A DNA stretch of 64,000 nucleotides, taken from Rhizophagus irregularis. Lineage: Eukaryota. The translations under genes and the position numbers were made by a program. The stretch spans positions 62,001 to 126,000 of the forward strand of contig NC_089431.1 of the NCBI RefSeq assembly GCF_026210795.1, read 5' to 3'. The notes beneath the pieces are model-generated. The model saw nothing but the letters and a program-made list of their open reading frames with translations. It ran no database searches and was not told the DNA's origin. Of this stretch, positions 1 to 64,000 are shown one piece after another. The first letter of the stretch is position 1. Each line of letters begins with the position of its first letter.

Positions 1-560
1 AGAAGGAGAACGGAATTAGCAAAAGAAATAAAAAAAAAAGAAAAATGAAAAAAAGAAACAAAAAAATTTCAATCACCTGCCTTTTCACGAAGAACAAGAA
101 CCGAAAACCTAAAATAAGGAAGAAGGAGTAGCAAAAGAAATAAAAAAAAAATGAAAGAACGAAAAAAAAAGAAATATTTACCTGTCTTTTCATGAAGAAC
201 AAGAACCAAAAACCTAAAATAAAAAAGAAGGAAAATGGAATTAGCAAAAGAAATATAAAAAAAAACAAAAGAACGAAAAAAAAGAAATATTTCAATCACC
301 TGCCTTTTCACGAAGAACAAGAGCTGAAAACCTAAAATAAGGAAAGAAAGCGAACGGAATTAGCAAAGGAAATAAAAAAAAATAACCGAAAAACAAAAAA
401 AAAGCACCTTTCTGTGAAAAATGCAAAGAACCAGAACTTAAAAAGAGAAAGAAGACAAACGAAATTAGTAAAGAAAGCCAAAAAAAAATCAAAACAAAAA
501 AAATCAACTGTGAAGAGCTGAAGAGCCAAAAACCTAAAGGACCTTTCTGTGAAGAACTAA
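1..560 (-). repeat. Tandem exon/intron-like repeat (~105-120 bp unit, 32-nt exon), truncated by window start
   Basis: Minus strand repeats ttattttAG|gttttcggttcttgttcttcgtgaaaaggcag|GTgatt/GTaaat, with GCTAAT branch-like motifs and T-rich tracts. Exon copies at 77-108, 182-213 and 300-331. Confidence 0.7.
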
Positions 561-629
561 GTCTCTATAAGAAAATTAGCAGAGGGAGGTTACTAAAAAA
601 AAGATTATCTTTAGATCATCTAATTGATA

Positions 630-789
630 TTGGACCAAACCGATGATATCGGTTCAGCTCGGATTAAAAATTCGGTTCTGGTTCTGGTTCGGGTCTAAAT
701 CAGAAAACCGAACTGGAATCGGATGGGATTTTCGGTTCAAATCCGGTTCTTTACTAAAACTGCACTGAACCGACCCGTTCGGAGCTTTA
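630..789. mobile_element. hAT-like MITE terminus (remnant)
   Basis: Dense ggttc/aaccg subterminal motifs ending in cggagcttta, like the taaagctc/gagcttta ends of the 9838-10846 element. No partner end found. Confidence 0.45.
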
Positions 790-959
790 ATTACTAGTCA
801 TTGCTATTTATCATCTCGTTTGGACATTGTTCCAGTTGGTTCGATTCTAACAAACAACAAAATAAAATAGAAAATCGCAGATGTTTGTTAGAAATAAGAA
901 AATCATTTCGAAGTTATTACTTTCAAAATGTTTGACATGAAATCTTAGGATCTAAAAAA

Positions 960-3900
960 TAAAGTAAAATGAACATTAGTAGAACGTTCGTTAAAGAAGA
1001 ATAAAAAAAAAATTATAAAGAATTTTGAAGATATACCTTCAAATTCTTTCGTCCAGGAGCCAGAGAAAAAAACCTTACAGAAAAAAACAACTGAAACGTT
1101 AGTAAACATTTCACAAATTAAAAAACATGAAAGAATTTTGAAGGAATTTTACCTTTGAAATTCTGTCCAGAAGCTGTAAACCTGCAAAAAGTAAAAAGAA
1201 AAGACAAACGAAATGTTAGTAAATGTTTCGTTAAACATTAAAAAAAATTAATTTCGAAGGTAAATACCTTCGAAATCCTGAAAAAATCTCCAAGTCTGAT
1301 TCGTCTAACAGGGCGGACATGCATTATATCACAATGTCGATCACTTGCCGATCATGATATAAGTGATATCACGTTAAATTTGAAGCTTTATTCCAAGCAA
1401 TAAATGTTCTGACAATTTATGTTAAATTATTTTATTTAATAGTTTCATTTATCAATAAATTAATATAAAAGTATTGTAGCAAAATAAGGTGTGTTTCAAA
1501 AGTTAGATTTTATGTCAAATTTTCAATAATTAATATATATGCTATATATATGCTGATCATCTGCTAACGTGACTTTGAAGCTTCGGGCAAAGCCACAGAT
1601 CTTTGGGTGAAACTTGAAACTTTTACAGTATATTATTTAGGTATTCAAGAATCAATGGCTAAAATAAACCTGGATAATTTTTGATAACCCAAAAGTTATC
1701 ATTAAATAAATGTTTACAATTATTGTAAAATTAATATATGTCTGATATTTGACAAATTCTTTATGAATTATTTTAAGAACTAATTTATTAACAATAAATA
1801 AAATAAAGTAAATAAAATCGAAATTTTTTACATTATTATGTAGAATTTGTGAAAAAACTAATTTAATGGTATTTTTTTATGTGATAATATTGGACAAGTG
1901 ATCAGTAAAATGATCAGCAATTTCATGATAATATGGGGATGTCCGCCCTGTTAGTTCGTCTAAAGAAGTCCAGCGTCCCTATATAAAGAAGAAAGAACGT
2001 TAGAAACGTTCTTTGAAAAAAAAATAAATTTTAAAGTTTTGCAACGAGAGTTGCGAAACTCACCATTTACCCGTTTCGGGAACCTTGGAATACCGAAACC
2101 TACAATAAAAAAGAAAAATGAAACGTTAGCTAACGTTTCATTTAAATAAAAACAAAAAAAAACAGAATTTCGAAGGTTATCTTAGAAATTCTGTTCAGGA
2201 GCGTCCAGAGAGCCGTGTTCCTACAAAATACAAAAATGAACATTAGAAAATGCTTTGTTAAGTATAATTATTAAAAAAAATTTTTTTCAAAGGTTTCACC
2301 TTCGATATGGGAGACCGAACTCATTTTTGGCTTCCTTTACCTAAAAAAAATAAAATACGAACGTTAGTTAACGTTCGTTTAAATAAAAAAGAAAAAAAAT
2401 TTTCGAAGGTTTTACCTTCGATATGGGAGTCCGGAATTCGGTTTTGGATTCCCTTGCCTAAAAAAAAAAGGAAATACGAACATTAGTTATGTTCGTCAAT
2501 AAATTAAATAAAAAAAAATTTTTTTTTACAAAGATTTTACCTTTGTATGGAAAAACCTTTATATGGGAGTCCAAGTTTTCAGCTTCCTTTATCTAAAAAA
2601 AAAGGAAATATGAACGTTAGTTACGTTCGTTAATAAATAAAAAAGAAAAAAAAATTTCGAAGGTTTTACCTTCGATATGGGAGTTCAGAACTTGTTTTTG
2701 GATTCCCTTGCCTAAAAAAAAAGAAATACGAATGTTAGTTAATGTTCATTAATATAAATATTAAAAAAAATAAAATTTTCAAAGGGTCTTACCTTCGATA
2801 TAGGAGTCCGGAATTTGTTTCGGATTCCTTTGCCTAAAAAAAAAGAAACGAAACGTTATAAACTAAACATTTCGTTAATAAATTAATTAAAAGAAATAAT
2901 TTGAAAGTTTTACCTTCAAACAGAACTTTCAAATAGGTCCGGAACATACCTTCAGCGTTCTGGACCTATAAAATACAAAAACAAACATAACTAATGTTCG
3001 TTAAAGTTAAATTATAAAAAAAAAAATATTTCGAAGATTTTTACCTTTGAAATAAACGTTCGGAGCCGTTCTTCAGCGCCCAGGACCTAAAAACATGAAA
3101 AACGAACGTTAATTAATTTTCGTTAAAATAAAATTAAAAAATATTTCAAAGGTAAACTTTACCTTTGAAATAAACATCTGGAGCCATTCTTTAGCGTTCA
3201 GGACCTATAAAACGTAAAAACGAATGTTAATTAACGTTCGTTAAAATAAAATTAAAAAAATATTTTGAAGGTAAACTTTACCTTCAAAATAAATATCCGG
3301 AGCCATTCTTTGGCGTCCAGGACTTATAAAACGTAAAAACGAACGTTAATTAACATTCGTTAAAATAAAATTAAAAAAAATATTTTAAAGGTAAACTTTA
3401 CCTTCGAAATAAACGTCTGGAGCCATTCTTCGGTGCCTAGGACCTAAAAATATAAAAAATGAACGTTAATTAACGTTCGTTGAAATAAAATTAAAAAAAT
3501 ATTTCGAAGGTAAACTTTACCTTCGAAATAAACGTCCGGAGCCGTTCTTTGGCGTCCAGGACCTATAAAACGTAAAAATGAATGTTAATTAACGTTCGTT
3601 AAAATAAAATTAAAAAAATATTTCAAAGGTAAACTTTACCTTTGAAATAAACGTCCGGAGCTGTTCTTCAGCGTCAAGGACCTAAAAATATGAAAAACGA
3701 ATGTTAATTAACGTTCGTTGAAATAAAATTGAAAAAAATATTTCAAAGGTAAACTTTACCTTCGAAATAAACATCTGGAGTCGTTCTTTGGCGTCCAAGA
3801 CCTATAAAACGTAAAAATGAACATTAGCGATGTTCGTTAAACAAAAATATAAAAAAAAATTTCAAAGGTAAAGGTTTTACCTTCGAAATAAGAGTCCAGA

Positions 3901-4200
3901 GCCATTTTTTGGCGTCCAGGACAAGAAAATAATAAACCGAACGTTGGACAACGTCCGGTATATAAAAAATATTAGTTTCGAAGTTTTACCTTGGAAATAG
4001 AGTCCGGAACTGGTACTTTCAGCGCTCTGGACTTACAAAAAAAAAAAAATAAAATGAACTTTAGCTAATGTTTCATTAAATTTTTTTTTTTTTGAAATGG
4101 AGTTCAGGATGTACCTTTTGTGTTCTGGATTAATAAAATGAACATTTTCTAACGTTCTTTAAATAATATTAATATCAAAGTTTGAAATAGAGTACCTTCG
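960..4200 (-). repeat. Micro-exon/structured-intron array (~119-bp unit, 42-nt exons at 3045-3801)
   Basis: Minus-strand unit: tttatAG|gtcctggacgccaaagaacggctccggacgtttatttcgaag|GTaaag. Donor lies in the palindrome tatttcgaaggtaaactttaccttcgaaata (3500-3530). Branch site lies in palindromes such as tgaaacgttagctaacgtttca (2119-2140). Confidence 0.8.
1305..1954. mobile_element. Non-autonomous TIR element inserted into an exon of the micro-exon array
   Basis: TIRs ctaacagggcggacat / atgtccgccctgttag. Flanking direct repeat ttcgt(c); TSD length is ambiguous (5-6 bp). Confidence 0.8.
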
Positions 4201-5268
4201 GCGTTTTGTAAAATGTATTTTTTGAAGGAGATAAAGGAGTCCGATATCTTTTTAGTCCAAATCTCCTGCATGTTGCAGATTATATGCTGAATGTTAAACA
4301 AATTTGCCTTAAAGACTCCGAACCTTGCAAATAAATTTTTTTTTAAAAAAAAAAATTTCTCTGATAAGTTTCAAAGCTTAAAAAACTATAATAGAAATAT
4401 TTTTTCTTTGAAATCTTTAACAGATTATTTCCTAAAAGGTGTTGTAGAAAAAATTATTTCACAAAGTTTTTTACTTTAGTAATAAGTATTGTAGAAAAAA
4501 TTATTTTTTTAAAGTCTTGTAAAGTTTTTTTTTAAAAAAGTATTGTAAAAAAAATTAAATCAAGTTAGAGTTAATCAAAGTTTAAATATTAAATCAATGA
4601 TGAAATTGCAGATCGAACTGATATTTTAATGAAAAAAAAGCAAAAATCTGCAAAATTGCAGACTCCTGCATAAATTTCACATAAAAAAAAGCAGAAATCT
4701 GCAAAATTGCAGATTACAGCAGAAATTCATACATAAAAAATTGGAAACTTGCAAAATTGCAGATTATTGCATAACTTTGTAAAAAATAAAGAGCAGAAAT
4801 CTGCAAAATCGCAGACTTCCGCATAAATTCACAAAAAAAATGCGGAGATCTGCTAATTTTACAGATCTTCGCAGTTCTGCATCTTAAAAAATTTTCCAAT
4901 ATGAGACAATTCGAATGGTGGTAGTTTCATATTTTTATAATTACTGGATGGCGAGATATCACAATTATTATCACTAATACAATAATAGTAAGTGCATGAT
5001 GCATGTGATGATCATTTGTAAAAAAAAAATTTGTATATTTAAAAATATCCCGATTAGTGTTCATATTTATAAAATAAGGCTATTCTTAATAAAGTTAAGG
5101 AAAAAAAATTTTTTATTTGTAAAAAAAGACTGATCAGTCTTAAAAAGACTGCGATCCTTAAAAAGACTAATGGTCTTATTATATGTGATACAGGACCGAA
5201 AGACTGGTCTGTCTTTTTATGGTGTAGGACTGTAAGACCGTAGTCTTTTAGGACCGATGACCATCTTT

Positions 5269-6212
5269 ACACGTGTAGCTTCGATTTAAGCCTATGTTCA
5301 CTTTGTATAATATCAGTGTATAAAGACGCATAATTTCCTTATATGATATATACAGTCAACTCTCTTTATAGTCACACATTTGGGACAGTCCATATTTGGT
5401 GATTATAAAAAGATGTGACTATATAAAAAATTTCTTATATTAGTATATTATAATTCCGGCCAAAAATTAACATAATTTTGGCCAAAATTATACTTAAAAC
5501 TTTATTGTATCGTAACTCCGCCAATATTAATTGTAGAGAGATGATCGTACCGCCATTCGATTCGTCTCAATGAGACGGTTCCAATGGTATAAAACACATC
5601 GAAATCCAATCACTAGATTAATTTCTGAAATTAAAAAATATTAAATGGTTTTTGAGTAGTAACTCCGTCAATATTGATCACAGAGATATGAGCTTACTAC
5701 CATTCGATTCGTCTTGATGAGGCGATTCCAACGAGCTATTAATCGTCTTTTTACAATCATTAGGTACCGAGAAATTTAGCAAAATGTTAAATGGCGCAGT
5801 AAACATAAATCAAGAAATATAATAATGCCGATGCTATACATTTTATTGAATAACTCATCAACTAGTGATCGTAAAAAGATGAAACAACTACCATTCGATT
5901 CGTCTCAGTGAGACGATTCTAACAAGCTATGATACATCTTTGTACGATTATTAGATGCCAAGTTATTTAATATATTCTTTATATAACTGTGATTATAAAC
6001 AGTTCTTTTTAATATAAGATTTTTGATGATAGGTGTGATAGTGACTATAGATAGATTGTGACTATATAGGATAGATTTTAATAATAAAATGTTTTGAACA
6101 TTCAACTGGTGTGACTATATAGTAGAATGTTACTATAATGGGAGTGACTATAGAGGAAGTTGACTGTATATTACACAAAGCGAACATAGGCTTAAATCGA
6201 AGTTACACATGT
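5269..6212. mobile_element. Small MITE split by a pogo-like insertion
   Basis: ~44-bp inverted repeats acacgtgtagcttcgatttaagcctatgttcactttgtataata / tattacacaaagcgaacataggcttaaatcgaagttacacatgt. Confidence 0.75.
5353..6166. mobile_element. pogo/Tc1-like non-autonomous element (copy 1; copy 2 at 21130-22081)
   Basis: TA|cagtcaact ... agttgactg|TA ends. Internal repeats with ccattcgattcgtct motifs. Highly similar to 21130-22081. Confidence 0.9.
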
Positions 6213-6306
6213 TAGGAAGATCGCTACAGAGCTAGAATTATGGAATTAGAATACAGATAAAATTTTAGCAAATTTATAAAGTCATGTGATTTTATAATAG
6301 GCCAAT

Positions 6307-9029
6307 AACCACCCTAGTGTCACCTCCAAAAAATGGTAGTCGGATTCTAATCTGCCAGATTACATGTGATTTCAAATGCTAATTTTTGATACTTTCATGA
6401 GTATTTAATAATTTTCAAATTTATTTTTTTAAACACATTATTACACATATTTCAAATTGCCAATATGTTTCTGAAATTTAATACTACTATTCCCAATATC
6501 TTATATTCTTATTAAAATCTTTCCAAGTTCTCAGCATAATTCTACAATTTTCAAGTGCTACAATATCATTATTCATTTTTTCCAATAAATTAAAATTAGA
6601 ACAAATATTTTTTAACTTTGACTTGTTATGTGACTCTTCTAATAATTCTTTGGTCTAAGAATTAATATTTACATCAATAAAAATTAAAAATTACTTAGTT
6701 ATATGCAATATTCATGTATACCTTATTTAGTATTTCTTGCAAATAATTTAAATCAGTTTCATACATATGCTGTTTATCGTCACTTTCAATAATATAATTA
6801 TCTTCATTTTCAGTATCTTGAGTTATTGGAATGTTTAGAATTGTATGATCTGGTGTATTCTCTAAGCAAAATACATTTACCAATTCACCTTCATAGGAGG
6901 AAATTAATGGATAATTTCCATTTCTCTGTACCTTTAAATAAATAATAAATATTAGATATAGTACTGTATAAATATAAAAAAAGCAAACCACTTACTTTTT
7001 TAAAAAATATTCCATCAACTTTCTCAACAGAATTAACTAAATGTTTACACAAAAAAACCTGGCTTTTTATATATGCAGGACATGAACATATCCACTTAGC
7101 TGTATTTGTTAAATATTTGCCATTTAATTGAGTAGGTTTTTTTTCATGTTGTTTTCATTCCTTTTTGAAATCTTTTCATCATGGTACAGAATAACGTCCT
7201 TGCTGTAGTAATTGAATTCAATATAACTGCTGGTTAATGACTTTTTTAACAAGAATAAAATATAAATAATCATGCTTAATATGCCACCAATGAGATTCAA
7301 CAACCATTGTTGTTTTAATATGACTAACATTTTTGTTAGCTGCCTGCGCCCATAAAATCCATTTGCCTTTAGAATACCACTCCTTCCAAAAATAAACCAC
7401 AATCGAAGCAAATCATTGTTCTTACAAAATTGTATTATTTCTCCTACACATTCTTTCCAAATTTCATTTGCATTTGTAGTAAAAGTACTGGCAAAATGAT
7501 CCAGAATTTGAATTATTTACAATTTTCCAGTTAACATCTATTGTTGAACACTCTTCATGTGCAATCTTTGGATTATAAGAATGGTAAAAACTTGTTTTAT
7601 TGGATGATAAACGTTGTTTAATAGCACGTTGAATATGCCAAACACACAATTGCAAGTGAGTTTCAGGCCATACTGTTTGTGCTGCATTGATTTCTGCAAA
7701 ATCTTTATCAGTTAAAATGTAAGGAGTATCTTTTAAATTTCGTTCTTTTAAAGCTTGCATCCACTGTATAAGAACTCCAGTTATATTTCGATTTTTTTCA
7801 GTTGAAATTAGAAGATAGCTAAGAGGAAACCCAGTACCATTAATTACACCCATAATAGCATATAGTTCCCATACCAAATTATTGGTATTGTATGTTGCAT
7901 CAATTTCAATTGCATCAAATTTATTATAAAGTAATTGGTAAAATAATACTGTTAAAAATCCTAGAGCAGGCATAGAAGTATTGAGATTATCTAATATAAT
8001 TTCTTGATTAAATTCTTAATAAATATTTTGTTGACAATAAAAGATCAGGATCACGACAGTATGTTTTATGAGATTCAATGGACCACCAATAATAGGTTTG
8101 TTGAACTGTTATATTCTCATATCCATTAATATGATTTTCTTGAATCTGGTGAAAAATTTCAGAAACGGAACAATTAAGATTATCTTGGATAAAGTTCTTA
8201 ATTTCAAGTGTTGTCTTAACATGCTTTGGTCGGAAATGTAACATTTTGTGAGAATATTCAACATTAATTAAATTCAAGTTTGAAAATATTTCTATATTAA
8301 TTATTCCTTCACAATGATAGCGTTCTAAATATGCAGGTGTATCTCTTTGTTTGTCTAAATCATGATATTTTGCTCTTCGTTTTCCAAGTTCAATTCGGCA
8401 ATTACAGTAGTATATTATATGAAAAGAATTTTCTTTTTGAATTTTCTTATAATAAACCCATGAATAGCCATCATCTTCTGAAATAGAATTTATTATACGA
8501 TGACCAATTTCATGTTCAATATTTTCTTTGTCAGATTCATTGTTTTCTAAAATAGCATCATGAAAAGATGATAATTCAATATTAAAAGCTAGACTTAACT
8601 CTTCATTTTCTCCTTCATAAAATTCATTAACATTTTTTAAAGAAGTTAAAGAATTGTATATAATTTCAGTAATATCCAAATAATTAATTACGTCATATTG
8701 TGGCTTATTTTTTGTAAAACGGGTAGTCTTTATATTATTTTGGCAACGTAAACACTTTTTTAAAGCAACACCTTTTTTATTCAGAAACTCTTCATAATTT
8801 CGAAGAACATAACACCCTTTACAGACTTTATTTTATTAGCTTGACATAATTAATAAAAAAATAGTTCATTGAAATGAAGAGAAAAAAACTGATTTTAAAA
8901 TTGATCAAACAAATCGTGCATCAAAATAGATGATCGACATGAGATTACCAAAAATTAGTATCTGAAATTATGTGCAACCGGTAAATTAGAATCCGGCTAC
9001 CATTTTTTAGAGGTGACGCTAGGGTTGTT
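6307..9029 (-). mobile_element. Mutator-like element (MULE) with ~90-bp TIRs and 10-bp TSD
   Basis: TSD ataggccaat at 6297-6306 and 9030-9039. TIR aaccaccctagtgtcacctccaaaaaatggtagtcggattctaat matches the reverse complement of 8940-9029. Confidence 0.92.
6500..8850 (-). pseudogene. Disrupted MULE transposase with SWIM zinc finger
   Basis: MULE DDE motifs DATYNTN...LTDKDFAEINA...LCVWHIQRAIK (7464-7973) and SWIM-like WICSCPAYIKSQVFLCKHL (~7035-7110). Broken by stops and frameshifts; ends approximate. Confidence 0.85.
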
Positions 9030-9179
9030 ATAGGCCAATCAGAAGTTTCAGACAATTTCAGGAGTTTCAGAAAGATTTTGGGATTTCAGAATTAGTTTCA
9101 GAAATAAAATTCTGGCCAAAATTATTTCAGAATTAGAAAATAATTTCGAGCGGCAGCTTTAGTATTAACTAGTGAGAAG

Positions 9180-9450
9180 AAAAGGATTTTTATAGCAGTT
9201 TTAGTAAAAAATGCTGTTATTTATGTGAATTGTATATCAGATATGTACAAAAAAATCAAAGGATATAATGTTGCCTTTTTGGAGTCGCATGAGAAGCTAT
9301 ATCCTTAATGGAAACTTCCAGATACTTTCAAGAAAGAATTCATATCATATGTTTACACTAAACTCATTCAGGTCTTATTAAGTGAAGAAAATTACTTTGC
9401 AGAATTTGATAGTGATGTGAAAAGTGGAAGTGATGAAGAGAATCAGACTC
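9180..9450 (+). pseudogene. Fragment resembling the C-terminal part of an OTT_1508-like deaminase
   Basis: Manual translation IAV-SKKCCYLCELYIRYV...KGYNVAFLESHEKLYP*WKLP resembles the SKxCCxxC...WxxP signature as I recall it. Contains frameshifts and a stop. Confidence 0.5.
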
Positions 9451-9837
9451 TATATTTGAAAATATTCAACCTATAATACAAATATTATATAATACTAAAT
9501 AATAAATGAGTAGTTATTAATAAAGAATAAAAATTGGAATATTTAGCGTGCATATTTAAAAATTTTGAAGTGAAATCTTTATTTTTATATAACAGCCTAG
9601 AATTAAACTAAGAAAGCATATCAAACTCTATAAGATGAGAGTTCCTTTCCACTACTTATTAATTCATTTATTACAATACTATATTATACTCCTTCTTATG
9701 GTATCCTCACAACTTTTTTCACAGTAAGTTCACAAATATCACATCTCACAGTTTCAAATGCATAATCCATAGAATTCTTTTGATCTCTTCTTAAGTTAAT
9801 CAAAAACTGTTAATTAGATGCACTAGAAGATTTATCC

Positions 9838-10846
9838 TAAAGCTCTAATCGGTCTGGCTCTAATCTAGCAATCTGGACTAAAAATTCAGATTGATCCAGT
9901 CTGGATTGATGCTTCAATCTGGACCAAAATATTTGGTCTGATCTGGTCCAGTTTTAGATTATAAATTTAATCCAGACCAAATTTTATGGATTGGATCAGA
10001 CTGGATCGAATAAACGTTTTCACAATAGTTTTATATTAAAACCATTGTGATTGTAATTATTAAATAAAAAAAATGTTGTGAAACATTTTTTTAATATATT
10101 ATTATAAAAAAATGTTTACGCAACTTTTCTATAATTAATTTAATGAAAAAATGTTGTGAAAACATTTTTTTAAAATATTATTATAGAAAAACGTTTTTGC
10201 AACATTTTTATAATTATTTAATAAAAAATGTTGCAAAACGTTTTTTCAAAGTAATTTTAACTAGAAAAACATTTTTGCAACGTTTTTTCAATTAATTTAA
10301 TGAAAAAACATTGCAAAAACGTTTTTTTAATATATTATTATAGAAAAAACATTTTCGCAATGTTTTTATAATAATTTAATGAAAAAATGTTGCGAAATGT
10401 TTTTTCAAAGTAATTTTAACTAGAAAAACGTTTTCACAACATTTTTTCAATTAATTTAATGAAAAAACGTTGTGAAAACATTTTTTTTAATATATTATTA
10501 TAGAAAAAACGTTTTTGCAACGTTTCTATAATAATTTAATGAAAAAACATTGTGAAACATTTTTTCAAAGTAATTTTAATTAGAAAAACGTTTTCACAAC
10601 ATTTTTTTAATTAATTTAATGAAAAACGGTGTGAAAACATTTTTTTAATATATTATTATAAAAAAAACACATAACATTTTTTTATTATAAAACCAGACTG
10701 GACTGGACTAAAATAACTGGTCCAGTCTGGTCTGGTCTCAGATTCTCCTTTTAATATAAACCAGACTGGACTGAAATGAACTAATTTTTCAGTTCAGTCA
10801 TGAGTTACTTCTCAACCCGGACTAATCCAGACTATTTAGAGCTTTA
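9838..10846. mobile_element. Non-autonomous hAT element with internal palindrome array
   Basis: TIRs taaagctctaa / ttagagcttta. 8-bp TSD atttatcc (9830-9837, 10847-10854). ctgga/ccaga subterminal repeats; interior 10020-10690 of tandem aaaacgttgcgaaacgtttt-type hairpins. Confidence 0.92.
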
Positions 10847-10985
10847 ATTTATCCATATTGTTATTTTATTTCATAAAGCTTCAATTGAAGAATTGATCAA
10901 GTTAAATTTAGATAAAATTCTGTCAAAATTATTTATTATATTAGGCTTTGATATATTTATCATCTATATACAGTCTAACCCTATA

Positions 10986-11182
10986 CAGTAACACCTCTCT
11001 AAGTGCACCACCCTTGGGACCATAGTAAAAAAATAGTAGAATGTGCACTTAGAGAGAGTGTGCATTTATAGAGAGTAAAATATTAAGAGCTCTTATAAGT
11101 TAGGATCAGATCCACCGTGCACTTAAAGAGAATTTATATAGTGCGTGCACTTATAGAGGGTGCACTTATAGAGGTGTCACTG
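10986..11182. mobile_element. pogo/Tc1-like MITE
   Basis: TA|cagtaacacctctctaagtgcacc ... ggtgcacttatagaggtgtcactg|TA. Confidence 0.88.
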
Positions 11183-11338
11183 TATAGTCATCTAATTGGT
11201 TTTGCAAAAATTGGTAAGGAACATATCAAAAATCAGCTGATTTCTCTCAATTAGTAATCTTAACTTCCATCCCTATTTGATTAAAATCTGATTGGCTAAA
11301 AAAATTATTACTATTAAATATTAAATATTATACATAAT

Positions 11339-13373
11339 TAGAGTTCCGAACAGGTTGATCAAATTCAGGTAATCTGACAGTTTGACCTGAATTTATCAGA
11401 TCAGGTTTAGCAATTGCAATTCAGCATCAGTTCAGGTTGTAACATCAATATAATCTGAATGACCTGTTGATTTGAAACTATAATTTTATATAATATAAGT
11501 AATGGTATTATAATTCACTTTTTTATATTAATTTTATATAATAAAAGTGAGTTGTGATATCAGAATTCACTTTTTTATATTGATTTTATATAATAAAAGT
11601 GAATTGCGGCATCAGAATTCACTTTTTTATATTGATTTTATATAATAAAAGTGAATTGCGGTATCAGAATTAACTTTTTTATATTAATTTTACATATAAA
11701 AAGTGAATTGTAGTATCAGAATTCACTTTTTTATATTAATTTTACATATAAAAAGTGAATTGTAGTATTGGAATTCACTTTTTTATATTGGTTTTATATA
11801 AAAAAAGTTAGTTGTGGTATTATGATTCACTTTATATGATTTTAATATAAAAAAATGAATTGCAATATTTTCAAAAAAAATGTTTTGCACCATTTTTTTT
11901 TTATATTTTAATAAAAATCCTGAAAATTTTCAGGTTTCAGTTCAGGTCAGATCAAACAGATAACCTGATATGATCTGACCTGACTTGAAAAAAAATTTCA
12001 GGTCAAGTTTATCAGGACCCCGGAAAATACTTATATAGGTAAGGTCCCAAAAATATTTTTTATTAGTAGCTCTAAGCATAGGTTTTTACTATGATCGCTA
12101 AGCATTGTTGATATCTAACCTTAAAAATTATATAAAAATAAGCAAATCAATCTTCTAACCTAATTAAATTTTTATTATAACACATATAATTTATAAAATA
12201 TATTTATTAATTTAATATATTTTATTAAATCCAATTTTAAATATGATCAATACATTGTGAAGCTAAACTAAACATAATATACAAGTAGATTAACAATATT
12301 CAATTAATAAAGTTAATAAACAGTAAAAGAAAAATTCGAAATTAATACTATTACAAAAAATGTAAATTTCTCTATAAGTATTATACTTACACCCATAAAA
12401 ATTAATATGTAAGTAGTATCGACCTTGCTGAACAATTTTCAATTAATTTAGAAAGTCGATTTCATTTGGCTAAAGTGGTGTAATTACGCTCTGAAGTTGT
12501 AAACGGAGAAATGAAAAATTCGGAAGTTAGTACCGTTATGAAAAATGCACTTTTCTCCATAAGTATTATACCCACACTCATGAAAATTAATATATAAGTA
12601 GTTTCGACCTTGCTGAACAACATTCAATTAATTTAGAAAGTCGATTTCATTTGACTGAAGTGGTGTAATTACGCTCTGAAGTTGTAGACAAAAAAGTGAA
12701 AATTTTAAAAGTTATTACCATTATAAAAATATGCTTTTCTATATAAATATCATACTTAGCCTTATGAGAATTAAAATACAAGTAGATTTAACTTGCTGAA
12801 CAACCTTACTTAAGCATAAAAGACAATTTGATATAACCAAAGTGGTGAGTAGTGAAATTATATTTTAAAGTAAAACATATTTACAGTAATTTTATTTAAC
12901 AAAATAAATAGTATCTTTTTAATTTTTATTAAACTCAATGTATTATTTTTAATATAAAATTACTATATTATACATGTTGAAAGATAATTAATAAAACATT
13001 GAAAAAAAAACTGAAATTTCATCAAAAAAAAATTTTTGTTTATGTATTTATATAAAATTGTGAAATGTAGTACAAAATCAACACTCACCGTTAGTGAAAA
13101 TAAAATAAAAATTAATTATAAATTCAATATATAATATTTTAAAAAGTTCTATAAATATGAAAAATAAGCAACTAAAAACTCTTAGTATTTTAAAATAATA
13201 CCAAAAATATGCAATTTAATTATCTTACATAGTATAAAATTTTCTCAAAATTAAGCATTATAAAATTCTTACATCATAAAATTTTTCTATGTTGGCTAAG
13301 CACCTTGATACCTTACATATATAAGTATTTTCCGGGGTCCTAGTTTATCAATTAACCTGATTTGACCTGACCT
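11339..13373. mobile_element. hAT-like non-autonomous element with ~52-bp hairpin array, right end degraded
   Basis: Starts tagagttccgaacagg. cctga/tcagg subterminal repeats at both ends. About 7 units of aaaagtgaatt...aattcactttt at 11500-11870. Interrupted by 12014-13341. Confidence 0.65.
12014..13341. mobile_element. Non-autonomous TIR element with 8-9 bp TSD (MULE- or hAT-like)
   Basis: TIRs aggaccccggaaaatacttatata / tatataagtattttccggggtcct. TSD agtttatc(a). Internal ~180-bp tandem repeats at 12340-12850. Confidence 0.9.
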
Positions 13374-14594
13374 AATAATTAGTATTATATAATTATCTTG
13401 GCTTCTAATAATTCAATTTGAACAAACTTTTTTTTGTTTTATAAAGCTAGATTTATAGAAATAAATGAGTGCTATAAATTAAAAAAAAAGTTTATTAAAA
13501 TTGGATTACTAGAAGTCAAGATATATGGGCTGATTTGTCTACCTTTAATTAAAATATTGATTTTATTACATTTTTATTATACAAAATACTATATAATTTA
13601 CAGTAAATTAAGGATGAGTATTAAAAAATTTTTATTTAATGTTATTATACTATAATTTGGTGTAAATATTTCTTTTAAATTAATATAATTCTTAGCACTT
13701 ACTATATATATTAAAAATTTGTATCTCATCTTTAAACGTGAATATCTTTAGATTCAATAATCCAATCGGCAAGCTCTTTTTTCATTCATATAAACCAGAT
13801 CAAATGCTTTCCAAAAAGTCTAAATTTATAAAAAATGGATCAGTGAATCCCAAGATATTTGCATTTAAGCATGTTAAAAAGTTCAACTCTCAACTTTAAA
13901 CGTAAATATCTCCAGATCTAATAATTCAATTGGCGAGTTCTTTTTTTGCCTATAATATCAGCAAGTTTGAAAAGTGTTGATTTACACCAGTATACGCATT
14001 GATCGACACTAGCTAGTTGTTCAACGCGATTTACAATATTAATCAACACCCGTATATTAGAGTTTACTAACACATAATGTTAATATACGTGTTATTCAAT
14101 TCTAATGTGTAGTTTAATATATTATGCATTGTTGTTCAATGTGCTGTATATTAACACATACTATATATATATACAACTATTTTAATTAAATTAAATTATA
14201 TTTATTTTTATTCACCTTAGGAATCGAACTAAACATCTCCTTATACTATTAATTATCTTACGATCTAACCACTGTACTATTTAATTTAAGTATATATTAT
14301 ACAGTCAACTCTTCTTATAGCGAATTTTGATATAACGAATTTCACAATAAAATGAACCTTTAATGTAATACAGAAATTTATATATGAAAAATTTTTTGTT
14401 ATACCAAATTTTACTAATTAAATGTGGTATAACGTATAGTACATAAACCCATATATATAAATGACCTTTTTTGTAATAAATTTTTTTCATAACGAACTTT
14501 TTTCTGAATATAACGAAGATTTTTACAAGATGATTTTTACCATAAGGGATAATCTGACTTTCATTTTACATGAAATTTCTTTTCAAATATAGTA

Positions 14595-17500
14595 CATCAG
14601 CAAGTTTGAAAAGTGTTGATTCACACCAGTATACGCGTTGATCAACACCAGCTAGTTGTTCAATGCGTTTTACAATATTAATCAACACCCGTATACTGGA
14701 GTATATCAACGCTTAATGTTAATATACACGTCATTCAACTCTAATGTGTAGTTCAACACATTATGCATTGTTGTTCAACGCCGTATATTAACATATATTA
14801 TATATATTTTAAATTAAATCAAAATTATATTTATTTTTACTTACCTTAGGAACTGAACCAAACACCTCAACTTACACTATTATTTATCTCACGATCTTAA
14901 CCACTGCACTATTTAATTCAAGTATATATTTATATATATTAAACTTAATATTTAAAAAAAAAATTATTTCAGCAATTGCGTAATGTACTCTATATCTATC
15001 ACGTGATACTAGAGTAATAATTACCGCTGCGGCAGTGCTGCGGCTGTGGTATAGCAAAAAAAAAATTAAGCTTTTTTTGGCAAAGCTTAATTTTTTTTTT
15101 GCTTCGTTCTTCCCCTTCCCTTTCGTTTTTCCATTACCCTTCGTTCTCCCTTCATCCCTATAAAAAGTTTTATCCAAAAACTATGTAAACTCCGTAATAT
15201 AAGGTCATTAATTCCTGAAATATGAGCCTTATACGGAAAAATGTTGAACTTTTGGTAAGTTTCGCAACGAAACTGCGAAACTACTTTTTCATTCTTTAAC
15301 GAAACGTTTTTTAACGTTTCAAAAATATTATTCTTTTTTTTTTTAATCAGAATGTTGGCTAACGTTCTGATTTATTATTTTTTTATTAATTTTTTAAATC
15401 GGAACGTTGGCTAACGTTCTGATTTATTATTTTTTTTTAATTTCTTTAATCGGAACGTTGGTTAACGTTCCGATTAATTTTTTTATTTTCATTTTTTATT
15501 CGGAACGTTGAAAAATGTTCCAAAATAATATTTTTTTTTTTAATTCTTTAATCGGAACGTTGGCTAACATTCTGATTATTTTTTTTATTACATTTTTTTA
15601 ACGAAACGTTGAAAACCGTTTCGTAAATAACTTTTTTTTTTCATTTTATTTAATTGGAACATTGACTAACGTTCTGATTGTTTTTTTATTTCCTTTTTTA
15701 ACGAAACGTTGAAAAACGTTTCATTTAATCTTTTTTTTTAATTTCTTTAATCGGAACGTTGGCTAACGTTCCGATTATTTTTTTTATTACATTTTTTTAA
15801 CGAAACGTTGAAAACGCTTTAGTAAATAACTTTTTTTTCATTTTATTTAATCGGAACATTGACTAATATTCCGATTATTTTTTTATTTTTCCTTTTTTTA
15901 ATGAAACGTTGAAAAACGCTTTCATTTAATCTTTTTTTAATTTCTTTTAATCGGAACGTTGGCTAACGTTCTGATTATTTTTTATTACATTTTTTAATGA
16001 AACGCTTGAAAACGCTTTCGAAATAACTTTTTTTTTCTTTTTTTATCAGAATTCGGCTAACGTTCGATTTTTTTATTTTTTATTCTTTTTTTAACGAAAC
16101 ATTTTTAACGCTTTCATTAATAACTTTTTTTTCATTTTTTTTAATCAGAACATTGGCTAACGCTCCGATTTACATTTTTTTTCTTGTTTTAATGAAACGC
16201 TTTTTAATGTTTTGTTAATAACTTTTTTTTCATTCCTTTTAATCGAACGTTCTAACGCTCCAATTTTTTTATTTTTTCTTCTTTTAACGAAACGCTGAAA
16301 AACGTTTCTTGAATATTTTTTTAATTTTTTAATCTAACGCTTTTTAACGCTCCAAATAATTTTTTTTAATTTTTTTAATCGAACGCTATAACGCTCCGAT
16401 TTTTTCATTTTTTAATAACAAACGCTAAAAAACGCTTTCAAAAATTTTTTTTTAATTTTTTGTTTTTTAACGAAATGTACCTAACGTTTCAATTTTTTAT
16501 TTTTTTTTAGGACCGCGGCTTTCTGGATGGCTCACGGACGGGAATTTTGAAGGTAAACCTTCAAAATTTTTTTAATTGTTTGTCTTTAACGAAACATTTC
16601 TAACGTTTCGATTTTTTGTTTTTTTTATATCCAAGGCTTTGCTGATGGCGGCTCACAGATCGGGAATTTTGAAGGTAAACCTTCAAAACTTTTTTAATTG
16701 TTTGTCTTTAACGAAACGTGTCTAACATTTTGATTTTTTGTTTTTTTAGGACCGCGGCTTTCAGATGGCTCACGAACGGGAATTTTGAAGGTAAACCTTC
16801 AAAATTTTTAATTTTTTGTTTTTAACGAAACGTATCTAACGTTTCATTTTTTCATTTTTTTAGGACCACTTCCTGGATGATTCACGGACAGGTAAAATTA
16901 TTTTTTTTTTAATTTATTTTAACGAAACGTGACTAACGTTTCGTTTTTCTTTCTTTTTTAGGTCTGCAGATTTCTTTTTCTAAACGGGATTTCGAAGAAC
17001 TTTAATGTTATGGTAAGTTTCACAACGAAACGTTGTGAAACTTCATTTATTTTTTAATTTTTTTTTTAGAAACGTTTATTAACGTTTCTTTAAATTCTTT
17101 TTGTAGGTCTTTTTTTTGGGAAGCAGAAAAAAGGGTAAGTTTTGAAGCGTAATTTTACGCTTCAAAACTTTTAAAAAAAATTTTTTTTTTAGTTTTTTAT
17201 ACTAACGTTTCCTTTATTTTTTTTGTAGGTTTTTTTTGGAAAACGGAGGAAAGGGTAAGTTTTGAAGCATTTTGCTTCAAAACTTTTTAAAAAATTTTAT
17301 TTTTAAAAATTTCTTTTATAAGGAAACGTTTCTAACGTTTCCTATATTTTCTTTGTGTAGTACCTTCGGCGTGTTCAAACTTCGGATCTTGGATATTGTA
17401 AGTTTTGAAGGGTTTTCCTCGAAATTTTAATTTTTTTAATTTTTTATTAGGAAACGTTTACTAAATGTTTCCTTTATCCTTTTTGTAGGATCGGAAAGTT

Positions 17501-18786
17501 TGGAACGGAAGAATGATTGGGTAAGTTTCGTAATGTTTCATTACGAAACTTAATTTTTTTTTATTAGGAAACTCTTACTAATGTTTCTTTTATTCTTTTT
17601 TTAGGTTTCAGGAAACTTAATGTTAGAAAAGGGTCTTTAAACGGTAAGTTTCGTCAGAAACTTCCATTTTTTTTTTGTCTTTTTTTCTTTAAGATACATT
17701 CTAATTGAACGTTTCTCTTATTTTTTGTAGGTTCGGCCAACCTCTGGGACTTGAAATTTTGGAAAACGGTAAGTTTCGTACATTTCGTTACGAAACTTCC
17801 ATTTTTTTTTTGTTTTATTTTTTAGTAAGAAACGTTCTAACTGAACGTTTCTCCTTTTTTTATAGGTTCGGTTTCTGGGAATATGGAAATTCAGATAATG
17901 TAGGTTTCGTAACATTTTTTCGTTACAAAACCCATTTTTTTTATTTTTTTAATTAGGAAATGTTTACTGACATTTCCATTTTCTTTTTTTTATTAGGCTT
18001 CAGATTTTGAATTGCGGATAGTAATGGGTAAGTTTCGCAACGAAACGTTGTGAAACTTTATTTTATAATTTTTTTTTTAAGAAACGTTGACTAACGTTTC
18101 TTTTCTTATTTTTGTAGGTCTACAGATTTTCTGGTAGACAAAATGGTAAGTTTCACAATTTTTGCGAAACTTAATTTATAGTTGACTTTTTTTAGGAAAC
18201 GTTTGTTAACGATTTCTTTTTTCTTTTTTGTAGGCTTTTTGAAATATGAATCAGATCGTGTAAGTTTCGTTAACGAAACTTTTAATATTGTATTTTTTTT
18301 AATCGAAACCCCACCTTGTTATGGTTGTGTCACCAGGGGTGCTATATCAACGGAAATTTAGTACGTTGATCGCTTAAAAATCTGTGGCAATCCAATTATA
18401 ACAAGAGTTTTAAACATTTGACAATTTACATTACTGAGAAATATCAATTTGTAGTGTAGTTAGATAGATAATGAATGTATTTTTATTGTACTATTACTAC
18501 TATATATATAAATAAATTTACAATATTTTACGATTAATAAAATTTATATGTTGCTATACGCATTTTTAATATCAATATACGCGTTTTTATACAATGTATA
18601 CACGTTTTTAAACTATCGTTGTTTTACTATGTGTAGTTTTACACTTAAATGAGTGTTGATTTACACGTTTTTCAACGTTTTTAAGTGGCGTTGATTGACA
18701 AAGGGTTCGTTTCCCTACGTTTTTTGGTGTTGAGCAACACATGGCATTTTTCAACACTTTATACGCCTGTTTAAAACTTGCTGATG
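14595..18786 (+). mobile_element. 4.2-kb non-autonomous TIR element (TA TSD) whose cargo is a micro-exon/structured-intron array
   Basis: TA|catcagcaagtttgaa ... ttaaaacttgctgatg|TA (15/16 TIR match). No transposase ORF inside. Confidence 0.88.
15255..18282 (+). other. Array of about 15 micro-exons (25-51 nt) separated by hairpin-structured spliceosomal-type introns; probably non-coding
   Basis: YAG acceptors after T tracts at 16510, 16749, 16863, 16961, 17106, 17228, 17360, 17488, 17604, 17730, 17865, 17996, 18117 and 18233. Each exon is followed by GTAAG/GTAAA (one GTAGG), and CTAAC/CTAAT-like sites lie ~20-30 nt upstream of each AG. Confidence 0.75.
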
Positions 18787-19468
18787 TAATTTCACACATT
18801 ATTTATATTTTTATTATAATAATAGATAGATGTTCTTTATGTTTCGTTCTTTTTGTTTTATTTTACATATTTCCTTATATAAAAATGCAAAAGGTAAACT
18901 CAAAAAAAAACTTGACAAAGTTGAAGACCCTAAAAGTTAAGATGAAGTTCCCAAAAAAAAATGAAAGTCTTTTACTGCTATGCAAAAAAAAGAAGTCTGT
19001 TTAAAAAAAATAGCAACATCTTTTTTAAAACAAAAAGACTTAGCTAATTAATATGATATTAGTGAAGGAATGATTATTTCAGCATTTTTATGAGCCATTG
19101 TGCTGTGGATAGTATTTATATCGAAGCTGGATTAAAGCGTGAAGAAAAATACCTTTTCCTATTATTGAAGTAGCCTTAACCCTTTGGGTAGATAATGCAA
19201 TTCAGGCTAATCTTATCATTACTAATAATATTCTTTCAACCAAGGCTTTAGAATTTGCTTACTTGTGCAAAGAAGAAAAGTTTAAAGGATTTAATGGATG
19301 GGTTGACAATTTTAAAAAATGCTACAATTTAAAACAATATAATATTTATGGGAAAGCGGCAAGTGCGCAATTTCAGAATCTTGAAGCAATGCATAAAAAT
19401 CTTCACCAAATTTTAAAAAATTATAACCCTAAAGACATTTTTAACAGGTCTTTTTTGGAAGATGCGGC

Positions 19469-20944
19469 TAGGGCTCCGATCAGTTCAGTTTGGTATGGTT
19501 TTTGCCAAAACTGAAACCGAACCGAATTGATCGGTAACGGTATTATTAATTACCGAAACCGATCGGTTTCGGTAATCATCAATACTGAAACTGACCGGTA
19601 ATTACCAAAAACTAAACCGATTTACCAATTCATTATCGTGGTTCGTTTTTAACGTTTTCGTAACATTTTTATTAAAAAAACGTGCGAAAACTTTTTTTTT
19701 GGTGAAATTATTAATAAAAAACATTTTCGCAACATTTTTTGTTAAAACAATTGAAAACGTTGTGAAATGTTTTTTATTATTAAATTACTTGATAAAAAAT
19801 GTTTTCGCAACATTTTTTGGAAAAACAATTAAAAACGTTTGCGAAAAATGTTTTTTTTTATGAAATTATTAATAAAAAACATTTCACAACGTTTTTTGTT
19901 CAAATAATTAAAAATGTTGCGAAAAACGTTTTTATTTGCTAAATTACATGTTAAAAAACATTTCGCAACATTTTTTAACTATTTTAATAAAAAAATGTTG
20001 TGAAACGTTTTTTTATTCATTAATTTAATTGTTAAAAAACGTTTCGCAACGTTTTTTAACTGCTAAAATAAAAAAACGTTGCAAAATGTTTTTTTATTCA
20101 TTAAATTACATGTTAAAAAACGGTTTGCAACGTTTTTTAACTATTTTAATAAAAAAACGTTGTGAAGCGTTTTTTTATTCATTAATTTAATTGTTAAAAA
20201 ATGTTTCGCAACATTTTTTAACTGCTAAAATAAAAAAACGTTGCAAAACGTTTTTTTATTCATTAAATTATATGTTAAAAAATGTTGCAAAACGTTTTTT
20301 TATTCATTAATTTAATTGTTAAAAAACGTTTCGCAACGTTTTTTAACTGTTAAAATAAAAAAATGTTGCGAAACGTTTTTTTATTCATTAAATTACATGT
20401 TAAAAAACGTTTTGCAACATTTTTTAACTATTTTAATAAAAAAACATTGCGAAACATTTTTTATTCATTAATTTAATTGTTAAAAAACATTTCACAACGT
20501 TTTTTAACTGTTAAAATAAAAAAACGTTGCAAAACATTTTTTTATTCATTAAATTACATGTTAAAAAACGTTTTACAATGTTTTTTAACTATTTTAATAA
20601 AAAAATGTTGCAAAATGTTTTTTTATTTATTAATTTACATGTTAAAAAACGTTTCGCAACATTTTTTAACTATTTTAATAAAAATGTTGTGAAACGTTTT
20701 TTTAAATAGCTATTTATCGAAACTGATGGTAAAATTTACCGAAACTGATCGGTAAACTTATCGAAAGTTTCGGTTTAGTAAATCGGTTTGGTAAATCGCA
20801 AAACCAATACTGAAACTGCAGTTACCAAAACTGATCAGTAATTTACCGAATGATTCGGTATTGGTAAATTGCAAAACCGAAATCGATCTGATACCGAAAC
20901 TGATCAGTTCGGTTCGGTATTTACCGATACCGATCAGAGCCCTA
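19469..20944. mobile_element. Non-autonomous hAT element with internal palindrome array
   Basis: TIRs tagggctccgatc / gatcagagcccta. 8-bp TSD gatgcggc (19461-19468, 20945-20952). accga subterminal repeats; interior of tandem aaaaacgtttcgcaacgttttt hairpins. Confidence 0.95.
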
Positions 20945-21129
20945 GATGCGGCCTAGTCATACAATATCTAATAGTCAAGTTATTGGAATAAAACAGTCAA
21001 AAGATTGTGTAACTATTTTGCTTACCTGTAACGTAACTGAAAGTGAAAAATTGTATCTTTGTTTATACACAAATATGAAAATCTCCAAGTTCTTAAAAAT
21101 ATTGATAAAAAAACACTTCCAGTTGATTA

Positions 21130-22081
21130 CAGTCAACTCTCTTTATAGTTACACATTTGGGACAGTCCATATTTGGTGATTATAAAGAGATGTGACTATA
21201 TAAAAAATTTCTTATATTAGTATATCATAATTCTGGCCAATAATTTTAGTCAAAATTATACTCAAAACTTTATTGTATTGTAACTCCGCCAATATTAATC
21301 ATAGAGAGATGATCTTACCGCCATTCGATTCGTCTTGATAAGACAGTTCTAATGGTATAAAATACATCGAAATCTAATCACTAGATTAATTTCCAAAATT
21401 AAAAAAATATTAATGGTTTTTGTGTAATAACTCTGCCAATATTAATTCTAGAAAGACGATCCTACCGCCATTCGATTCGTCTTGATGAGACGGTTCTAAT
21501 GGTATAAGATACATCAAAATCCAATCACTAGATCAATTTCAGAAATTAAAAAATATTAAATGGTTTTTAAGTAATAACTCCGTCAATATTGATCACAGAG
21601 AGATGAGCTTACCACCATTCGATTCGTCTCGATGAGGCAATTCCAACGAGCTATAAATCGTCTTTTTACAATCACTAGGTACCGAGAAATTTAACAAAAT
21701 GTTAAATGGCGCAGTAAACGTAAATTAAGAAATATAATAATGCCGATACTTAACATTTTGTTGAATAACTCATCAGCCAGTGATCGCAAAAGGATAAAAC
21801 TACCACCATTCGAGTAATCTCAGTGAGACGATTCTAACAAGCTATGATACATCTTTGTACAATTATTAGATGCCAAGTTATTTAATATATTCTTTATATA
21901 ACTGTGATTATAAATAATTCTTTTTAATATAAGATTTTTGAGGATAGGTGTGATAGTGACTATAGATAGATTGTGACTATATAGGATAGTTTTTAATAAT
22001 AAAGTGTTTTGAACATTCAACTAATGTGACTATATAGTAGAATGTGACTATAACGGGAGTGACTATAGAGGGAGTTGACTG
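21130..22081. mobile_element. pogo/Tc1-like non-autonomous element (copy 2)
   Basis: TA|cagtcaactc ... gagttgactg|TA. Homologous to 5353-6166 with one extra ~140-bp internal repeat. Confidence 0.93.
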
Positions 22082-23968
22082 TATTACTGGAATACTAAAA
22101 GTTGGATGCAGGTATCAATTTAAAACTAATATCTCAAGAAATTTGATTCCAAAATGAGAAATCAAGGTCATAAAATTCTTCTTCTCATTGATAATGCTCC
22201 AACCCATGCCCTATACGAAACTACATATCTCATAAATATTACTATCAAATATCTTCTTCCCAATACTACCGCGCACATACAACCTTGTGATCAAGGAATT
22301 ATTAATAGTTTCAAAATAAGTAATAAATTACTTCAACTTATAAAAATTCTATATTATAAAACATACTTTAATTAATGATTATTTTATTTTTTAGGCGTAA
22401 TATCGAAAGTTATTTTTACATAATCAAGTTAAGGCATATGATAAATATAATGAATATGGCATTAATCCTGTTGAAATTAATATTAAGAAGTGCGTTGAGT
22501 ATGTTGCGCATGTATAGAATAATGTTGCACAAGATACGATTGAAAATTGTTGGATGAAGGCGGATATTTTGCCTAAAATTGATGAAAATGAAATTATTAT
22601 GAACAATAATACTGATGCACAAATTTATTCCATGCATATAAAAGAATTGGAAGATATTCAAGTGTTAATCGATAAACTTAATCCTGAAAATCCCTTTAAT
22701 GCTAAAGAATTTATTCAATATGATAATGATGAAATTACAACAGAAATGCTATCTAATGAAGAAATTCTCAAAGCAGTTATTCCTAATAATCAAAAAAAGG
22801 AAATAGAAGAATCTTTGGATCCTTTACTATTAATTATTCATAGCGAAGTTATTGAATATTATGATAAGGTGATTTTATATTTAAAACAGCAAGAAAGTGA
22901 TTTTGATATGAAAAAGGAAGAATTGAAATAGTTAAAAAGCTAAAAAAAGAAGCTTTAAAAAAGCGTTTTATTTCTACAAGGCAAATTAACCTTAATAGTT
23001 TTATTAACTGTTAATAGTAAATGAATGAGATTATTAATATTTGGAGTTTTAATAAATTAGTTATATAACAGAGGCTTTTGTATTCTTATATATAATTAAT
23101 AAATTCACAAATTGCACTACCTTGCAAAAAAAAAGAATGAGATTATTAATTAAAAATTTTTTTTTACATAACAAAAGTTTAATTTTTTTGTAATACGAAA
23201 TTATAATATACATATATATACATAATATAATATAATACTTTTTGAAATATATATAATAATACTTTAAAAAAAATTTTAAAATTGCTTTAATTAATAAAAT
23301 TTAGATATTAAAATATTTAATGAATTACTTAATATTATGTAAAATCTTCATTATATGATATACCAAATAATCTGTAGTGCTATACTGAATAATCTGTTAT
23401 GGTATTACCAAATTTTCTTATAATGAAGGCCTGATCGGCTCAGACGTCTAATTCGTTATAAGAAGAGTTGACTGTATATATTAAAATTAATATTTAAAAA
23501 AATATTATTTTATACTAAGCATTGCGTAATGTACTCTATATCACATGTATCACGTGATAATAGATTATTAATAATTACTGCTGCAGACTGCAGTATGGCA
23601 AAAAAAAAATTAAGCTTTTTTTGGCAAAGCTTAATTTCTTTTTTTTCACTCTTTCTCCCCTTCCCTTTCTCTTTCATTATCTCCTTTCCTTTTTGCTCTT
23701 CCCTTCTTTTTCTCTTTCATTATCCCCTTCTCTTTTCGTTCTTTCTTTTACTTGTTATTATTTTCTAAGCAGCTCCTATAAGAACTATTGAAAAAAGAGA
23801 TGAAGATTAAGTAAAGCATTGGGAACATTAGAGCATTTAGAATGGACAAAGTTGTCATGGTAAAGAACATTAATACTATAAAAAATACATTATATTTTCA
23901 ATTTCTCATTATTTATTCCTGTTTTTGAATCTCTGAAAGTACTCGTATTTTCATTTTTTTTCAGTATA

Positions 23969-24677
23969 CAGTCAACTCTTAATATAACGAAATTGGCATC
24001 TGGGCTGATACACTGATTAAAAACTAATATATCAGGTAGCAGATATGTATCAGATATGTACCTGATATGTGTAGTATTAATGCTGAAAATTGGGTACCCG
24101 ATATGTGTAAGATATGTGTAAATATATATATCATATACATATCGGGTACTGATATGTATATGATATATAAATGATATGTAGACGATATATATATTTACAC
24201 ATATCTTACACATATCGGGTACCCGATTTTCAGCATTAATACTACACATATCAGGTACATATCTGATACATATCTGCTACCTGATATATTAGTTTTTGAC
24301 TAGTGATAAGACCTTCGTTATAGGAATATTCGTTAATATGATGGAAAAATCTGGTATAACTCAGAAAATTTTTGTATATTATGAATTTATGATATATTGT
24401 CGTATAATAATTGTATCTTATAATGCAAAAACGCAAGTTACATAAAATATCTTCGTTATATTGAAAAAAAAATCGTTATAAAAGAAAATTTATTATTAAA
24501 AAGAGCATTTTTCATATATAGTTTATAAAATTTACTTTGTTAAACAGTATATAGCATTTAATTAGTAAAATTCGGTATAATGAGATTTTTTTCATATGTT
24601 AAAATCTGTACCATACTGAAGATCTGTTATATTGTAAAATTCATTATATCAAAATTCATTATAAGAAGAGTTGACTA
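23969..24677. mobile_element. pogo-like MITE related to the 14302-23474 element
   Basis: TA|cagtcaactcttaatataacgaa ... ttcattataagaagagttgacta|TA. Interior resembles 14302-14560 in reverse orientation. Confidence 0.8.
24011..24305. mobile_element. CACTA-like fold-back MITE
   Basis: cactg...tagtg ends, 3-bp TSD ata, ~120-bp near-perfect inverted arms built of gatatgt repeats. Confidence 0.85.
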
Positions 24678-25699
24678 TATTTATAAAATAAATAGAAAAT
24701 AAAAAAATTTTTGAAGCTGGATCTCGTATATTTTAATTTTTTTTTGCTTATAAAATTTTGTTTGTTTATAATAGTTTTATTTATAAAAATTTATTTTGAA
24801 AGTAACCGTAAAAAAAATCCTCAATTCCTTATAAAACTTCATAAAAACATGCAAAATATTTATTTACAAATAAAATTTCTTTAACTATTATAGAAAAGAT
24901 CTTAAAACAGAAGAATGAAAGTGTAAAAATGTAAAAGTATTAAAACATAAATCTCAATATAATAATATTTAACATAAATTTGCTTTTTTTTTCCTGTACA
25001 CCTGCAAAAATAATGTATAATGTATTATATAATGTGGTAAATAATGTTTTTGAGATAAAATTCTGTCCTTATAATAAGCGGTAAAATTGAAGCATGGATA
25101 GTGCAATACATTGTAATACACTGTGATAATTAAATCCTAACTAAATTCTAAACATAACAATGTATAAGGATGTACATTGCATACTGGTAGCTGTATCGAA
25201 CTGGTATATACTGTATTAGTATATACTGTATTAGTGTATTGTCACAGTTTAGAATATTTTCAATCATTTTAAGTTTTTATTGAAAAATAAAAAATTATTA
25301 TTCCATGAAATTTATAATCAAAAAAGTTATTTAAAATCAGTATGAAACTTTTATTTTAATAATAAAATTGGTATCATACTATGTTTGATAAATTTCATTT
25401 TCTTAGCCAATTGAAAATCTATAATAGATAAATCTACTTATTGAATAAAGTTTTTAATAGTTTCATAAAAGTTTGGTATTTTAAAATATTATGGCATTTT
25501 ATGTATCTGATGTCTTTTTTTTAACCATATTTCTTAAAAAAAAGATGATAGACATGGATAAAAAGAATGCTTGTACTATTAGATAGGTAAAATCATGAAG
25601 AATTTATTAATATGAAAGTTTTGATCAGATGAAAGAAATGATCTGACTATATATCAGATCAGATTAGATTATTCTAATGTTTGACCTCAAAAAAATTTT

Positions 25700-26290
25700 T
25701 TTTTAGCTAACTGGACAGGTTTACTTTTGATTCTTTTTTCTCTGAACTTTTGCACTCTTCTAAGAGTAACCTTTTAGCTTCTTGAACTTTAAAGAAGGTA
25801 TATTATTTTGTTTCATTACTAATTTCATTAAAATTTAGTGATGGCTCATTATAGTAAGTCTTTTCAGTTTCAGTTTATTTCATTTTTTTGTTATTTCATT
25901 TTTTTCATTATTTAAGTTTTGACTGCATGGCCTGGAATACCGGTAAGTTTCAGTTTTCTTTTTATTTGTAATCTTGTTTTTCATTAACTGAATTCATTTT
26001 ATTCTTATTATTTAGGTTTGAAACTTATCAGCTTAGTGATAATTATAAAGGGAGAGAATTTTTTTATCTTAAAAAACAATACTAATATTCGTTCTTTTAC
26101 TCTCTTTTGTTAAGATTTAAAAGAAATTGAAACAGGCCACTTGTGATAAAATAAGGTACTGTTTCAGAGAGTAGGATTTTGTTTGATATTGTTTTTTTGT
26201 TTAAGAACATCTACTAACATTCTTTTCTTTTTTAGGTTCTTTTTTGGCAATATTGGTGTGGATATGATCAAGAGTTGGTAAATATCCCAA
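25700..26290 (+). other. Degenerate micro-exon array
   Basis: Successive short exon-like blocks such as ttag|tgatggctcattata|gtaagt, taag|ttttgactgcatggcctggaataccg|gtaagt and ttag|gttc...gagttg|gtaaat, with ctaat/ctaac branch motifs. Confidence 0.5.
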
Positions 26291-27369
26291 TGCATATGAC
26301 ATCAAAATATAAATTTGCATTTCCTCTATGTAATATATGTCAAACTGCAGGAAAATTTTTTTTTGGAATAATTGAATCAAAACTAATAGTCGAAAAAGAA
26401 AGAAAGATTGTTAATATTTTGAAATATAAACGAACATATAATTGCAATAAAAGTATACAATTTCATTTTATACTTTCATAATATTAAATATAAAAATTTT
26501 TGGCCAAGATTAAGGATAATTCTGGCTAAAATTATGTTTGTTCGTTGTTATTCAATACTCCCACCTGTAAGCTTACATATTATGTTAAACACACTTTTTA
26601 ATTGTTCCGGCCTTATCAATTATTATATTTGACTGATCTCGTAGAAAATTCTTTCACTAATTTTATAGATTGATACTGTAAAATATAAATTATAAGAAAT
26701 ATTTGTGTATAATGTTTCTAGCATGACGAATATACCTACAAGTAATAATACGATAATTTATAAAATAAATTGTGAAGCTTTATATTTATTATGATAAAAC
26801 ATCTAATATACCGTATAGTAATTATAATAAAATTAAATGTTAATTTATAATTTTTAATACTATAGAAAGTTAGAATTTAAATTATATTTTGTCTTTAATA
26901 GATTTATTTATTTATTGATAGATCGATAACAATTCGGAATACTTAAAAAGAATTCTAAAAAAGATTTTTGATCGTTAATTTTAGATTCATCTAATGATAA
27001 GATTGGTCAATGATTTTCACTAAGTGCAAGAAAATTTTTTTTCAAGATTTCAAAAATTCTTTTCGGAGTCAAGTTATCTTAATTTATTTTGTGCTACATA
27101 CCGGAGTTACAATACTAAGTAGCCATCGAATAAATTCATTGAATTCTTCTATTGTCAAAACACCACATGATTGTAAATTCACGTATCAGAATGTTCTCAA
27201 TTTCACAGATGAAAAATTATTATTAATCTTTACCAAGTAGTATGTACCTTTGAATTGTTATTTCAATCAAAAAGTATATTTTTTTTGGAAGTAGAACTGT
27301 TAGATTCTTGCCTTAATAAAAGTTATGCTCCAACTCCCTGTAAAAAATTTTATCTGTAATAAATTTTTT

Positions 27370-27770
27370 ATAGGATCTTGTAATTATTTAACAAGATACA
27401 CAACAATTACAACTGAACTAGTAAATAAATGGCACAAGAATACTATTGCTGTAGGTTCAAGCTCCTTATATGTGCAATTCTAAGTACCACTAATTGCGTA
27501 ATTATTGGATACTATTAGCTGGAATGATCGGCTGAATAGGTCTACGATGAAGACCGTGTTCAAGATTTTCATAGCGAACTTATTATTTACCATAAAAATG
27601 GATCTATACCCTGCGATCGGATTATGCAGACCTCTGAATAAAATGAATGATGAAGCAAAATCTTCAAAATAATTTCATCTATTGCACCCGAAGTGTTTCA
27701 TACTCAAGCAATGGGTATATGTAGTTTTAGAATCATTATATAGGAAATTCTTGCGTATTACAGTATATTA
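27370..27770 (+). pseudogene. Highly degraded protein kinase fragment
   Basis: Residual GLCRP, IAPEV and SF-II--EI (SFGIIMWEI-like) motifs with many lesions. Confidence 0.55.
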
Positions 27771-30700
27771 ACACTTGTTGAATTGCGTGGAGAATCTTGT
27801 CAACATCTAGAATGACCTGGAAAAGAATAGATTCTTTAAGCGTTAATATCAAACGATATCAAATAATGCAAGGAATTCAATATTAATAATATTAATGCAT
27901 CTGTTGAATCTTTGTTAAACTAACAAATTGTTAATGCATTTTTTAACCCATCCATTTGACGCGAATACTTGAATTTCGTGAAATTGGCTATAAGTAACTG
28001 AAAAATTTAGTCATATTTAATTATTAATGTCGTGAAAGATAATAAATTTTCATAGTATGAAAAAAAAAATATTTCATGTAGTTAAATGTCACTATAATTT
28101 ATTTATAAAAATTATTTATAAATGCATTTATTAGTCATTAGTCATTACATACGAGAAAAAGATATTATCATTATACTTTATAAAGTACATTAGAAAAGTC
28201 CGTACCAAAATTGTTCATGTTTACCACAACTAATTACTATAAGCATTATTTGCATCTGAATTCATCCGATTTTAATTCTTTTTTTTTTCGAATAAAAGAA
28301 ATCTTCTCCCCGTTTCATTAATCTGCATACAAATTATATATACATATATTAATTTAGTATAGTTCGAGTATAACTGGAATAGTAGTTATTAAAATTTTTC
28401 GGAAAACTCCATTTAATTGTTGTTTCCTATAATATATGGTTATTGTGGTTATTGTTCAGTCGATGATGACCGATATTTTTATGAGTCATCCAGCATTAAT
28501 TTCTGATGACCGACAGTTATTGGATGGGGATATCGGTCTTCGACCGATATCTTTCTTTCCTTCATCCAATAACTATTTATTATAATATACTAAATTATTA
28601 TACGTAATAGAGATTTATAAAATAAACGTCACAATCACAAAGATAAGGAGAAAGATTGTAACGTTCCGAATTATGTTTATTCTATAACCGATATGTGGCA
28701 TTGTCCGAGCGGCTTGACCTGCATCATTTTCACGCCTTCATCATTTTATCATGCATGTTGTATTGTGATTGTCATAATGATAATATACAAGGAAACGAAA
28801 AAGGAAACAACACATCAGATATATTTTTACGCGAAAAAAAAGCGAAAAAAGAAATTTCGTCATCGTTATTTAAAATTTCTATTATAGTGATACAATTCAC
28901 GCCAAGAAAAAAACTACCAACACAATCCACTTGTGCATGCATGTGAACAAATTATATGAGTTTTTTCCTATAATTTAAATTTTGTTCTCTTCGGAAAGTA
29001 GTTGTTACCACGTAAAAATGTATGAAATGCGCAAAAATGCAAAATGCGTTAAAAATGCGTAGTAATAATTTTCTGTGAAATTCATTGAAGTTCCATGAAA
29101 ATCAATCCTGTATACCATATAAAGCGATCGACATATCATGCTGTTTCATTATTTGGTTTACAAGTTTTAATTGTATGTATAGTAGAATCGCAGTAATATT
29201 ATCAATGTAAAATGATTAATCATTTTAAAATGAAAATTATTCGACAACTATCACGTGGTTTGAACTATCCCTTAGCCGTTAATAGAAAATTTTCATTTTA
29301 TCGTTATATTTTATTGTAAATGACAAAAAAATATAAACCTAAAATAATTGATAGCCATTTTATTTTACTTTTAATAATAAACTAAATTGATACATTTCTT
29401 TCTTGTGATCTCTTCACACCTCTTTGTCACAATGAATTATAATATTAAATTAAAAATAATAAAAATAAAAACAATATTATAATAAATAATTTAGGAGAGG
29501 GAAGGAGGGAGAAGGAGGGGAGAGGAGAAGAGGAGAGAAGGAGGAGGAGGAGGGATAGGGACTACTCCTTAACTGTAAACATTTCCTAATTTCTAACTAT
29601 AAGAATCAACCACTCATTACGAAGAATAAAAGGGTGCATACTCAAATGATGCGTCCTAAATCTCCTTGCTAAACATAAATAAATAAAATAATTAGATTTT
29701 CGTGATTTAATCTTATCTCATTAATAACGGATTTCGAAGGTGTAAAAAATACATACATTGCACTATATGAATATCTTTACAAAATAAATCTTACCATTTT
29801 ATAAAATCTGATTATCGATTGATGCTTTGTTCACATTAATAAAACTGAAAGAATAAAAACAATTTAGTATGGATAATAATAACTTTTAAATTTTTTTTTA
29901 AAAAGTAAAATTAAAAAAAGAAAAAAGAAAGAAAAATCAGAGAGGCATTTTCTCAACAATTAAAATAAATTATTCAGTTTGAAACAGCCTTATGCAAAAA
30001 GATATCATCATTCATTCTTTTATTTATTATTTTTTTTTTTATATTTTATTTTTGAAAGAGAATAAAATTAGAAAATTATAAAATTACCTTAAAAAGAATT
30101 TTACGAAGGAATTTTTGAAAACATTTTATAATAAACTAAAATAGTAATAGATGGATTGTTAAAAAGAGAAAATGGTTTTTTTTAATCCGGAGAAAAGATT
30201 AAGAAAAAAATTTTTTTTGTCTTGTGATCATTGCCTAATAAGGATAATTGACGTAATTGGATTACTAATTCAACAATGACTGCGCTTTCGCTTTTTACTA
30301 TGGGCTAAAATTTTTAACTGGGTAGTAATTAGCCGAAATTAGCCGGAATAAATTTGGTGAAATAAAATTAGCCGAAATAATAATACTGAAAATTCGCCTT
30401 TTTGTGATATGAATAAGGTTTTTTTTATTATGATTGTAATTGAATAAAATAACTGCGCCAGTACTACGCCACATTCGCTCCTCTCCTCTCTTTTATGTCT
30501 TTATTCATCAGTTCATTTCCGTTCTTACTTTCCTTTTTTTCTCCTTTTCTCTTTTTGCCCTTTTCACCATTTCACGTCTACTTTACGATATTTACTATTT
30601 CATAATAAATATATAACCTTTTTCTATTTTACGTTCAATTTTTTTAGCCTTTTCAGCCTTTGCGTTTTTTCGTGATCCATTTAAAATTATCTTTGTTACG

Positions 30701-31746
30701 AAACTTGTATTTTAGTTGATCTTGACCAAATGCGATTGTTAAAAAAGATTTCACAATTCATTGTAATTTCTATAACTTTATAATCCTCCTGCATAAATTT
30801 CCTTAATAGAAATAATGGCTTTATGATAATCTGAACCTTCGCTGCTTTAATCTTTGTTTCTTTAAAATATTGTCTTTATATTGCACAAAGGAGCTTTAAT
30901 TTAATGCTGCATTAGTACAAGTTAATTAAGATATCACATGCATAGTTTTTTTTTTAGTTTAAGGGGAAAATTTTCTAAATTTCATTGTTAAAAAAGATGT
31001 ATGTTCATAATATTTTCACGACAAATTAAAAGTTTTAAACTTTGAAGCATCTAAACTCTAATCTTTTCCTTTTAAATGTAAATTATTTAAATTCTATTTG
31101 TCGCAATTAATCGGAATATGAACTATTTTTTTTTTGCGTGATTTTATTATTACTGAATTCGTCCGGCTTAAAATGTGATAAATATTTTTTGCTGTAATGT
31201 TTTGCATCCTTTGCGTTTTTTCATGAGAACATTAAATCAATATGATACTCCGGAATCCGGAATACTAATCATTTCTTTTGAATTGTAAAATTTTCTAAAT
31301 TTCTTTTAAATTTTTCTTTGAATAATTTTTTGGAAAATTGTGATAGTAAATTTTCCGTATCCAGTATTTGTCAAATTGTTCTCAAATATTCTGTGCATAT
31401 TGTTTATCGTTTAGGCCGAATTAAGTAATAAATAGAATGATTTTGTAGATTCTAGAAATTCTAGAATGGAGAAGTTTTCCAGAGAATAATTAGTCAGAAC
31501 GAATGATTTTCATTGTGAATATCATACTTTTAAAAGTAATTATTTTTATTTACCCTTTTTTGGAAGGTTCTTTTATAAAAATTCTGTATAAAAACGGCGT
31601 TTTTTTGTTCCAAATAATTTTTTTTTTTTTAAACTCACTTTTATAAATAAAAGAAATAACAGTGAAATTTTTTATAACAAAAATTTTGTTATAAAAATTT
31701 AAAAACCACTTTACTTTATTAGTATTTTCCGCTTATAAAAAAAAAG

Positions 31747-33252
31747 ATGGGTGTTACAAGAAAGAACTATTGTCCCGAGTGTCAACAATGTTTAGGAACT
31801 TCATTATATTGGTGTAAACCTTGTCAATCTACACAATTTGAAGAAAATTTTGATAATTGGACAACGGGAGATAAAGGAATAGATTATTTTATTAGAGAAA
31901 CCCAGTTAAATGCAACTGACTGTACAGAATATTTAGAATGGATTCCTTTCAATTCTTTTATCGGAGTAAGTAAATATGACGTATCTGAAGTAGGGACTGT
32001 ATATACTGCAAATTGGAAGAAAGGACCCCGAGATTGTTGGGATGAAAATGAGAAAATATACGTTGAAAAGAAAGAATTAATAAAAGTAGCATTACATTCT
32101 CTTGGTAATACTCCTTCATTATTTCTTAAAGAGGTGAGAATATTTTAAAAAGATAATTTTTATAAAAAAAAAAATTTTTTAAAAAATTTCAGAAAATATT
32201 AAAATTTTATTTTTATTTTTATGTTTTAGTTAAAAAGACATTATTATTCTCGTGTTAAAAGTGGTCTTATGATTCGTTTGTTTGGAGTTACTCGAGAAAC
32301 CGTAACAGGACATTTAATGATGGTTGCTGAAACAGTTGAATGGGATTTAAGACATTATGTATCTCATCATTTTGCTCGTCTTACTTGGGAACGTAAATTA
32401 TCAATACTTCATTCGATAGCCTGCGCTTTAGAACAATTACATAACGGAGAACAAGTTCATCGTGATAAAACAACTCATGGTAAATTCTTTAAAAATCATT
32501 TGGAAATTCCAGTAAATGAATTAGGACTTGGGGATAGTAAAGATCCAATACCAATAATAGGGTATTATAAGAATGATTTATTACCTTTTATGCCACCAGA
32601 AATATTAAGAAATGAAGGTTATACGATAAAATCGGATATTTATACTTTTGGTATTTTAATGTGGGAACTTTTATCAAATCGACCTCCATATTACGATCAT
32701 AATCATACAAAACTTATCAATGCAATCTTATATAATGATCTTCGACCAAAATTAAATACTGATATACCTGAATGTTATATTAATTTGATGAAACAATGTT
32801 GGTCATCAGAACCTTCTTTACGTCCTTCAATAAGAGATTTGGTTAATCAATTAGGTGAATGGCATTTATATAAAAAACAATCCGATCAATTTGATCGAGC
32901 AGAACGAAAAAGATTATCTTATATGAAATCAAAAGGTTTGGATACTTCTCCTAATAGATTAATAACTCCTCCAAAAATCCATCCTCAAGCTATTTATACT
33001 TCTCGTAAATTGAAATTCCCTATAATACCGTTAAATACACAGAAAATGCTTCGAAACACGACGACTTATGAAGATCAATCTTCAACAATAGATATGGCTT
33101 CTTTAATGGTTAAAGATGAAAGTTTCTTTATGAAAAATAATTTATTACAACAAAGAAAATTAGAGGATGATATAGATGAAGATCTTAGAAGGCAATATGA
33201 ACTATCTATTCCTTTTGACACACTTCCTCAAGATCTTTTAGTTACATCATGA
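31747..33252 (+). CDS. Tyrosine-kinase-like family protein, probable pseudokinase (469 aa; exons 31747-32133, 32230-33252)
   Basis: GT-AG intron 32134-32229 joins the two ORFs in frame. N-terminal CxxC...WCxxC/NWT-GD-IDYFI/LEWIPF module, then HRD, PPE, SDIYTFGILMWE and CW---P--RP motifs. Confidence 0.9.
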
Positions 33253-34294
33253 TATTTAATTTATTATTATTTATGTTTATTTGTATTTTTTTTATTTTTA
33301 TTTTTATGAATTTAATTTTATTTTTACGATATTAATAAAAAAAAATAATATGTTGAAGAAGAAAAAAAATAAATATTAAGAAAAACGTTTTAATTTTTAA
33401 TAGATTATATATAGCGTATTTAAGATGATAAAAAGTTTCATTAATATTACGAATTACCCTTTAATCTTTCGTATCATTTTTATGCTAAGAATCTTTTTCA
33501 ATTTTGAAAAATTAAGCGTTCGTTTCTCGATGTCAAAAGCTGGCGGATTTCAAAATCTCCCTTTAAAATATTTTGTATAATCATTATTTATGACTTTTAA
33601 TTCCAATTCACTAATTACTTTTATTATTCCTTCACATTTGAAAAGAACAGTCGACCTAAGCGTGATCTCGTGATTTGTGAAGATGGGGTGATTTACTACG
33701 TTTTGAGTCTAGCTTGTCTAGGTTTTTCGGCCCGGTCCGGCCCGTTCGCTTTTACAAAATTTTTGTTCCCTTTTAATGTTTAGTTTGATTGACTTTAACT
33801 TGTAATCATATGTTATTGTTGAGGATCAACTTCCGTAGTCAATCGACTTTAACAGTTAACTATTACCCTAGATTTGCCTATTGTCGACCATATTTGTTTC
33901 AGTTCTATTGCGTTGAATCAAAAGTCAACTATTGCATTTTTTAATCTCAAAAAAATAGATAAAATATGATGTGATACGTAATAATGATAATTCTTTTATT
34001 AGTTTAATATTCAGATTAGAAATTTATTAATAAGAAAAAATAAACTGAAATATATACTGAAATACTATAAATATGCTTAAAATTAAACTTTTAAAAAAAC
34101 GATCATTTAATCATCTGATGTCTCGTGACTAATGACATCATTGTGCACAGTAAAATTTGATTTATAATATAAAAATACTTTTGACTTATTTTGTTTAACC
34201 AATCTTTCGATTTTTCTTTAACCTTCCACTCATAATATACTATCAAAAATTTTTTTTTTCTAGTTTTTTTTGTTCAATTTTGTTCAATTTAACA

Positions 34295-34759
34295 ATGGGT
34301 AACGTACTTTCCTTAATGGATCAACCAGATGATGAAACTTATGCTCCAAGATATCATAACCCGCAGCAACATCAAACGCAATATCCTCTTTATACTACGA
34401 CTACGACAAGACAATCATCAGCACCATATCATAATATGCTTACATCAACTGAAGAAGAAAGTACCCGTCAATCATATGAACAATTAAGATATGAAAGACT
34501 TAGACGTGAAAGGGTTAAGCGTAAGGAACTAGAAAAATTTGAAATTGAACAAGAAGAATACGCAAAAAAGTTAAGAGAACAAGAGTCTTTAGAAAGACTT
34601 AGACTGAAAGACGAAAGAGAAAGACATAGAACTCATGATATTAATAACGACATGTCATATCAATTTAACAAGAAAGAACAAAATAAGGATTTTAGAAGTA
34701 ATCCAGATATAAGACAACATGTTGAATATGATTCATACGATAGGCAAATTAGATATTGA
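34295..34759 (+). CDS. Hypothetical 154-aa protein with MGxxxS N-terminus and charged coiled-coil
   Basis: ATG in aacaATGg context, coding-like composition, E/R/K-rich helical segment. A further exon cannot be excluded. Confidence 0.7.
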   Translation: MGNVLSLMDQPDDETYAPRYHNPQQHQTQYPLYTTTTTRQSSAPYHNMLTSTEEESTRQSYEQLRYERLRRERVKRKELEKFEIEQEEYAKKLREQESLERLRLKDERERHRTHDINNDMSYQFNKKEQNKDFRSNPDIRQHVEYDSYDRQIRY

Positions 34760-36795
34760 CGTACAAGACTTAAAAAGAGTCAGGGGCTTTATGCCGATAA
34801 TAATGATGATCAAGATATCAATTAAAGGAATACATGTATGTTATTATGTTATATTGTGTTTTTATTGTCATTAAATTATTATTGATTTTATTTTGAATTA
34901 TTTGATTTATTGATTTTTATTTCTTTTTTAACTCATATATTTTGGTTAAGGTCTTGTTCATTCTTGTTTAAAAATTTCTGAGATTTACGAGATCATAATT
35001 TTGTATAAACGATTAGTCGATTATATTATATATATATTATTAAAGTTATGTATATACTAAAATTTTTTTGGAATTGAATTCTTGATTTTTCTAACTTCAT
35101 TTAAGCGTTAAGGTGCGAGATTTTATTATACTTGAAATATATATATATATATTTTTATGCCAATAATTAGTATCATCAGTAAGAATTAGAATATTAAAAT
35201 TGGATTTATTGTAGAAAACTAAAGGATTATATTAAATATATTGTATTTCACCTGAAATATTTGATTTTTGTATAAAAATATAAAAGGGGGTGGGGAGATG
35301 TTTAATTATGTATCGTTTTCTGAGGGGTGTAACGCTATCATAATTTATATTGTTGTAAACTATATTTTATGATTTATGTCGCCCCATTAAATTGAATCTA
35401 ATATTGATGAATGCAATATTGGACAAGTAATCTTTATTTATTGTCTAAAAATAAATTTTAATCGTATTCGTTTCTTAATCAAAAATTGAGATTTTCTGTA
35501 TGAATATCATCATCATGTGCCCACTAATAAAAGTATAAATGACAAATATCAGTAAAGATAATAATTTGAATGATTCGGAAGGTTAAAGAATTAAATTTAT
35601 ATTGCGTCAAAGCATAGAAATTTATGTAATTTAAGTCTATTATTATAGAAGTGTGTGATAATGCATAGCAGCATCGCTTATAATTCTTTTATAAAGCAAA
35701 GTTTCATTATTTTTCTCTTATCAATGTTTGATCGAATATAGAGTGGTTTAATTTGTCCTTTTAATTAATGACAGAATCTGTACAATAGATGCGCCATCAA
35801 GCGCATGTATTCATAACTTGTTGGATTTTTTAATTTTTTAATTGCAAAAATTCATGTGTTGTTCCTTAAGCCTGCGTCAAATAACTGACGCGCGTCACTT
35901 GCCACATAACATAAAGATATAATTAAAACATTAAATTTTCAAATCTTAATAAATTTTTATTAAATAGATTTATTTATCACATTAAAAAATAAAATATTTT
36001 GATTTATTAAAACACTTCATTCAAAATTATCAAATTTTAAATTTTACAATATATAGTTTACGTTTACTTATATTTAACTGTAATAAAAAATATATAAGGC
36101 TTTATTGTGTGAAACAGGTGACGCTCGTTCAACACCTGACACGCGTCAGTTATCAACTGACGCAAATCGACACCAAGGCACAATATCAATTTGGTGTTAT
36201 TTTAAATTTTCGTAATTATTTGTAGAATTAAAATTTAATCCACATAATTCAAATTAACTATTACGGAAGAAAAGCTGGAAACATATTAATAATTATAGTA
36301 GTATTGAATTCTTATAGTTAAAATTATAATAATTTTTTGATCATTAAAAGTATCATGTTTCAACTACTGAATCAGAGGATTCAGACACAAGAATAGTTTA
36401 TATGGAAGATAAAACAAGTATATTGGATATGTGAAGAATGTAATTAACTGGTACAGGAGAAAAATGGTGCCAACCTTGTAATGCTAAAAGATTTAAAGAT
36501 AACTTTAAAAATTGGACTAGTAGAAATAAAGTTATTGATGAATTTATACAAAATCACAATTTAATGCTTTACATTATAAAAAATGTCTTGAATGGATGTC
36601 TTTTGAAAAATTTCAAAATATCACTTATATTGCAGAAAGTGGTTTGGTAAAATATTCTCAGCTGAATGGTCTGAAGGAATTATTACCAGGGTAATTTAAA
36701 TTTACTTTAACAATATTAACGAGTATATGATGGTTTTAGAATATTGTAAAAATGAAAATTTGAGAAATTACTTGAATAAATCTGAAAATTATATA

Positions 36796-38268
36796 CCATA
36801 TAGCGCTGCATATAGTAGTATAGTACCCCCTTGTAATAGTACTTCAAATAGTACAGGGGTATCGTTCGGGTATTTTTGAAAAATACCCGGCGGTACTAAT
36901 TAAAATTCGAATCATATTCCGACTTGAAAGTACCCAGTACTAATAAAAATTTATGTATATATATATTTAATTTAATAAAATCATAGCCGATAAACTTTAT
37001 TAAAAAAAACTATTAATGAATCATCAACTAGTATCGTTACACGATCAAAAGTCACCTATTATTAATCCCACACGTTAACGTTATTTGTTTCTTGAAAGAA
37101 AATAGAGAAATAAAAGTTTGTAAAATAGAAACACGACCTGAATTTCTTGATATCAATTTGATCTGAATCATGATCATCACTATGTTTATCAGAATTTTTT
37201 TACATTTTACATTTTGAAGTTTTTATTTCATATTAACTGAAAATTGAATTGAAAAAATCGTTAAAGTTCTTTTGATTACTTAATTCTATTATCACATGAT
37301 TAGTACCCTTCCAATGTACCTATACTTGCCGCCCATATTAATGGGATTGGGAGAATCCAAAGCCCATCCCAATCCCATCCCACCCAAATCTCTGTCCAAT
37401 CATATTTCAATATTAGATTTCTATTGATTTAATCGTAAAAAAGATTTTTTTTTTTATTAATAATATTAATTATTCTTTATATCTAATAAATAGGTTATTT
37501 AACAATTAAAAACTACCAAAATAGTTAAAACTTTACGACACAATTATACAAATAAAATGAGAAGGGGATTTTTTTTTTAATGAATCTGAATTGTATTTGA
37601 AAATTTACTTAAATTTATATGTTTTAATTTTGTTTTTTATTATACAATATCACAAAATATTTTTTTATTTTAATTTAAAGACTTATATTGCTCACTATAT
37701 TTGACAAATTTTAAGTTTTTCACATTATTTTTTATTTTAATGGGAAAAAAACACCAACTTCTAGTTATGTTCTAACTTAAAAAATAAAAAATATTTGAAA
37801 TTTTTCTTAATAAATACTTAGAGACCAACAAGAAGTTTTATTTTCCATATTTAATTTGAGGATTATTTTGTGCAAATGCGGTATTACATTTGGCCTAAAA
37901 TTTTCAATTTTAACCGATTTTAGGCCGACATTACGAATTTGGCCAGAATTAAGAAAATTTTGGCCGGAATTATAATTCAAAATCGTTGCACCTCAATTTA
38001 TAATATATCAATCATAGTAAAATAATATTTTATATACAGTATTATAATAATATAATCATTATTGATATAATAAATTTCACAATAAAAAATAATTTTGCAG
38101 TGAAAAAAAAACGGGATTTGGGATTTGGGGGATGGAATGGGAGTCCAATCCCATTTAAATGGGTGGCAAGTATAAATGTACGTACCCCTTTTTATAGTAC
38201 CCCCTCCTCTATTCAATCTAAGTGGACTTTCTTGAATAGTCTATATGCAGCGCTATACGGCTATACGG
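36796..38268. mobile_element. Non-autonomous TIR element with TA TSD
   Basis: TA|ccatatagcgctgcatatag ... ctatatgcagcgctatacgg(ctatacgg)|TA with gtacc subterminal motifs. Confidence 0.8.
37321..38174. mobile_element. hAT-like MITE
   Basis: TIRs tatacttgccgcccat / atgggtggcaagtata. TSD aatgtacc / aatgtacg (7/8). atccc/gggat subterminal repeats. Confidence 0.85.
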
Positions 38269-38854
38269 TAGATTACAACAAATTTCAAGCGGACTTTTTG
38301 ATATTCATCATAATTCTGGATTTGCGTTGTTCATAAAGATTTTCACTCAGGTAATATATTGCATGATAAATATGCTTCTTCATTTATAAGTGATTTAGGA
38401 ATGCGAAACAAGACAAAATATTTCAACGTGTATCGAATATCGATATTCTCACCATCCCTCAAAACTTAGTCCCGTGATAATGGAATCTTCCAGTTATACT
38501 GTACATACCTGTTACATAGTATGATTTCCTCATTTTAATCATTTCAATAATCGAGTAATTGCAACTGAGGTAATACACCGAGAACAAATATGAATGACGT
38601 TTTTTCTTATTATGCTAAGTAAATATGTACTTATAAATTTTTTTATAAACTCATTTTCAAAAGGGTCATGTAATGAGCCAAAACGACATTTATGTTAGAA
38701 AATGTTAGTTCAAATTTTGTCATTAGATGAGATATTATGGTGCTAAAAAAATCGTCAAACCATGAAGATTTTAATGAGAATACGATGTATTGGGAATAAT
38801 TATATTAAAAACATAAAGAACATAAAGTTACCAAAATAATTATCCGAAATCACA

Positions 38855-39125
38855 TGATGTAACCGGCAAATAAATCCAGCTAACTTTTTGGTGGTCGTTA
38901 ATTTGACATAATCTTACGGAAGAACAAAACTAATTCGGATTTCCTAATCGGAAGGAACACTGCACTGTACATGGTACACTGTTTATTTAAGTAGTCATCC
39001 AAAAATTGGTAGCCGGATTCATTTTTGCCGGTTCTTTAGAATTAGGGTTAGTGAATCATCCATAATATTATATGTAACCCGGCAGAATGAATTCGGCTAC
39101 CATTTTTTTGGAGGCGACTCTAGGA
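38855..39125. mobile_element. Remnants of MULE TIRs related to the 6307-9029 element
   Basis: ttcggctaccatttttttggaggcgactctagg (39092-39124) and ccaaaaattggtagccggattc (38999-39020) resemble that element's TIR. Confidence 0.6.
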
Positions 39126-39940
39126 ACTTAATTTAGATTAACTTATGTTAGAATCAATTAAATATTATTGCGTTCAAAGTTTTTATAAGGAATCCGAAAG
39201 ATATAATTCCCAATATAAATTAATCGTAATATTAACAAAGTCAAATACCATTGTTTCAAACGTACAATTTTTAAAATCAACAATACAACGAATTTTACTC
39301 ATTAATATTTCACTTTTAATATTTCATTTAACTAATTTTATTTTATTAATTTGTTTTTTTTAAAGGTAATTCCGTACACAGTATATATATTCATTATTAT
39401 TAGTGTCAGCATTCAAGTCAATTGATTCAAACGCTTATACCCATTAAGTCGAATAATGTAAAGACCTTATCTGATGTTATGCGTTACTATGCGCTGCACC
39501 ATCCATGCGATTATATAATACTTTGTTGTTTTCTTTTTATCTAAATAATTTAATCGTCTTAATAATTACAGAATTATTGAAGATACTATCGCCGCTTTAA
39601 CAACTGCTGTAATATTGGGCGTCCAGTTCTTCGTAAATTTTATACGATTAAAATATCTAACAGTTAAAATATTATACTTGTTGATAATGAATTAATTTTA
39701 GATCTTAAAAATGTATTTTATAAGGAAAAAGAAAAATTGATTACCTTTGACCATATTAAAGCACTGTTACAAGAAGTTTGCAATAGCATTTCTTTATTAA
39801 ATATAAATATTTATACAATATGATTTACATATTAAAAAAATAATTATCTAATACTATTATTATTCGCTATATTACTCTATTATTTAATAATATAATCACC
39901 AAATTTCAATGTACAGTATAATGTATAATTTCATATTTAA

Positions 39941-40080
39941 TAGTTACTCGGCACGAAGTGCCGATATTTGCAATAAGCAATATGATTGGTGGGATTTACT
40001 GAGCGCAGCTCAGCAAATTTCACTGACATGTAAGGCACGACAGTGCCGCAGTTACGAGGTCACGTTGTGCCGAGTAACTG
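39941..40080. mobile_element. 140-bp MITE (partial second copy at 61320-61400)
   Basis: TIR tagttactcggcac / gtgccgagtaactg. Shared interior tttgcaataagcaatatgattggtgg. Confidence 0.75.
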
Positions 40081-40630
40081 TTTTATCAGGCTATACAACT
40101 TAGTAACAGGTTGTACTAACATAAATCACCAATTAGTAAATGCCTGATAACATATAATACTTAATGTAACGTTCAATTTTTTTAAAATTACCTTCTCTGA
40201 AAATCAGCAAGTCAAATGAATTTATTACAATAAAATTTAACGTCGTAATTAAAGTTTTTTTTGAAAAAAAAGTTTGTCTGTTTATAAGAAAATTAACGAA
40301 ATAACTTTCCCAAAATGATTTGTTATTGTTTCTCAAATAGGAATAATATGATAAAGATATAGAAACAAATAAAAAAAATAATGTATTTACATTCAAAAAT
40401 CTTTAAAATCAAATTGATTATATATTTATTATATTTTATTATTGTTTTAAGTCTAAGATAAATATAAGTAAAAAATGTATAAAAATAATTCATTTGAACG
40501 AAATTAAGATGAAATTTTTTTTAATTCTTACATGAGAATTATGGATCACGAGATATTTTCACATTTTCTCAAATTTACTAGATTGTTTTTTTTCTAATCT
40601 TTTTTTAAAAAAAATGCCTATATAATTTAT

Positions 40631-41926
40631 TTATGGAGCTGGAGTACGTAAAAAGGCGTCTGGAGAACCCTTTTTAAGACCAGTAACAACTCCTTTTGTT
40701 GATAATTTAATAAGATCTTTTGTTAATTCAGCTGGTGGTTTATTACTACTCTTGGAAATTAAAAGAGCTAATGTACCAGCAACAAGTGGAGAAGAAAAAG
40801 AAGTACCATTAAGTACTAAATAATCATCATTTTCAGCAGCAGGAATAGCACCAAAAATTTGACGACCTGGAGCGAATATGTCAACACATTTTCCAATGTT
40901 TGAGAAATCTGTAACTGCATCACTTGTTTTTTCGGTAGCACCTACTGTAATAGCTGAAGGTGCAGATGCAGGTGATTGTCCACAAGCATCTTCAGAATCA
41001 TTACCAGCTGAAACAGCTATGTGAATACCAGCATCAGTAACTTCTTTGACAACATCATTTAAAGCTCGTGATACAGGAACTACTCCAAGTGACATGTTAA
41101 TAACTGAATTCTTGTTTTTACCATTTTTGTGTTGATCAATTACAAAGGATAAACCTTCAATCATATTGGAAGTTGAACCTTCACCTTTAGCATTTAAAAC
41201 TCTAACATCAATAATATTGGCTTTTCTTGCTACTCCTACAGTATTTCCAGCGGCAACACTAGCAACAAAAGTACCATGTCTATCTATATCATCTCTTTTA
41301 CAATTTTTACAGAAAGCACCTCCAAATTTGGCACGACCATCAAATTGTTCATGTGTAAGGAAAATACCACTGTCAACGATGAAAATATTTACACCTTTTC
41401 CAGCCGAATCAGGGTAAATAAATTTTCCATCCAATGGACGTTTAGCTTGATCAATACGATCAAGGTCTGTTAGTGGATCATCGTCTTCTGCACGTTTATT
41501 TATGAAATAACGTTTATTAAAACGTTGAGGGGCATCCACTTTAACTTTTTTTTCCTCTTCAACAAGTTTAACATTTTTCATCTTTTCAACTGCTTTTGCA
41601 AATTCAGGTGTAAAATATGAGGTATATCCTTGTATAGATCCATCAACAGAAAAATCCCTAATAATACTTTGATCAAACTGATCAGACACAGTACTAATAC
41701 TTTCATCAGCTTTAACAATGCTTTGAACACGTGTTTTATAGCATTTTTTCATTATTTCATAATGATCTTCGGCAGCATTCTTGACTTCTTTATCAAAAAT
41801 AACGATAAACCTCTTTTTCTCGGTGGTATTATCTTCGGCTTGTGAGGGACATTCTCTTTGAGCCGAGACTGAGAGAGCAGTTAGTACAACAATAGAAAAT
41901 ATTTTAATGAAGCTTGAAGCAACCAT
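40631..41926 (-). CDS. Secreted subtilisin-like serine protease (S8A, proteinase K type) with I9-like propeptide, 431 aa
   Basis: Hydrophobic signal peptide, FIVIF...VEEE propeptide, and catalytic triad motifs VDSG, HGTFVA and GTSFSSP, with oxyanion SAGN. Single intact ORF. Confidence 0.96.
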   Translation of the reverse strand: MVASSFIKIFSIVVLTALSVSAQRECPSQAEDNTTEKKRFIVIFDKEVKNAAEDHYEIMKKCYKTRVQSIVKADESISTVSDQFDQSIIRDFSVDGSIQGYTSYFTPEFAKAVEKMKNVKLVEEEKKVKVDAPQRFNKRYFINKRAEDDDPLTDLDRIDQAKRPLDGKFIYPDSAGKGVNIFIVDSGIFLTHEQFDGRAKFGGAFCKNCKRDDIDRHGTFVASVAAGNTVGVARKANIIDVRVLNAKGEGSTSNMIEGLSFVIDQHKNGKNKNSVINMSLGVVPVSRALNDVVKEVTDAGIHIAVSAGNDSEDACGQSPASAPSAITVGATEKTSDAVTDFSNIGKCVDIFAPGRQIFGAIPAAENDDYLVLNGTSFSSPLVAGTLALLISKSSNKPPAELTKDLIKLSTKGVVTGLKKGSPDAFLRTPAP

Positions 41927-42829
41927 GTTTTATTATTTCTCGAGTAATAGGTTTTTATATAGAGTAACAATTCCGTATAAAAGAAAAATTGTGCGTAAAG
42001 TGGTAAGATTTTTTTTTTGCTTTTTGTCTTTATATATGTGTAATAACCTCATGGCATTCTGAATATCTATAAAAAACTACTTAATTAAACAATGATCTTC
42101 ATGCATAAAAAGTTTATGCGGAAAAAAGAGAAATAATTCTTTTTAAATTATTTTGTACATCACTTACTAAACATAGAATTTTTAAAAACTATAATTAATT
42201 TTCTTTCAAATAAAGGATAGGCTTTTAAAAATATCAACTTCACTATCCCTTAAACGGGATTTTTTAAAAATTAGTTCTAGTTGATCAATTAAAAAAAAAT
42301 TTTGTATACATACAGCAAATTGCCGATGATATTTCTTTTTTGTATTTACTATGAATTTTAATATAATGATATTGTTAAACGTAAATAAGGGGTATCAAAG
42401 TGATAAGTGATAGAATGTGAATTCAAATATAGTGTAATATTAGGTTCACAGAATTTTTGTAAGATTTTTAAATTTAAAACAACAAAACCGGAAAATGGAA
42501 AGAAAAAAAAATCGAATTTCGGTTTACGTAACGGTAACCGAAAAAAAACAAAAAAAAAAAATTTAGTTGGTTTAAGGAAAACCGAAACCGAAAGGAAATA
42601 TATCGGCAACTGTTGTTTCTGGCTATTATCAAAATTATTTACAGGTTAATCTAGCTACTCGTTACACAGGAATTCTTTAACACATGATAGTTTGTTGATA
42701 AAGGTACCCACTCGAAAGTCTTGTCACTCTTGTTGTAATCAACAAGATTAATTATCTTCATTAACGGATTTTAAATTATAATGGTTTGATTTCTCAAAAT
42801 TCTTATTAGTTTTTTTAATTTCCAATATT

Positions 42830-43412
42830 ATCGCCGAAGTCATTTCGCCATTACGCCGAATGGACATTTGCCGAAACATTATTTATTACATTTGTTTATT
42901 TTATTGTTTTTATACTAAATATATAAAGAAATCTTTTCTAGAAAAATTTTTGAATTAGCTAATTTTATATCATTTTTTACTGAATAAATGATCAGGAAAA
43001 TAAAGTTATTTATTTATTGCTTAACAATTAATATGTTACTTGAATGTTAAAGTGATAATATCATAGAAGAAAAGACACTTAAAAATAAAAAGAATTTTTG
43101 TTTAATTGTTATTTTTATTGCAAAAATAGGTGACGTGACAAAAAAAATGTAAAATAGAAACTAAAAAATGAAATATTAAAGTACTCGATCAAGAATCGAA
43201 GATATTATTCAACGTCTAAGTTTTATTTTATAAATTTGTTATTTGTATATTCGAGTGTAAACCAGAATATTTAAAAAAAAATTTATTTTCATTGCGTGAT
43301 TAATATTTTTATAAGAGTGATAATCGCTATCATTTCTATGGACGATTCGGCGAAGTGGCTCGGCGAAACATCCCTTCGGCGAAATGGCTTTCGGCGAAAT
43401 ATACTGTAACCC
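42830..43412. mobile_element. MITE remnant with ttcgccgaa subterminal repeats
   Basis: cgccgaa clusters at 42830-42880 and inverted ttcggcgaa clusters at 43345-43400, ending atactgtaaccc. Confidence 0.55.
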
Positions 43413-43707
43413 TATTCAAATTCAATATTTCCAAGCATGTGCACCTATCTTGCTAGTTATTCATTGACTTCACATATTTTTTTACATAAAATTTTTTTTT
43501 ATTATTAAAGATTCAATATTAAATATAAATACTGTACATTTGTGATGATGATAATGAAATACTAAAGCTTATTAACGATTAAATTATGTGATTTGTTTAA
43601 GAGCTAACATTTTCAAATATATTTTAAGTATAATGGTTGGGCAATTTATTTACATTTTACATTTTTAAATTAAATAATTATTTGATAAAAAATGATCACG
43701 GCTTATA

Positions 43708-44005
43708 TTGTTGCTGACTTAGCCAAGTCTTTAAAAAAAACTTGTTGTCACCTGATCACCAACGTTGAGGTGCAGCAACATTGATCAGGACCTCGAAAAA
43801 AAGGGAAGGGGAAAGGGAAAGGAAAAGGAAAAAGAGCGAGGGAAAACAAAACATACACCACACGCACACACACCCCACACACACACCCACACTCCCACAC
43901 ACCCTCACCACACACCACACACCCTCCCACACACACATAAAGGACGAAGTATAGGTAAAGGTACTTATATACTTTTTTTTTTGAGATGGTCATGAGTCAT
44001 AAGTT
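43708..44005. repeat. Dispersed repeat: conserved 80-bp head, purine tract and CA-rich tract (copy 1)
   Basis: ttgttgctgacttagccaagtcttt...gaggtgcagcaacattgatcagg is shared with 52074-52153. Both copies end near tcatgagtcat. Confidence 0.8.
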
Positions 44006-44229
44006 ATGACTGATATTATAACATACCACAACTCCTTAATTGTCATACTGATAATTTCCTATTTAATAACTTCTGAGTTATATGATGAGTATAAAAAATT
44101 GCGTAAATTTACACAAAGATGACTCATGATTAAGTGTAACAAATTTATATACTTTACAAATATTACGAATGCCAGACTATAAATACATATTTTTAGACTA
44201 GTTTATAAATTTGTGTCCATATTATATAT

Positions 44230-44360
44230 ACTAGGAAACGGAGACCGTTATCAAGTCCGAAGCGCAGTTATCATTGTACATCATCACGCGCCGGACGGAC
44301 AACAGGACATTTGTGAAACCGATACGAATAATATATAGTCCTTCGTTACACTTCGGACTA
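44230..44360 (-). mobile_element. Short Helitron/Helentron-like repeat
   Basis: Minus strand begins gtccgaagtgtaacgaaggac and ends cttcggacttgataacggtctccgtttcCTAG|T. Related copies at 49334-49470 and 51797/53160. Confidence 0.45.
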
Positions 44361-44417
44361 ATTATAATTCAATTTTCTCAAAAATTTTCTTTTCGTGATT
44401 GCAGGTATTTCTACATC

Positions 44418-44770
44418 ATGGCACTTTGTCTTGTTTTAGGTGAGGAAGTTACGGATAGATTTATATTTGATATCTCCGACGAAATGTGAACTTCTGTGAA
44501 GATTTCGCATCTCCGGGAAGGCGTCTTTTAGCGTTCCTATACATAAAATCAAGTTATTGAAAGTAGCTATTCCTACCAAAGACTGAATGACGAAAAGATG
44601 GAAATATTTATCAACAAGTCTCATGAATCTATTAACGTTAAGGAAGAACTCGAATGTACACTATTGGACGCAGAAGATTCTATTAGTATCAAGATTGATA
44701 AGGTTCCTACTGATAATCATATCCACATAATGACATAATCGTCCAACCACCATCGCCCGCCACCACTGGC
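44418..44770 (+). pseudogene. Crinkler (CRN)-type N-terminal domain fragment
   Basis: LCLVLGEEVTDRFIFDIS, IKLLKVAIP (LWKV-like) and PTDNHIHI..IVQPPSPATTG (HVLVxxP-like end motif). Stops and frameshifts. Confidence 0.7.
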
Positions 44771-47602
44771 TCGATTCAACATCATATACTTATATTAGAG
44801 GCTAATTTCAGTTTTTTCTTTTTCTATAGACAGCACTTTTATCATGGGACCGCTGGATTTGTTCACTTTTTGTGGATTGTATTTTAAAAGCAACCAGGAT
44901 TTATTCCAAACAAAATATTTGGATTAATAAAAATCACGAGGAGGAATTTTCTTTTTACTTTTTATATTGCATTTTACTTACTTTTACTTACAACTTATTA
45001 TTAATATATTTTTTTGCACTAGTGTTTTTTTGTTTGATCAATTTCTCTCTACTCTATTCTTTTGAAGTCGTTCATGAATTGTTTTTTCGATCAGCAAGAA
45101 TCACATGATCCTTTTATCATATAATATATTTTAAATAGAATTCGTAGAATTTTAGTGGCTTGTCTTTTGTATTATAATTATGAGTTATTAAAGTTAAACA
45201 TAAGATAACTCACGATTATATTGAAATTGACATTATTAATAGGCTGATTTGTAATTTATTTTTTTATTTTTGCTTTGAAACAATACTTCATTAGTGTTAA
45301 TAAATGAAAATCTAAACACTTGAAGTATTATTACCTTCGTATTCTACTTAATCTACTCGTAACTAACTATACAAGATGAAATATCAATATACCCTTTTTG
45401 ATATATATTTTTGAGAAACGGCGTGATACGTGATTTACATCAAAATTATTGGACAAATTATATGGTCATGTGAAATCTGAGGAATTAATGAATGACATCA
45501 GACGCTTAAATTTTGTTATTTGATAGGGGTGTCAAAATATCATCCGAACTGCTTCGCAGTTCGGTGATATTCTAACCCCTATCAAATAACTATTATTTAT
45601 TTTCTATTTACAAGGGAGATAGAGACATAAATATTGGTCCAGTTAACTATAATTATAATATATCTTATTTTGTATACTGGTATATACCTGATACAACCAA
45701 TTTGTCATTTGATTATTTTATAATAAAGTGATCAAGATTTGTGTATCACTAACGTACAAAACATAACTTGTTTAAGGGGAAAATCTGGATGGACGATTGG
45801 CTACTAAAAAGTACTAATCACATGATCGTTTTTTTCAATAATTGCAATAAAATTTGTATATCGCCGGAAAAGACAAGACTCAAATATATAAAAACTGTCA
45901 AAAAATTTTACTGTTAGCTTTTGGCTGGCTGTACACAAATTGAACCTGACCTTTTACGTAGACTTGTAGGTATATATTTTATGATTATTTACGCTAATTA
46001 CAATATTTTAAGTAATAAAGAGTGTATATAAATATGAGTGTCGAACAAGACGAAATATTTCAACGGGTATCGATATTCTCACTATCAGCAAAGTGCAAAT
46101 ATTTTTTTCTGCTAGACAATTCGACAGAATTTCATAATCTGAATATATTCATGTCGTCATCAAATAGATACGATCGAATCCTCAAAACTTATTCACGTGA
46201 TAACTGATAATGGAAGGTTGTACTCTCGCGTTATACTTGAACCATAATTGTATATAATGAAATCATAATTTTAGTCCTTTAGTCAAAATTTATCACCAGA
46301 TACGCAATTTCAATAATATACAGTATATAAATAATAATTTAAATTTTGAGAGACAATTATTAGCTCCCGGAAAATTAGTTTATAGCTCATTTTATATATA
46401 TACGCAATTTTATAGAAGTACGTTCACTAATAAAAAATTTATTATTTTATTACAATAAATTTTTATTACAATAAATTAACTTGAACGTGAAAAATAATTA
46501 TTTAGGTAGTCGGTCAGTTAATGAAAATACTTATAATTTTGACTGGGATTTGGTATACTATCTAGCGTAATTAAGAATTAATCGATGACTACATGCTGGC
46601 TGTATCACTGTATGTAAGAATAAATTAAAAAAAAAAACTAAAATATTTGGTTAATTAATAATCTCTACTTATTATTTTTTATTTTTTAGTGCTCATTTTA
46701 TTTAAAATCAGTATTTTGAATTTGATATTTTTATTTATGTTTATTCATATATAATAAATTTATTTAAGAAATTATTTATTATACCTACTGGGTAGCAAAT
46801 TTTATATGTATTTATTTATCCGTTCCTAGTAGATTTTGCAAGTAAAAATTAACTATTGATTATACTATAATAGACGGATTTGAAAATTTGAATAATTCAG
46901 AAAGATTTGCATTTTCCAAATGAGAAAAACTTTCTTTTAATTTATTCGTAATCTCAATATTATTTTTCAAGTGTAATAGTAATAGTTCAATCTTTTAAAT
47001 GAAAAAAAAACCAAGTGAAAGAAAATAAGATTCAACAATAAAATATACTATTTATATTCACGATATACTATAAACACTTACTATTGTGTAAATGGAAGGG
47101 ATAAATCAATTATATCCTGGCTAACTGGAAAAGTAAAATTTTACTTTAGAATCGGAACATGATCGGCCTATATTCCTGATTAGCCAGTATATAAATAATA
47201 CTTGCATTACACAAATTAGACCTTCTGGTGATCTGGTCCAGGTTAGTGTCGATCACAACTATTTTATGTTTACGCGTCACCTGATCACGTGCAAGCACGA
47301 GTTCAAAAACACTAATTATCTGGGGGGACAATTTTTTTAGTGGTCCAAAACTTATTTGTCACCCGTTATTTGTCACTGTGATCGGCCTAACCTGTCAGGC
47401 TGTGCTGTCCCACATTTCGGACGTGCAAATAAAATAAAATAAAACTATAGCACCGATTGGCAAAAGAAAATTGTTGCGTTAATATGATGTACAGTACATC
47501 CGAAAAAAACTCCATATTTATTACACTGTATTGTAATTTTTCTTTTTATATTATTTATAAGTTTTATCATTAAAGTTTTCTTTTTTTCGAAATTATAATA
47601 AA

Positions 47603-49072
47603 ATGACTTGTCAACTTCCATCTGACTGTTTAAATGAGATTTTTGAATACTTAGAGGCAGATAAACTTACCTTACATTCATGTTTGTTAGTCAATCGTCT
47701 TTGGTGTGAAATTTCTGTTAGAATTTTATGGAAAAATATTTGGAATTTTAAAAGTTCTTTTCAACAACACGATACACTTAGAATAGAATCATCAATTATT
47801 AGTACATTATTTGCTTGTCTTCCAGATGAATCAAAAGAGCTATTACATAAAAATAAAATTTTTATTTCAACACCTACATCAAAGCAACCTCTGTTTAATT
47901 ATGCAGCATTTTTCAGGGCTCTTTCAATTTGTGAAATTAATAGAATGGTTGATAATGCCTTTAAAGACAAACCACTTATTAGTCCATTAAGCTTAAAAGA
48001 TAGAAATTATTTAGTCATGAATGAAATGATTAAAATGTTTGCAAGTCAAATTTATTCTTTAAAAAAATTATCCTATCGCTATTATTATAATATTAATTTT
48101 TCTTTTCCTTATTTTCCTGGAGTAAAAGATCTTTCAGAATTATATTGCAGTTCAAATCTTCCTTCTAGTTTTTTTCATCAGCTATCTAAAGTATGTCACA
48201 ATATACAAACACTCTCTATAGATTTTCAGGATCATGATGCCTCAAATGAGTTAAAAGAAATGATTTCTTTACAAAATAATTTAAAAAATTTAACATTATC
48301 AACTTTTGATGTAAGTTGGGAAAACATCATACCTGCTTTAAAAAATCACTCTAATATAACAAAATTATATCTTTATGGTAATTTTGATAATTTACCATTT
48401 TCATTTGTCAGTTTATTTCCAAATTTACAAGAATTTATATTTTCATTCCTTGGTGGAGAAGATTTTGAAAATTTTAGAACGTTGCAGTATGTTAATTTTT
48501 CAAAGTTACAAACTTTAAAAATTCCTTATCAATGCCCAAAACCTGAGTACATAATAAAATTTTTAGAAAATAATGGAAAAAACCTCAAAAAATTCCATAT
48601 AAGTGAAAGTGATAAAGCTTTTAATTTATCTATTGCTAAGTTTTGCCCAAACCTTAAAAATCTTTCTGCAATATTTAATAATGGTGAATCAGATGTATTA
48701 AAAACCATATTTATTAATTGTCAACAATTAGAAAGTATTAAAATATGGTGTGGAGAAGGATTATTAACTGAGAAAGAAATATTTGAAATTGTTGCAAATT
48801 ATTCACCAAATAATTTTTGTGAATTAAAAATATTCAACGAATCATATACTGGTATATCATCAGAAGATTTAGAATGTTTTTTTATAAGTTGGAAGAATAG
48901 AATACCAAAAAAATTGCTTACATTAATTAATATTAAAGATGATTATACTTATGATTTAGATGATTTTGAAGAAAATAGGAAAATAATTGAAAAATATGAA
49001 AATTTAGGTATTATTAAATTTAGAACTATAGAATATGAAGAAGAAGAAAAGGGTGAATTTTATTATTATTGA
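47603..49072 (+). CDS. F-box domain protein with LRR/RNI-like C-terminus, 489 aa
   Basis: N-terminal LPSDCLNEIFEYL...LHSCLLVNRLWCEISVRILW F-box followed by LxxLxL repeats. Intact intronless ORF. Confidence 0.92.
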   Translation: MTCQLPSDCLNEIFEYLEADKLTLHSCLLVNRLWCEISVRILWKNIWNFKSSFQQHDTLRIESSIISTLFACLPDESKELLHKNKIFISTPTSKQPLFNYAAFFRALSICEINRMVDNAFKDKPLISPLSLKDRNYLVMNEMIKMFASQIYSLKKLSYRYYYNINFSFPYFPGVKDLSELYCSSNLPSSFFHQLSKVCHNIQTLSIDFQDHDASNELKEMISLQNNLKNLTLSTFDVSWENIIPALKNHSNITKLYLYGNFDNLPFSFVSLFPNLQEFIFSFLGGEDFENFRTLQYVNFSKLQTLKIPYQCPKPEYIIKFLENNGKNLKKFHISESDKAFNLSIAKFCPNLKNLSAIFNNGESDVLKTIFINCQQLESIKIWCGEGLLTEKEIFEIVANYSPNNFCELKIFNESYTGISSEDLECFFISWKNRIPKKLLTLINIKDDYTYDLDDFEENRKIIEKYENLGIIKFRTIEYEEEEKGEFYYY

Positions 49073-49333
49073 TTTTTTTTTAATGTATTTTATTTATTTT
49101 TGTTCATAAATTCTAAGGTTAAATACTTATAATAAACTTAGTTAGATGGTATGCTATTGATACTTAAATTAGAAATAGCTGCAATAAAAGTTTTTTTAAA
49201 CTGAACTAAATTTAATAAAAACATGTTTAGAAAAAATTTATTATCTTTTTTATTTTCTTAAATTGTAAACAAAGATTCATTTTCAAAAATTTCTTAAAAA
49301 AGTGATTTTAAAGTGGCAAAATGATTCGTAATT

Positions 49334-49470
49334 GTCCGGAGCGAAGCGAAGAACTATTTAATTATATTCATGCAAAATATGAAAATTGCGCGACTGTCAG
49401 CCACGTGATCGTCAGCCAATGAAATCGCAAATTTTAGTTTCTTTCGCTCCGGACTTCAATGGTTTCCTAG
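49334..49470 (+). mobile_element. Short Helitron/Helentron-like repeat
   Basis: gtccggagcgaa...ttcgctccggac inverted repeat followed by ttcaatggtttcCTAG|T. Confidence 0.45.
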
Positions 49471-52073
49471 TGTAGTAGTAGTGGACTTAGAATTCAAAAA
49501 TCCGTCAGATATTAACGGTTATCTGAATTCTGAGATAAATATCTTGACTAAACTATTTTCTAAAATTTTTTTTTCATTTATTTGTAAATTGATGTTTGGA
49601 TTACATCCTAGATAATTTAAATTAGTGTTACTCTAAAGTTTTAGACTACAGATTGAAAATTAATCATTAAACATCGAGGAAAAGAAAAATCAAAATTTTT
49701 AAAATAGTTTAACTATTTATCAAAAATCTTTACGAATTGTTTAAACAAAGAATTTTTCATGATTTCTTTATCATGTAATGATATACTTAATTTATTATAG
49801 TATTGCATTATTAATAAAAAAACAAATTGGATAATAAAATTTATTAATTATAGTAGTTTCCCATAGCAAGTATTTATATAATATGAATATAAATAAAAGC
49901 AGACCAAGATACAACATATAATAATGTAAATAAAATATTAATTACTGTACTTAAATAATTGACTATAATATTCGAAACTTAATTTAATATTATTTTCATC
50001 ATCTTGATAATACTTCATTTTCAATAGTTCTAAAAAAAATAATTAAATCAGGTAGAAAATATTATTATTGACAATTAAGTAAGACTTACCTAATTCGGCA
50101 ACCAAAACACTCGTCAGAAACTATATATCAAACAAAATAAAACAAAATAATTTTATTATATATCCTTATATGTTCGCACTGTACGATACAATCATCTAGT
50201 GACATTATTAAAAAATATTGTCATAATAATTACCAACGAAGAAATTGCCAACACAACTCGTTAAAGAAAAAATAAATATTTTCTTAAATGACACTTAAAA
50301 TCATCGCGTATTTTACTATACTTACATAAATTGCAGCACGTCTTAGAAATTGTCCATTGCATATTTCGTTACCCATATCGATATTATATTGTTATTCTAC
50401 GAATATCCATACGAATGGAAATAATGTTGATATTGGTAATAATAACAACAAAAACCTATTATATCTACTACATATCTATTTGGTGGATTTTTATTATTAT
50501 TACAGATTTGTAAGTTCGACTTACTCATATTGACCAACTTTGATCGATCAAAAAAAAAGTAAAGAAAATAAAAGAAATTATTAGTTAAATCATTTAAATA
50601 TTGAATTTAATTTTACTCACTCTATAAATTACGTGATCTCAAAAAAATCATGTTGCTCCTTACCTGTTACGAATTACGAAACTTATTCATATTAATTTAT
50701 GTAAGCGTAAAAAAACTGGAAATAGAAAATAACTTATTTGAGGTTTTAGTCTTAAATAAGAAAATACATCATGCTATAGCATTTTTCTCTGATAAAGAAT
50801 TATTCATTAATGTTAATGATGATTTAAATATTTTTTGTTATATTTCCTCGGATTTTCACAAGATTCCCCAGAATAAAGAGTCCATCTCTGTTCAAAAAAT
50901 TTTTTTTTTTTTAGAGAATGTTTTTTGTTGAGTAAATCGAATAATTCAAAATTCAGAAAATTCGATTATTAAAATAAAAAACTACCTTATACAGTATATC
51001 TAACGCAAAAAGAAAAGTGAGATGATCACTTTGTAGCTTATATATATAAATTAAATATCATGTGACGTAATAAATTTTTTTTAACACAGATCATCATCTA
51101 CGTAAATATAAGCGGAACACACCAATTCAGCGTTTATAACTAAATTTTGATAATTTATTTAAATATTCTCTAATGTTTCAGATCATATCAAATACAAAAT
51201 TATTTACAAAATGCATATGAACTAATTCAACGATAGGAATAGTTAAATAAAAATACAGTACGTATATATACAGTATGTATGTATATGAAAAGATAGATAT
51301 GGGAGCAGTACATACCCTTGGTTCACAATATACAAACGAAAATTATATTTTAATTTAACAATTTACTTCATAAATTATGGGGATTTTATGCGCTATAATT
51401 ACAAACCAAAAATAGGTTTGTTGAAATATGTATAGACAGCAATAATATATAAAGCAAATAATTTTAAAAATATTTCAAATACCTATAATAATATTTTATA
51501 AAAGCAATAATTTTACAATTTATCATTTACTTCCGAGTTCCGGCTTTTCAACCATAGCTCCATACCTCCATCCCATATTGTTAAAGTATTCAGGTCGGAA
51601 ATTTAACACATAAAACAAATGAAAACTCTTTTAAACACAATATACAGTATGACAACCGGAATATACGGCTTTGTTTAATTATCAGGACTTAAATTCGATC
51701 AAAACATTTAGGAAACTAAATTTTCGAAAATGATTGAACTAAAATTAAACCATAATATTTTTTTATTTATCGAGTGAAAGAAACTAGTATATATATCTAG
51801 GAAAATGGTAACCGTTAAAGTCCGTCGCGTTTATTTAACATTAAACAAAAAAAAATTAATTACGAAAAATAGCAAATTATTATAGAAAATCATCATTTGA
51901 ATTTTAAAAATTTCTTCAGTGTGCTAGTCTTAAGAATGTTACTTTGCACAATAATTCAAAATCAAGTAGCCTTAAAAAGTTAGATATATCAAATTATTTA
52001 TTTAGTCATGTTTATATGATTCAATTTAATAAATTAATAAAGTGAACAAATCGATTTATTACTTATGTATATG

Positions 52074-52972
52074 TTGTTGCTGACTTAGCCAAGTCTTTTA
52101 AAAAACTTGTTGTCACCTGATCACCACGTTGAGGTGCAGCAACATTGATCAGGGGGGAAAGGGGAAAACGAAGGGAAAGGGAAAACGAAAGGGAAAGGGG
52201 ATAACGAAGGGAAAGGGGAAAACGAAGGGGAAAGGGGAAAACGAAGGGGAAAGGGGAAAACGAAGGGGAAAGGGGAAAACGAAGGGGAAAGGGGATAACG
52301 AAGGGGAAAGGGGATAACGAAAGGGAAAGGGGATAACGAAGGGAAAGGGAAAGGGGATAACGAAGGGAAAGGGATAACGAAGGGGAAAACGAAGGGGAAA
52401 GGGGAAAACGAAGGGGAAAGGGGATAACGAAGGGGAAAGGGGATAACGAAGGGGAAAGGGGAAAACGAAGGGGAAAGGGGATAACGAAGGGGAAAGGGGA
52501 AAACGAAGGGGAAAGGGGATAACGAAAGGGAAAGGGGATAACGAAGGGGAAAGGGGATAACGAAGGGGAAAGGGGATAACGAAGGGGAAAGGGGAAAACG
52601 AAAGGGAAAGGGGATAACGAAGGGAAAGGGGAAAACGAAGGGGAAAGGGGATAACGAAGGGGAAAGGGGAAAACGAAGGGGAAAGGGGATAACGAAAGGG
52701 AAAGGGGATAACGAAAGGGAAAGGGGATAACGAAAGGGAAAGGGACAACGAAAGGGAAAGGGACAACGAAAGGGAAAGAGAAAAGCAAGAGAAAACATAC
52801 ACACCACCCACACAAAAACCCACACACAAACCTACACACAACAACTCACATACCTAAAGAAGACGTAAAGAAAAGGGCATAAAAAAAAGAGAAGACCTAG
52901 ACAGAGACCTAAAAAAAGGAAGATAAAGAAAACCTAAAAAAAAATTATTTAAATTATGTACTCATGAGTCAT
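52074..52972. repeat. Dispersed repeat copy 2 with expanded G/A-rich minisatellite (~19-20 bp unit, 52152-52780)
   Basis: About 30 units of gggga(t/a)aacgaagggga(aa) after the conserved head shared with 43708. Confidence 0.9.
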
Positions 52973-53506
52973 GACATCAAGAGCACTGATACATGTCATA
53001 AGGAATGAGTAATTTTTTTCGTGTAGGACAAATAGCAAATTATCAGTGTTACAAAAAAGTATATAATCAAAAAAGGAAGAATAAGGATGACGCAGGTGGG
53101 AATATTACGTGGGTTAACTATCAAATCGGTTAGTGCATAACTCCTTCGTTACGCTCCGGACAATAAGTAGACCCTTACTATTTGAATAATTGATCTGAGA
53201 AACACCATGTTAACGTTAACATAACGTTAACAAGTAATACAAGTAAATCGTGATGTTAATCTGACACGTGCTGAACATTTCAAAATTCCAAGTCTGTTAG
53301 CCTAAAAGAATACATCAATATTAATAAGAGATTCACTGCTAATTAAAACTTCGTAAGGAGATATTAAAACTTTATTTATTAGTATTTGTAAAAAAAAAAT
53401 ATGTTCAGAAATAATTTGAATACACATAATATTTAATAATTCAAACGATATAAAAACAATAATTTAGTTAAAATAGGAAGCATGACGTCATGAAATTTCT
53501 AAAAAA

Positions 53507-54534
53507 TTATGCCGCTTGTTTCACAAGTTTTTCGATAACTTCAGTGACTGGACGAGGAGTAAAACTAAATTTATCATTATTTAAATCTTTAAACTGCTCA
53601 TTTTGCACAAGGGTGGCCTTGAAATTTTCCTCGAATGAAGGAATTGGATCGATCTTGTTTTGGTATCTATGTTTTATTTCTTTATCTTCAACAACTTCCC
53701 ATTTTGAGCCTTCATGAGTACATAAATTATTAGCCAACGTTTTTTTTTAAAAAAAAAATTGGGTTAGAAAAAAAAGATGTAATTCTCACCAGAAATTTCT
53801 TCAAACTTTTGAAGGTACTCATTTAATGACAAGGTAACTCCAGCGACTTTAATAAAGGAATTACGAGCTTCTGGCATTTTAAGTGTCTCTACGGTATATT
53901 TACCAACATCAGATAAAGAAGTAGTATGCAACTTTTTATTACCATCCGCGTAGAACGTAGCTTTTTTATTCTTGACATCAAATCCAATCCAGCCAAGGAA
54001 TTCTTGGAATAATCCATTATAAATAATTGTATATTCAAGACCACTTTTTATTACTTCTTCTTCAAATCTGATTTTACCATCTGTGATTTGATGAACTCCG
54101 ACTCTTTATTATAATAAAAAAAAATTCATTAGATTTATCATCAACATGCATTAACAAAAAAAAAGATAAAAAATACCGTACTTATACTCGAAACCAAATT
54201 CGGATGGGATGAACCTCTTTACAGAGGCTTCTTTGGCGGCAGCCAACAATGGAGTCTGGCTATCGTAAAGATTCGCATTGGAATCACTTAAAGTACTGAT
54301 AACGACGTCTGTCCCTTTAAGGACGTTGACTAGATCATCTTTTTGATCGTAATCTGCATATACAATTTCTGCGCCCTTAGAAGCTAACAATTTAGCTTTC
54401 TCATTTTCGGTTTTAGGTTTCCTTCGAAGAATCTTCACATCATAAGATCCATCGTTCAAAAAGGCCTCAGCAATATGATAACCTAAATTACCCGTGCCTC
54501 CAGCAATAGTTACGGTTTTAAATTGTGAGCTCAT
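53507..54534 (-). CDS. NmrA-like / isoflavone-reductase-like NAD(P)-binding protein (289 aa; exons 54534-54182, 54103-53790, 53709-53507)
   Basis: GGTGNLG Rossmann motif, VKRFIPSEFG and SDVGKY. Two GT-AG introns give an 870-nt in-frame CDS. Confidence 0.92.
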
Positions 54535-56586
54535 TTTGAATTTTGAATTAAGATTTTTATTATTTGTATACTTTTTTATAAACAAAAGTTTTTAGTACCA
54601 TTTATTGTATTTATATATATAAAAAAAAATGACAATAATCGGGGGAAATTACTAATATTCATAATTGTTTCCTTGTATTTTCATCTTATGATTGATTATA
54701 TGATAAAAAATCGGCAGAATACAGGTTATGACGAATTATAAATGATCAAATCAATTTGTAATTTGGCCATTTGTCATCAATATATGAGTGATCTGCAAAA
54801 GAATTAAAATCGCTTTAACCTGCTATAGTAAAAATTAAACATAGAATAATGGATTGGTCATACCCAGGTGCATTGAATGATAGAATAATTTTTCATCCAT
54901 TGATTATTCTAGAAACATGAGAATTCTAAGAAGTTTTCAATCTATCAAATGTCGGCTAAATTTTTTTCAAGAATGTTAAATCATGTTAACCTCCAATTCA
55001 GTGGTCATAAAAGGATAAGATATAACTTGTTGAATTAGATATATATATCTTCATTTATAGAGTTATGGAATTTATCATTGACGGAGTATAAAAGAGATTC
55101 AATCTTTCCGCTGAAATAATGTAAATATAATAATATTATTGTTTATTTATTTATTTATTATTTACTTTGCCGCTTTCTAGACATTATGGAACAAAAATTT
55201 GTAATAAACTTTATTAAAAGTTGTTTGGTCCAAAAAAATAAAACTTTAACCGGCTAATTAATGAATTGGTCAATATATGAGCTTTGCGTTTAACGTATTT
55301 AAAGCTTATTTTATTTCGCTCATTCGAATACTTAATAATCCGTCACAATCTCGCCCTTAAAAAATTTATTTGTGCAACAAATATACTGTAATTACATTCT
55401 GTATATATGAAATCATTTAATCAAAGTTTGGGTGCAGAGGTGCGTTCCAATAATACGATTATTATATGAATCACGTGAATCACGTGAACTACAATGATTG
55501 AAAGATTTTGGAAATATAATTTTAGACAAAGCTTTCATTATTAGGATAATTTGCTTAAAGCCACTAAAACAGTGAATATCAGACATGAATCTAGAATTAT
55601 AAGAACGTCAAAATTTCATTTCAGCTTTCGTTAACAATATAAAATAACAAAAAAAAAAACTAAATAATTTAATAATAATTTCGTGATTCAAAAGTCAGTT
55701 GACTTTATTTAAAAAATCTCTAATAGTACAAAAATATGCTTAACAATAAAACTACTGATATTTTTTATTACTTACCAAAAATTTTGCACATGCACCCGAA
55801 ACGGGTTATAAAACATTCAGGAGCACAAAGTTGAGCTTGAAAATAAATTATTTATTTTTTTTTGAAAAGAAGAATTAAAAATAATAAGCTTTATTTGATT
55901 ATTTACCTTCAGGATCCGGTCGAGCTTGAAAATAAAATTATTTTTTTTTTTAAAAAAAGGAAAAGAAAATTAAACAATAATAAAATAATATACTTTATTT
56001 AACTATTTACCCTCAGAAACTGACGCTAGGGACGAAATGATTACGATCACGAAAATACTAGTGAAAAGAGCTTTGACATTCATTTTTTTTCAATTATTTT
56101 TTTTATAAAGTTTGAGATGTTGTAAAAGATTATATATTTCGATTTATTCAAAAATTTAGAATATTTTACAAAATGTATTACGTCTTAACACCAAGTGATG
56201 TGATTATAACGCTTTTTATATTCAAACGAATATTGTGGCAGAGTATTTACATAATTTAATAAATTAGATCATAATCAAATAAGCCTAAAAACCCGTATTT
56301 ATTTAGCATAAGCTTACATTATTTATATATGTGGCGTAATTTCTTTACTAAGCCACATCATCACAGTAATTCATACCATCCGATGAATGCTTTGATAACT
56401 TTTTAAGGTTCTTGATAAAATCCTTTTTTCAATATATAATTAAACTATTCGCAATTTTTTATGATCCTTATAACTCAATCAGCCTTCTTGAATGGTTAAG
56501 AATCAAAAAATCATTCGAGCAATATTTTATATTTATTTAGCTTAGGAAAAAAAGCATAAGCTTACATTATTTATATACGTGATATT

Positions 56587-57069
56587 AGTGTTCAGACCGG
56601 TCTGGTCTTTTTTTGTAAAATTTATTGTGTTAAAACCTAATGTTATTAGAATCTACTAATTAAAAACCCGTTGCCTATTAAGCTATCCGATATCTATCCG
56701 TTAAATAACTGTTTACCTTAACGGGTTAAAACGGGTTAAATCGGTTAGACCGCTTTATATAAATGATATACTCAACATGACGTCAGCCCGAATTAGTATG
56801 GCACGTCTGAAATCTTTGCCAGGTTACGCCGAGTTCGGTGACAAATAACAGGTGACAAATAATTTTTGGACCACAAAAAAAAACTAAGTCCCTCAGATAA
56901 ATAGTGTTTTTGGAACTCGGGCTTGCACGTGATCATGTGACGCTAAATGACGCTAAACATCACTCCTTACTCTAAAGCTAATATATTCGGCGTAACCTGG
57001 CACAGATTTCATACCGGCATTAGTATGAGCAAACCCATTTTACCCGTTAACAATCCGGTCTGAATCTTA
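56587..57069. mobile_element. hAT-like MITE remnant hosting a nested MULE-type MITE
   Basis: Ends tagtgttcagaccgg / ccggtctgaatctta with acccg/cgggt subterminal motifs. No clear TSD. Confidence 0.55.
56801..57018. mobile_element. MULE-type MITE with 9-bp TSD
   Basis: TSD attagtatg (56792-56800, 57019-57027). TIR tgaaatctttgccaggttacgccga / tcggcgtaacctggcacagatttca. Confidence 0.85.
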
Positions 57070-58269
57070 CTATGAAATTTATATCAAATTATGTTATTTA
57101 AATTAAGAAAATTTTTTAAACAAAGCAATTTAACGATAACTTTTAACTTTTTATTTTACTGTCAATACAATTGACTTATCAGAAACTTTAAATAAAAATT
57201 AAATTCTATTTTTATTATTCATTTAAAAAATTTTCTAATGTTACATTATTTGTTGATTTTATTAATCCTTTTTTCACCTTTCGTTTTTTAGCAAATTATT
57301 ATTTCCATATTAAAAAAGATATATATGATTTTTGCATATCTGAAACTTTCAGATACAATCGGAACTCCGATCAAATATATATCAGAAAATAAGAAAAGTG
57401 GGTGATACCTCGGGCTTCACCTAGGTAAGTTGGGTTCTTTACCACCTGAGAAATAAAAATAAAAAAGAATCAATGTTCAAACTTCAAAGCTTTATTTGAT
57501 TTCTGCCAGAATGTCAAATTAATTTCCGACTGTGTTTAGTCGTAATATTAACAACATTTAAGTTAACTATCATTGAATTAAACACAATACAATGAATTTC
57601 GCCCATTGGTCATTGGTGACGTCACCTTAAGAAAAACAATTGATTATGTATTTAGAATTTAAATAGCTTAGTGTTATCAGTTAGAAGATTTTATTTTTTT
57701 TAATTTTTCCAAACTTCATATAATTCATTTAATTCAATTCGGAGAAAAATAATTTTTAAAGGCCCATTTACATATAATTTCTTTTTTTTTTTTAACATTA
57801 CAATTTTCGAAAGCTAACAATCTCCATTTCATTGGATGACGTCACGTTATTACAGAGAAATTCACGTGATCAATCATTGTGCGTGGACATACAGTACATA
57901 GTTCTTCGCGGAATTTTAATTATACAAATTAATTCTTTAGCTCAAATTTCTCAAAATTTTTTAAACTATAAATTTTATCGCCATTTTCAAAATGGTTGCA
58001 GTTATGTTTGAATAAAAAAGAAAACCGGGACTAACACCTGACAAAAAATGGAACGACGGAAAATCATTCATCTATTATAAAGAAAGTGAAGAAAGTGTTA
58101 TGAATGATGAAATAATCAACATAAACGAAGTCGTATGTTCAGTTATTCGTTATTACGCGTTGCACCATTAGTCAAAACAAAGATTTATAATTTGAAAATA
58201 AAATAACTAAGAAATGAGACTTTTTATCGATTTGGTTCAAAGTTTATATACTTAAAATCTTCTTAGATT

Positions 58270-58850
58270 TAGATTACTACCAGTTTTATAAGCTGATATT
58301 TAATCTAATCGAATAAAAGAAAATTTTGTTAATAAACTTACACAAGTAGCAATTGTTAATAAATACAAGTCAAAGCAAATTTAATTATCACATTTAAAAA
58401 ATCTGAACTTATGTCAAAGGAATTATTCAAACTTTTCAATGCACATTCATAATATCCATATCTACACCATTCTCGACATTTAATATTCCAATAATTAATT
58501 AAATCCTTCAGACTATTTTAGCTAAGTAAATCTTACCAAAACTACCTTTCGCAATATAAGTGATATTTTGAAATTTTTCAAAAGGTATCCATTCAAGACA
58601 TTTGTTAAAGTACATTTCAGCATTAAGTTGTGATTTTGTAATTCATCAATAACTTTATTACCACTAGTTCAATTTTTAATGTTATTCTTATCTTTTAGCA
58701 TTACAAGGTTGCACCAAAATTCTCCTGTACCAAGTTTATTACATTCTCCACATATTCCATATACTTGTTTTCTTTTTTCTAAATTTTCCATATAAACTTG
58801 CATCTTCTGATTCAGTACTAGTTAAATCAATAATAACATGGAGCTCTTTA
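58270..58850 (-). pseudogene. Protein kinase pseudogene (N-terminal part), paralog of 36355-36680
   Basis: KRKQVYGICGECN, CLEWIPFEKFQNITYIAKGSFGKIYLA. Frameshifted. Confidence 0.8.
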
Positions 58851-59619
58851 TGATAAAAAATTATTACAATTTTAACTACAAAAATTCAATAATACTATAA
58901 TTATTAATAATAAATGTGAATTTATAATACCTGATATTCATCATAATCAACATCCTTCCATAACCACTTTTAATTTTTTTTCCATAGTACTAACTATTTT
59001 AAATTATATGAATTAATAATTTTGTAGATGCGAGTAATTTAATCAAATAAATTTTAGAATTATAATACGTAAAAGCAAAAATGAACGTGGGCACAAATTT
59101 GTACTACAGTTGTACGGTTATATTAATTTTCGCCCTAGTTCCATTGATTCTGGCAGTGAACCGGGTCCGATTGATCAACATCTGGAATTTTTTGATTTAT
59201 AATCATTTGTAATCATCAGACCCATGTCTTCTGCCGTTATTACATGGAATTCGAGCTAATTCTACATCGGATCCAATGGGAACCTGGGGTACTAAGCTTA
59301 AACTGTTACAATCTTTTTATGCAGAGAAAAATAAATATTATTGGACTAAATATGGCAATTTATAAAGACAATACGCTTGTTGATCATAACAAAAAAGTTA
59401 ATATTGTTCAACTTTTTTCAATCAAATTTGATATTAACGAATCTAATTTTGATTGTATTTAGATGTTCAAACGCCACTCATTATTTTGTATACTTTTAAA
59501 GACTTGTGTGTAACATCCTATGATTATAAATAGTATGGCACAGTTATAATTACACAAATATGAACACAAAAAGTTTAGTATAACATACATTTATAAATAC
59601 CATAATACTGCATTTATTT

Positions 59620-60460
59620 CTTCAATCAGTTTTTCAATTTCAATTGTATTTAGTAATAGGAAGAACAATCCACTCATTAATAAAATTTACACTTCTTTAG
59701 AAGATGGCCTTTTTAATAGATCTTCATCTCAACATTTTTTCATAACATTGTAGAGTATTTTCAATAATTTCGGGACGTTCACCTTTACAAATACAACCTG
59801 TAAAATCATTTTTGAAAAAGTATGAACTGTATGATATTTCACAAATATAAGCACTTTTATATTCATAATTATTTTTAATCATTATGATTTAAAATATTAC
59901 CATCATGAAAATAAGGTTTTGTTCATATATCTCATTAAGTCCAGAAATAATTTCGTATAACATAAATAATTTTTGATTCCAATTATTTTTAATTATTCTT
60001 GTCAAGTTTTCTCTTAAATTACCTTTATTTGTAATAGTCCATTACTACCTTATATTTCAAAGTATTTGGATTTTCTGTAAATCCATCAAACTTAATAATA
60101 TTATGTGAATTTAAACAACTTTTATGATAATTCCACTATAAAAAAATAACATTGTATTAATAAATTAATGTATAAATAAATTATATAAAAAAAAAATACT
60201 ATCATACTTTATTATAAATTCATTTAAATTTTCATTTAAATTATTATGACATTTAAGAATTACTTCTTTACTTAGATTTTTCTTTAACCAAATAGCTTTG
60301 TAAATAATACTAAATCTTTCTTCATTAAAATATTCAGTATTGTTTAAAAAATTTATTATAATGAATCCATTTTATTTGTTTTTAAAAATAAATTCATCTA
60401 TAATTGTATTTCTACTTTTTCCAAATCAATAATTAAAATTATATTATTCAATATAAATTT
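59620..60460 (-). pseudogene. Degraded protein kinase pseudogene
   Basis: Residual KIYKAIWL-like, VILKCH, IIKFDGFTENPNTL, HDGNIL, CKGERPEII and EDLLKRPSS motifs. Intron remnant at about 60137-60208. Confidence 0.7.
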
Positions 60461-60630
60461 ATTCATCGCCCGTAAGCAATGCATCGCCTCTGGCAAAATT
60501 ATGTAATGCCAGCAACATTTAAAGGGAGGTAGGTTTAAAAATTTCTGTCCCAGGATACGTGTGGAAAATGAAAAGGGAGGGTGTGACATGGGCGACAAAA
60601 GAGTAGCAATGACAGTATGTGCGATGAATA
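60461..60630. mobile_element. Small MITE-like insertion
   Basis: GC-richer island bounded by inverted attcatcgc / gcgatgaat. Confidence 0.5.
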
Positions 60631-61587
60631 AATTATTTCTAACATCTGTTATTTTAAAATTTACACTAAAATTAAAATTAAAATTAACATCTATTCTAAA
60701 ATTTAAATTGGAATTTAATTTAATATATATTTTAGTTATTGTATAAATATATATAATAATAACTTATATTTCGCAACCAACTAAAGTAGCAGAAATTTAA
60801 GAATTCCATTAACAAATATATAAAATATATAACAATAGAAACAACGAATAACTTACAAGCTATATTATTGAATAATTTTTAAATAATAAAGAATTTAGTT
60901 AGTTTAAATTATATGTAAATATTACAATGATGATTAATGTAAAATTTTACACAATACTGTAATAATAATCATTAAATATTTTTAACTAGCAATATTTATT
61001 GAGTAAAGGAGTAGTAGCTACAAGATTTTTAATATAATCAGTTTTACCATTAAACAATTCCAAAAGCTTAAAAAATATATATATAAAATATTAAAATCTT
61101 TAGCGATCTAAAAATAGAAAATTCCAATAAATCAAAGTACATACTGCGTATACAAAGGTACAAAATAAAAAAAAATAAAGGAAAGCTATATAAATGTTCT
61201 TTAGTTACTTTAACATTTGACTTTAACTTTTCAAAGGTTAAGAACCTTCATACTATATTATTTTTGACAAATTTCTTTTAGTTCTATAAAATTAAAAGTA
61301 TAAAAAATCAAATAGTTAATAGTTACTCGGCATCCGAGTAAGGTTGTATTTGCAATAAGCAATATGATTGGTGGAATTTACTAAGCACAGCTCAGCAACA
61401 GATATCAAGATTCATGTATAATAAATATTTTAATAAATTAAGATGATTTTTATTTTGGAAAGTATAATATTTGATAACATACATTCTCTAAGAAAACTAA
61501 AATTTTTTTTCTATTTTAAATTTAAAGATTTTCAATATTAGAATAAAAACATGTTAACATGTACTGTATATTTATATAAATTATATA

Positions 61588-62149
61588 CAGTATACTCTCG
61601 ATATACCGAAGCCACGATATACCGAAGATCACCATATACCGAAGATTTTTGTATGACCATTTTCATTAATAATTAAAATCTTTTGATATACCGATTTTAC
61701 TATAAAATTTTATATAACATTATACCGAAGTTTTCATTTTTACCGTTTATAATAGTATATAATAAAAATAAGTTCGTTATACCGAAGATCAAAATCATAT
61801 GATCAAATGATGTTTAATTTGCGTAACTTTCGCAACTTTATTCTCTCATTTTTATTTTTCAGTATTAAAGTTACTTTGAAGTTAAATATTTAGCTGCTTT
61901 AGCTTCTTTAAAAGATATGAACGTTAGATAATTGGATTAGCAACAAGTAATTTGTAAAATTTGTTAAACGTAAAATATGTAACGATTTTCATAGTATAAT
62001 AAAGTCACATGATTTTAATCTTAATATAACGAAGTTTTCTAAAAAAATTATATAAACTTCGGTATATAAAAAAATTTGATATACCGAAGATCACTATATA
62101 CCGAAGTTTTAGTCTTGAACGGCGACTTCGGTATATCGAGAGTTGACTG
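61588..62149. mobile_element. pogo/Tc1-like MITE
   Basis: TA|cagtatactctcgatataccgaag ... cttcggtatatcgagagttgactg|TA with repeated ataccgaag motifs. Confidence 0.9.
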
Positions 62150-64000
62150 TACATAGTGTATTTAAACGGAGAAATAAAAAACCAAATAAGAGCAAACTCC
62201 AATAATCAAATGAGATAGTAAAAAAAAGAATACAAAATAACATATTATAAATCAACACATTGACACATATTAAATAAATATTTTTTTTTTTTAATATAAA
62301 AGTATTTTTTATAAATTAGGTGATTTGATAAGATACAGGACGTTTAGTTAGCCATTCACGTTTTTCAATTGAATCTGATAATCCCTTTCTCTAATCAGTA
62401 CTCGAATAGAAACTAATATCAGATTTATTCCAAGAAGCTTTAGCGGCTATGGATAAGTTGTAGAAGTAGTTACTATAATAATAGAATTTGCATCAGATGT
62501 AGTTGATAGCGTGCACTATCTTATTAAAGACGTAAAAAATATTTCCATTATCTAAAAAAAGACCGTTAATCGATATTGTTGTTATGGGTGAGTAAGTTGT
62601 AAAAAAAAAGGATGTATGATAAACAACTTGCTTTTATATTGTTATTGTAATAATTATATTGTTACTGGTAAATGATTGCGGAATATCTGTATGTGAATGA
62701 TTAATATAACTAAGTAAATTTTTCGTTAAAAATAATTTAAAAAATGTTTTTTTTCTTTTAAGCGACACTAAAAATCAACGTGTATTTACTTACATAAATT
62801 GCAGAATGTCTTAAAGTAGAAACTGTCCAAAGTACTTTTTATTTCTTTAATATAATTCCATATAATAAGAAAAATTATGGATCGGGACTTACCAAAAAGA
62901 TACAATTTGAATTATATATTTTATGACTTATCTAAATAATCAATATCTCCATAACGCCCTGACATCAATGTGAATGAAAATAATAAATACTATTATTTGT
63001 TATATCGTTCTTCGTTGCTGCGCTTATACCGTATAAACTTAAAAAAAGAGGTTAAAAACTGAAAGAATTATTTTTTCGCCTTTTAATTTTAATCAATATA
63101 TGACAATAGCCAATTGGTTTATTCTGTTTAAATCCTGACCGAATGATTGATTGAAAGAAAATTACTTTTTGAAATTTTTTGTTCAAAAACAGTGTATTAC
63201 AAAGGGGATCGTTTTAATCTATATAAATCCTATAATATAAAATCTTATCGTTATCATTATATTAAACTAAAATATAATACGGTAATATTCAATGTAGTGA
63301 AATTTTTTTTTCGTCATACTCGCTAAAATTTAAGAATTATTTATTTCTAATAATGATGATATTATATATTATTTGTCAGACTTTTCGTTTCTCGGGATAT
63401 CGCAGATCAAAGAATATCCGCTTCTAAAGGATAAAATTTTCTTTAGGGGAATAATTTATTTCTTTATATAGTAAATTACTATATAATGAATTAGTTCAAA
63501 ATTTGAAAAATTCGAATATTGAGAAATAAAAAAATAGATGTGAGAGAAACATGATCACTTTGAATTTGTTTCAATAATTTCGCTTGATAGAGTATCATGT
63601 GATTGCAATTAAGATTAACTAGTTAACTTTCTTTTAGGAAAAGTTAGAATCATATTTTACCCGTTTTTTTCAAAGGATTATAAGGAATCCGAAAAATTTT
63701 TTTCTTTAAAAAAAATGTTTCATCAAATGCTAAATTATTTACTCGATAAATTGTAATTTGTAATATTTGCACAAATTATTGACGAATACTAAAATCAATT
63801 AATATTGTATTTTTCAGAAGGCAACAATTTTACTAATTAGTGATAAGATCTTAAAAATTATTATAGGCGAAATTTTCATTATATATTTCATTTATTTGTA
63901 AAGAGCAAAAGATACATAATGAAGTGGATATTTATTTATTTATCAAATTTGTAAAAAACATATTATTATACGTAATTTTACTACTTTAACTAATTTTTAT

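Follow-up and report, generated by a model that had tools for sequence, protein, structure and literature searches.

Several described systems combine short exons, related introns or carried gene structure. Introner-like elements and fungal sister stwintrons are families of related, structured spliceosomal introns. Schistosome micro-exon genes (MEG) are protein-coding, with long runs of tiny, symmetric exons that grew by tandem duplication, and snoRNA host genes such as GAS5 and UHG are non-coding, with poorly conserved exons and conserved introns. Among DNA transposons, CACTA-type elements with spliceable exon/intron cargo are known (PMC1947982), and PlavakaB elements have been defined by CATCA..TGATG termini with target-site duplications (TSDs) of 2-3 bp, a non-autonomous member, PlavakaB-N1_FiHe, being listed among them (PMC12730594). 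Plavaka elements are reported to be prevalent in Rhizophagus irregularis (PMC11075540), and about one quarter of the genome of this fungus is uncharacterised repeat (PMC8647823).

The window analysed here, a 64,000-nt stretch of R. irregularis contig NC_089431.1, contains a non-coding element of ~4.2 kb (14595-18786; Table 1). Its termini, CATCAGCAAG...CTTGCTGATG, are flanked on both sides by a TA duplication, and the terminal inverted repeats (TIRs) match at 13/13 positions, then at 16/17. The element thus begins and ends as 5'-CATCA..TGATG-3' and has a TSD within the 2- or 3-bp range of PlavakaB; among 28 consensus starts listed from the supplement of PMC12730594, 9 open with CATCAGCAA. Judged by sequence, the ends are of PlavakaB type (CACTA-related; CMCT clade), the TA duplication by itself being equally compatible with Tc1/mariner, ESTA or PHISTA (PMC12730594). 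The element holds neither an ORF nor a Pfam match for a Plavaka transposase, so it is classed only as non-autonomous with PlavakaB-type ends. Three ATG ORFs of at least 50 aa overlap it (63-87 aa), and seven window frames gave no Pfam match near the cut-off (one at E=0.045). An earlier note on this DNA had described a TIR element with TA TSDs and no ORF, which agrees with these ends and the lack of coding capacity; its further statement that it knew of no described transposon class with this design gives way to the PlavakaB-type assignment.

Table 1. Positions of the element, its parts and its surroundings within the 64,000-nt window.
Feature	Position	Strand	Basis
Third exon/intron-like array, built of a different type of unit, lying directly within a hAT-like end at 789 and continuing past the window edge	1..620	-	
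Sister exon-intron array outside these TIRs: ~23 units, many 42-nt exons, homologous introns, unrelated exons	850..4400	-	
Older copy of this left end (85% identity), interrupted by the pogo-like element and resuming at 23475-23679	13956..14301	+	
Pogo/Tigger-like host element with CAGTCAACTC ends, TA flanks and an HTH_Tnp_Tc5 remnant (19143-19511); the PlavakaB-type element is nested inside	14302..23474	+	
Left TA target-site duplication	14593..14594	.	sequence
Left TIR, PlavakaB-type CATCAGCAAG start	14595..14611	+	sequence; PMC12730594
Left-end module, ~540 bp, with 7 TYAACRC subterminal motifs in its first 300 bp; common to the older copy	14595..15136	+	
Short palindrome of a different, very high-copy repeat, just 5' of the first donor	15186..15241	.	
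Intron 1, 1,256 nt: donor hairpin, then ~21 exon-less branch-type hairpins (~50-nt period), branch site, TAG	15255..16510	+	
Units 1-4, duplicated recently in tandem (exons 42, 44, 41, 28 nt); unit 2 acceptor TAT	16511..16891	+	
Units 5-15: introns 70-106 nt, strongly diverged exons of 26-51 nt, mostly GTAAGTTT-type donor hairpin plus branch hairpin	16892..18259	+	
16th intron, cut where its branch hairpin begins	18260..18309	+	
Right-end module of 477 bp, which includes the right TIR (18770-18786) and subterminal motifs; 82% identity to L047	18310..18786	+	
Right TA target-site duplication	18787..18788	.	sequence

The interior contains an array of 16 donors and 15 intron+exon units, every one on the + strand. 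The donors comprise 11 GTAAGT, four GTAAAN and one GTAGGT, and all units but the second (TAT) have a TAG acceptor (14/15). Introns 2-15 span 70-106 nt, donors follow each other at 101-143 nt, and the exons of units 1-15 measure 42, 44, 41, 28, 51, 28, 26, 37, 32, 39, 38, 34, 31, 28 and 26 nt. The succession of branch site, T-tract, YAG, exon and donor occurs 13 times on the + strand and never on the - strand, against a mean of 0.07 and a maximum of 1 in 500 dinucleotide shuffles. Only one of 31 splice signals has been lost, GT being kept in 16/16 and AG in 14/15 cases versus 6-13/16 at donor positions +8 to +14; as the splice sites were chosen by motif, these conservation counts are partly circular, whereas the unbroken period is not. 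Mean pairwise identity reaches 0.67 among introns (shuffled 0.53) and 0.49 among exons (shuffled 0.43). Exon similarity has faded while splice signals and hairpins persist, which suggests that the architecture of the introns was under selection in the past. What the earlier note had reported of the array, namely 14 intact acceptors on one strand, their regular spacing, short exons that break the frame (25-51 nt in the note, 26-51 nt here) and exons diverged beyond the introns, is borne out by these counts.

The array could also be viewed as the frame-lost remnant of a protein-coding micro-exon gene, either a second transposon gene of the TnpA type or a repeat protein resembling those of MEGs. 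The exons have a higher GC content than the introns (0.31-0.57), a length of 42 nt is common to the exon that founded units 1-3 and to most exons of the sister array, and one frame of a 7-unit block in the sister array remains open for 98 codons. Nevertheless, just 3/15 exons are divisible by three, and the joined exons (525 nt) contain 6-8 stops in every frame, the longest open run (57 aa) equalling the shuffle mean; their fold is not unusual either (z +0.67). Substitutions in the sister block are distributed 9/10/11 over the codon positions, that is, with no codon bias. Protein searches with the exon-bearing frames, in unspliced form only, retrieved nothing related (two chance bacterial repeat proteins), and Atlas protein matches were all under 0.9. 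A coding origin of this kind is considered quite unlikely.

Folding predictions gave z <= -2 in 12/16 donor windows and 10/15 branch windows, compared with 0/10 windows taken from ordinary genes (five introns, selected by hand and unverified). The predicted stems are two separate local helices of 8-14 bp per intron with the T-tract between them. Donor hairpins are of two types, those of units 2-4 pairing the exon end across the junction and those of units 6-16 beginning at +3. According to a script-based count of the pairings, 11/12 strong branch stems place CTA in the loop and let the branch A close the stem. The claim that donors open hairpins accordingly stands for 12/16 windows; the claim that the branch motif forms the loop stands in part, for CTA and not for the branch A. 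Changes on both sides of the donor stem were seen in 6/12 pairs, a pattern of covariation; tandem palindromes can covary through template-switch repair, with no need for selection.

These hairpins are central to the proposal of a dedicated mobile non-coding RNA unit, whose product would be the introns or stalled splicing (stable introns, small RNAs or spliceosome-coupled RNAi); the earlier note also offered intron-based evasion of silencing as an option. Such a unit would agree with the hairpins predicted at the 5' splice site as well as at the branch point and with an intron architecture better conserved than the exons, and in Cryptococcus stalled spliceosomes trigger siRNA (PMC6643885, citing Dumesic 2013). 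However, the C box is found in 0/14 introns, the H/ACA layout is absent, and Rfam gave no match at the gathering score, only sub-threshold miRNA matches at 15050-15106. The stems are too short for mirtrons, in which the whole intron forms one pre-miRNA hairpin and not two stems split by a T-tract. Moreover, the array is truncated and atypical of its TIR family, and triggering RNAi would presumably damage the carrier element. We find the proposal improbable as formulated: the non-coding DNA transposon and the introns that outlasted their exons are retained from it, the array as a family-defining trait is not.

Transcript data from this region contain no canonical junction among the 15 RNA joints listed, out of 43, over 14450-17260 (0 GT..AG; 10 and 17 reads at 99%+ identity), which makes this a weak test of splicing. 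In RNA set X21, reads cross two acceptors unspliced into other exons. Unspliced near-identical pieces in set X5, possibly DNA, were excluded as evidence.

The same intron design recurs outside the element. An HMM built from 14 of its introns found five matches in the sister array at E<0.001 and none in the reversed window; all matches within the 64 kb fall in the two arrays, and none is an isolated intron copy. Element exons score against the sister array about as well as shuffles do. The open block of the sister array consists of seven recent duplicates, in which CpG sites differ by 23-24% vs 5-6% elsewhere, a divergence that fits the mCG found on R. irregularis TEs (PMC8647823). Homologous, structured introns separating many non-homologous exons would be expected if introner-like elements had inserted singly into an older transcript every 30-50 nt. 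This seems very improbable, given that units 1-4, units 6-7 and the sister block have duplicated intron and exon jointly, and that the design is absent from the five ordinary-gene introns checked and from isolated sites in the window.

A function at the DNA level has also to be weighed, in which inverted pairs of a CpG motif were tandem-amplified as binding sites of a transposon-encoded anti-silencing protein, like the VANC targets of Arabidopsis, or as self-correcting palindromes, the splice signals being leftovers of an ancestral intron. AACGTT reaches 5.6-21.5 per kb in 5/5 TE-internal arrays vs 0.3 per kb elsewhere, two hAT-like interiors have TTTCGCAAC in common with the donor hairpins and carry no splice units, and intron 1 has amplified a hairpin without exons. 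Since AACGTT/TTTCGCAAC palindromes fill hAT-like elements devoid of splice units, the hairpins may be unrelated to splicing, and the VANC targets are a precedent for tandem repeats as binding sites (PMC5735166). What such a function leaves unaccounted for is that donor, branch A (at 23-27 nt), T-tract and AG strictly keep one order on one strand through 15 units whose exons have drifted to near random, as neither AG|G nor the branch spacing is needed for DNA binding. We hold it to be rather unlikely.

Other parts of the element and its relatives indicate how the array came to lie between these ends. Subterminal motifs number 7 and 4 per 300 bp at the two ends vs 0.18 window-wide, and a pyrimidine-rich stretch closing the left-end module may mark a transcription start. 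On sequence grounds, the array is cut mid-intron at the start of the family's right-end module: intron 16 ends abruptly at 18309, exactly where homology to a metagenome locus (L047) begins. This locus, which looks chimeric, has the right-end module in common with the element and a different interior, where a 31-codon acidic open stretch ending ~190 bp before the module faintly suggests a coding parent of the same orientation. Both L047 and the older copy diverge from the element where the end modules stop, and no array was seen over their available interiors (~260 and 420 bp), the 420 bp following the older copy holding no array unit. The array had been regarded as the only cargo of the element and as characteristic of its TIRs. 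Neither idea is supported, as the element also includes the 1.26-kb intron 1, the palindrome and two end modules, and the mid-intron cut, the two end copies that show no array over their short interiors and the homologous introns outside all speak against a family-defining cargo.

In the contigs of DNA set X15, which may be the window's own source, summed depth was 25,700-34,100 at the left end, 210-3,660 in the array bins and 166 in the junction contig, figures that are rough and do not give copy number. The palindrome reached up to ~400,000 vs ~170 at the insertion junction, with loose contig ends on both sides. TIR patterns were found at 78 metagenome loci, of which only L047 is related, at three unrelated viral loci and in none of the genomes; intron motifs were absent from viral contigs and prokaryote genomes. 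These collection scans revealed one short relative, L047, and no autonomous parent or donor locus.

The mid-intron cut and the occurrence of the same intron design outside the element make it likely that the array belongs to a broader family of non-coding repeats and is a fragment that the element carries along. The explanation that we favour, with about even confidence, is a non-coding PlavakaB-type DNA transposon that has a truncated fragment of a broader exon-intron array family as its interior. The family was probably built when one hairpinned intron plus a short exon duplicated in tandem, and the arrays probably stayed spliceable in the role of a non-coding leader to transposon transcripts. 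The ends, TA duplication, nesting, lack of coding capacity, mid-intron truncation and homologous introns outside are its observed starting points. A Plavaka transposase would mobilise the element in trans. Units would multiply by slippage or unequal exchange, a step suggested by the recent duplicates in units 1-4 and the 7-copy sister block, and intron 1 may reflect the same multiplication applied to the branch hairpin alone. At the source locus, selection would have preserved the GT and AG signals, the branch A, the T-tract and the stem pairing despite exon drift. With an intron-dense leader, transposon RNA would be treated as host mRNA is, which is the probable advantage, and the hairpins at the two reactive sites might slow or gate splicing. 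The focal copy would be a passenger, its array either the parent's leader left by internal deletion or the result of a Pack-CACTA-style capture; with its near-complete signals, it could itself be functional.

A broader reading, possible though on balance doubtful, is that a non-coding splicing module is common to, and exchanged among, DNA transposons from several superfamilies in arbuscular mycorrhizal fungi. It would be under selection because dense, gated splicing determines whether transposon RNA is exported as mRNA or enters RNAi. Such a module would have 15-25 tiny exons per chain and introns with hairpins over the 5' splice site and branch point. If true, the module would add a new class to the regulatory cargo of transposons and may account for part of the unclassified R. 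irregularis repeats. In any case, one such repeat gains a definable unit, a micro-exon with a predicted doubly hairpinned intron, and its carrier is now placed among PlavakaB-type elements. If spliced, the arrays would offer a natural system for studying how dense introns and masked splice sites direct transposon RNA towards expression or silencing, in a fungus whose RNAi repertoire is large; if unspliced, they mimic splice sites and are likely to mislead gene annotation.

Descriptions of such arrays in Glomeromycota were not found in the literature covered, most subscription papers lying outside it. The motifs are absent from the searched parts of the supplements of PMC11075540 and PMC8647823, and the consulted part of bioRxiv 2022.10.19.511543 makes no mention of such arrays. 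Glomhopper (PMC13465315) was rejected as a precedent, since it concerns introns within a coding Crypton gene. The array family could already be held in curated TE libraries hosted elsewhere.

Compared with the systems outlined above, the arrays resemble introner-like elements and stwintrons in their related introns; here, however, the units lie in tandem and each is duplicated along with its exon, and no near-identical introns at dispersed gene sites were seen within the 64-kb window. MEGs show similar runs of tiny exons, mostly multiples of three in one ORF, while here few exons keep frame and the array sits in a transposon. Unlike those of snoRNA host genes, the introns lack the C/D and H/ACA layouts, and Rfam gave no match for them at the gathering score. 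The VANC-target repeats of Arabidopsis VANDAL are also short tandem motifs in non-coding transposon parts (PMC5735166); the present motifs form inverted pairs coupled to splice signals and are candidate protein-binding sites by analogy. PlavakaB (Kojima 2025, PMC12730594) shares the terminal sequences, often CATCAGCAA, and the 2-bp TSD; its described families come from Agaricomycotina, the consulted text mentions no micro-exon array, and the focal element has no transposase. Pack-CACTA and soybean Tgm-Express1 are alike in their non-autonomous CACTA-type ends and in exon/intron cargo that varies between copies (PMC6379663, PMC1947982), as does the interior here in two other TIR copies with short interiors. 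As to a donor locus, the introns outside the element are homologous and the exons there unrelated, a combination that may also suit a native leader left by deletion. The cargo of Pack-CACTA and Tgm-Express1 consists of protein-coding pieces of host genes (PMC6379663, PMC1947982), whereas the present element carries related introns in a non-coding tandem array, with two hairpins predicted for each intron.

The element at 14595-18786 lies in a window of 27% GC that also carries kinase, F-box, subtilase, MULE and Tc5 genes, the subtilase sharing 98% identity with a protein of Rhizophagus irregularis. It starts with CATCAGCAAGTTT, its other end being the complement (16/17 matching), and TA flanks both ends, as the earlier note had read. 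The same note knew of no described transposon class with this design; that the element fits none is not supported, the ends being of PlavakaB type (CATCA..TGATG with a 2-bp duplication). No transposase was found within it by ORF and Pfam checks, and its movement would have taken place in trans. The motif TYAACRC is clustered in the two terminal 300 bp (7 and 4 copies vs 0.18 per 300 bp window-wide), resembling the subterminal repeats of CACTA elements. PlavakaB is a CACTA-related lineage defined by 5'-CATCA..TGATG-3' ends and 2-3 bp duplications (Kojima 2025, PMC12730594); among 28 consensus starts listed from the supplement of that paper, CATCAGCAA opens nine, with 55 occurrences in all, and Plavaka was reported as prevalent in R. 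irregularis (PMC11075540).

The insertion site is a TA within a pogo-like element (14302-23474); an older copy of the focal left end (13956-14301, 23475-23679) is in turn split by this host. The region 13956-23679 shows four-level nesting: an old PlavakaB-type copy, the pogo-like element, then the new PlavakaB-type copy, a hAT-like element and a pogo-family MITE. The exact left junction is present among the contigs of X15, a DNA data set, in which two related flanks match the focal left flank up to 14594. The left-end module also bears an outward-facing canonical minus-strand donor, AAG/GTAAGT, at 14846, the older copy having AAG/GTGAAT at the equivalent position.

The exon-intron array is a real feature, with 16 donors and 15 units, exons of 26-51 nt, a TAG acceptor in 14/15 units and 23-27 nt from branch A to acceptor. 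The combined splice-unit pattern occurs in 13 units on the + strand and none on the - strand (shuffles, 0.07), bearing out the proposed chain of same-strand micro-exons. Exons were also correctly described as diverging more than introns, their identity being close to the shuffled baseline while introns are still alike, and as not keeping frame. The array is non-coding, since just 3/15 exons keep frame, the joined exons hold 6-8 stops in each frame and no special fold was detected in them.

That this array is the defining cargo of its TIR family, as had been supposed, is not supported. The 16th intron breaks off where its branch hairpin starts, and precisely at this point homology sets in to the one relative found, the metagenome locus L047 (82% identity over 477 bp). 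On the interior side of this shared right-end module (18310-18786), L047 has different sequence, with no array unit in about 260 bp; the older copy matches over 14596-15136 and then diverges, with none in the next 420 bp. The suggested check of other TIR copies covers two copies over short interiors, neither with a unit in the stretch seen. Summed X15 contig depth, which is no copy number and serves solely to contrast regions, is 25,700-34,100 at the left end, 210-3,660 in array bins and 166 for the junction contig. Finally, homologous introns lie outside the element. In L047, a 31-codon acidic open stretch at 640-732 (-), which stops some 190 bp short of the shared module, is possibly the end of the gene of a coding family member; it had no Pfam or Atlas support, and past it the contig turns GC-rich and bacterial-like. 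A palindrome of about 55 bp at 15186-15241 belongs to a repeat of very high copy number, its summed depth in X15 reaching about 400,000; in X24 (probably RNA) and X5 (possibly DNA), too, depth over the compared stretch peaks there.

An HMM built from 14 focal introns gave five matches in the sister array and none in the reversed window, and focal exons scored against that array about as shuffles did. A length of exactly 42 nt is common among the sister exons, a 7-unit block has one frame without stops and an acceptor is missing in 3/16 units scanned. A decayed coding micro-exon gene could be imagined from such a frame, but is improbable for the focal array given its stops, and the 7-copy block has no codon bias. 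Its CpG sites differ by 23-24% vs 5-6% elsewhere, alike in exon and intron, a skew that fits the methylated repeat DNA described for R. irregularis (PMC8647823). A MITE at about 1315-1958 interrupts the sister array, which lies downstream of a hAT-like end (5269).

Features of the window related to or surrounding the element
Feature	Position	Strand	Remarks
Sister exon-intron array	4400-850	-	about 23 units; no focal-type TIR nearby
Third exon/intron-like array	620-1	-	different unit type, 118-bp period; inside hAT-like end at 789
MULE element	6297-9039		about 103-bp inverted ends; transposase broken by stops
hAT-like non-autonomous element	19469-20944		TAGGGCTC ends, 8-bp duplication; within pogo-like host of focal element
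Pogo-family MITE	about 21128-22084		87-92% identical to 5351-6169
19-bp purine/pyrimidine-skewed repeat, 33 copies	52154-52778		resembles pyrimidine-rich stretch at 15102-15150

The hairpins noted earlier are predicted at donors (12/16 windows with folding z <= -2) and branch sites (10/15), against 0/10 windows from five unverified ordinary-gene introns; the branch A, however, closes a stem and is not in the loop as claimed. In 13 donors of GTAAGTTT type (12 focal, one sister), 6/12 stem pairs show two-sided changes, and four of five covariation measures were reached by 0-5 of 500 shuffles, the fifth not being exceptional, with the stem structure derived from the same 13 sequences. It would be unsafe to take these hairpins for RNA devices, because palindromes also fill splice-unit-free hAT-like interiors and intron 1, which consists of about 21 branch-type hairpins without exons. 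Five TE-internal arrays have AACGTT at 19 to 70 times its density in the rest of the window; two of them (10068-10668, 19640-20710) are hAT-like interiors without splice units that share TTTCGCAAC with the focal donor hairpins. This would fit DNA motif arrays as the functional level of the hairpins, an explanation that we consider rather unlikely, though the foremost of the alternatives. CpG palindromes in an 80-bp tandem array, free of splice units, make up the interior of the hAT-like element at 19469-20944, which has an older relative at about 9838-10840.

RNA reads were compared with 14450-17260. X21 (polyA RNA) placed 366 reads there and X24 387, just 10 and 17 at >=99% identity; with so few close reads, none of the 15 joints listed of 43 had GT..AG ends, and any spliced read from a copy whose exons differ would have failed to map to this stretch. 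At two acceptors, X21 reads (15 and 11) continue unspliced into other exons, and therefore intron-retaining RNA or DNA from other copies is present. A dedicated, mobile RNA unit working through its introns, as the earlier note proposed, seems slightly less probable still than the decayed gene. The explanation we prefer, at about an even chance, is that a non-autonomous element of PlavakaB type carries a truncated part of a broader non-coding array family that was amplified in tandem and once selected for splicing as the leader of a transposon transcript, with splicing presumably benefiting its carrier; the focal copy would now be a passenger, whether through internal deletion or through capture.

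The array did not match snoRNAs, mirtrons, MEGs or, within the window, introners, and introner insertion is very improbable. In the literature searched, of incomplete coverage, no paper was listed that describes arrays of micro-exons and doubly hairpinned introns in transposons of mycorrhizal fungi. Its separate components have precedents, namely CACTA-type elements with spliceable cargo (PMC1947982, PMC6379663) and tandem motif arrays within transposons (PMC5735166).

What the first reader, a model, noticed from the sequence alone, without database searches (positions are those of the whole stretch)
16511..18282. Covarying stems at 5' splice sites and branch points
Seen: donor stems differ in sequence yet stay paired: ttttgaagGT-aa-accttcaaaa (16545-16566), aagttttgaagcgtaa/ttacgcttcaaaactt (17137-17170), aagtttcgtaatg/cattacgaaactt (17523-17551) and aagtttcg-ttaa-cgaaactt (18262-18281). 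Branch stems also switch: aacgaaacg/cgtttcgtt, aggaaacg/cgtttcct, agaaacg/cgtttct. Established: yeast U2 pairs with the CTAAC branch sequence, and structure over splice signals modulates splicing. Inference: either structure is under selection, or a palindrome-correcting process such as template switching keeps the arms matched.
Basis: partly seen in the sequence, partly recalled or inferred. Interest (0 to 1): 0.8.

Follow-up and report, generated by a model that had tools for sequence, protein, structure and literature searches.

The report
Hairpin-caged intron arrays in fungal transposons
A transposon-like element in what is likely a root-symbiotic (arbuscular mycorrhizal) fungus carries a chain of about fifteen tiny non-coding exons and intron-like units whose splice signals sit in paired hairpins; the pairing is real, recurs in dozens of related loci and likely slows splicing of the element's RNA, but splicing itself was not seen.

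Summary
The quoted stems are all present (15 perfect inverted repeats in the 1.8 kb against 0.3 in shuffles). They belong to a tandem array of ~120-nt units (micro-exon, GT donor, hairpin, U-tract, hairpin over YTAAC, U-tract, AG) inside a 4.2-kb element with terminal inverted repeats. A second array lies at 900-4200 (-), and 29 of 32 non-redundant metagenome loci hold at least two such units. Exons are non-coding. Splice signals persist while loops vary, so the units likely are or were U2 introns. No spliced read was found, with little power. Best reading: structured non-coding leader introns of DNA transposons, kept paired in active lineages and decaying in inserted copies. Public Rhizophagus irregularis gene models built on them look spurious. 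No description found in ten literature searches.

The parts
14598..14611 (+). left terminal inverted repeat of the carrying element, preceded by AT
   Evidence: 13 of 14 match to the right end; the same left arm recurs at 13959
15159..15166 (+). TATA-like box after a pyrimidine tract (putative Pol II promoter, inferred)
   Evidence: sequence
15191..15237 (+). hairpin in the putative first exon; the most deeply covered spot in RNA reads from related copies
   Evidence: (z -3.0 for 15160-15270)
15255..16510 (+). long first intron-like unit: GTAAGT donor with hairpin, then 24 branch-type hairpins at ~50-nt spacing without donors or acceptors, ending in TAG
16511..16790 (+). three recent duplicate units (exons 42, 39, 41 nt; introns 16553-16635, 16675-16749); donor at the inner end of the stem (stems 16545-16566, 16667-16688); the usual acceptor of the first intron is altered
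16791..16961 (+). introns 16791-16863 (donor stem 16783-16804) and 16892-16961 (branch stem from 16921; no G-C donor stem)
17013..18233 (+). ten units with the donor just 5' of the stem: introns 17013-17106, 17135-17228, 17255-17360, 17398-17488, 17521-17604, 17644-17730, 17769-17865, 17900-17996, 18028-18117, 18146-18233; exons 26-39 nt
   Evidence: branch A 22-27 nt from the intron end
18260..18310 (+). last donor with a perfect 20-nt palindrome (18262-18281); no complete branch/acceptor follows
18311..18340 (+). short reading-frame remnant with P-x-C-x-x-C; a like motif ends the second copy of the element near 26320 (possible coding relic, inferred)
   Evidence: no family identified
18770..18783 (-). 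right terminal inverted repeat, followed by AT; right arm 74% like that of locus L036, which also holds an array
900..4200 (-). second array of the same anatomy (17 parsed introns, many 42-nt exons)

Best explanation
The stretch is a tandem array of non-coding micro-exons and intron-like units with a hairpin at each donor and each branch point, carried inside a repeated element with terminal inverted repeats; it is likely the spliceable non-coding leader of a DNA-transposon transcript, whose hairpins are predicted to cover the U1 and U2 sites and so would slow splicing. Shown: anatomy, non-coding exons, excess covariation, retention of GT, YTAAC and AG while loops vary, spread over many loci and at least three kinds of element ends, absence from five ordinary introns of the window. 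Inferred: Pol II transcription from the TATA-like box; splicing by the major spliceosome; pairing kept by selection in active element lineages, with new inner arms probably supplied now and then by fold-back copying; neutral CpG decay of inserted copies such as this one; a role as a splicing brake on a downstream transposon gene.
For: Stems found by pairing alone still carry splice signals: 61 of 78 donor-in-loop stems have a loop starting with GT although loops are 3-16 nt; 52 of 59 stems of the other class follow GTA/GTG; 150 of 181 branch stems hold YTAA and 159 of 181 have the first AG 20-28 nt on. In branch-only tracts CTAA falls to 10 of 22 and 2 of 23. Outer branch pair, anchored on the inner core only: 73 of 126 Watson-Crick against 56.8+-4.1 by within-array permutation (1/5000), slid controls null; matched double CpG changes 15 vs 6.5+-1.9 (0/5000), unmatched 4 vs 5.6. 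Pair count on 46 segments: 25 two-sided changes vs 6.2+-2.0. L016 has a branch stem of quite different sequence in three successive introns. Stem over the branch in 14 of 36 array acceptors, 0 of 26 elsewhere in the window. Exon lengths mod 3 are 33/35/43 of 111; stops in all frames. Predicted unpaired probability of the branch A is 0.16 in both donor classes, and of donor +3..+6 is 0.17 in one class. Reading-frame remnants follow the array in L014 and L039. Close copies decay without compensation.
Against: No GT..AG joint among the 15 listed joints (4 more not shown) from 559, 614 and 515 reads and 44 contigs laid on 14900-17270; only 10, 23 and 15 reads were >=99% alike and 89-98% ran on unlike, so power is low, but intron parts of related copies are present in poly(A) reads. 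No G-U excess: 23 vs 26 A-C at CpG singles, 5 vs 8 at other pairs, 26 vs 20 in close copies; one search gave 23 vs 8 for donors and 25 vs 51 for branches (with register errors). Donor CpG covariation is borderline (7 vs 4.8+-1.1, 160/3000), and core covariation loses significance when three arrays are dropped (4 vs 2.2, 315/3000), though the outer pair holds (46 vs 36.8, 10/3000). Units are paralogues, so cells are not independent events. Modules are amplified without their splice partners. No transposase was identified for the carrying element. Loci were found with a CTAAC-bearing pattern, which inflates branch conservation somewhat.
Confidence: 0.5

Rival explanations
1. The hairpins are a DNA-level trait: a palindromic minisatellite in transposon interiors, made and lengthened by template switching or kept for a DNA-binding or cruciform role, grown from an ancestral exon-intron unit whose splice signals are relics.
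For: Strand-symmetric folding energies; no G-U preference; several perfect palindromes with 0-2 nt spacers; inner arms of new sequence pair more than chance (69 vs 41.7+-5.1 and 61 vs 51.0+-2.3); neighbouring elements hold intron-free palindrome arrays with a like AACGTT core and 40-52 nt period; branch-only and acceptor-only tracts exist; template switching is reported to create and maintain hairpins (PMC8794818, passages).
Against: No excess of double changes among close copies; spacers under 3 nt 14/61, 4/51, 44/162 against 10.0, 7.7, 41.2 expected; unpaired GT, the branch YT and the AG at a fixed distance are retained across arrays whose exons have diverged, which symmetry alone does not explain.
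Confidence: 0.3
2. The caged introns exist to stall spliceosomes and feed the RNAi pathway (self-limiting element), or conversely to load many exon-junction marks and escape silencing.
For: Predicted occlusion of U1 and U2 sites; unspliced parts of related copies in poly(A) reads; stalled spliceosomes trigger siRNA production in Cryptococcus (PMC6643885, passages); 41% of R. irregularis small-RNA loci lie in unannotated regions (PMC8647823, passages); tRNA-like B-box modules lie in or against the arrays in 14 of 32 clusters.
Against: No small-RNA data were examined; nothing here links the arrays to silencing; the B-box module is absent from the array of this finding.
Confidence: 0.12
3. A host transcript for intron-derived small RNAs (mirtron-like or snoRNA-like).
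For: Non-coding exons with structured introns, as in snoRNA host genes (recalled); one donor class has a hairpin starting at intron +3.
Against: Arms are 7-17 bp, short for a Dicer substrate; no Rfam match at gathering score in the window; only sub-threshold matches in five loci.
Confidence: 0.05
4. A decayed gene for a repeat protein, one 14-residue repeat per exon.
For: Many exons of the second array and the first of this one are 42 nt; five R. irregularis gene models join such exons, four more.
Against: Lengths mod 3 random; stops in 21 of 40, 22 of 53 and 21 of 53 exons in the three frames; the models switch among all three frames and the five looked up are singleton clusters.
Confidence: 0.03

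Closest known systems
U2-type spliceosomal introns with internal structure (yeast zipper and downstream stems; PMC12350175, passages)
   Same: GT, YTAAC branch, AG; stems proposed to affect splicing
   Different: Yeast stems lie between the signals and shorten distances; here local hairpins overlap the donor and branch themselves, in tandem units with non-coding micro-exons
Introner-like elements and symmetrical stwintrons of Hypoxylaceae (PMC8469720, abstract; introner-like elements otherwise recalled)
   Same: Families of sequence-similar, structured fungal introns that multiplied
   Different: Those are dispersed at new positions in host genes with 45-55 nt terminal inverted repeats; these are head-to-tail exon+intron units inside DNA elements, with two short local hairpins
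Template-switch-generated hairpins (PMC8794818, passages; PMC10710096, search listing only)
   Same: Near-perfect Watson-Crick arms, inner extensions of new sequence
   Different: No excess of instantaneous compensation among close copies here
Non-autonomous TIR DNA transposons with internal palindromic arrays; unclassified repeats of R. irregularis (PMC11075540, PMC8647823, passages)
   Same: Inverted termini, many copies, nesting, CpG decay
   Different: The internal array has full splice-signal geometry; the words intron and palindrome do not occur in PMC11075540, nor intron and hairpin in PMC8647823
Multi-intron snoRNA host genes (UHG/GAS5) and tailed mirtrons (recalled)
   Same: Non-coding exons, conserved feature in the introns
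   Different: No snoRNA family match; hairpins too short; mobile-element context

Membership tests
U2-type spliceosomal intron | GT donor, YTAAY branch, YAG acceptor at host-like spacing | tested here: met
   ordinary introns of the window show like spacing
U2-type spliceosomal intron | removed from RNA (junction reads) | tested here: inconclusive
Introner / introner-like element | dispersed insertion into coding exons of unrelated host genes | tested here: not met
   units are tandem with their own exons in all loci viewed; five ordinary introns lack the stems; no whole genome was available
Non-autonomous TIR DNA transposon | terminal inverted repeats and multiple copies | tested here: met
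Non-autonomous TIR DNA transposon | target-site duplication | tested here: inconclusive
   AT flanks both ends here and in L013; a 2-bp duplication cannot be told from insertion at A|T without an empty site
Non-autonomous TIR DNA transposon | autonomous partner / superfamily | tested here: inconclusive
   no family for the remnants; CACTG/CACAG-type ends in other loci suggest CACTA/EnSpm (assignment recalled)
Template-switch-maintained palindrome | excess of simultaneous two-sided changes between close copies | tested here: not met
   1 of 736 pair cells, 1.4 expected
Template-switch-maintained palindrome | inner arm extension with new complementary sequence | tested here: met
   (0/2000 for both donor classes; not for branch stems, 460/2000)
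RNA stem under selection | covariation beyond array-level relatedness | tested here: met
   (branch); donor borderline; no tree-based test run
RNA stem under selection | G-U tolerated over A-C | tested here: not met
   mixed; neutral decay of dead copies could hide it
Mirtron / snoRNA host | known small-RNA family or Dicer-length hairpin | tested here: not met
Mirtron / snoRNA host | discrete small-RNA product | not testable with these tools
   no small-RNA run was listed
Protein-coding repeat gene | one open frame, exon lengths in multiples of three | tested here: not met

The most novel reading that the evidence does not exclude
Several DNA-transposon families of arbuscular mycorrhizal fungi share a portable cassette of hairpin-caged spliceosomal introns, often with a tRNA-like B-box module, that works as an RNA device: a multi-step splicing brake or spliceosome trap that sets the element's expression or silencing. 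It would be a new class of intron-array non-coding RNA and a new route of intron multiplication (tandem exon+intron amplification).
Probability: 0.25. Interest if true: 0.85.

Novelty: new variant of a known kind. Interest (0 to 1): 0.6.

Why it matters
About a quarter to a third of the R. irregularis genome is unclassified repeat (PMC8647823, PMC11075540, passages); this gives one class of such repeats a precise anatomy. It flags a set of public 'uncharacterized protein' models as probable artefacts. Hundreds of natural variants of one structured intron make two open questions testable: what a hairpin over the donor or branch point does to splicing, and whether compensatory stem changes come from selection or from template switching.

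Tried and rejected
No whole genome was held, so no genome-wide count or empty-site test. Rfam: nothing at gathering score in the window; 9 sub-threshold matches in five loci, treated as chance. No RNA holder listed for the stretch; not used as evidence. A first-exon motif found nothing in metagenome contigs. Unit patterns gave 1 and 0 viral hits and 0 and 3 prokaryote-genome hits; L001 and L052-L054, and metagenome loci L004 and L022, had no units or were GC-richer and were dropped as chance, leaving 48 of 50 loci in 32 clusters. My early argument from spacers under 3 nt failed its control. My early idea of a 14-residue repeat protein failed. Protein searches for spliced forms in unannotated assemblies returned only annotated R. 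irregularis models and one unrelated repeat protein (6 hits; 5 of 8 candidates; 1 of 14); weak as a negative. Splice-site bases showed 0 of 385 differences between close copies against 18 of 1537 in exons, but the count is partly circular and redundant, so not used. The coding remnants could not be named. Five look-ups of earlier findings gave nothing relevant. Ten literature searches found no description of these arrays; the library lacks most subscription papers, and no supplement or repeat library was read, where such elements may be listed.

Full report
Observation. The 1772-nt stretch has 15 perfect inverted repeats with arms of 8 or more, against 0.33 in shuffles and 12 in the 37 kb from 26600 to the end. 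It parses into 14 complete intron-like units of 70-106 nt with exons of 26-51 nt, plus a last donor at 18260 without a full 3' end. Upstream, a donor at 15255 opens a 1256-nt unit filled with 24 branch-type hairpins. The unit at 17135 has the arm of the first kind with the donor of the second, so the hairpin is shared and the donor moved.

Context. The window is 27% G+C, with kinase, subtilisin, F-box, NmrA, MULE and Tc5 frames. Proteins matching the array exons are named Rhizophagus irregularis by their sources, so a Glomeromycotina host is inferred. The array lies between inverted termini at 14598 and 18783, each flanked by AT; this element sits in a Tc5-type element (14302-23474, TA-flanked), which splits a second copy of the same element whose left arm starts at 13959 and resumes at 23479. 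A TATA-like box and a first-exon hairpin precede the first donor. A second array of the same build lies at 900-4200 on the minus strand. Five ordinary introns of the window have no G-C stem, and 0 of 26 branch-acceptor motifs outside the arrays carry the stem, against 14 of 36 inside.

Spread. One branch-stem pattern returned 50 metagenome loci; 48 were kept, in 32 clusters, and 29 of the 32 hold two or more parsed introns. L036 shares the right arm of this element; L013, L035 and L047 have another AT-flanked terminus; ten loci have CACTG/CACAG-type ends. Branch-only and acceptor-only tandem tracts occur too. In L014 and L039 reading-frame remnants follow the array; they could not be named.

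Non-coding. Joined exons of this array have 6, 9 and 5 stops in the three frames. Of 111 parser-called exons 33, 35 and 43 have length 0, 1, 2 mod 3 (the parser made at least 2 errors in 191 introns). Nine public R. irregularis models join such exons, several switching among frames. I did not check what evidence underlies those models, so they are not counted as proof of splicing.

Splice signals. When stems are found by pairing alone, 61 of 78 donor-in-loop stems start their loop with GT, 52 of 59 stems of the other class follow GTA or GTG, 150 of 181 branch stems hold YTAA, and 159 of 181 have the first AG 20-28 nt after the branch A. Loops and exons vary freely. Symmetry does not explain this; selection for splicing in some ancestral or active copies does (inference). 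Part of the branch figure is due to the search pattern.

Covariation. With the register fixed on the inner core, the outer branch pair is Watson-Crick in 73 of 126 distinct units against 56.8+-4.1 when 3' letters are permuted within arrays; slid controls are null. Matched double CpG changes are 15 against 6.5+-1.9 and unmatched 4 against 5.6; non-partner CpG combinations show no matched excess. Pooled tables give 32 matched and 8 unmatched doubles. The pair-count tool gives 25 two-sided changes against 6.2+-2.0 on 46 segments (41 of the 47 segments of one spacer class, six left out for a different register or poor stem, plus 5 from the window; segments were pre-selected for pairing). L016 keeps a branch stem of unrelated sequence in three introns. 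Limits: donor CpG covariation is borderline (160/3000); the core signal rests largely on L036, L047 and the second window array (315/3000 without them), while the outer pair persists (10/3000); units are paralogues.

RNA or DNA level. G-U is not favoured over A-C: 23 vs 26, 5 vs 8, 26 vs 20; one search gave 23 vs 8 at donors and 25 vs 51 at branches. That fits neutral decay of inserted copies and does not exclude selection earlier. Close copies show 62 single and 1 doubtful double change in 736 pair cells, so arms are not being corrected routinely. Spacers under 3 nt are not enriched overall, but inner extensions of donor stems pair far above chance, the pattern described for fold-back template switching (PMC8794818, passages). 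The simplest joint reading is occasional fold-back as the source of new arms, retention in active lineages, and decay after insertion.

Splicing not shown. Three raw-read runs and one contig set were laid on 14900-17270. No listed joint has GT..AG ends at the predicted introns. Only 10, 23 and 15 reads were at least 99% alike and 89-98% ran on unlike the stretch, so most come from other copies; both mate directions are equal. Coverage peaks on the first-exon hairpin and on branch hairpins; one abundant related sequence has an altered branch motif. Folding predicts the branch A mostly paired and, in one class, donor +3..+6 paired, which would hinder U2 and U1 binding (established mechanism; effect here untested).

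Comparison. Yeast zipper and downstream stems lie between the signals (PMC12350175, passages). Hypoxylaceae stwintrons are dispersed with long terminal repeats (PMC8469720, abstract). Papers on Glomeromycota repeats and annotation read in passages (PMC11075540, PMC13465315, PMC10234402, PMC8647823) did not mention such arrays in the passages seen. Stalled-spliceosome RNAi is cited from PMC6643885 (passages). hAT and CACTA assignments from termini, mirtrons, snoRNA hosts and mascRNA are recalled.

Verdict. A real, widespread and apparently undescribed variant of structured spliceosomal introns, amplified in tandem inside DNA elements. Function as a splicing brake is the best guess (0.5); a DNA-level palindromic satellite with relic splice signals remains serious (0.3). 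Interest 0.6.

Noticed in passing
window 795-864 (+); L013 3531-3593 (-), L036 3989-4049 (-), L016 836-897 (+): A ~55-nt tRNA-like module (acceptor-like stem, T-arm, B-box) antisense to the array near its 3' end; ARAGORN calls the L013 copy tRNA-Pro(GGG). Two T-arm variants are G-U on that strand. A second version of different sequence lies in sense orientation inside arrays of 11 clusters; 14 of 32 clusters have one. Absent from the array of this finding.
   Followed up: partly
L014 3120-3190 (+), L041 1711-1781 (+): A near-complete tRNA gene (ARAGORN tRNA-Phe, AAA) inserted antisense within an array.
   Followed up: no
window 1-560 (-): Tandem units with acceptor and polypyrimidine tract but weak or no branch hairpin, like acceptor-only tracts in L005, L028, L045, L049.
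   Followed up: no
window 15191-15241 (+): First-exon hairpin whose relatives are the most deeply covered part in all four runs (summed contig depth 2667 at 15216 in X5), continuing into sequence not in the window.
   Followed up: partly
window 19469-20944: Element with TAGGG termini and an 8-bp duplication (hAT-like, recalled) inside the Tc5 frame, holding a 40/81-nt palindrome array; like arrays at 10068-10666, 11481-11862, 4603-4853 and a 295-nt palindrome at 24011-24305.
   Followed up: partly
window 13959-14301 and 23479-26450: Second copy of the carrying element, split by a Tc5-type insertion; its 3' part has degenerate short introns and ends in a P-x-C-x-x-C frame remnant.
   Followed up: partly
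window 14800-14850 (-): A GTAAGT donor on the minus strand in the element's left arm, in both copies: a possible divergent transcript.
   Followed up: no
window 52154-52778: 19-nt tandem repeat (33 copies) similar to the pyrimidine tract before the TATA-like box at 15102-15150.
   Followed up: no
window 7124-8832 (-): Broken MULE transposase gene.
   Followed up: no
public proteins P0001-P0004, P0006, P0010-P0013: R. irregularis 'uncharacterized' gene models built on these arrays; several switch reading frame between exons, so they are probably not real proteins.
   Followed up: partly
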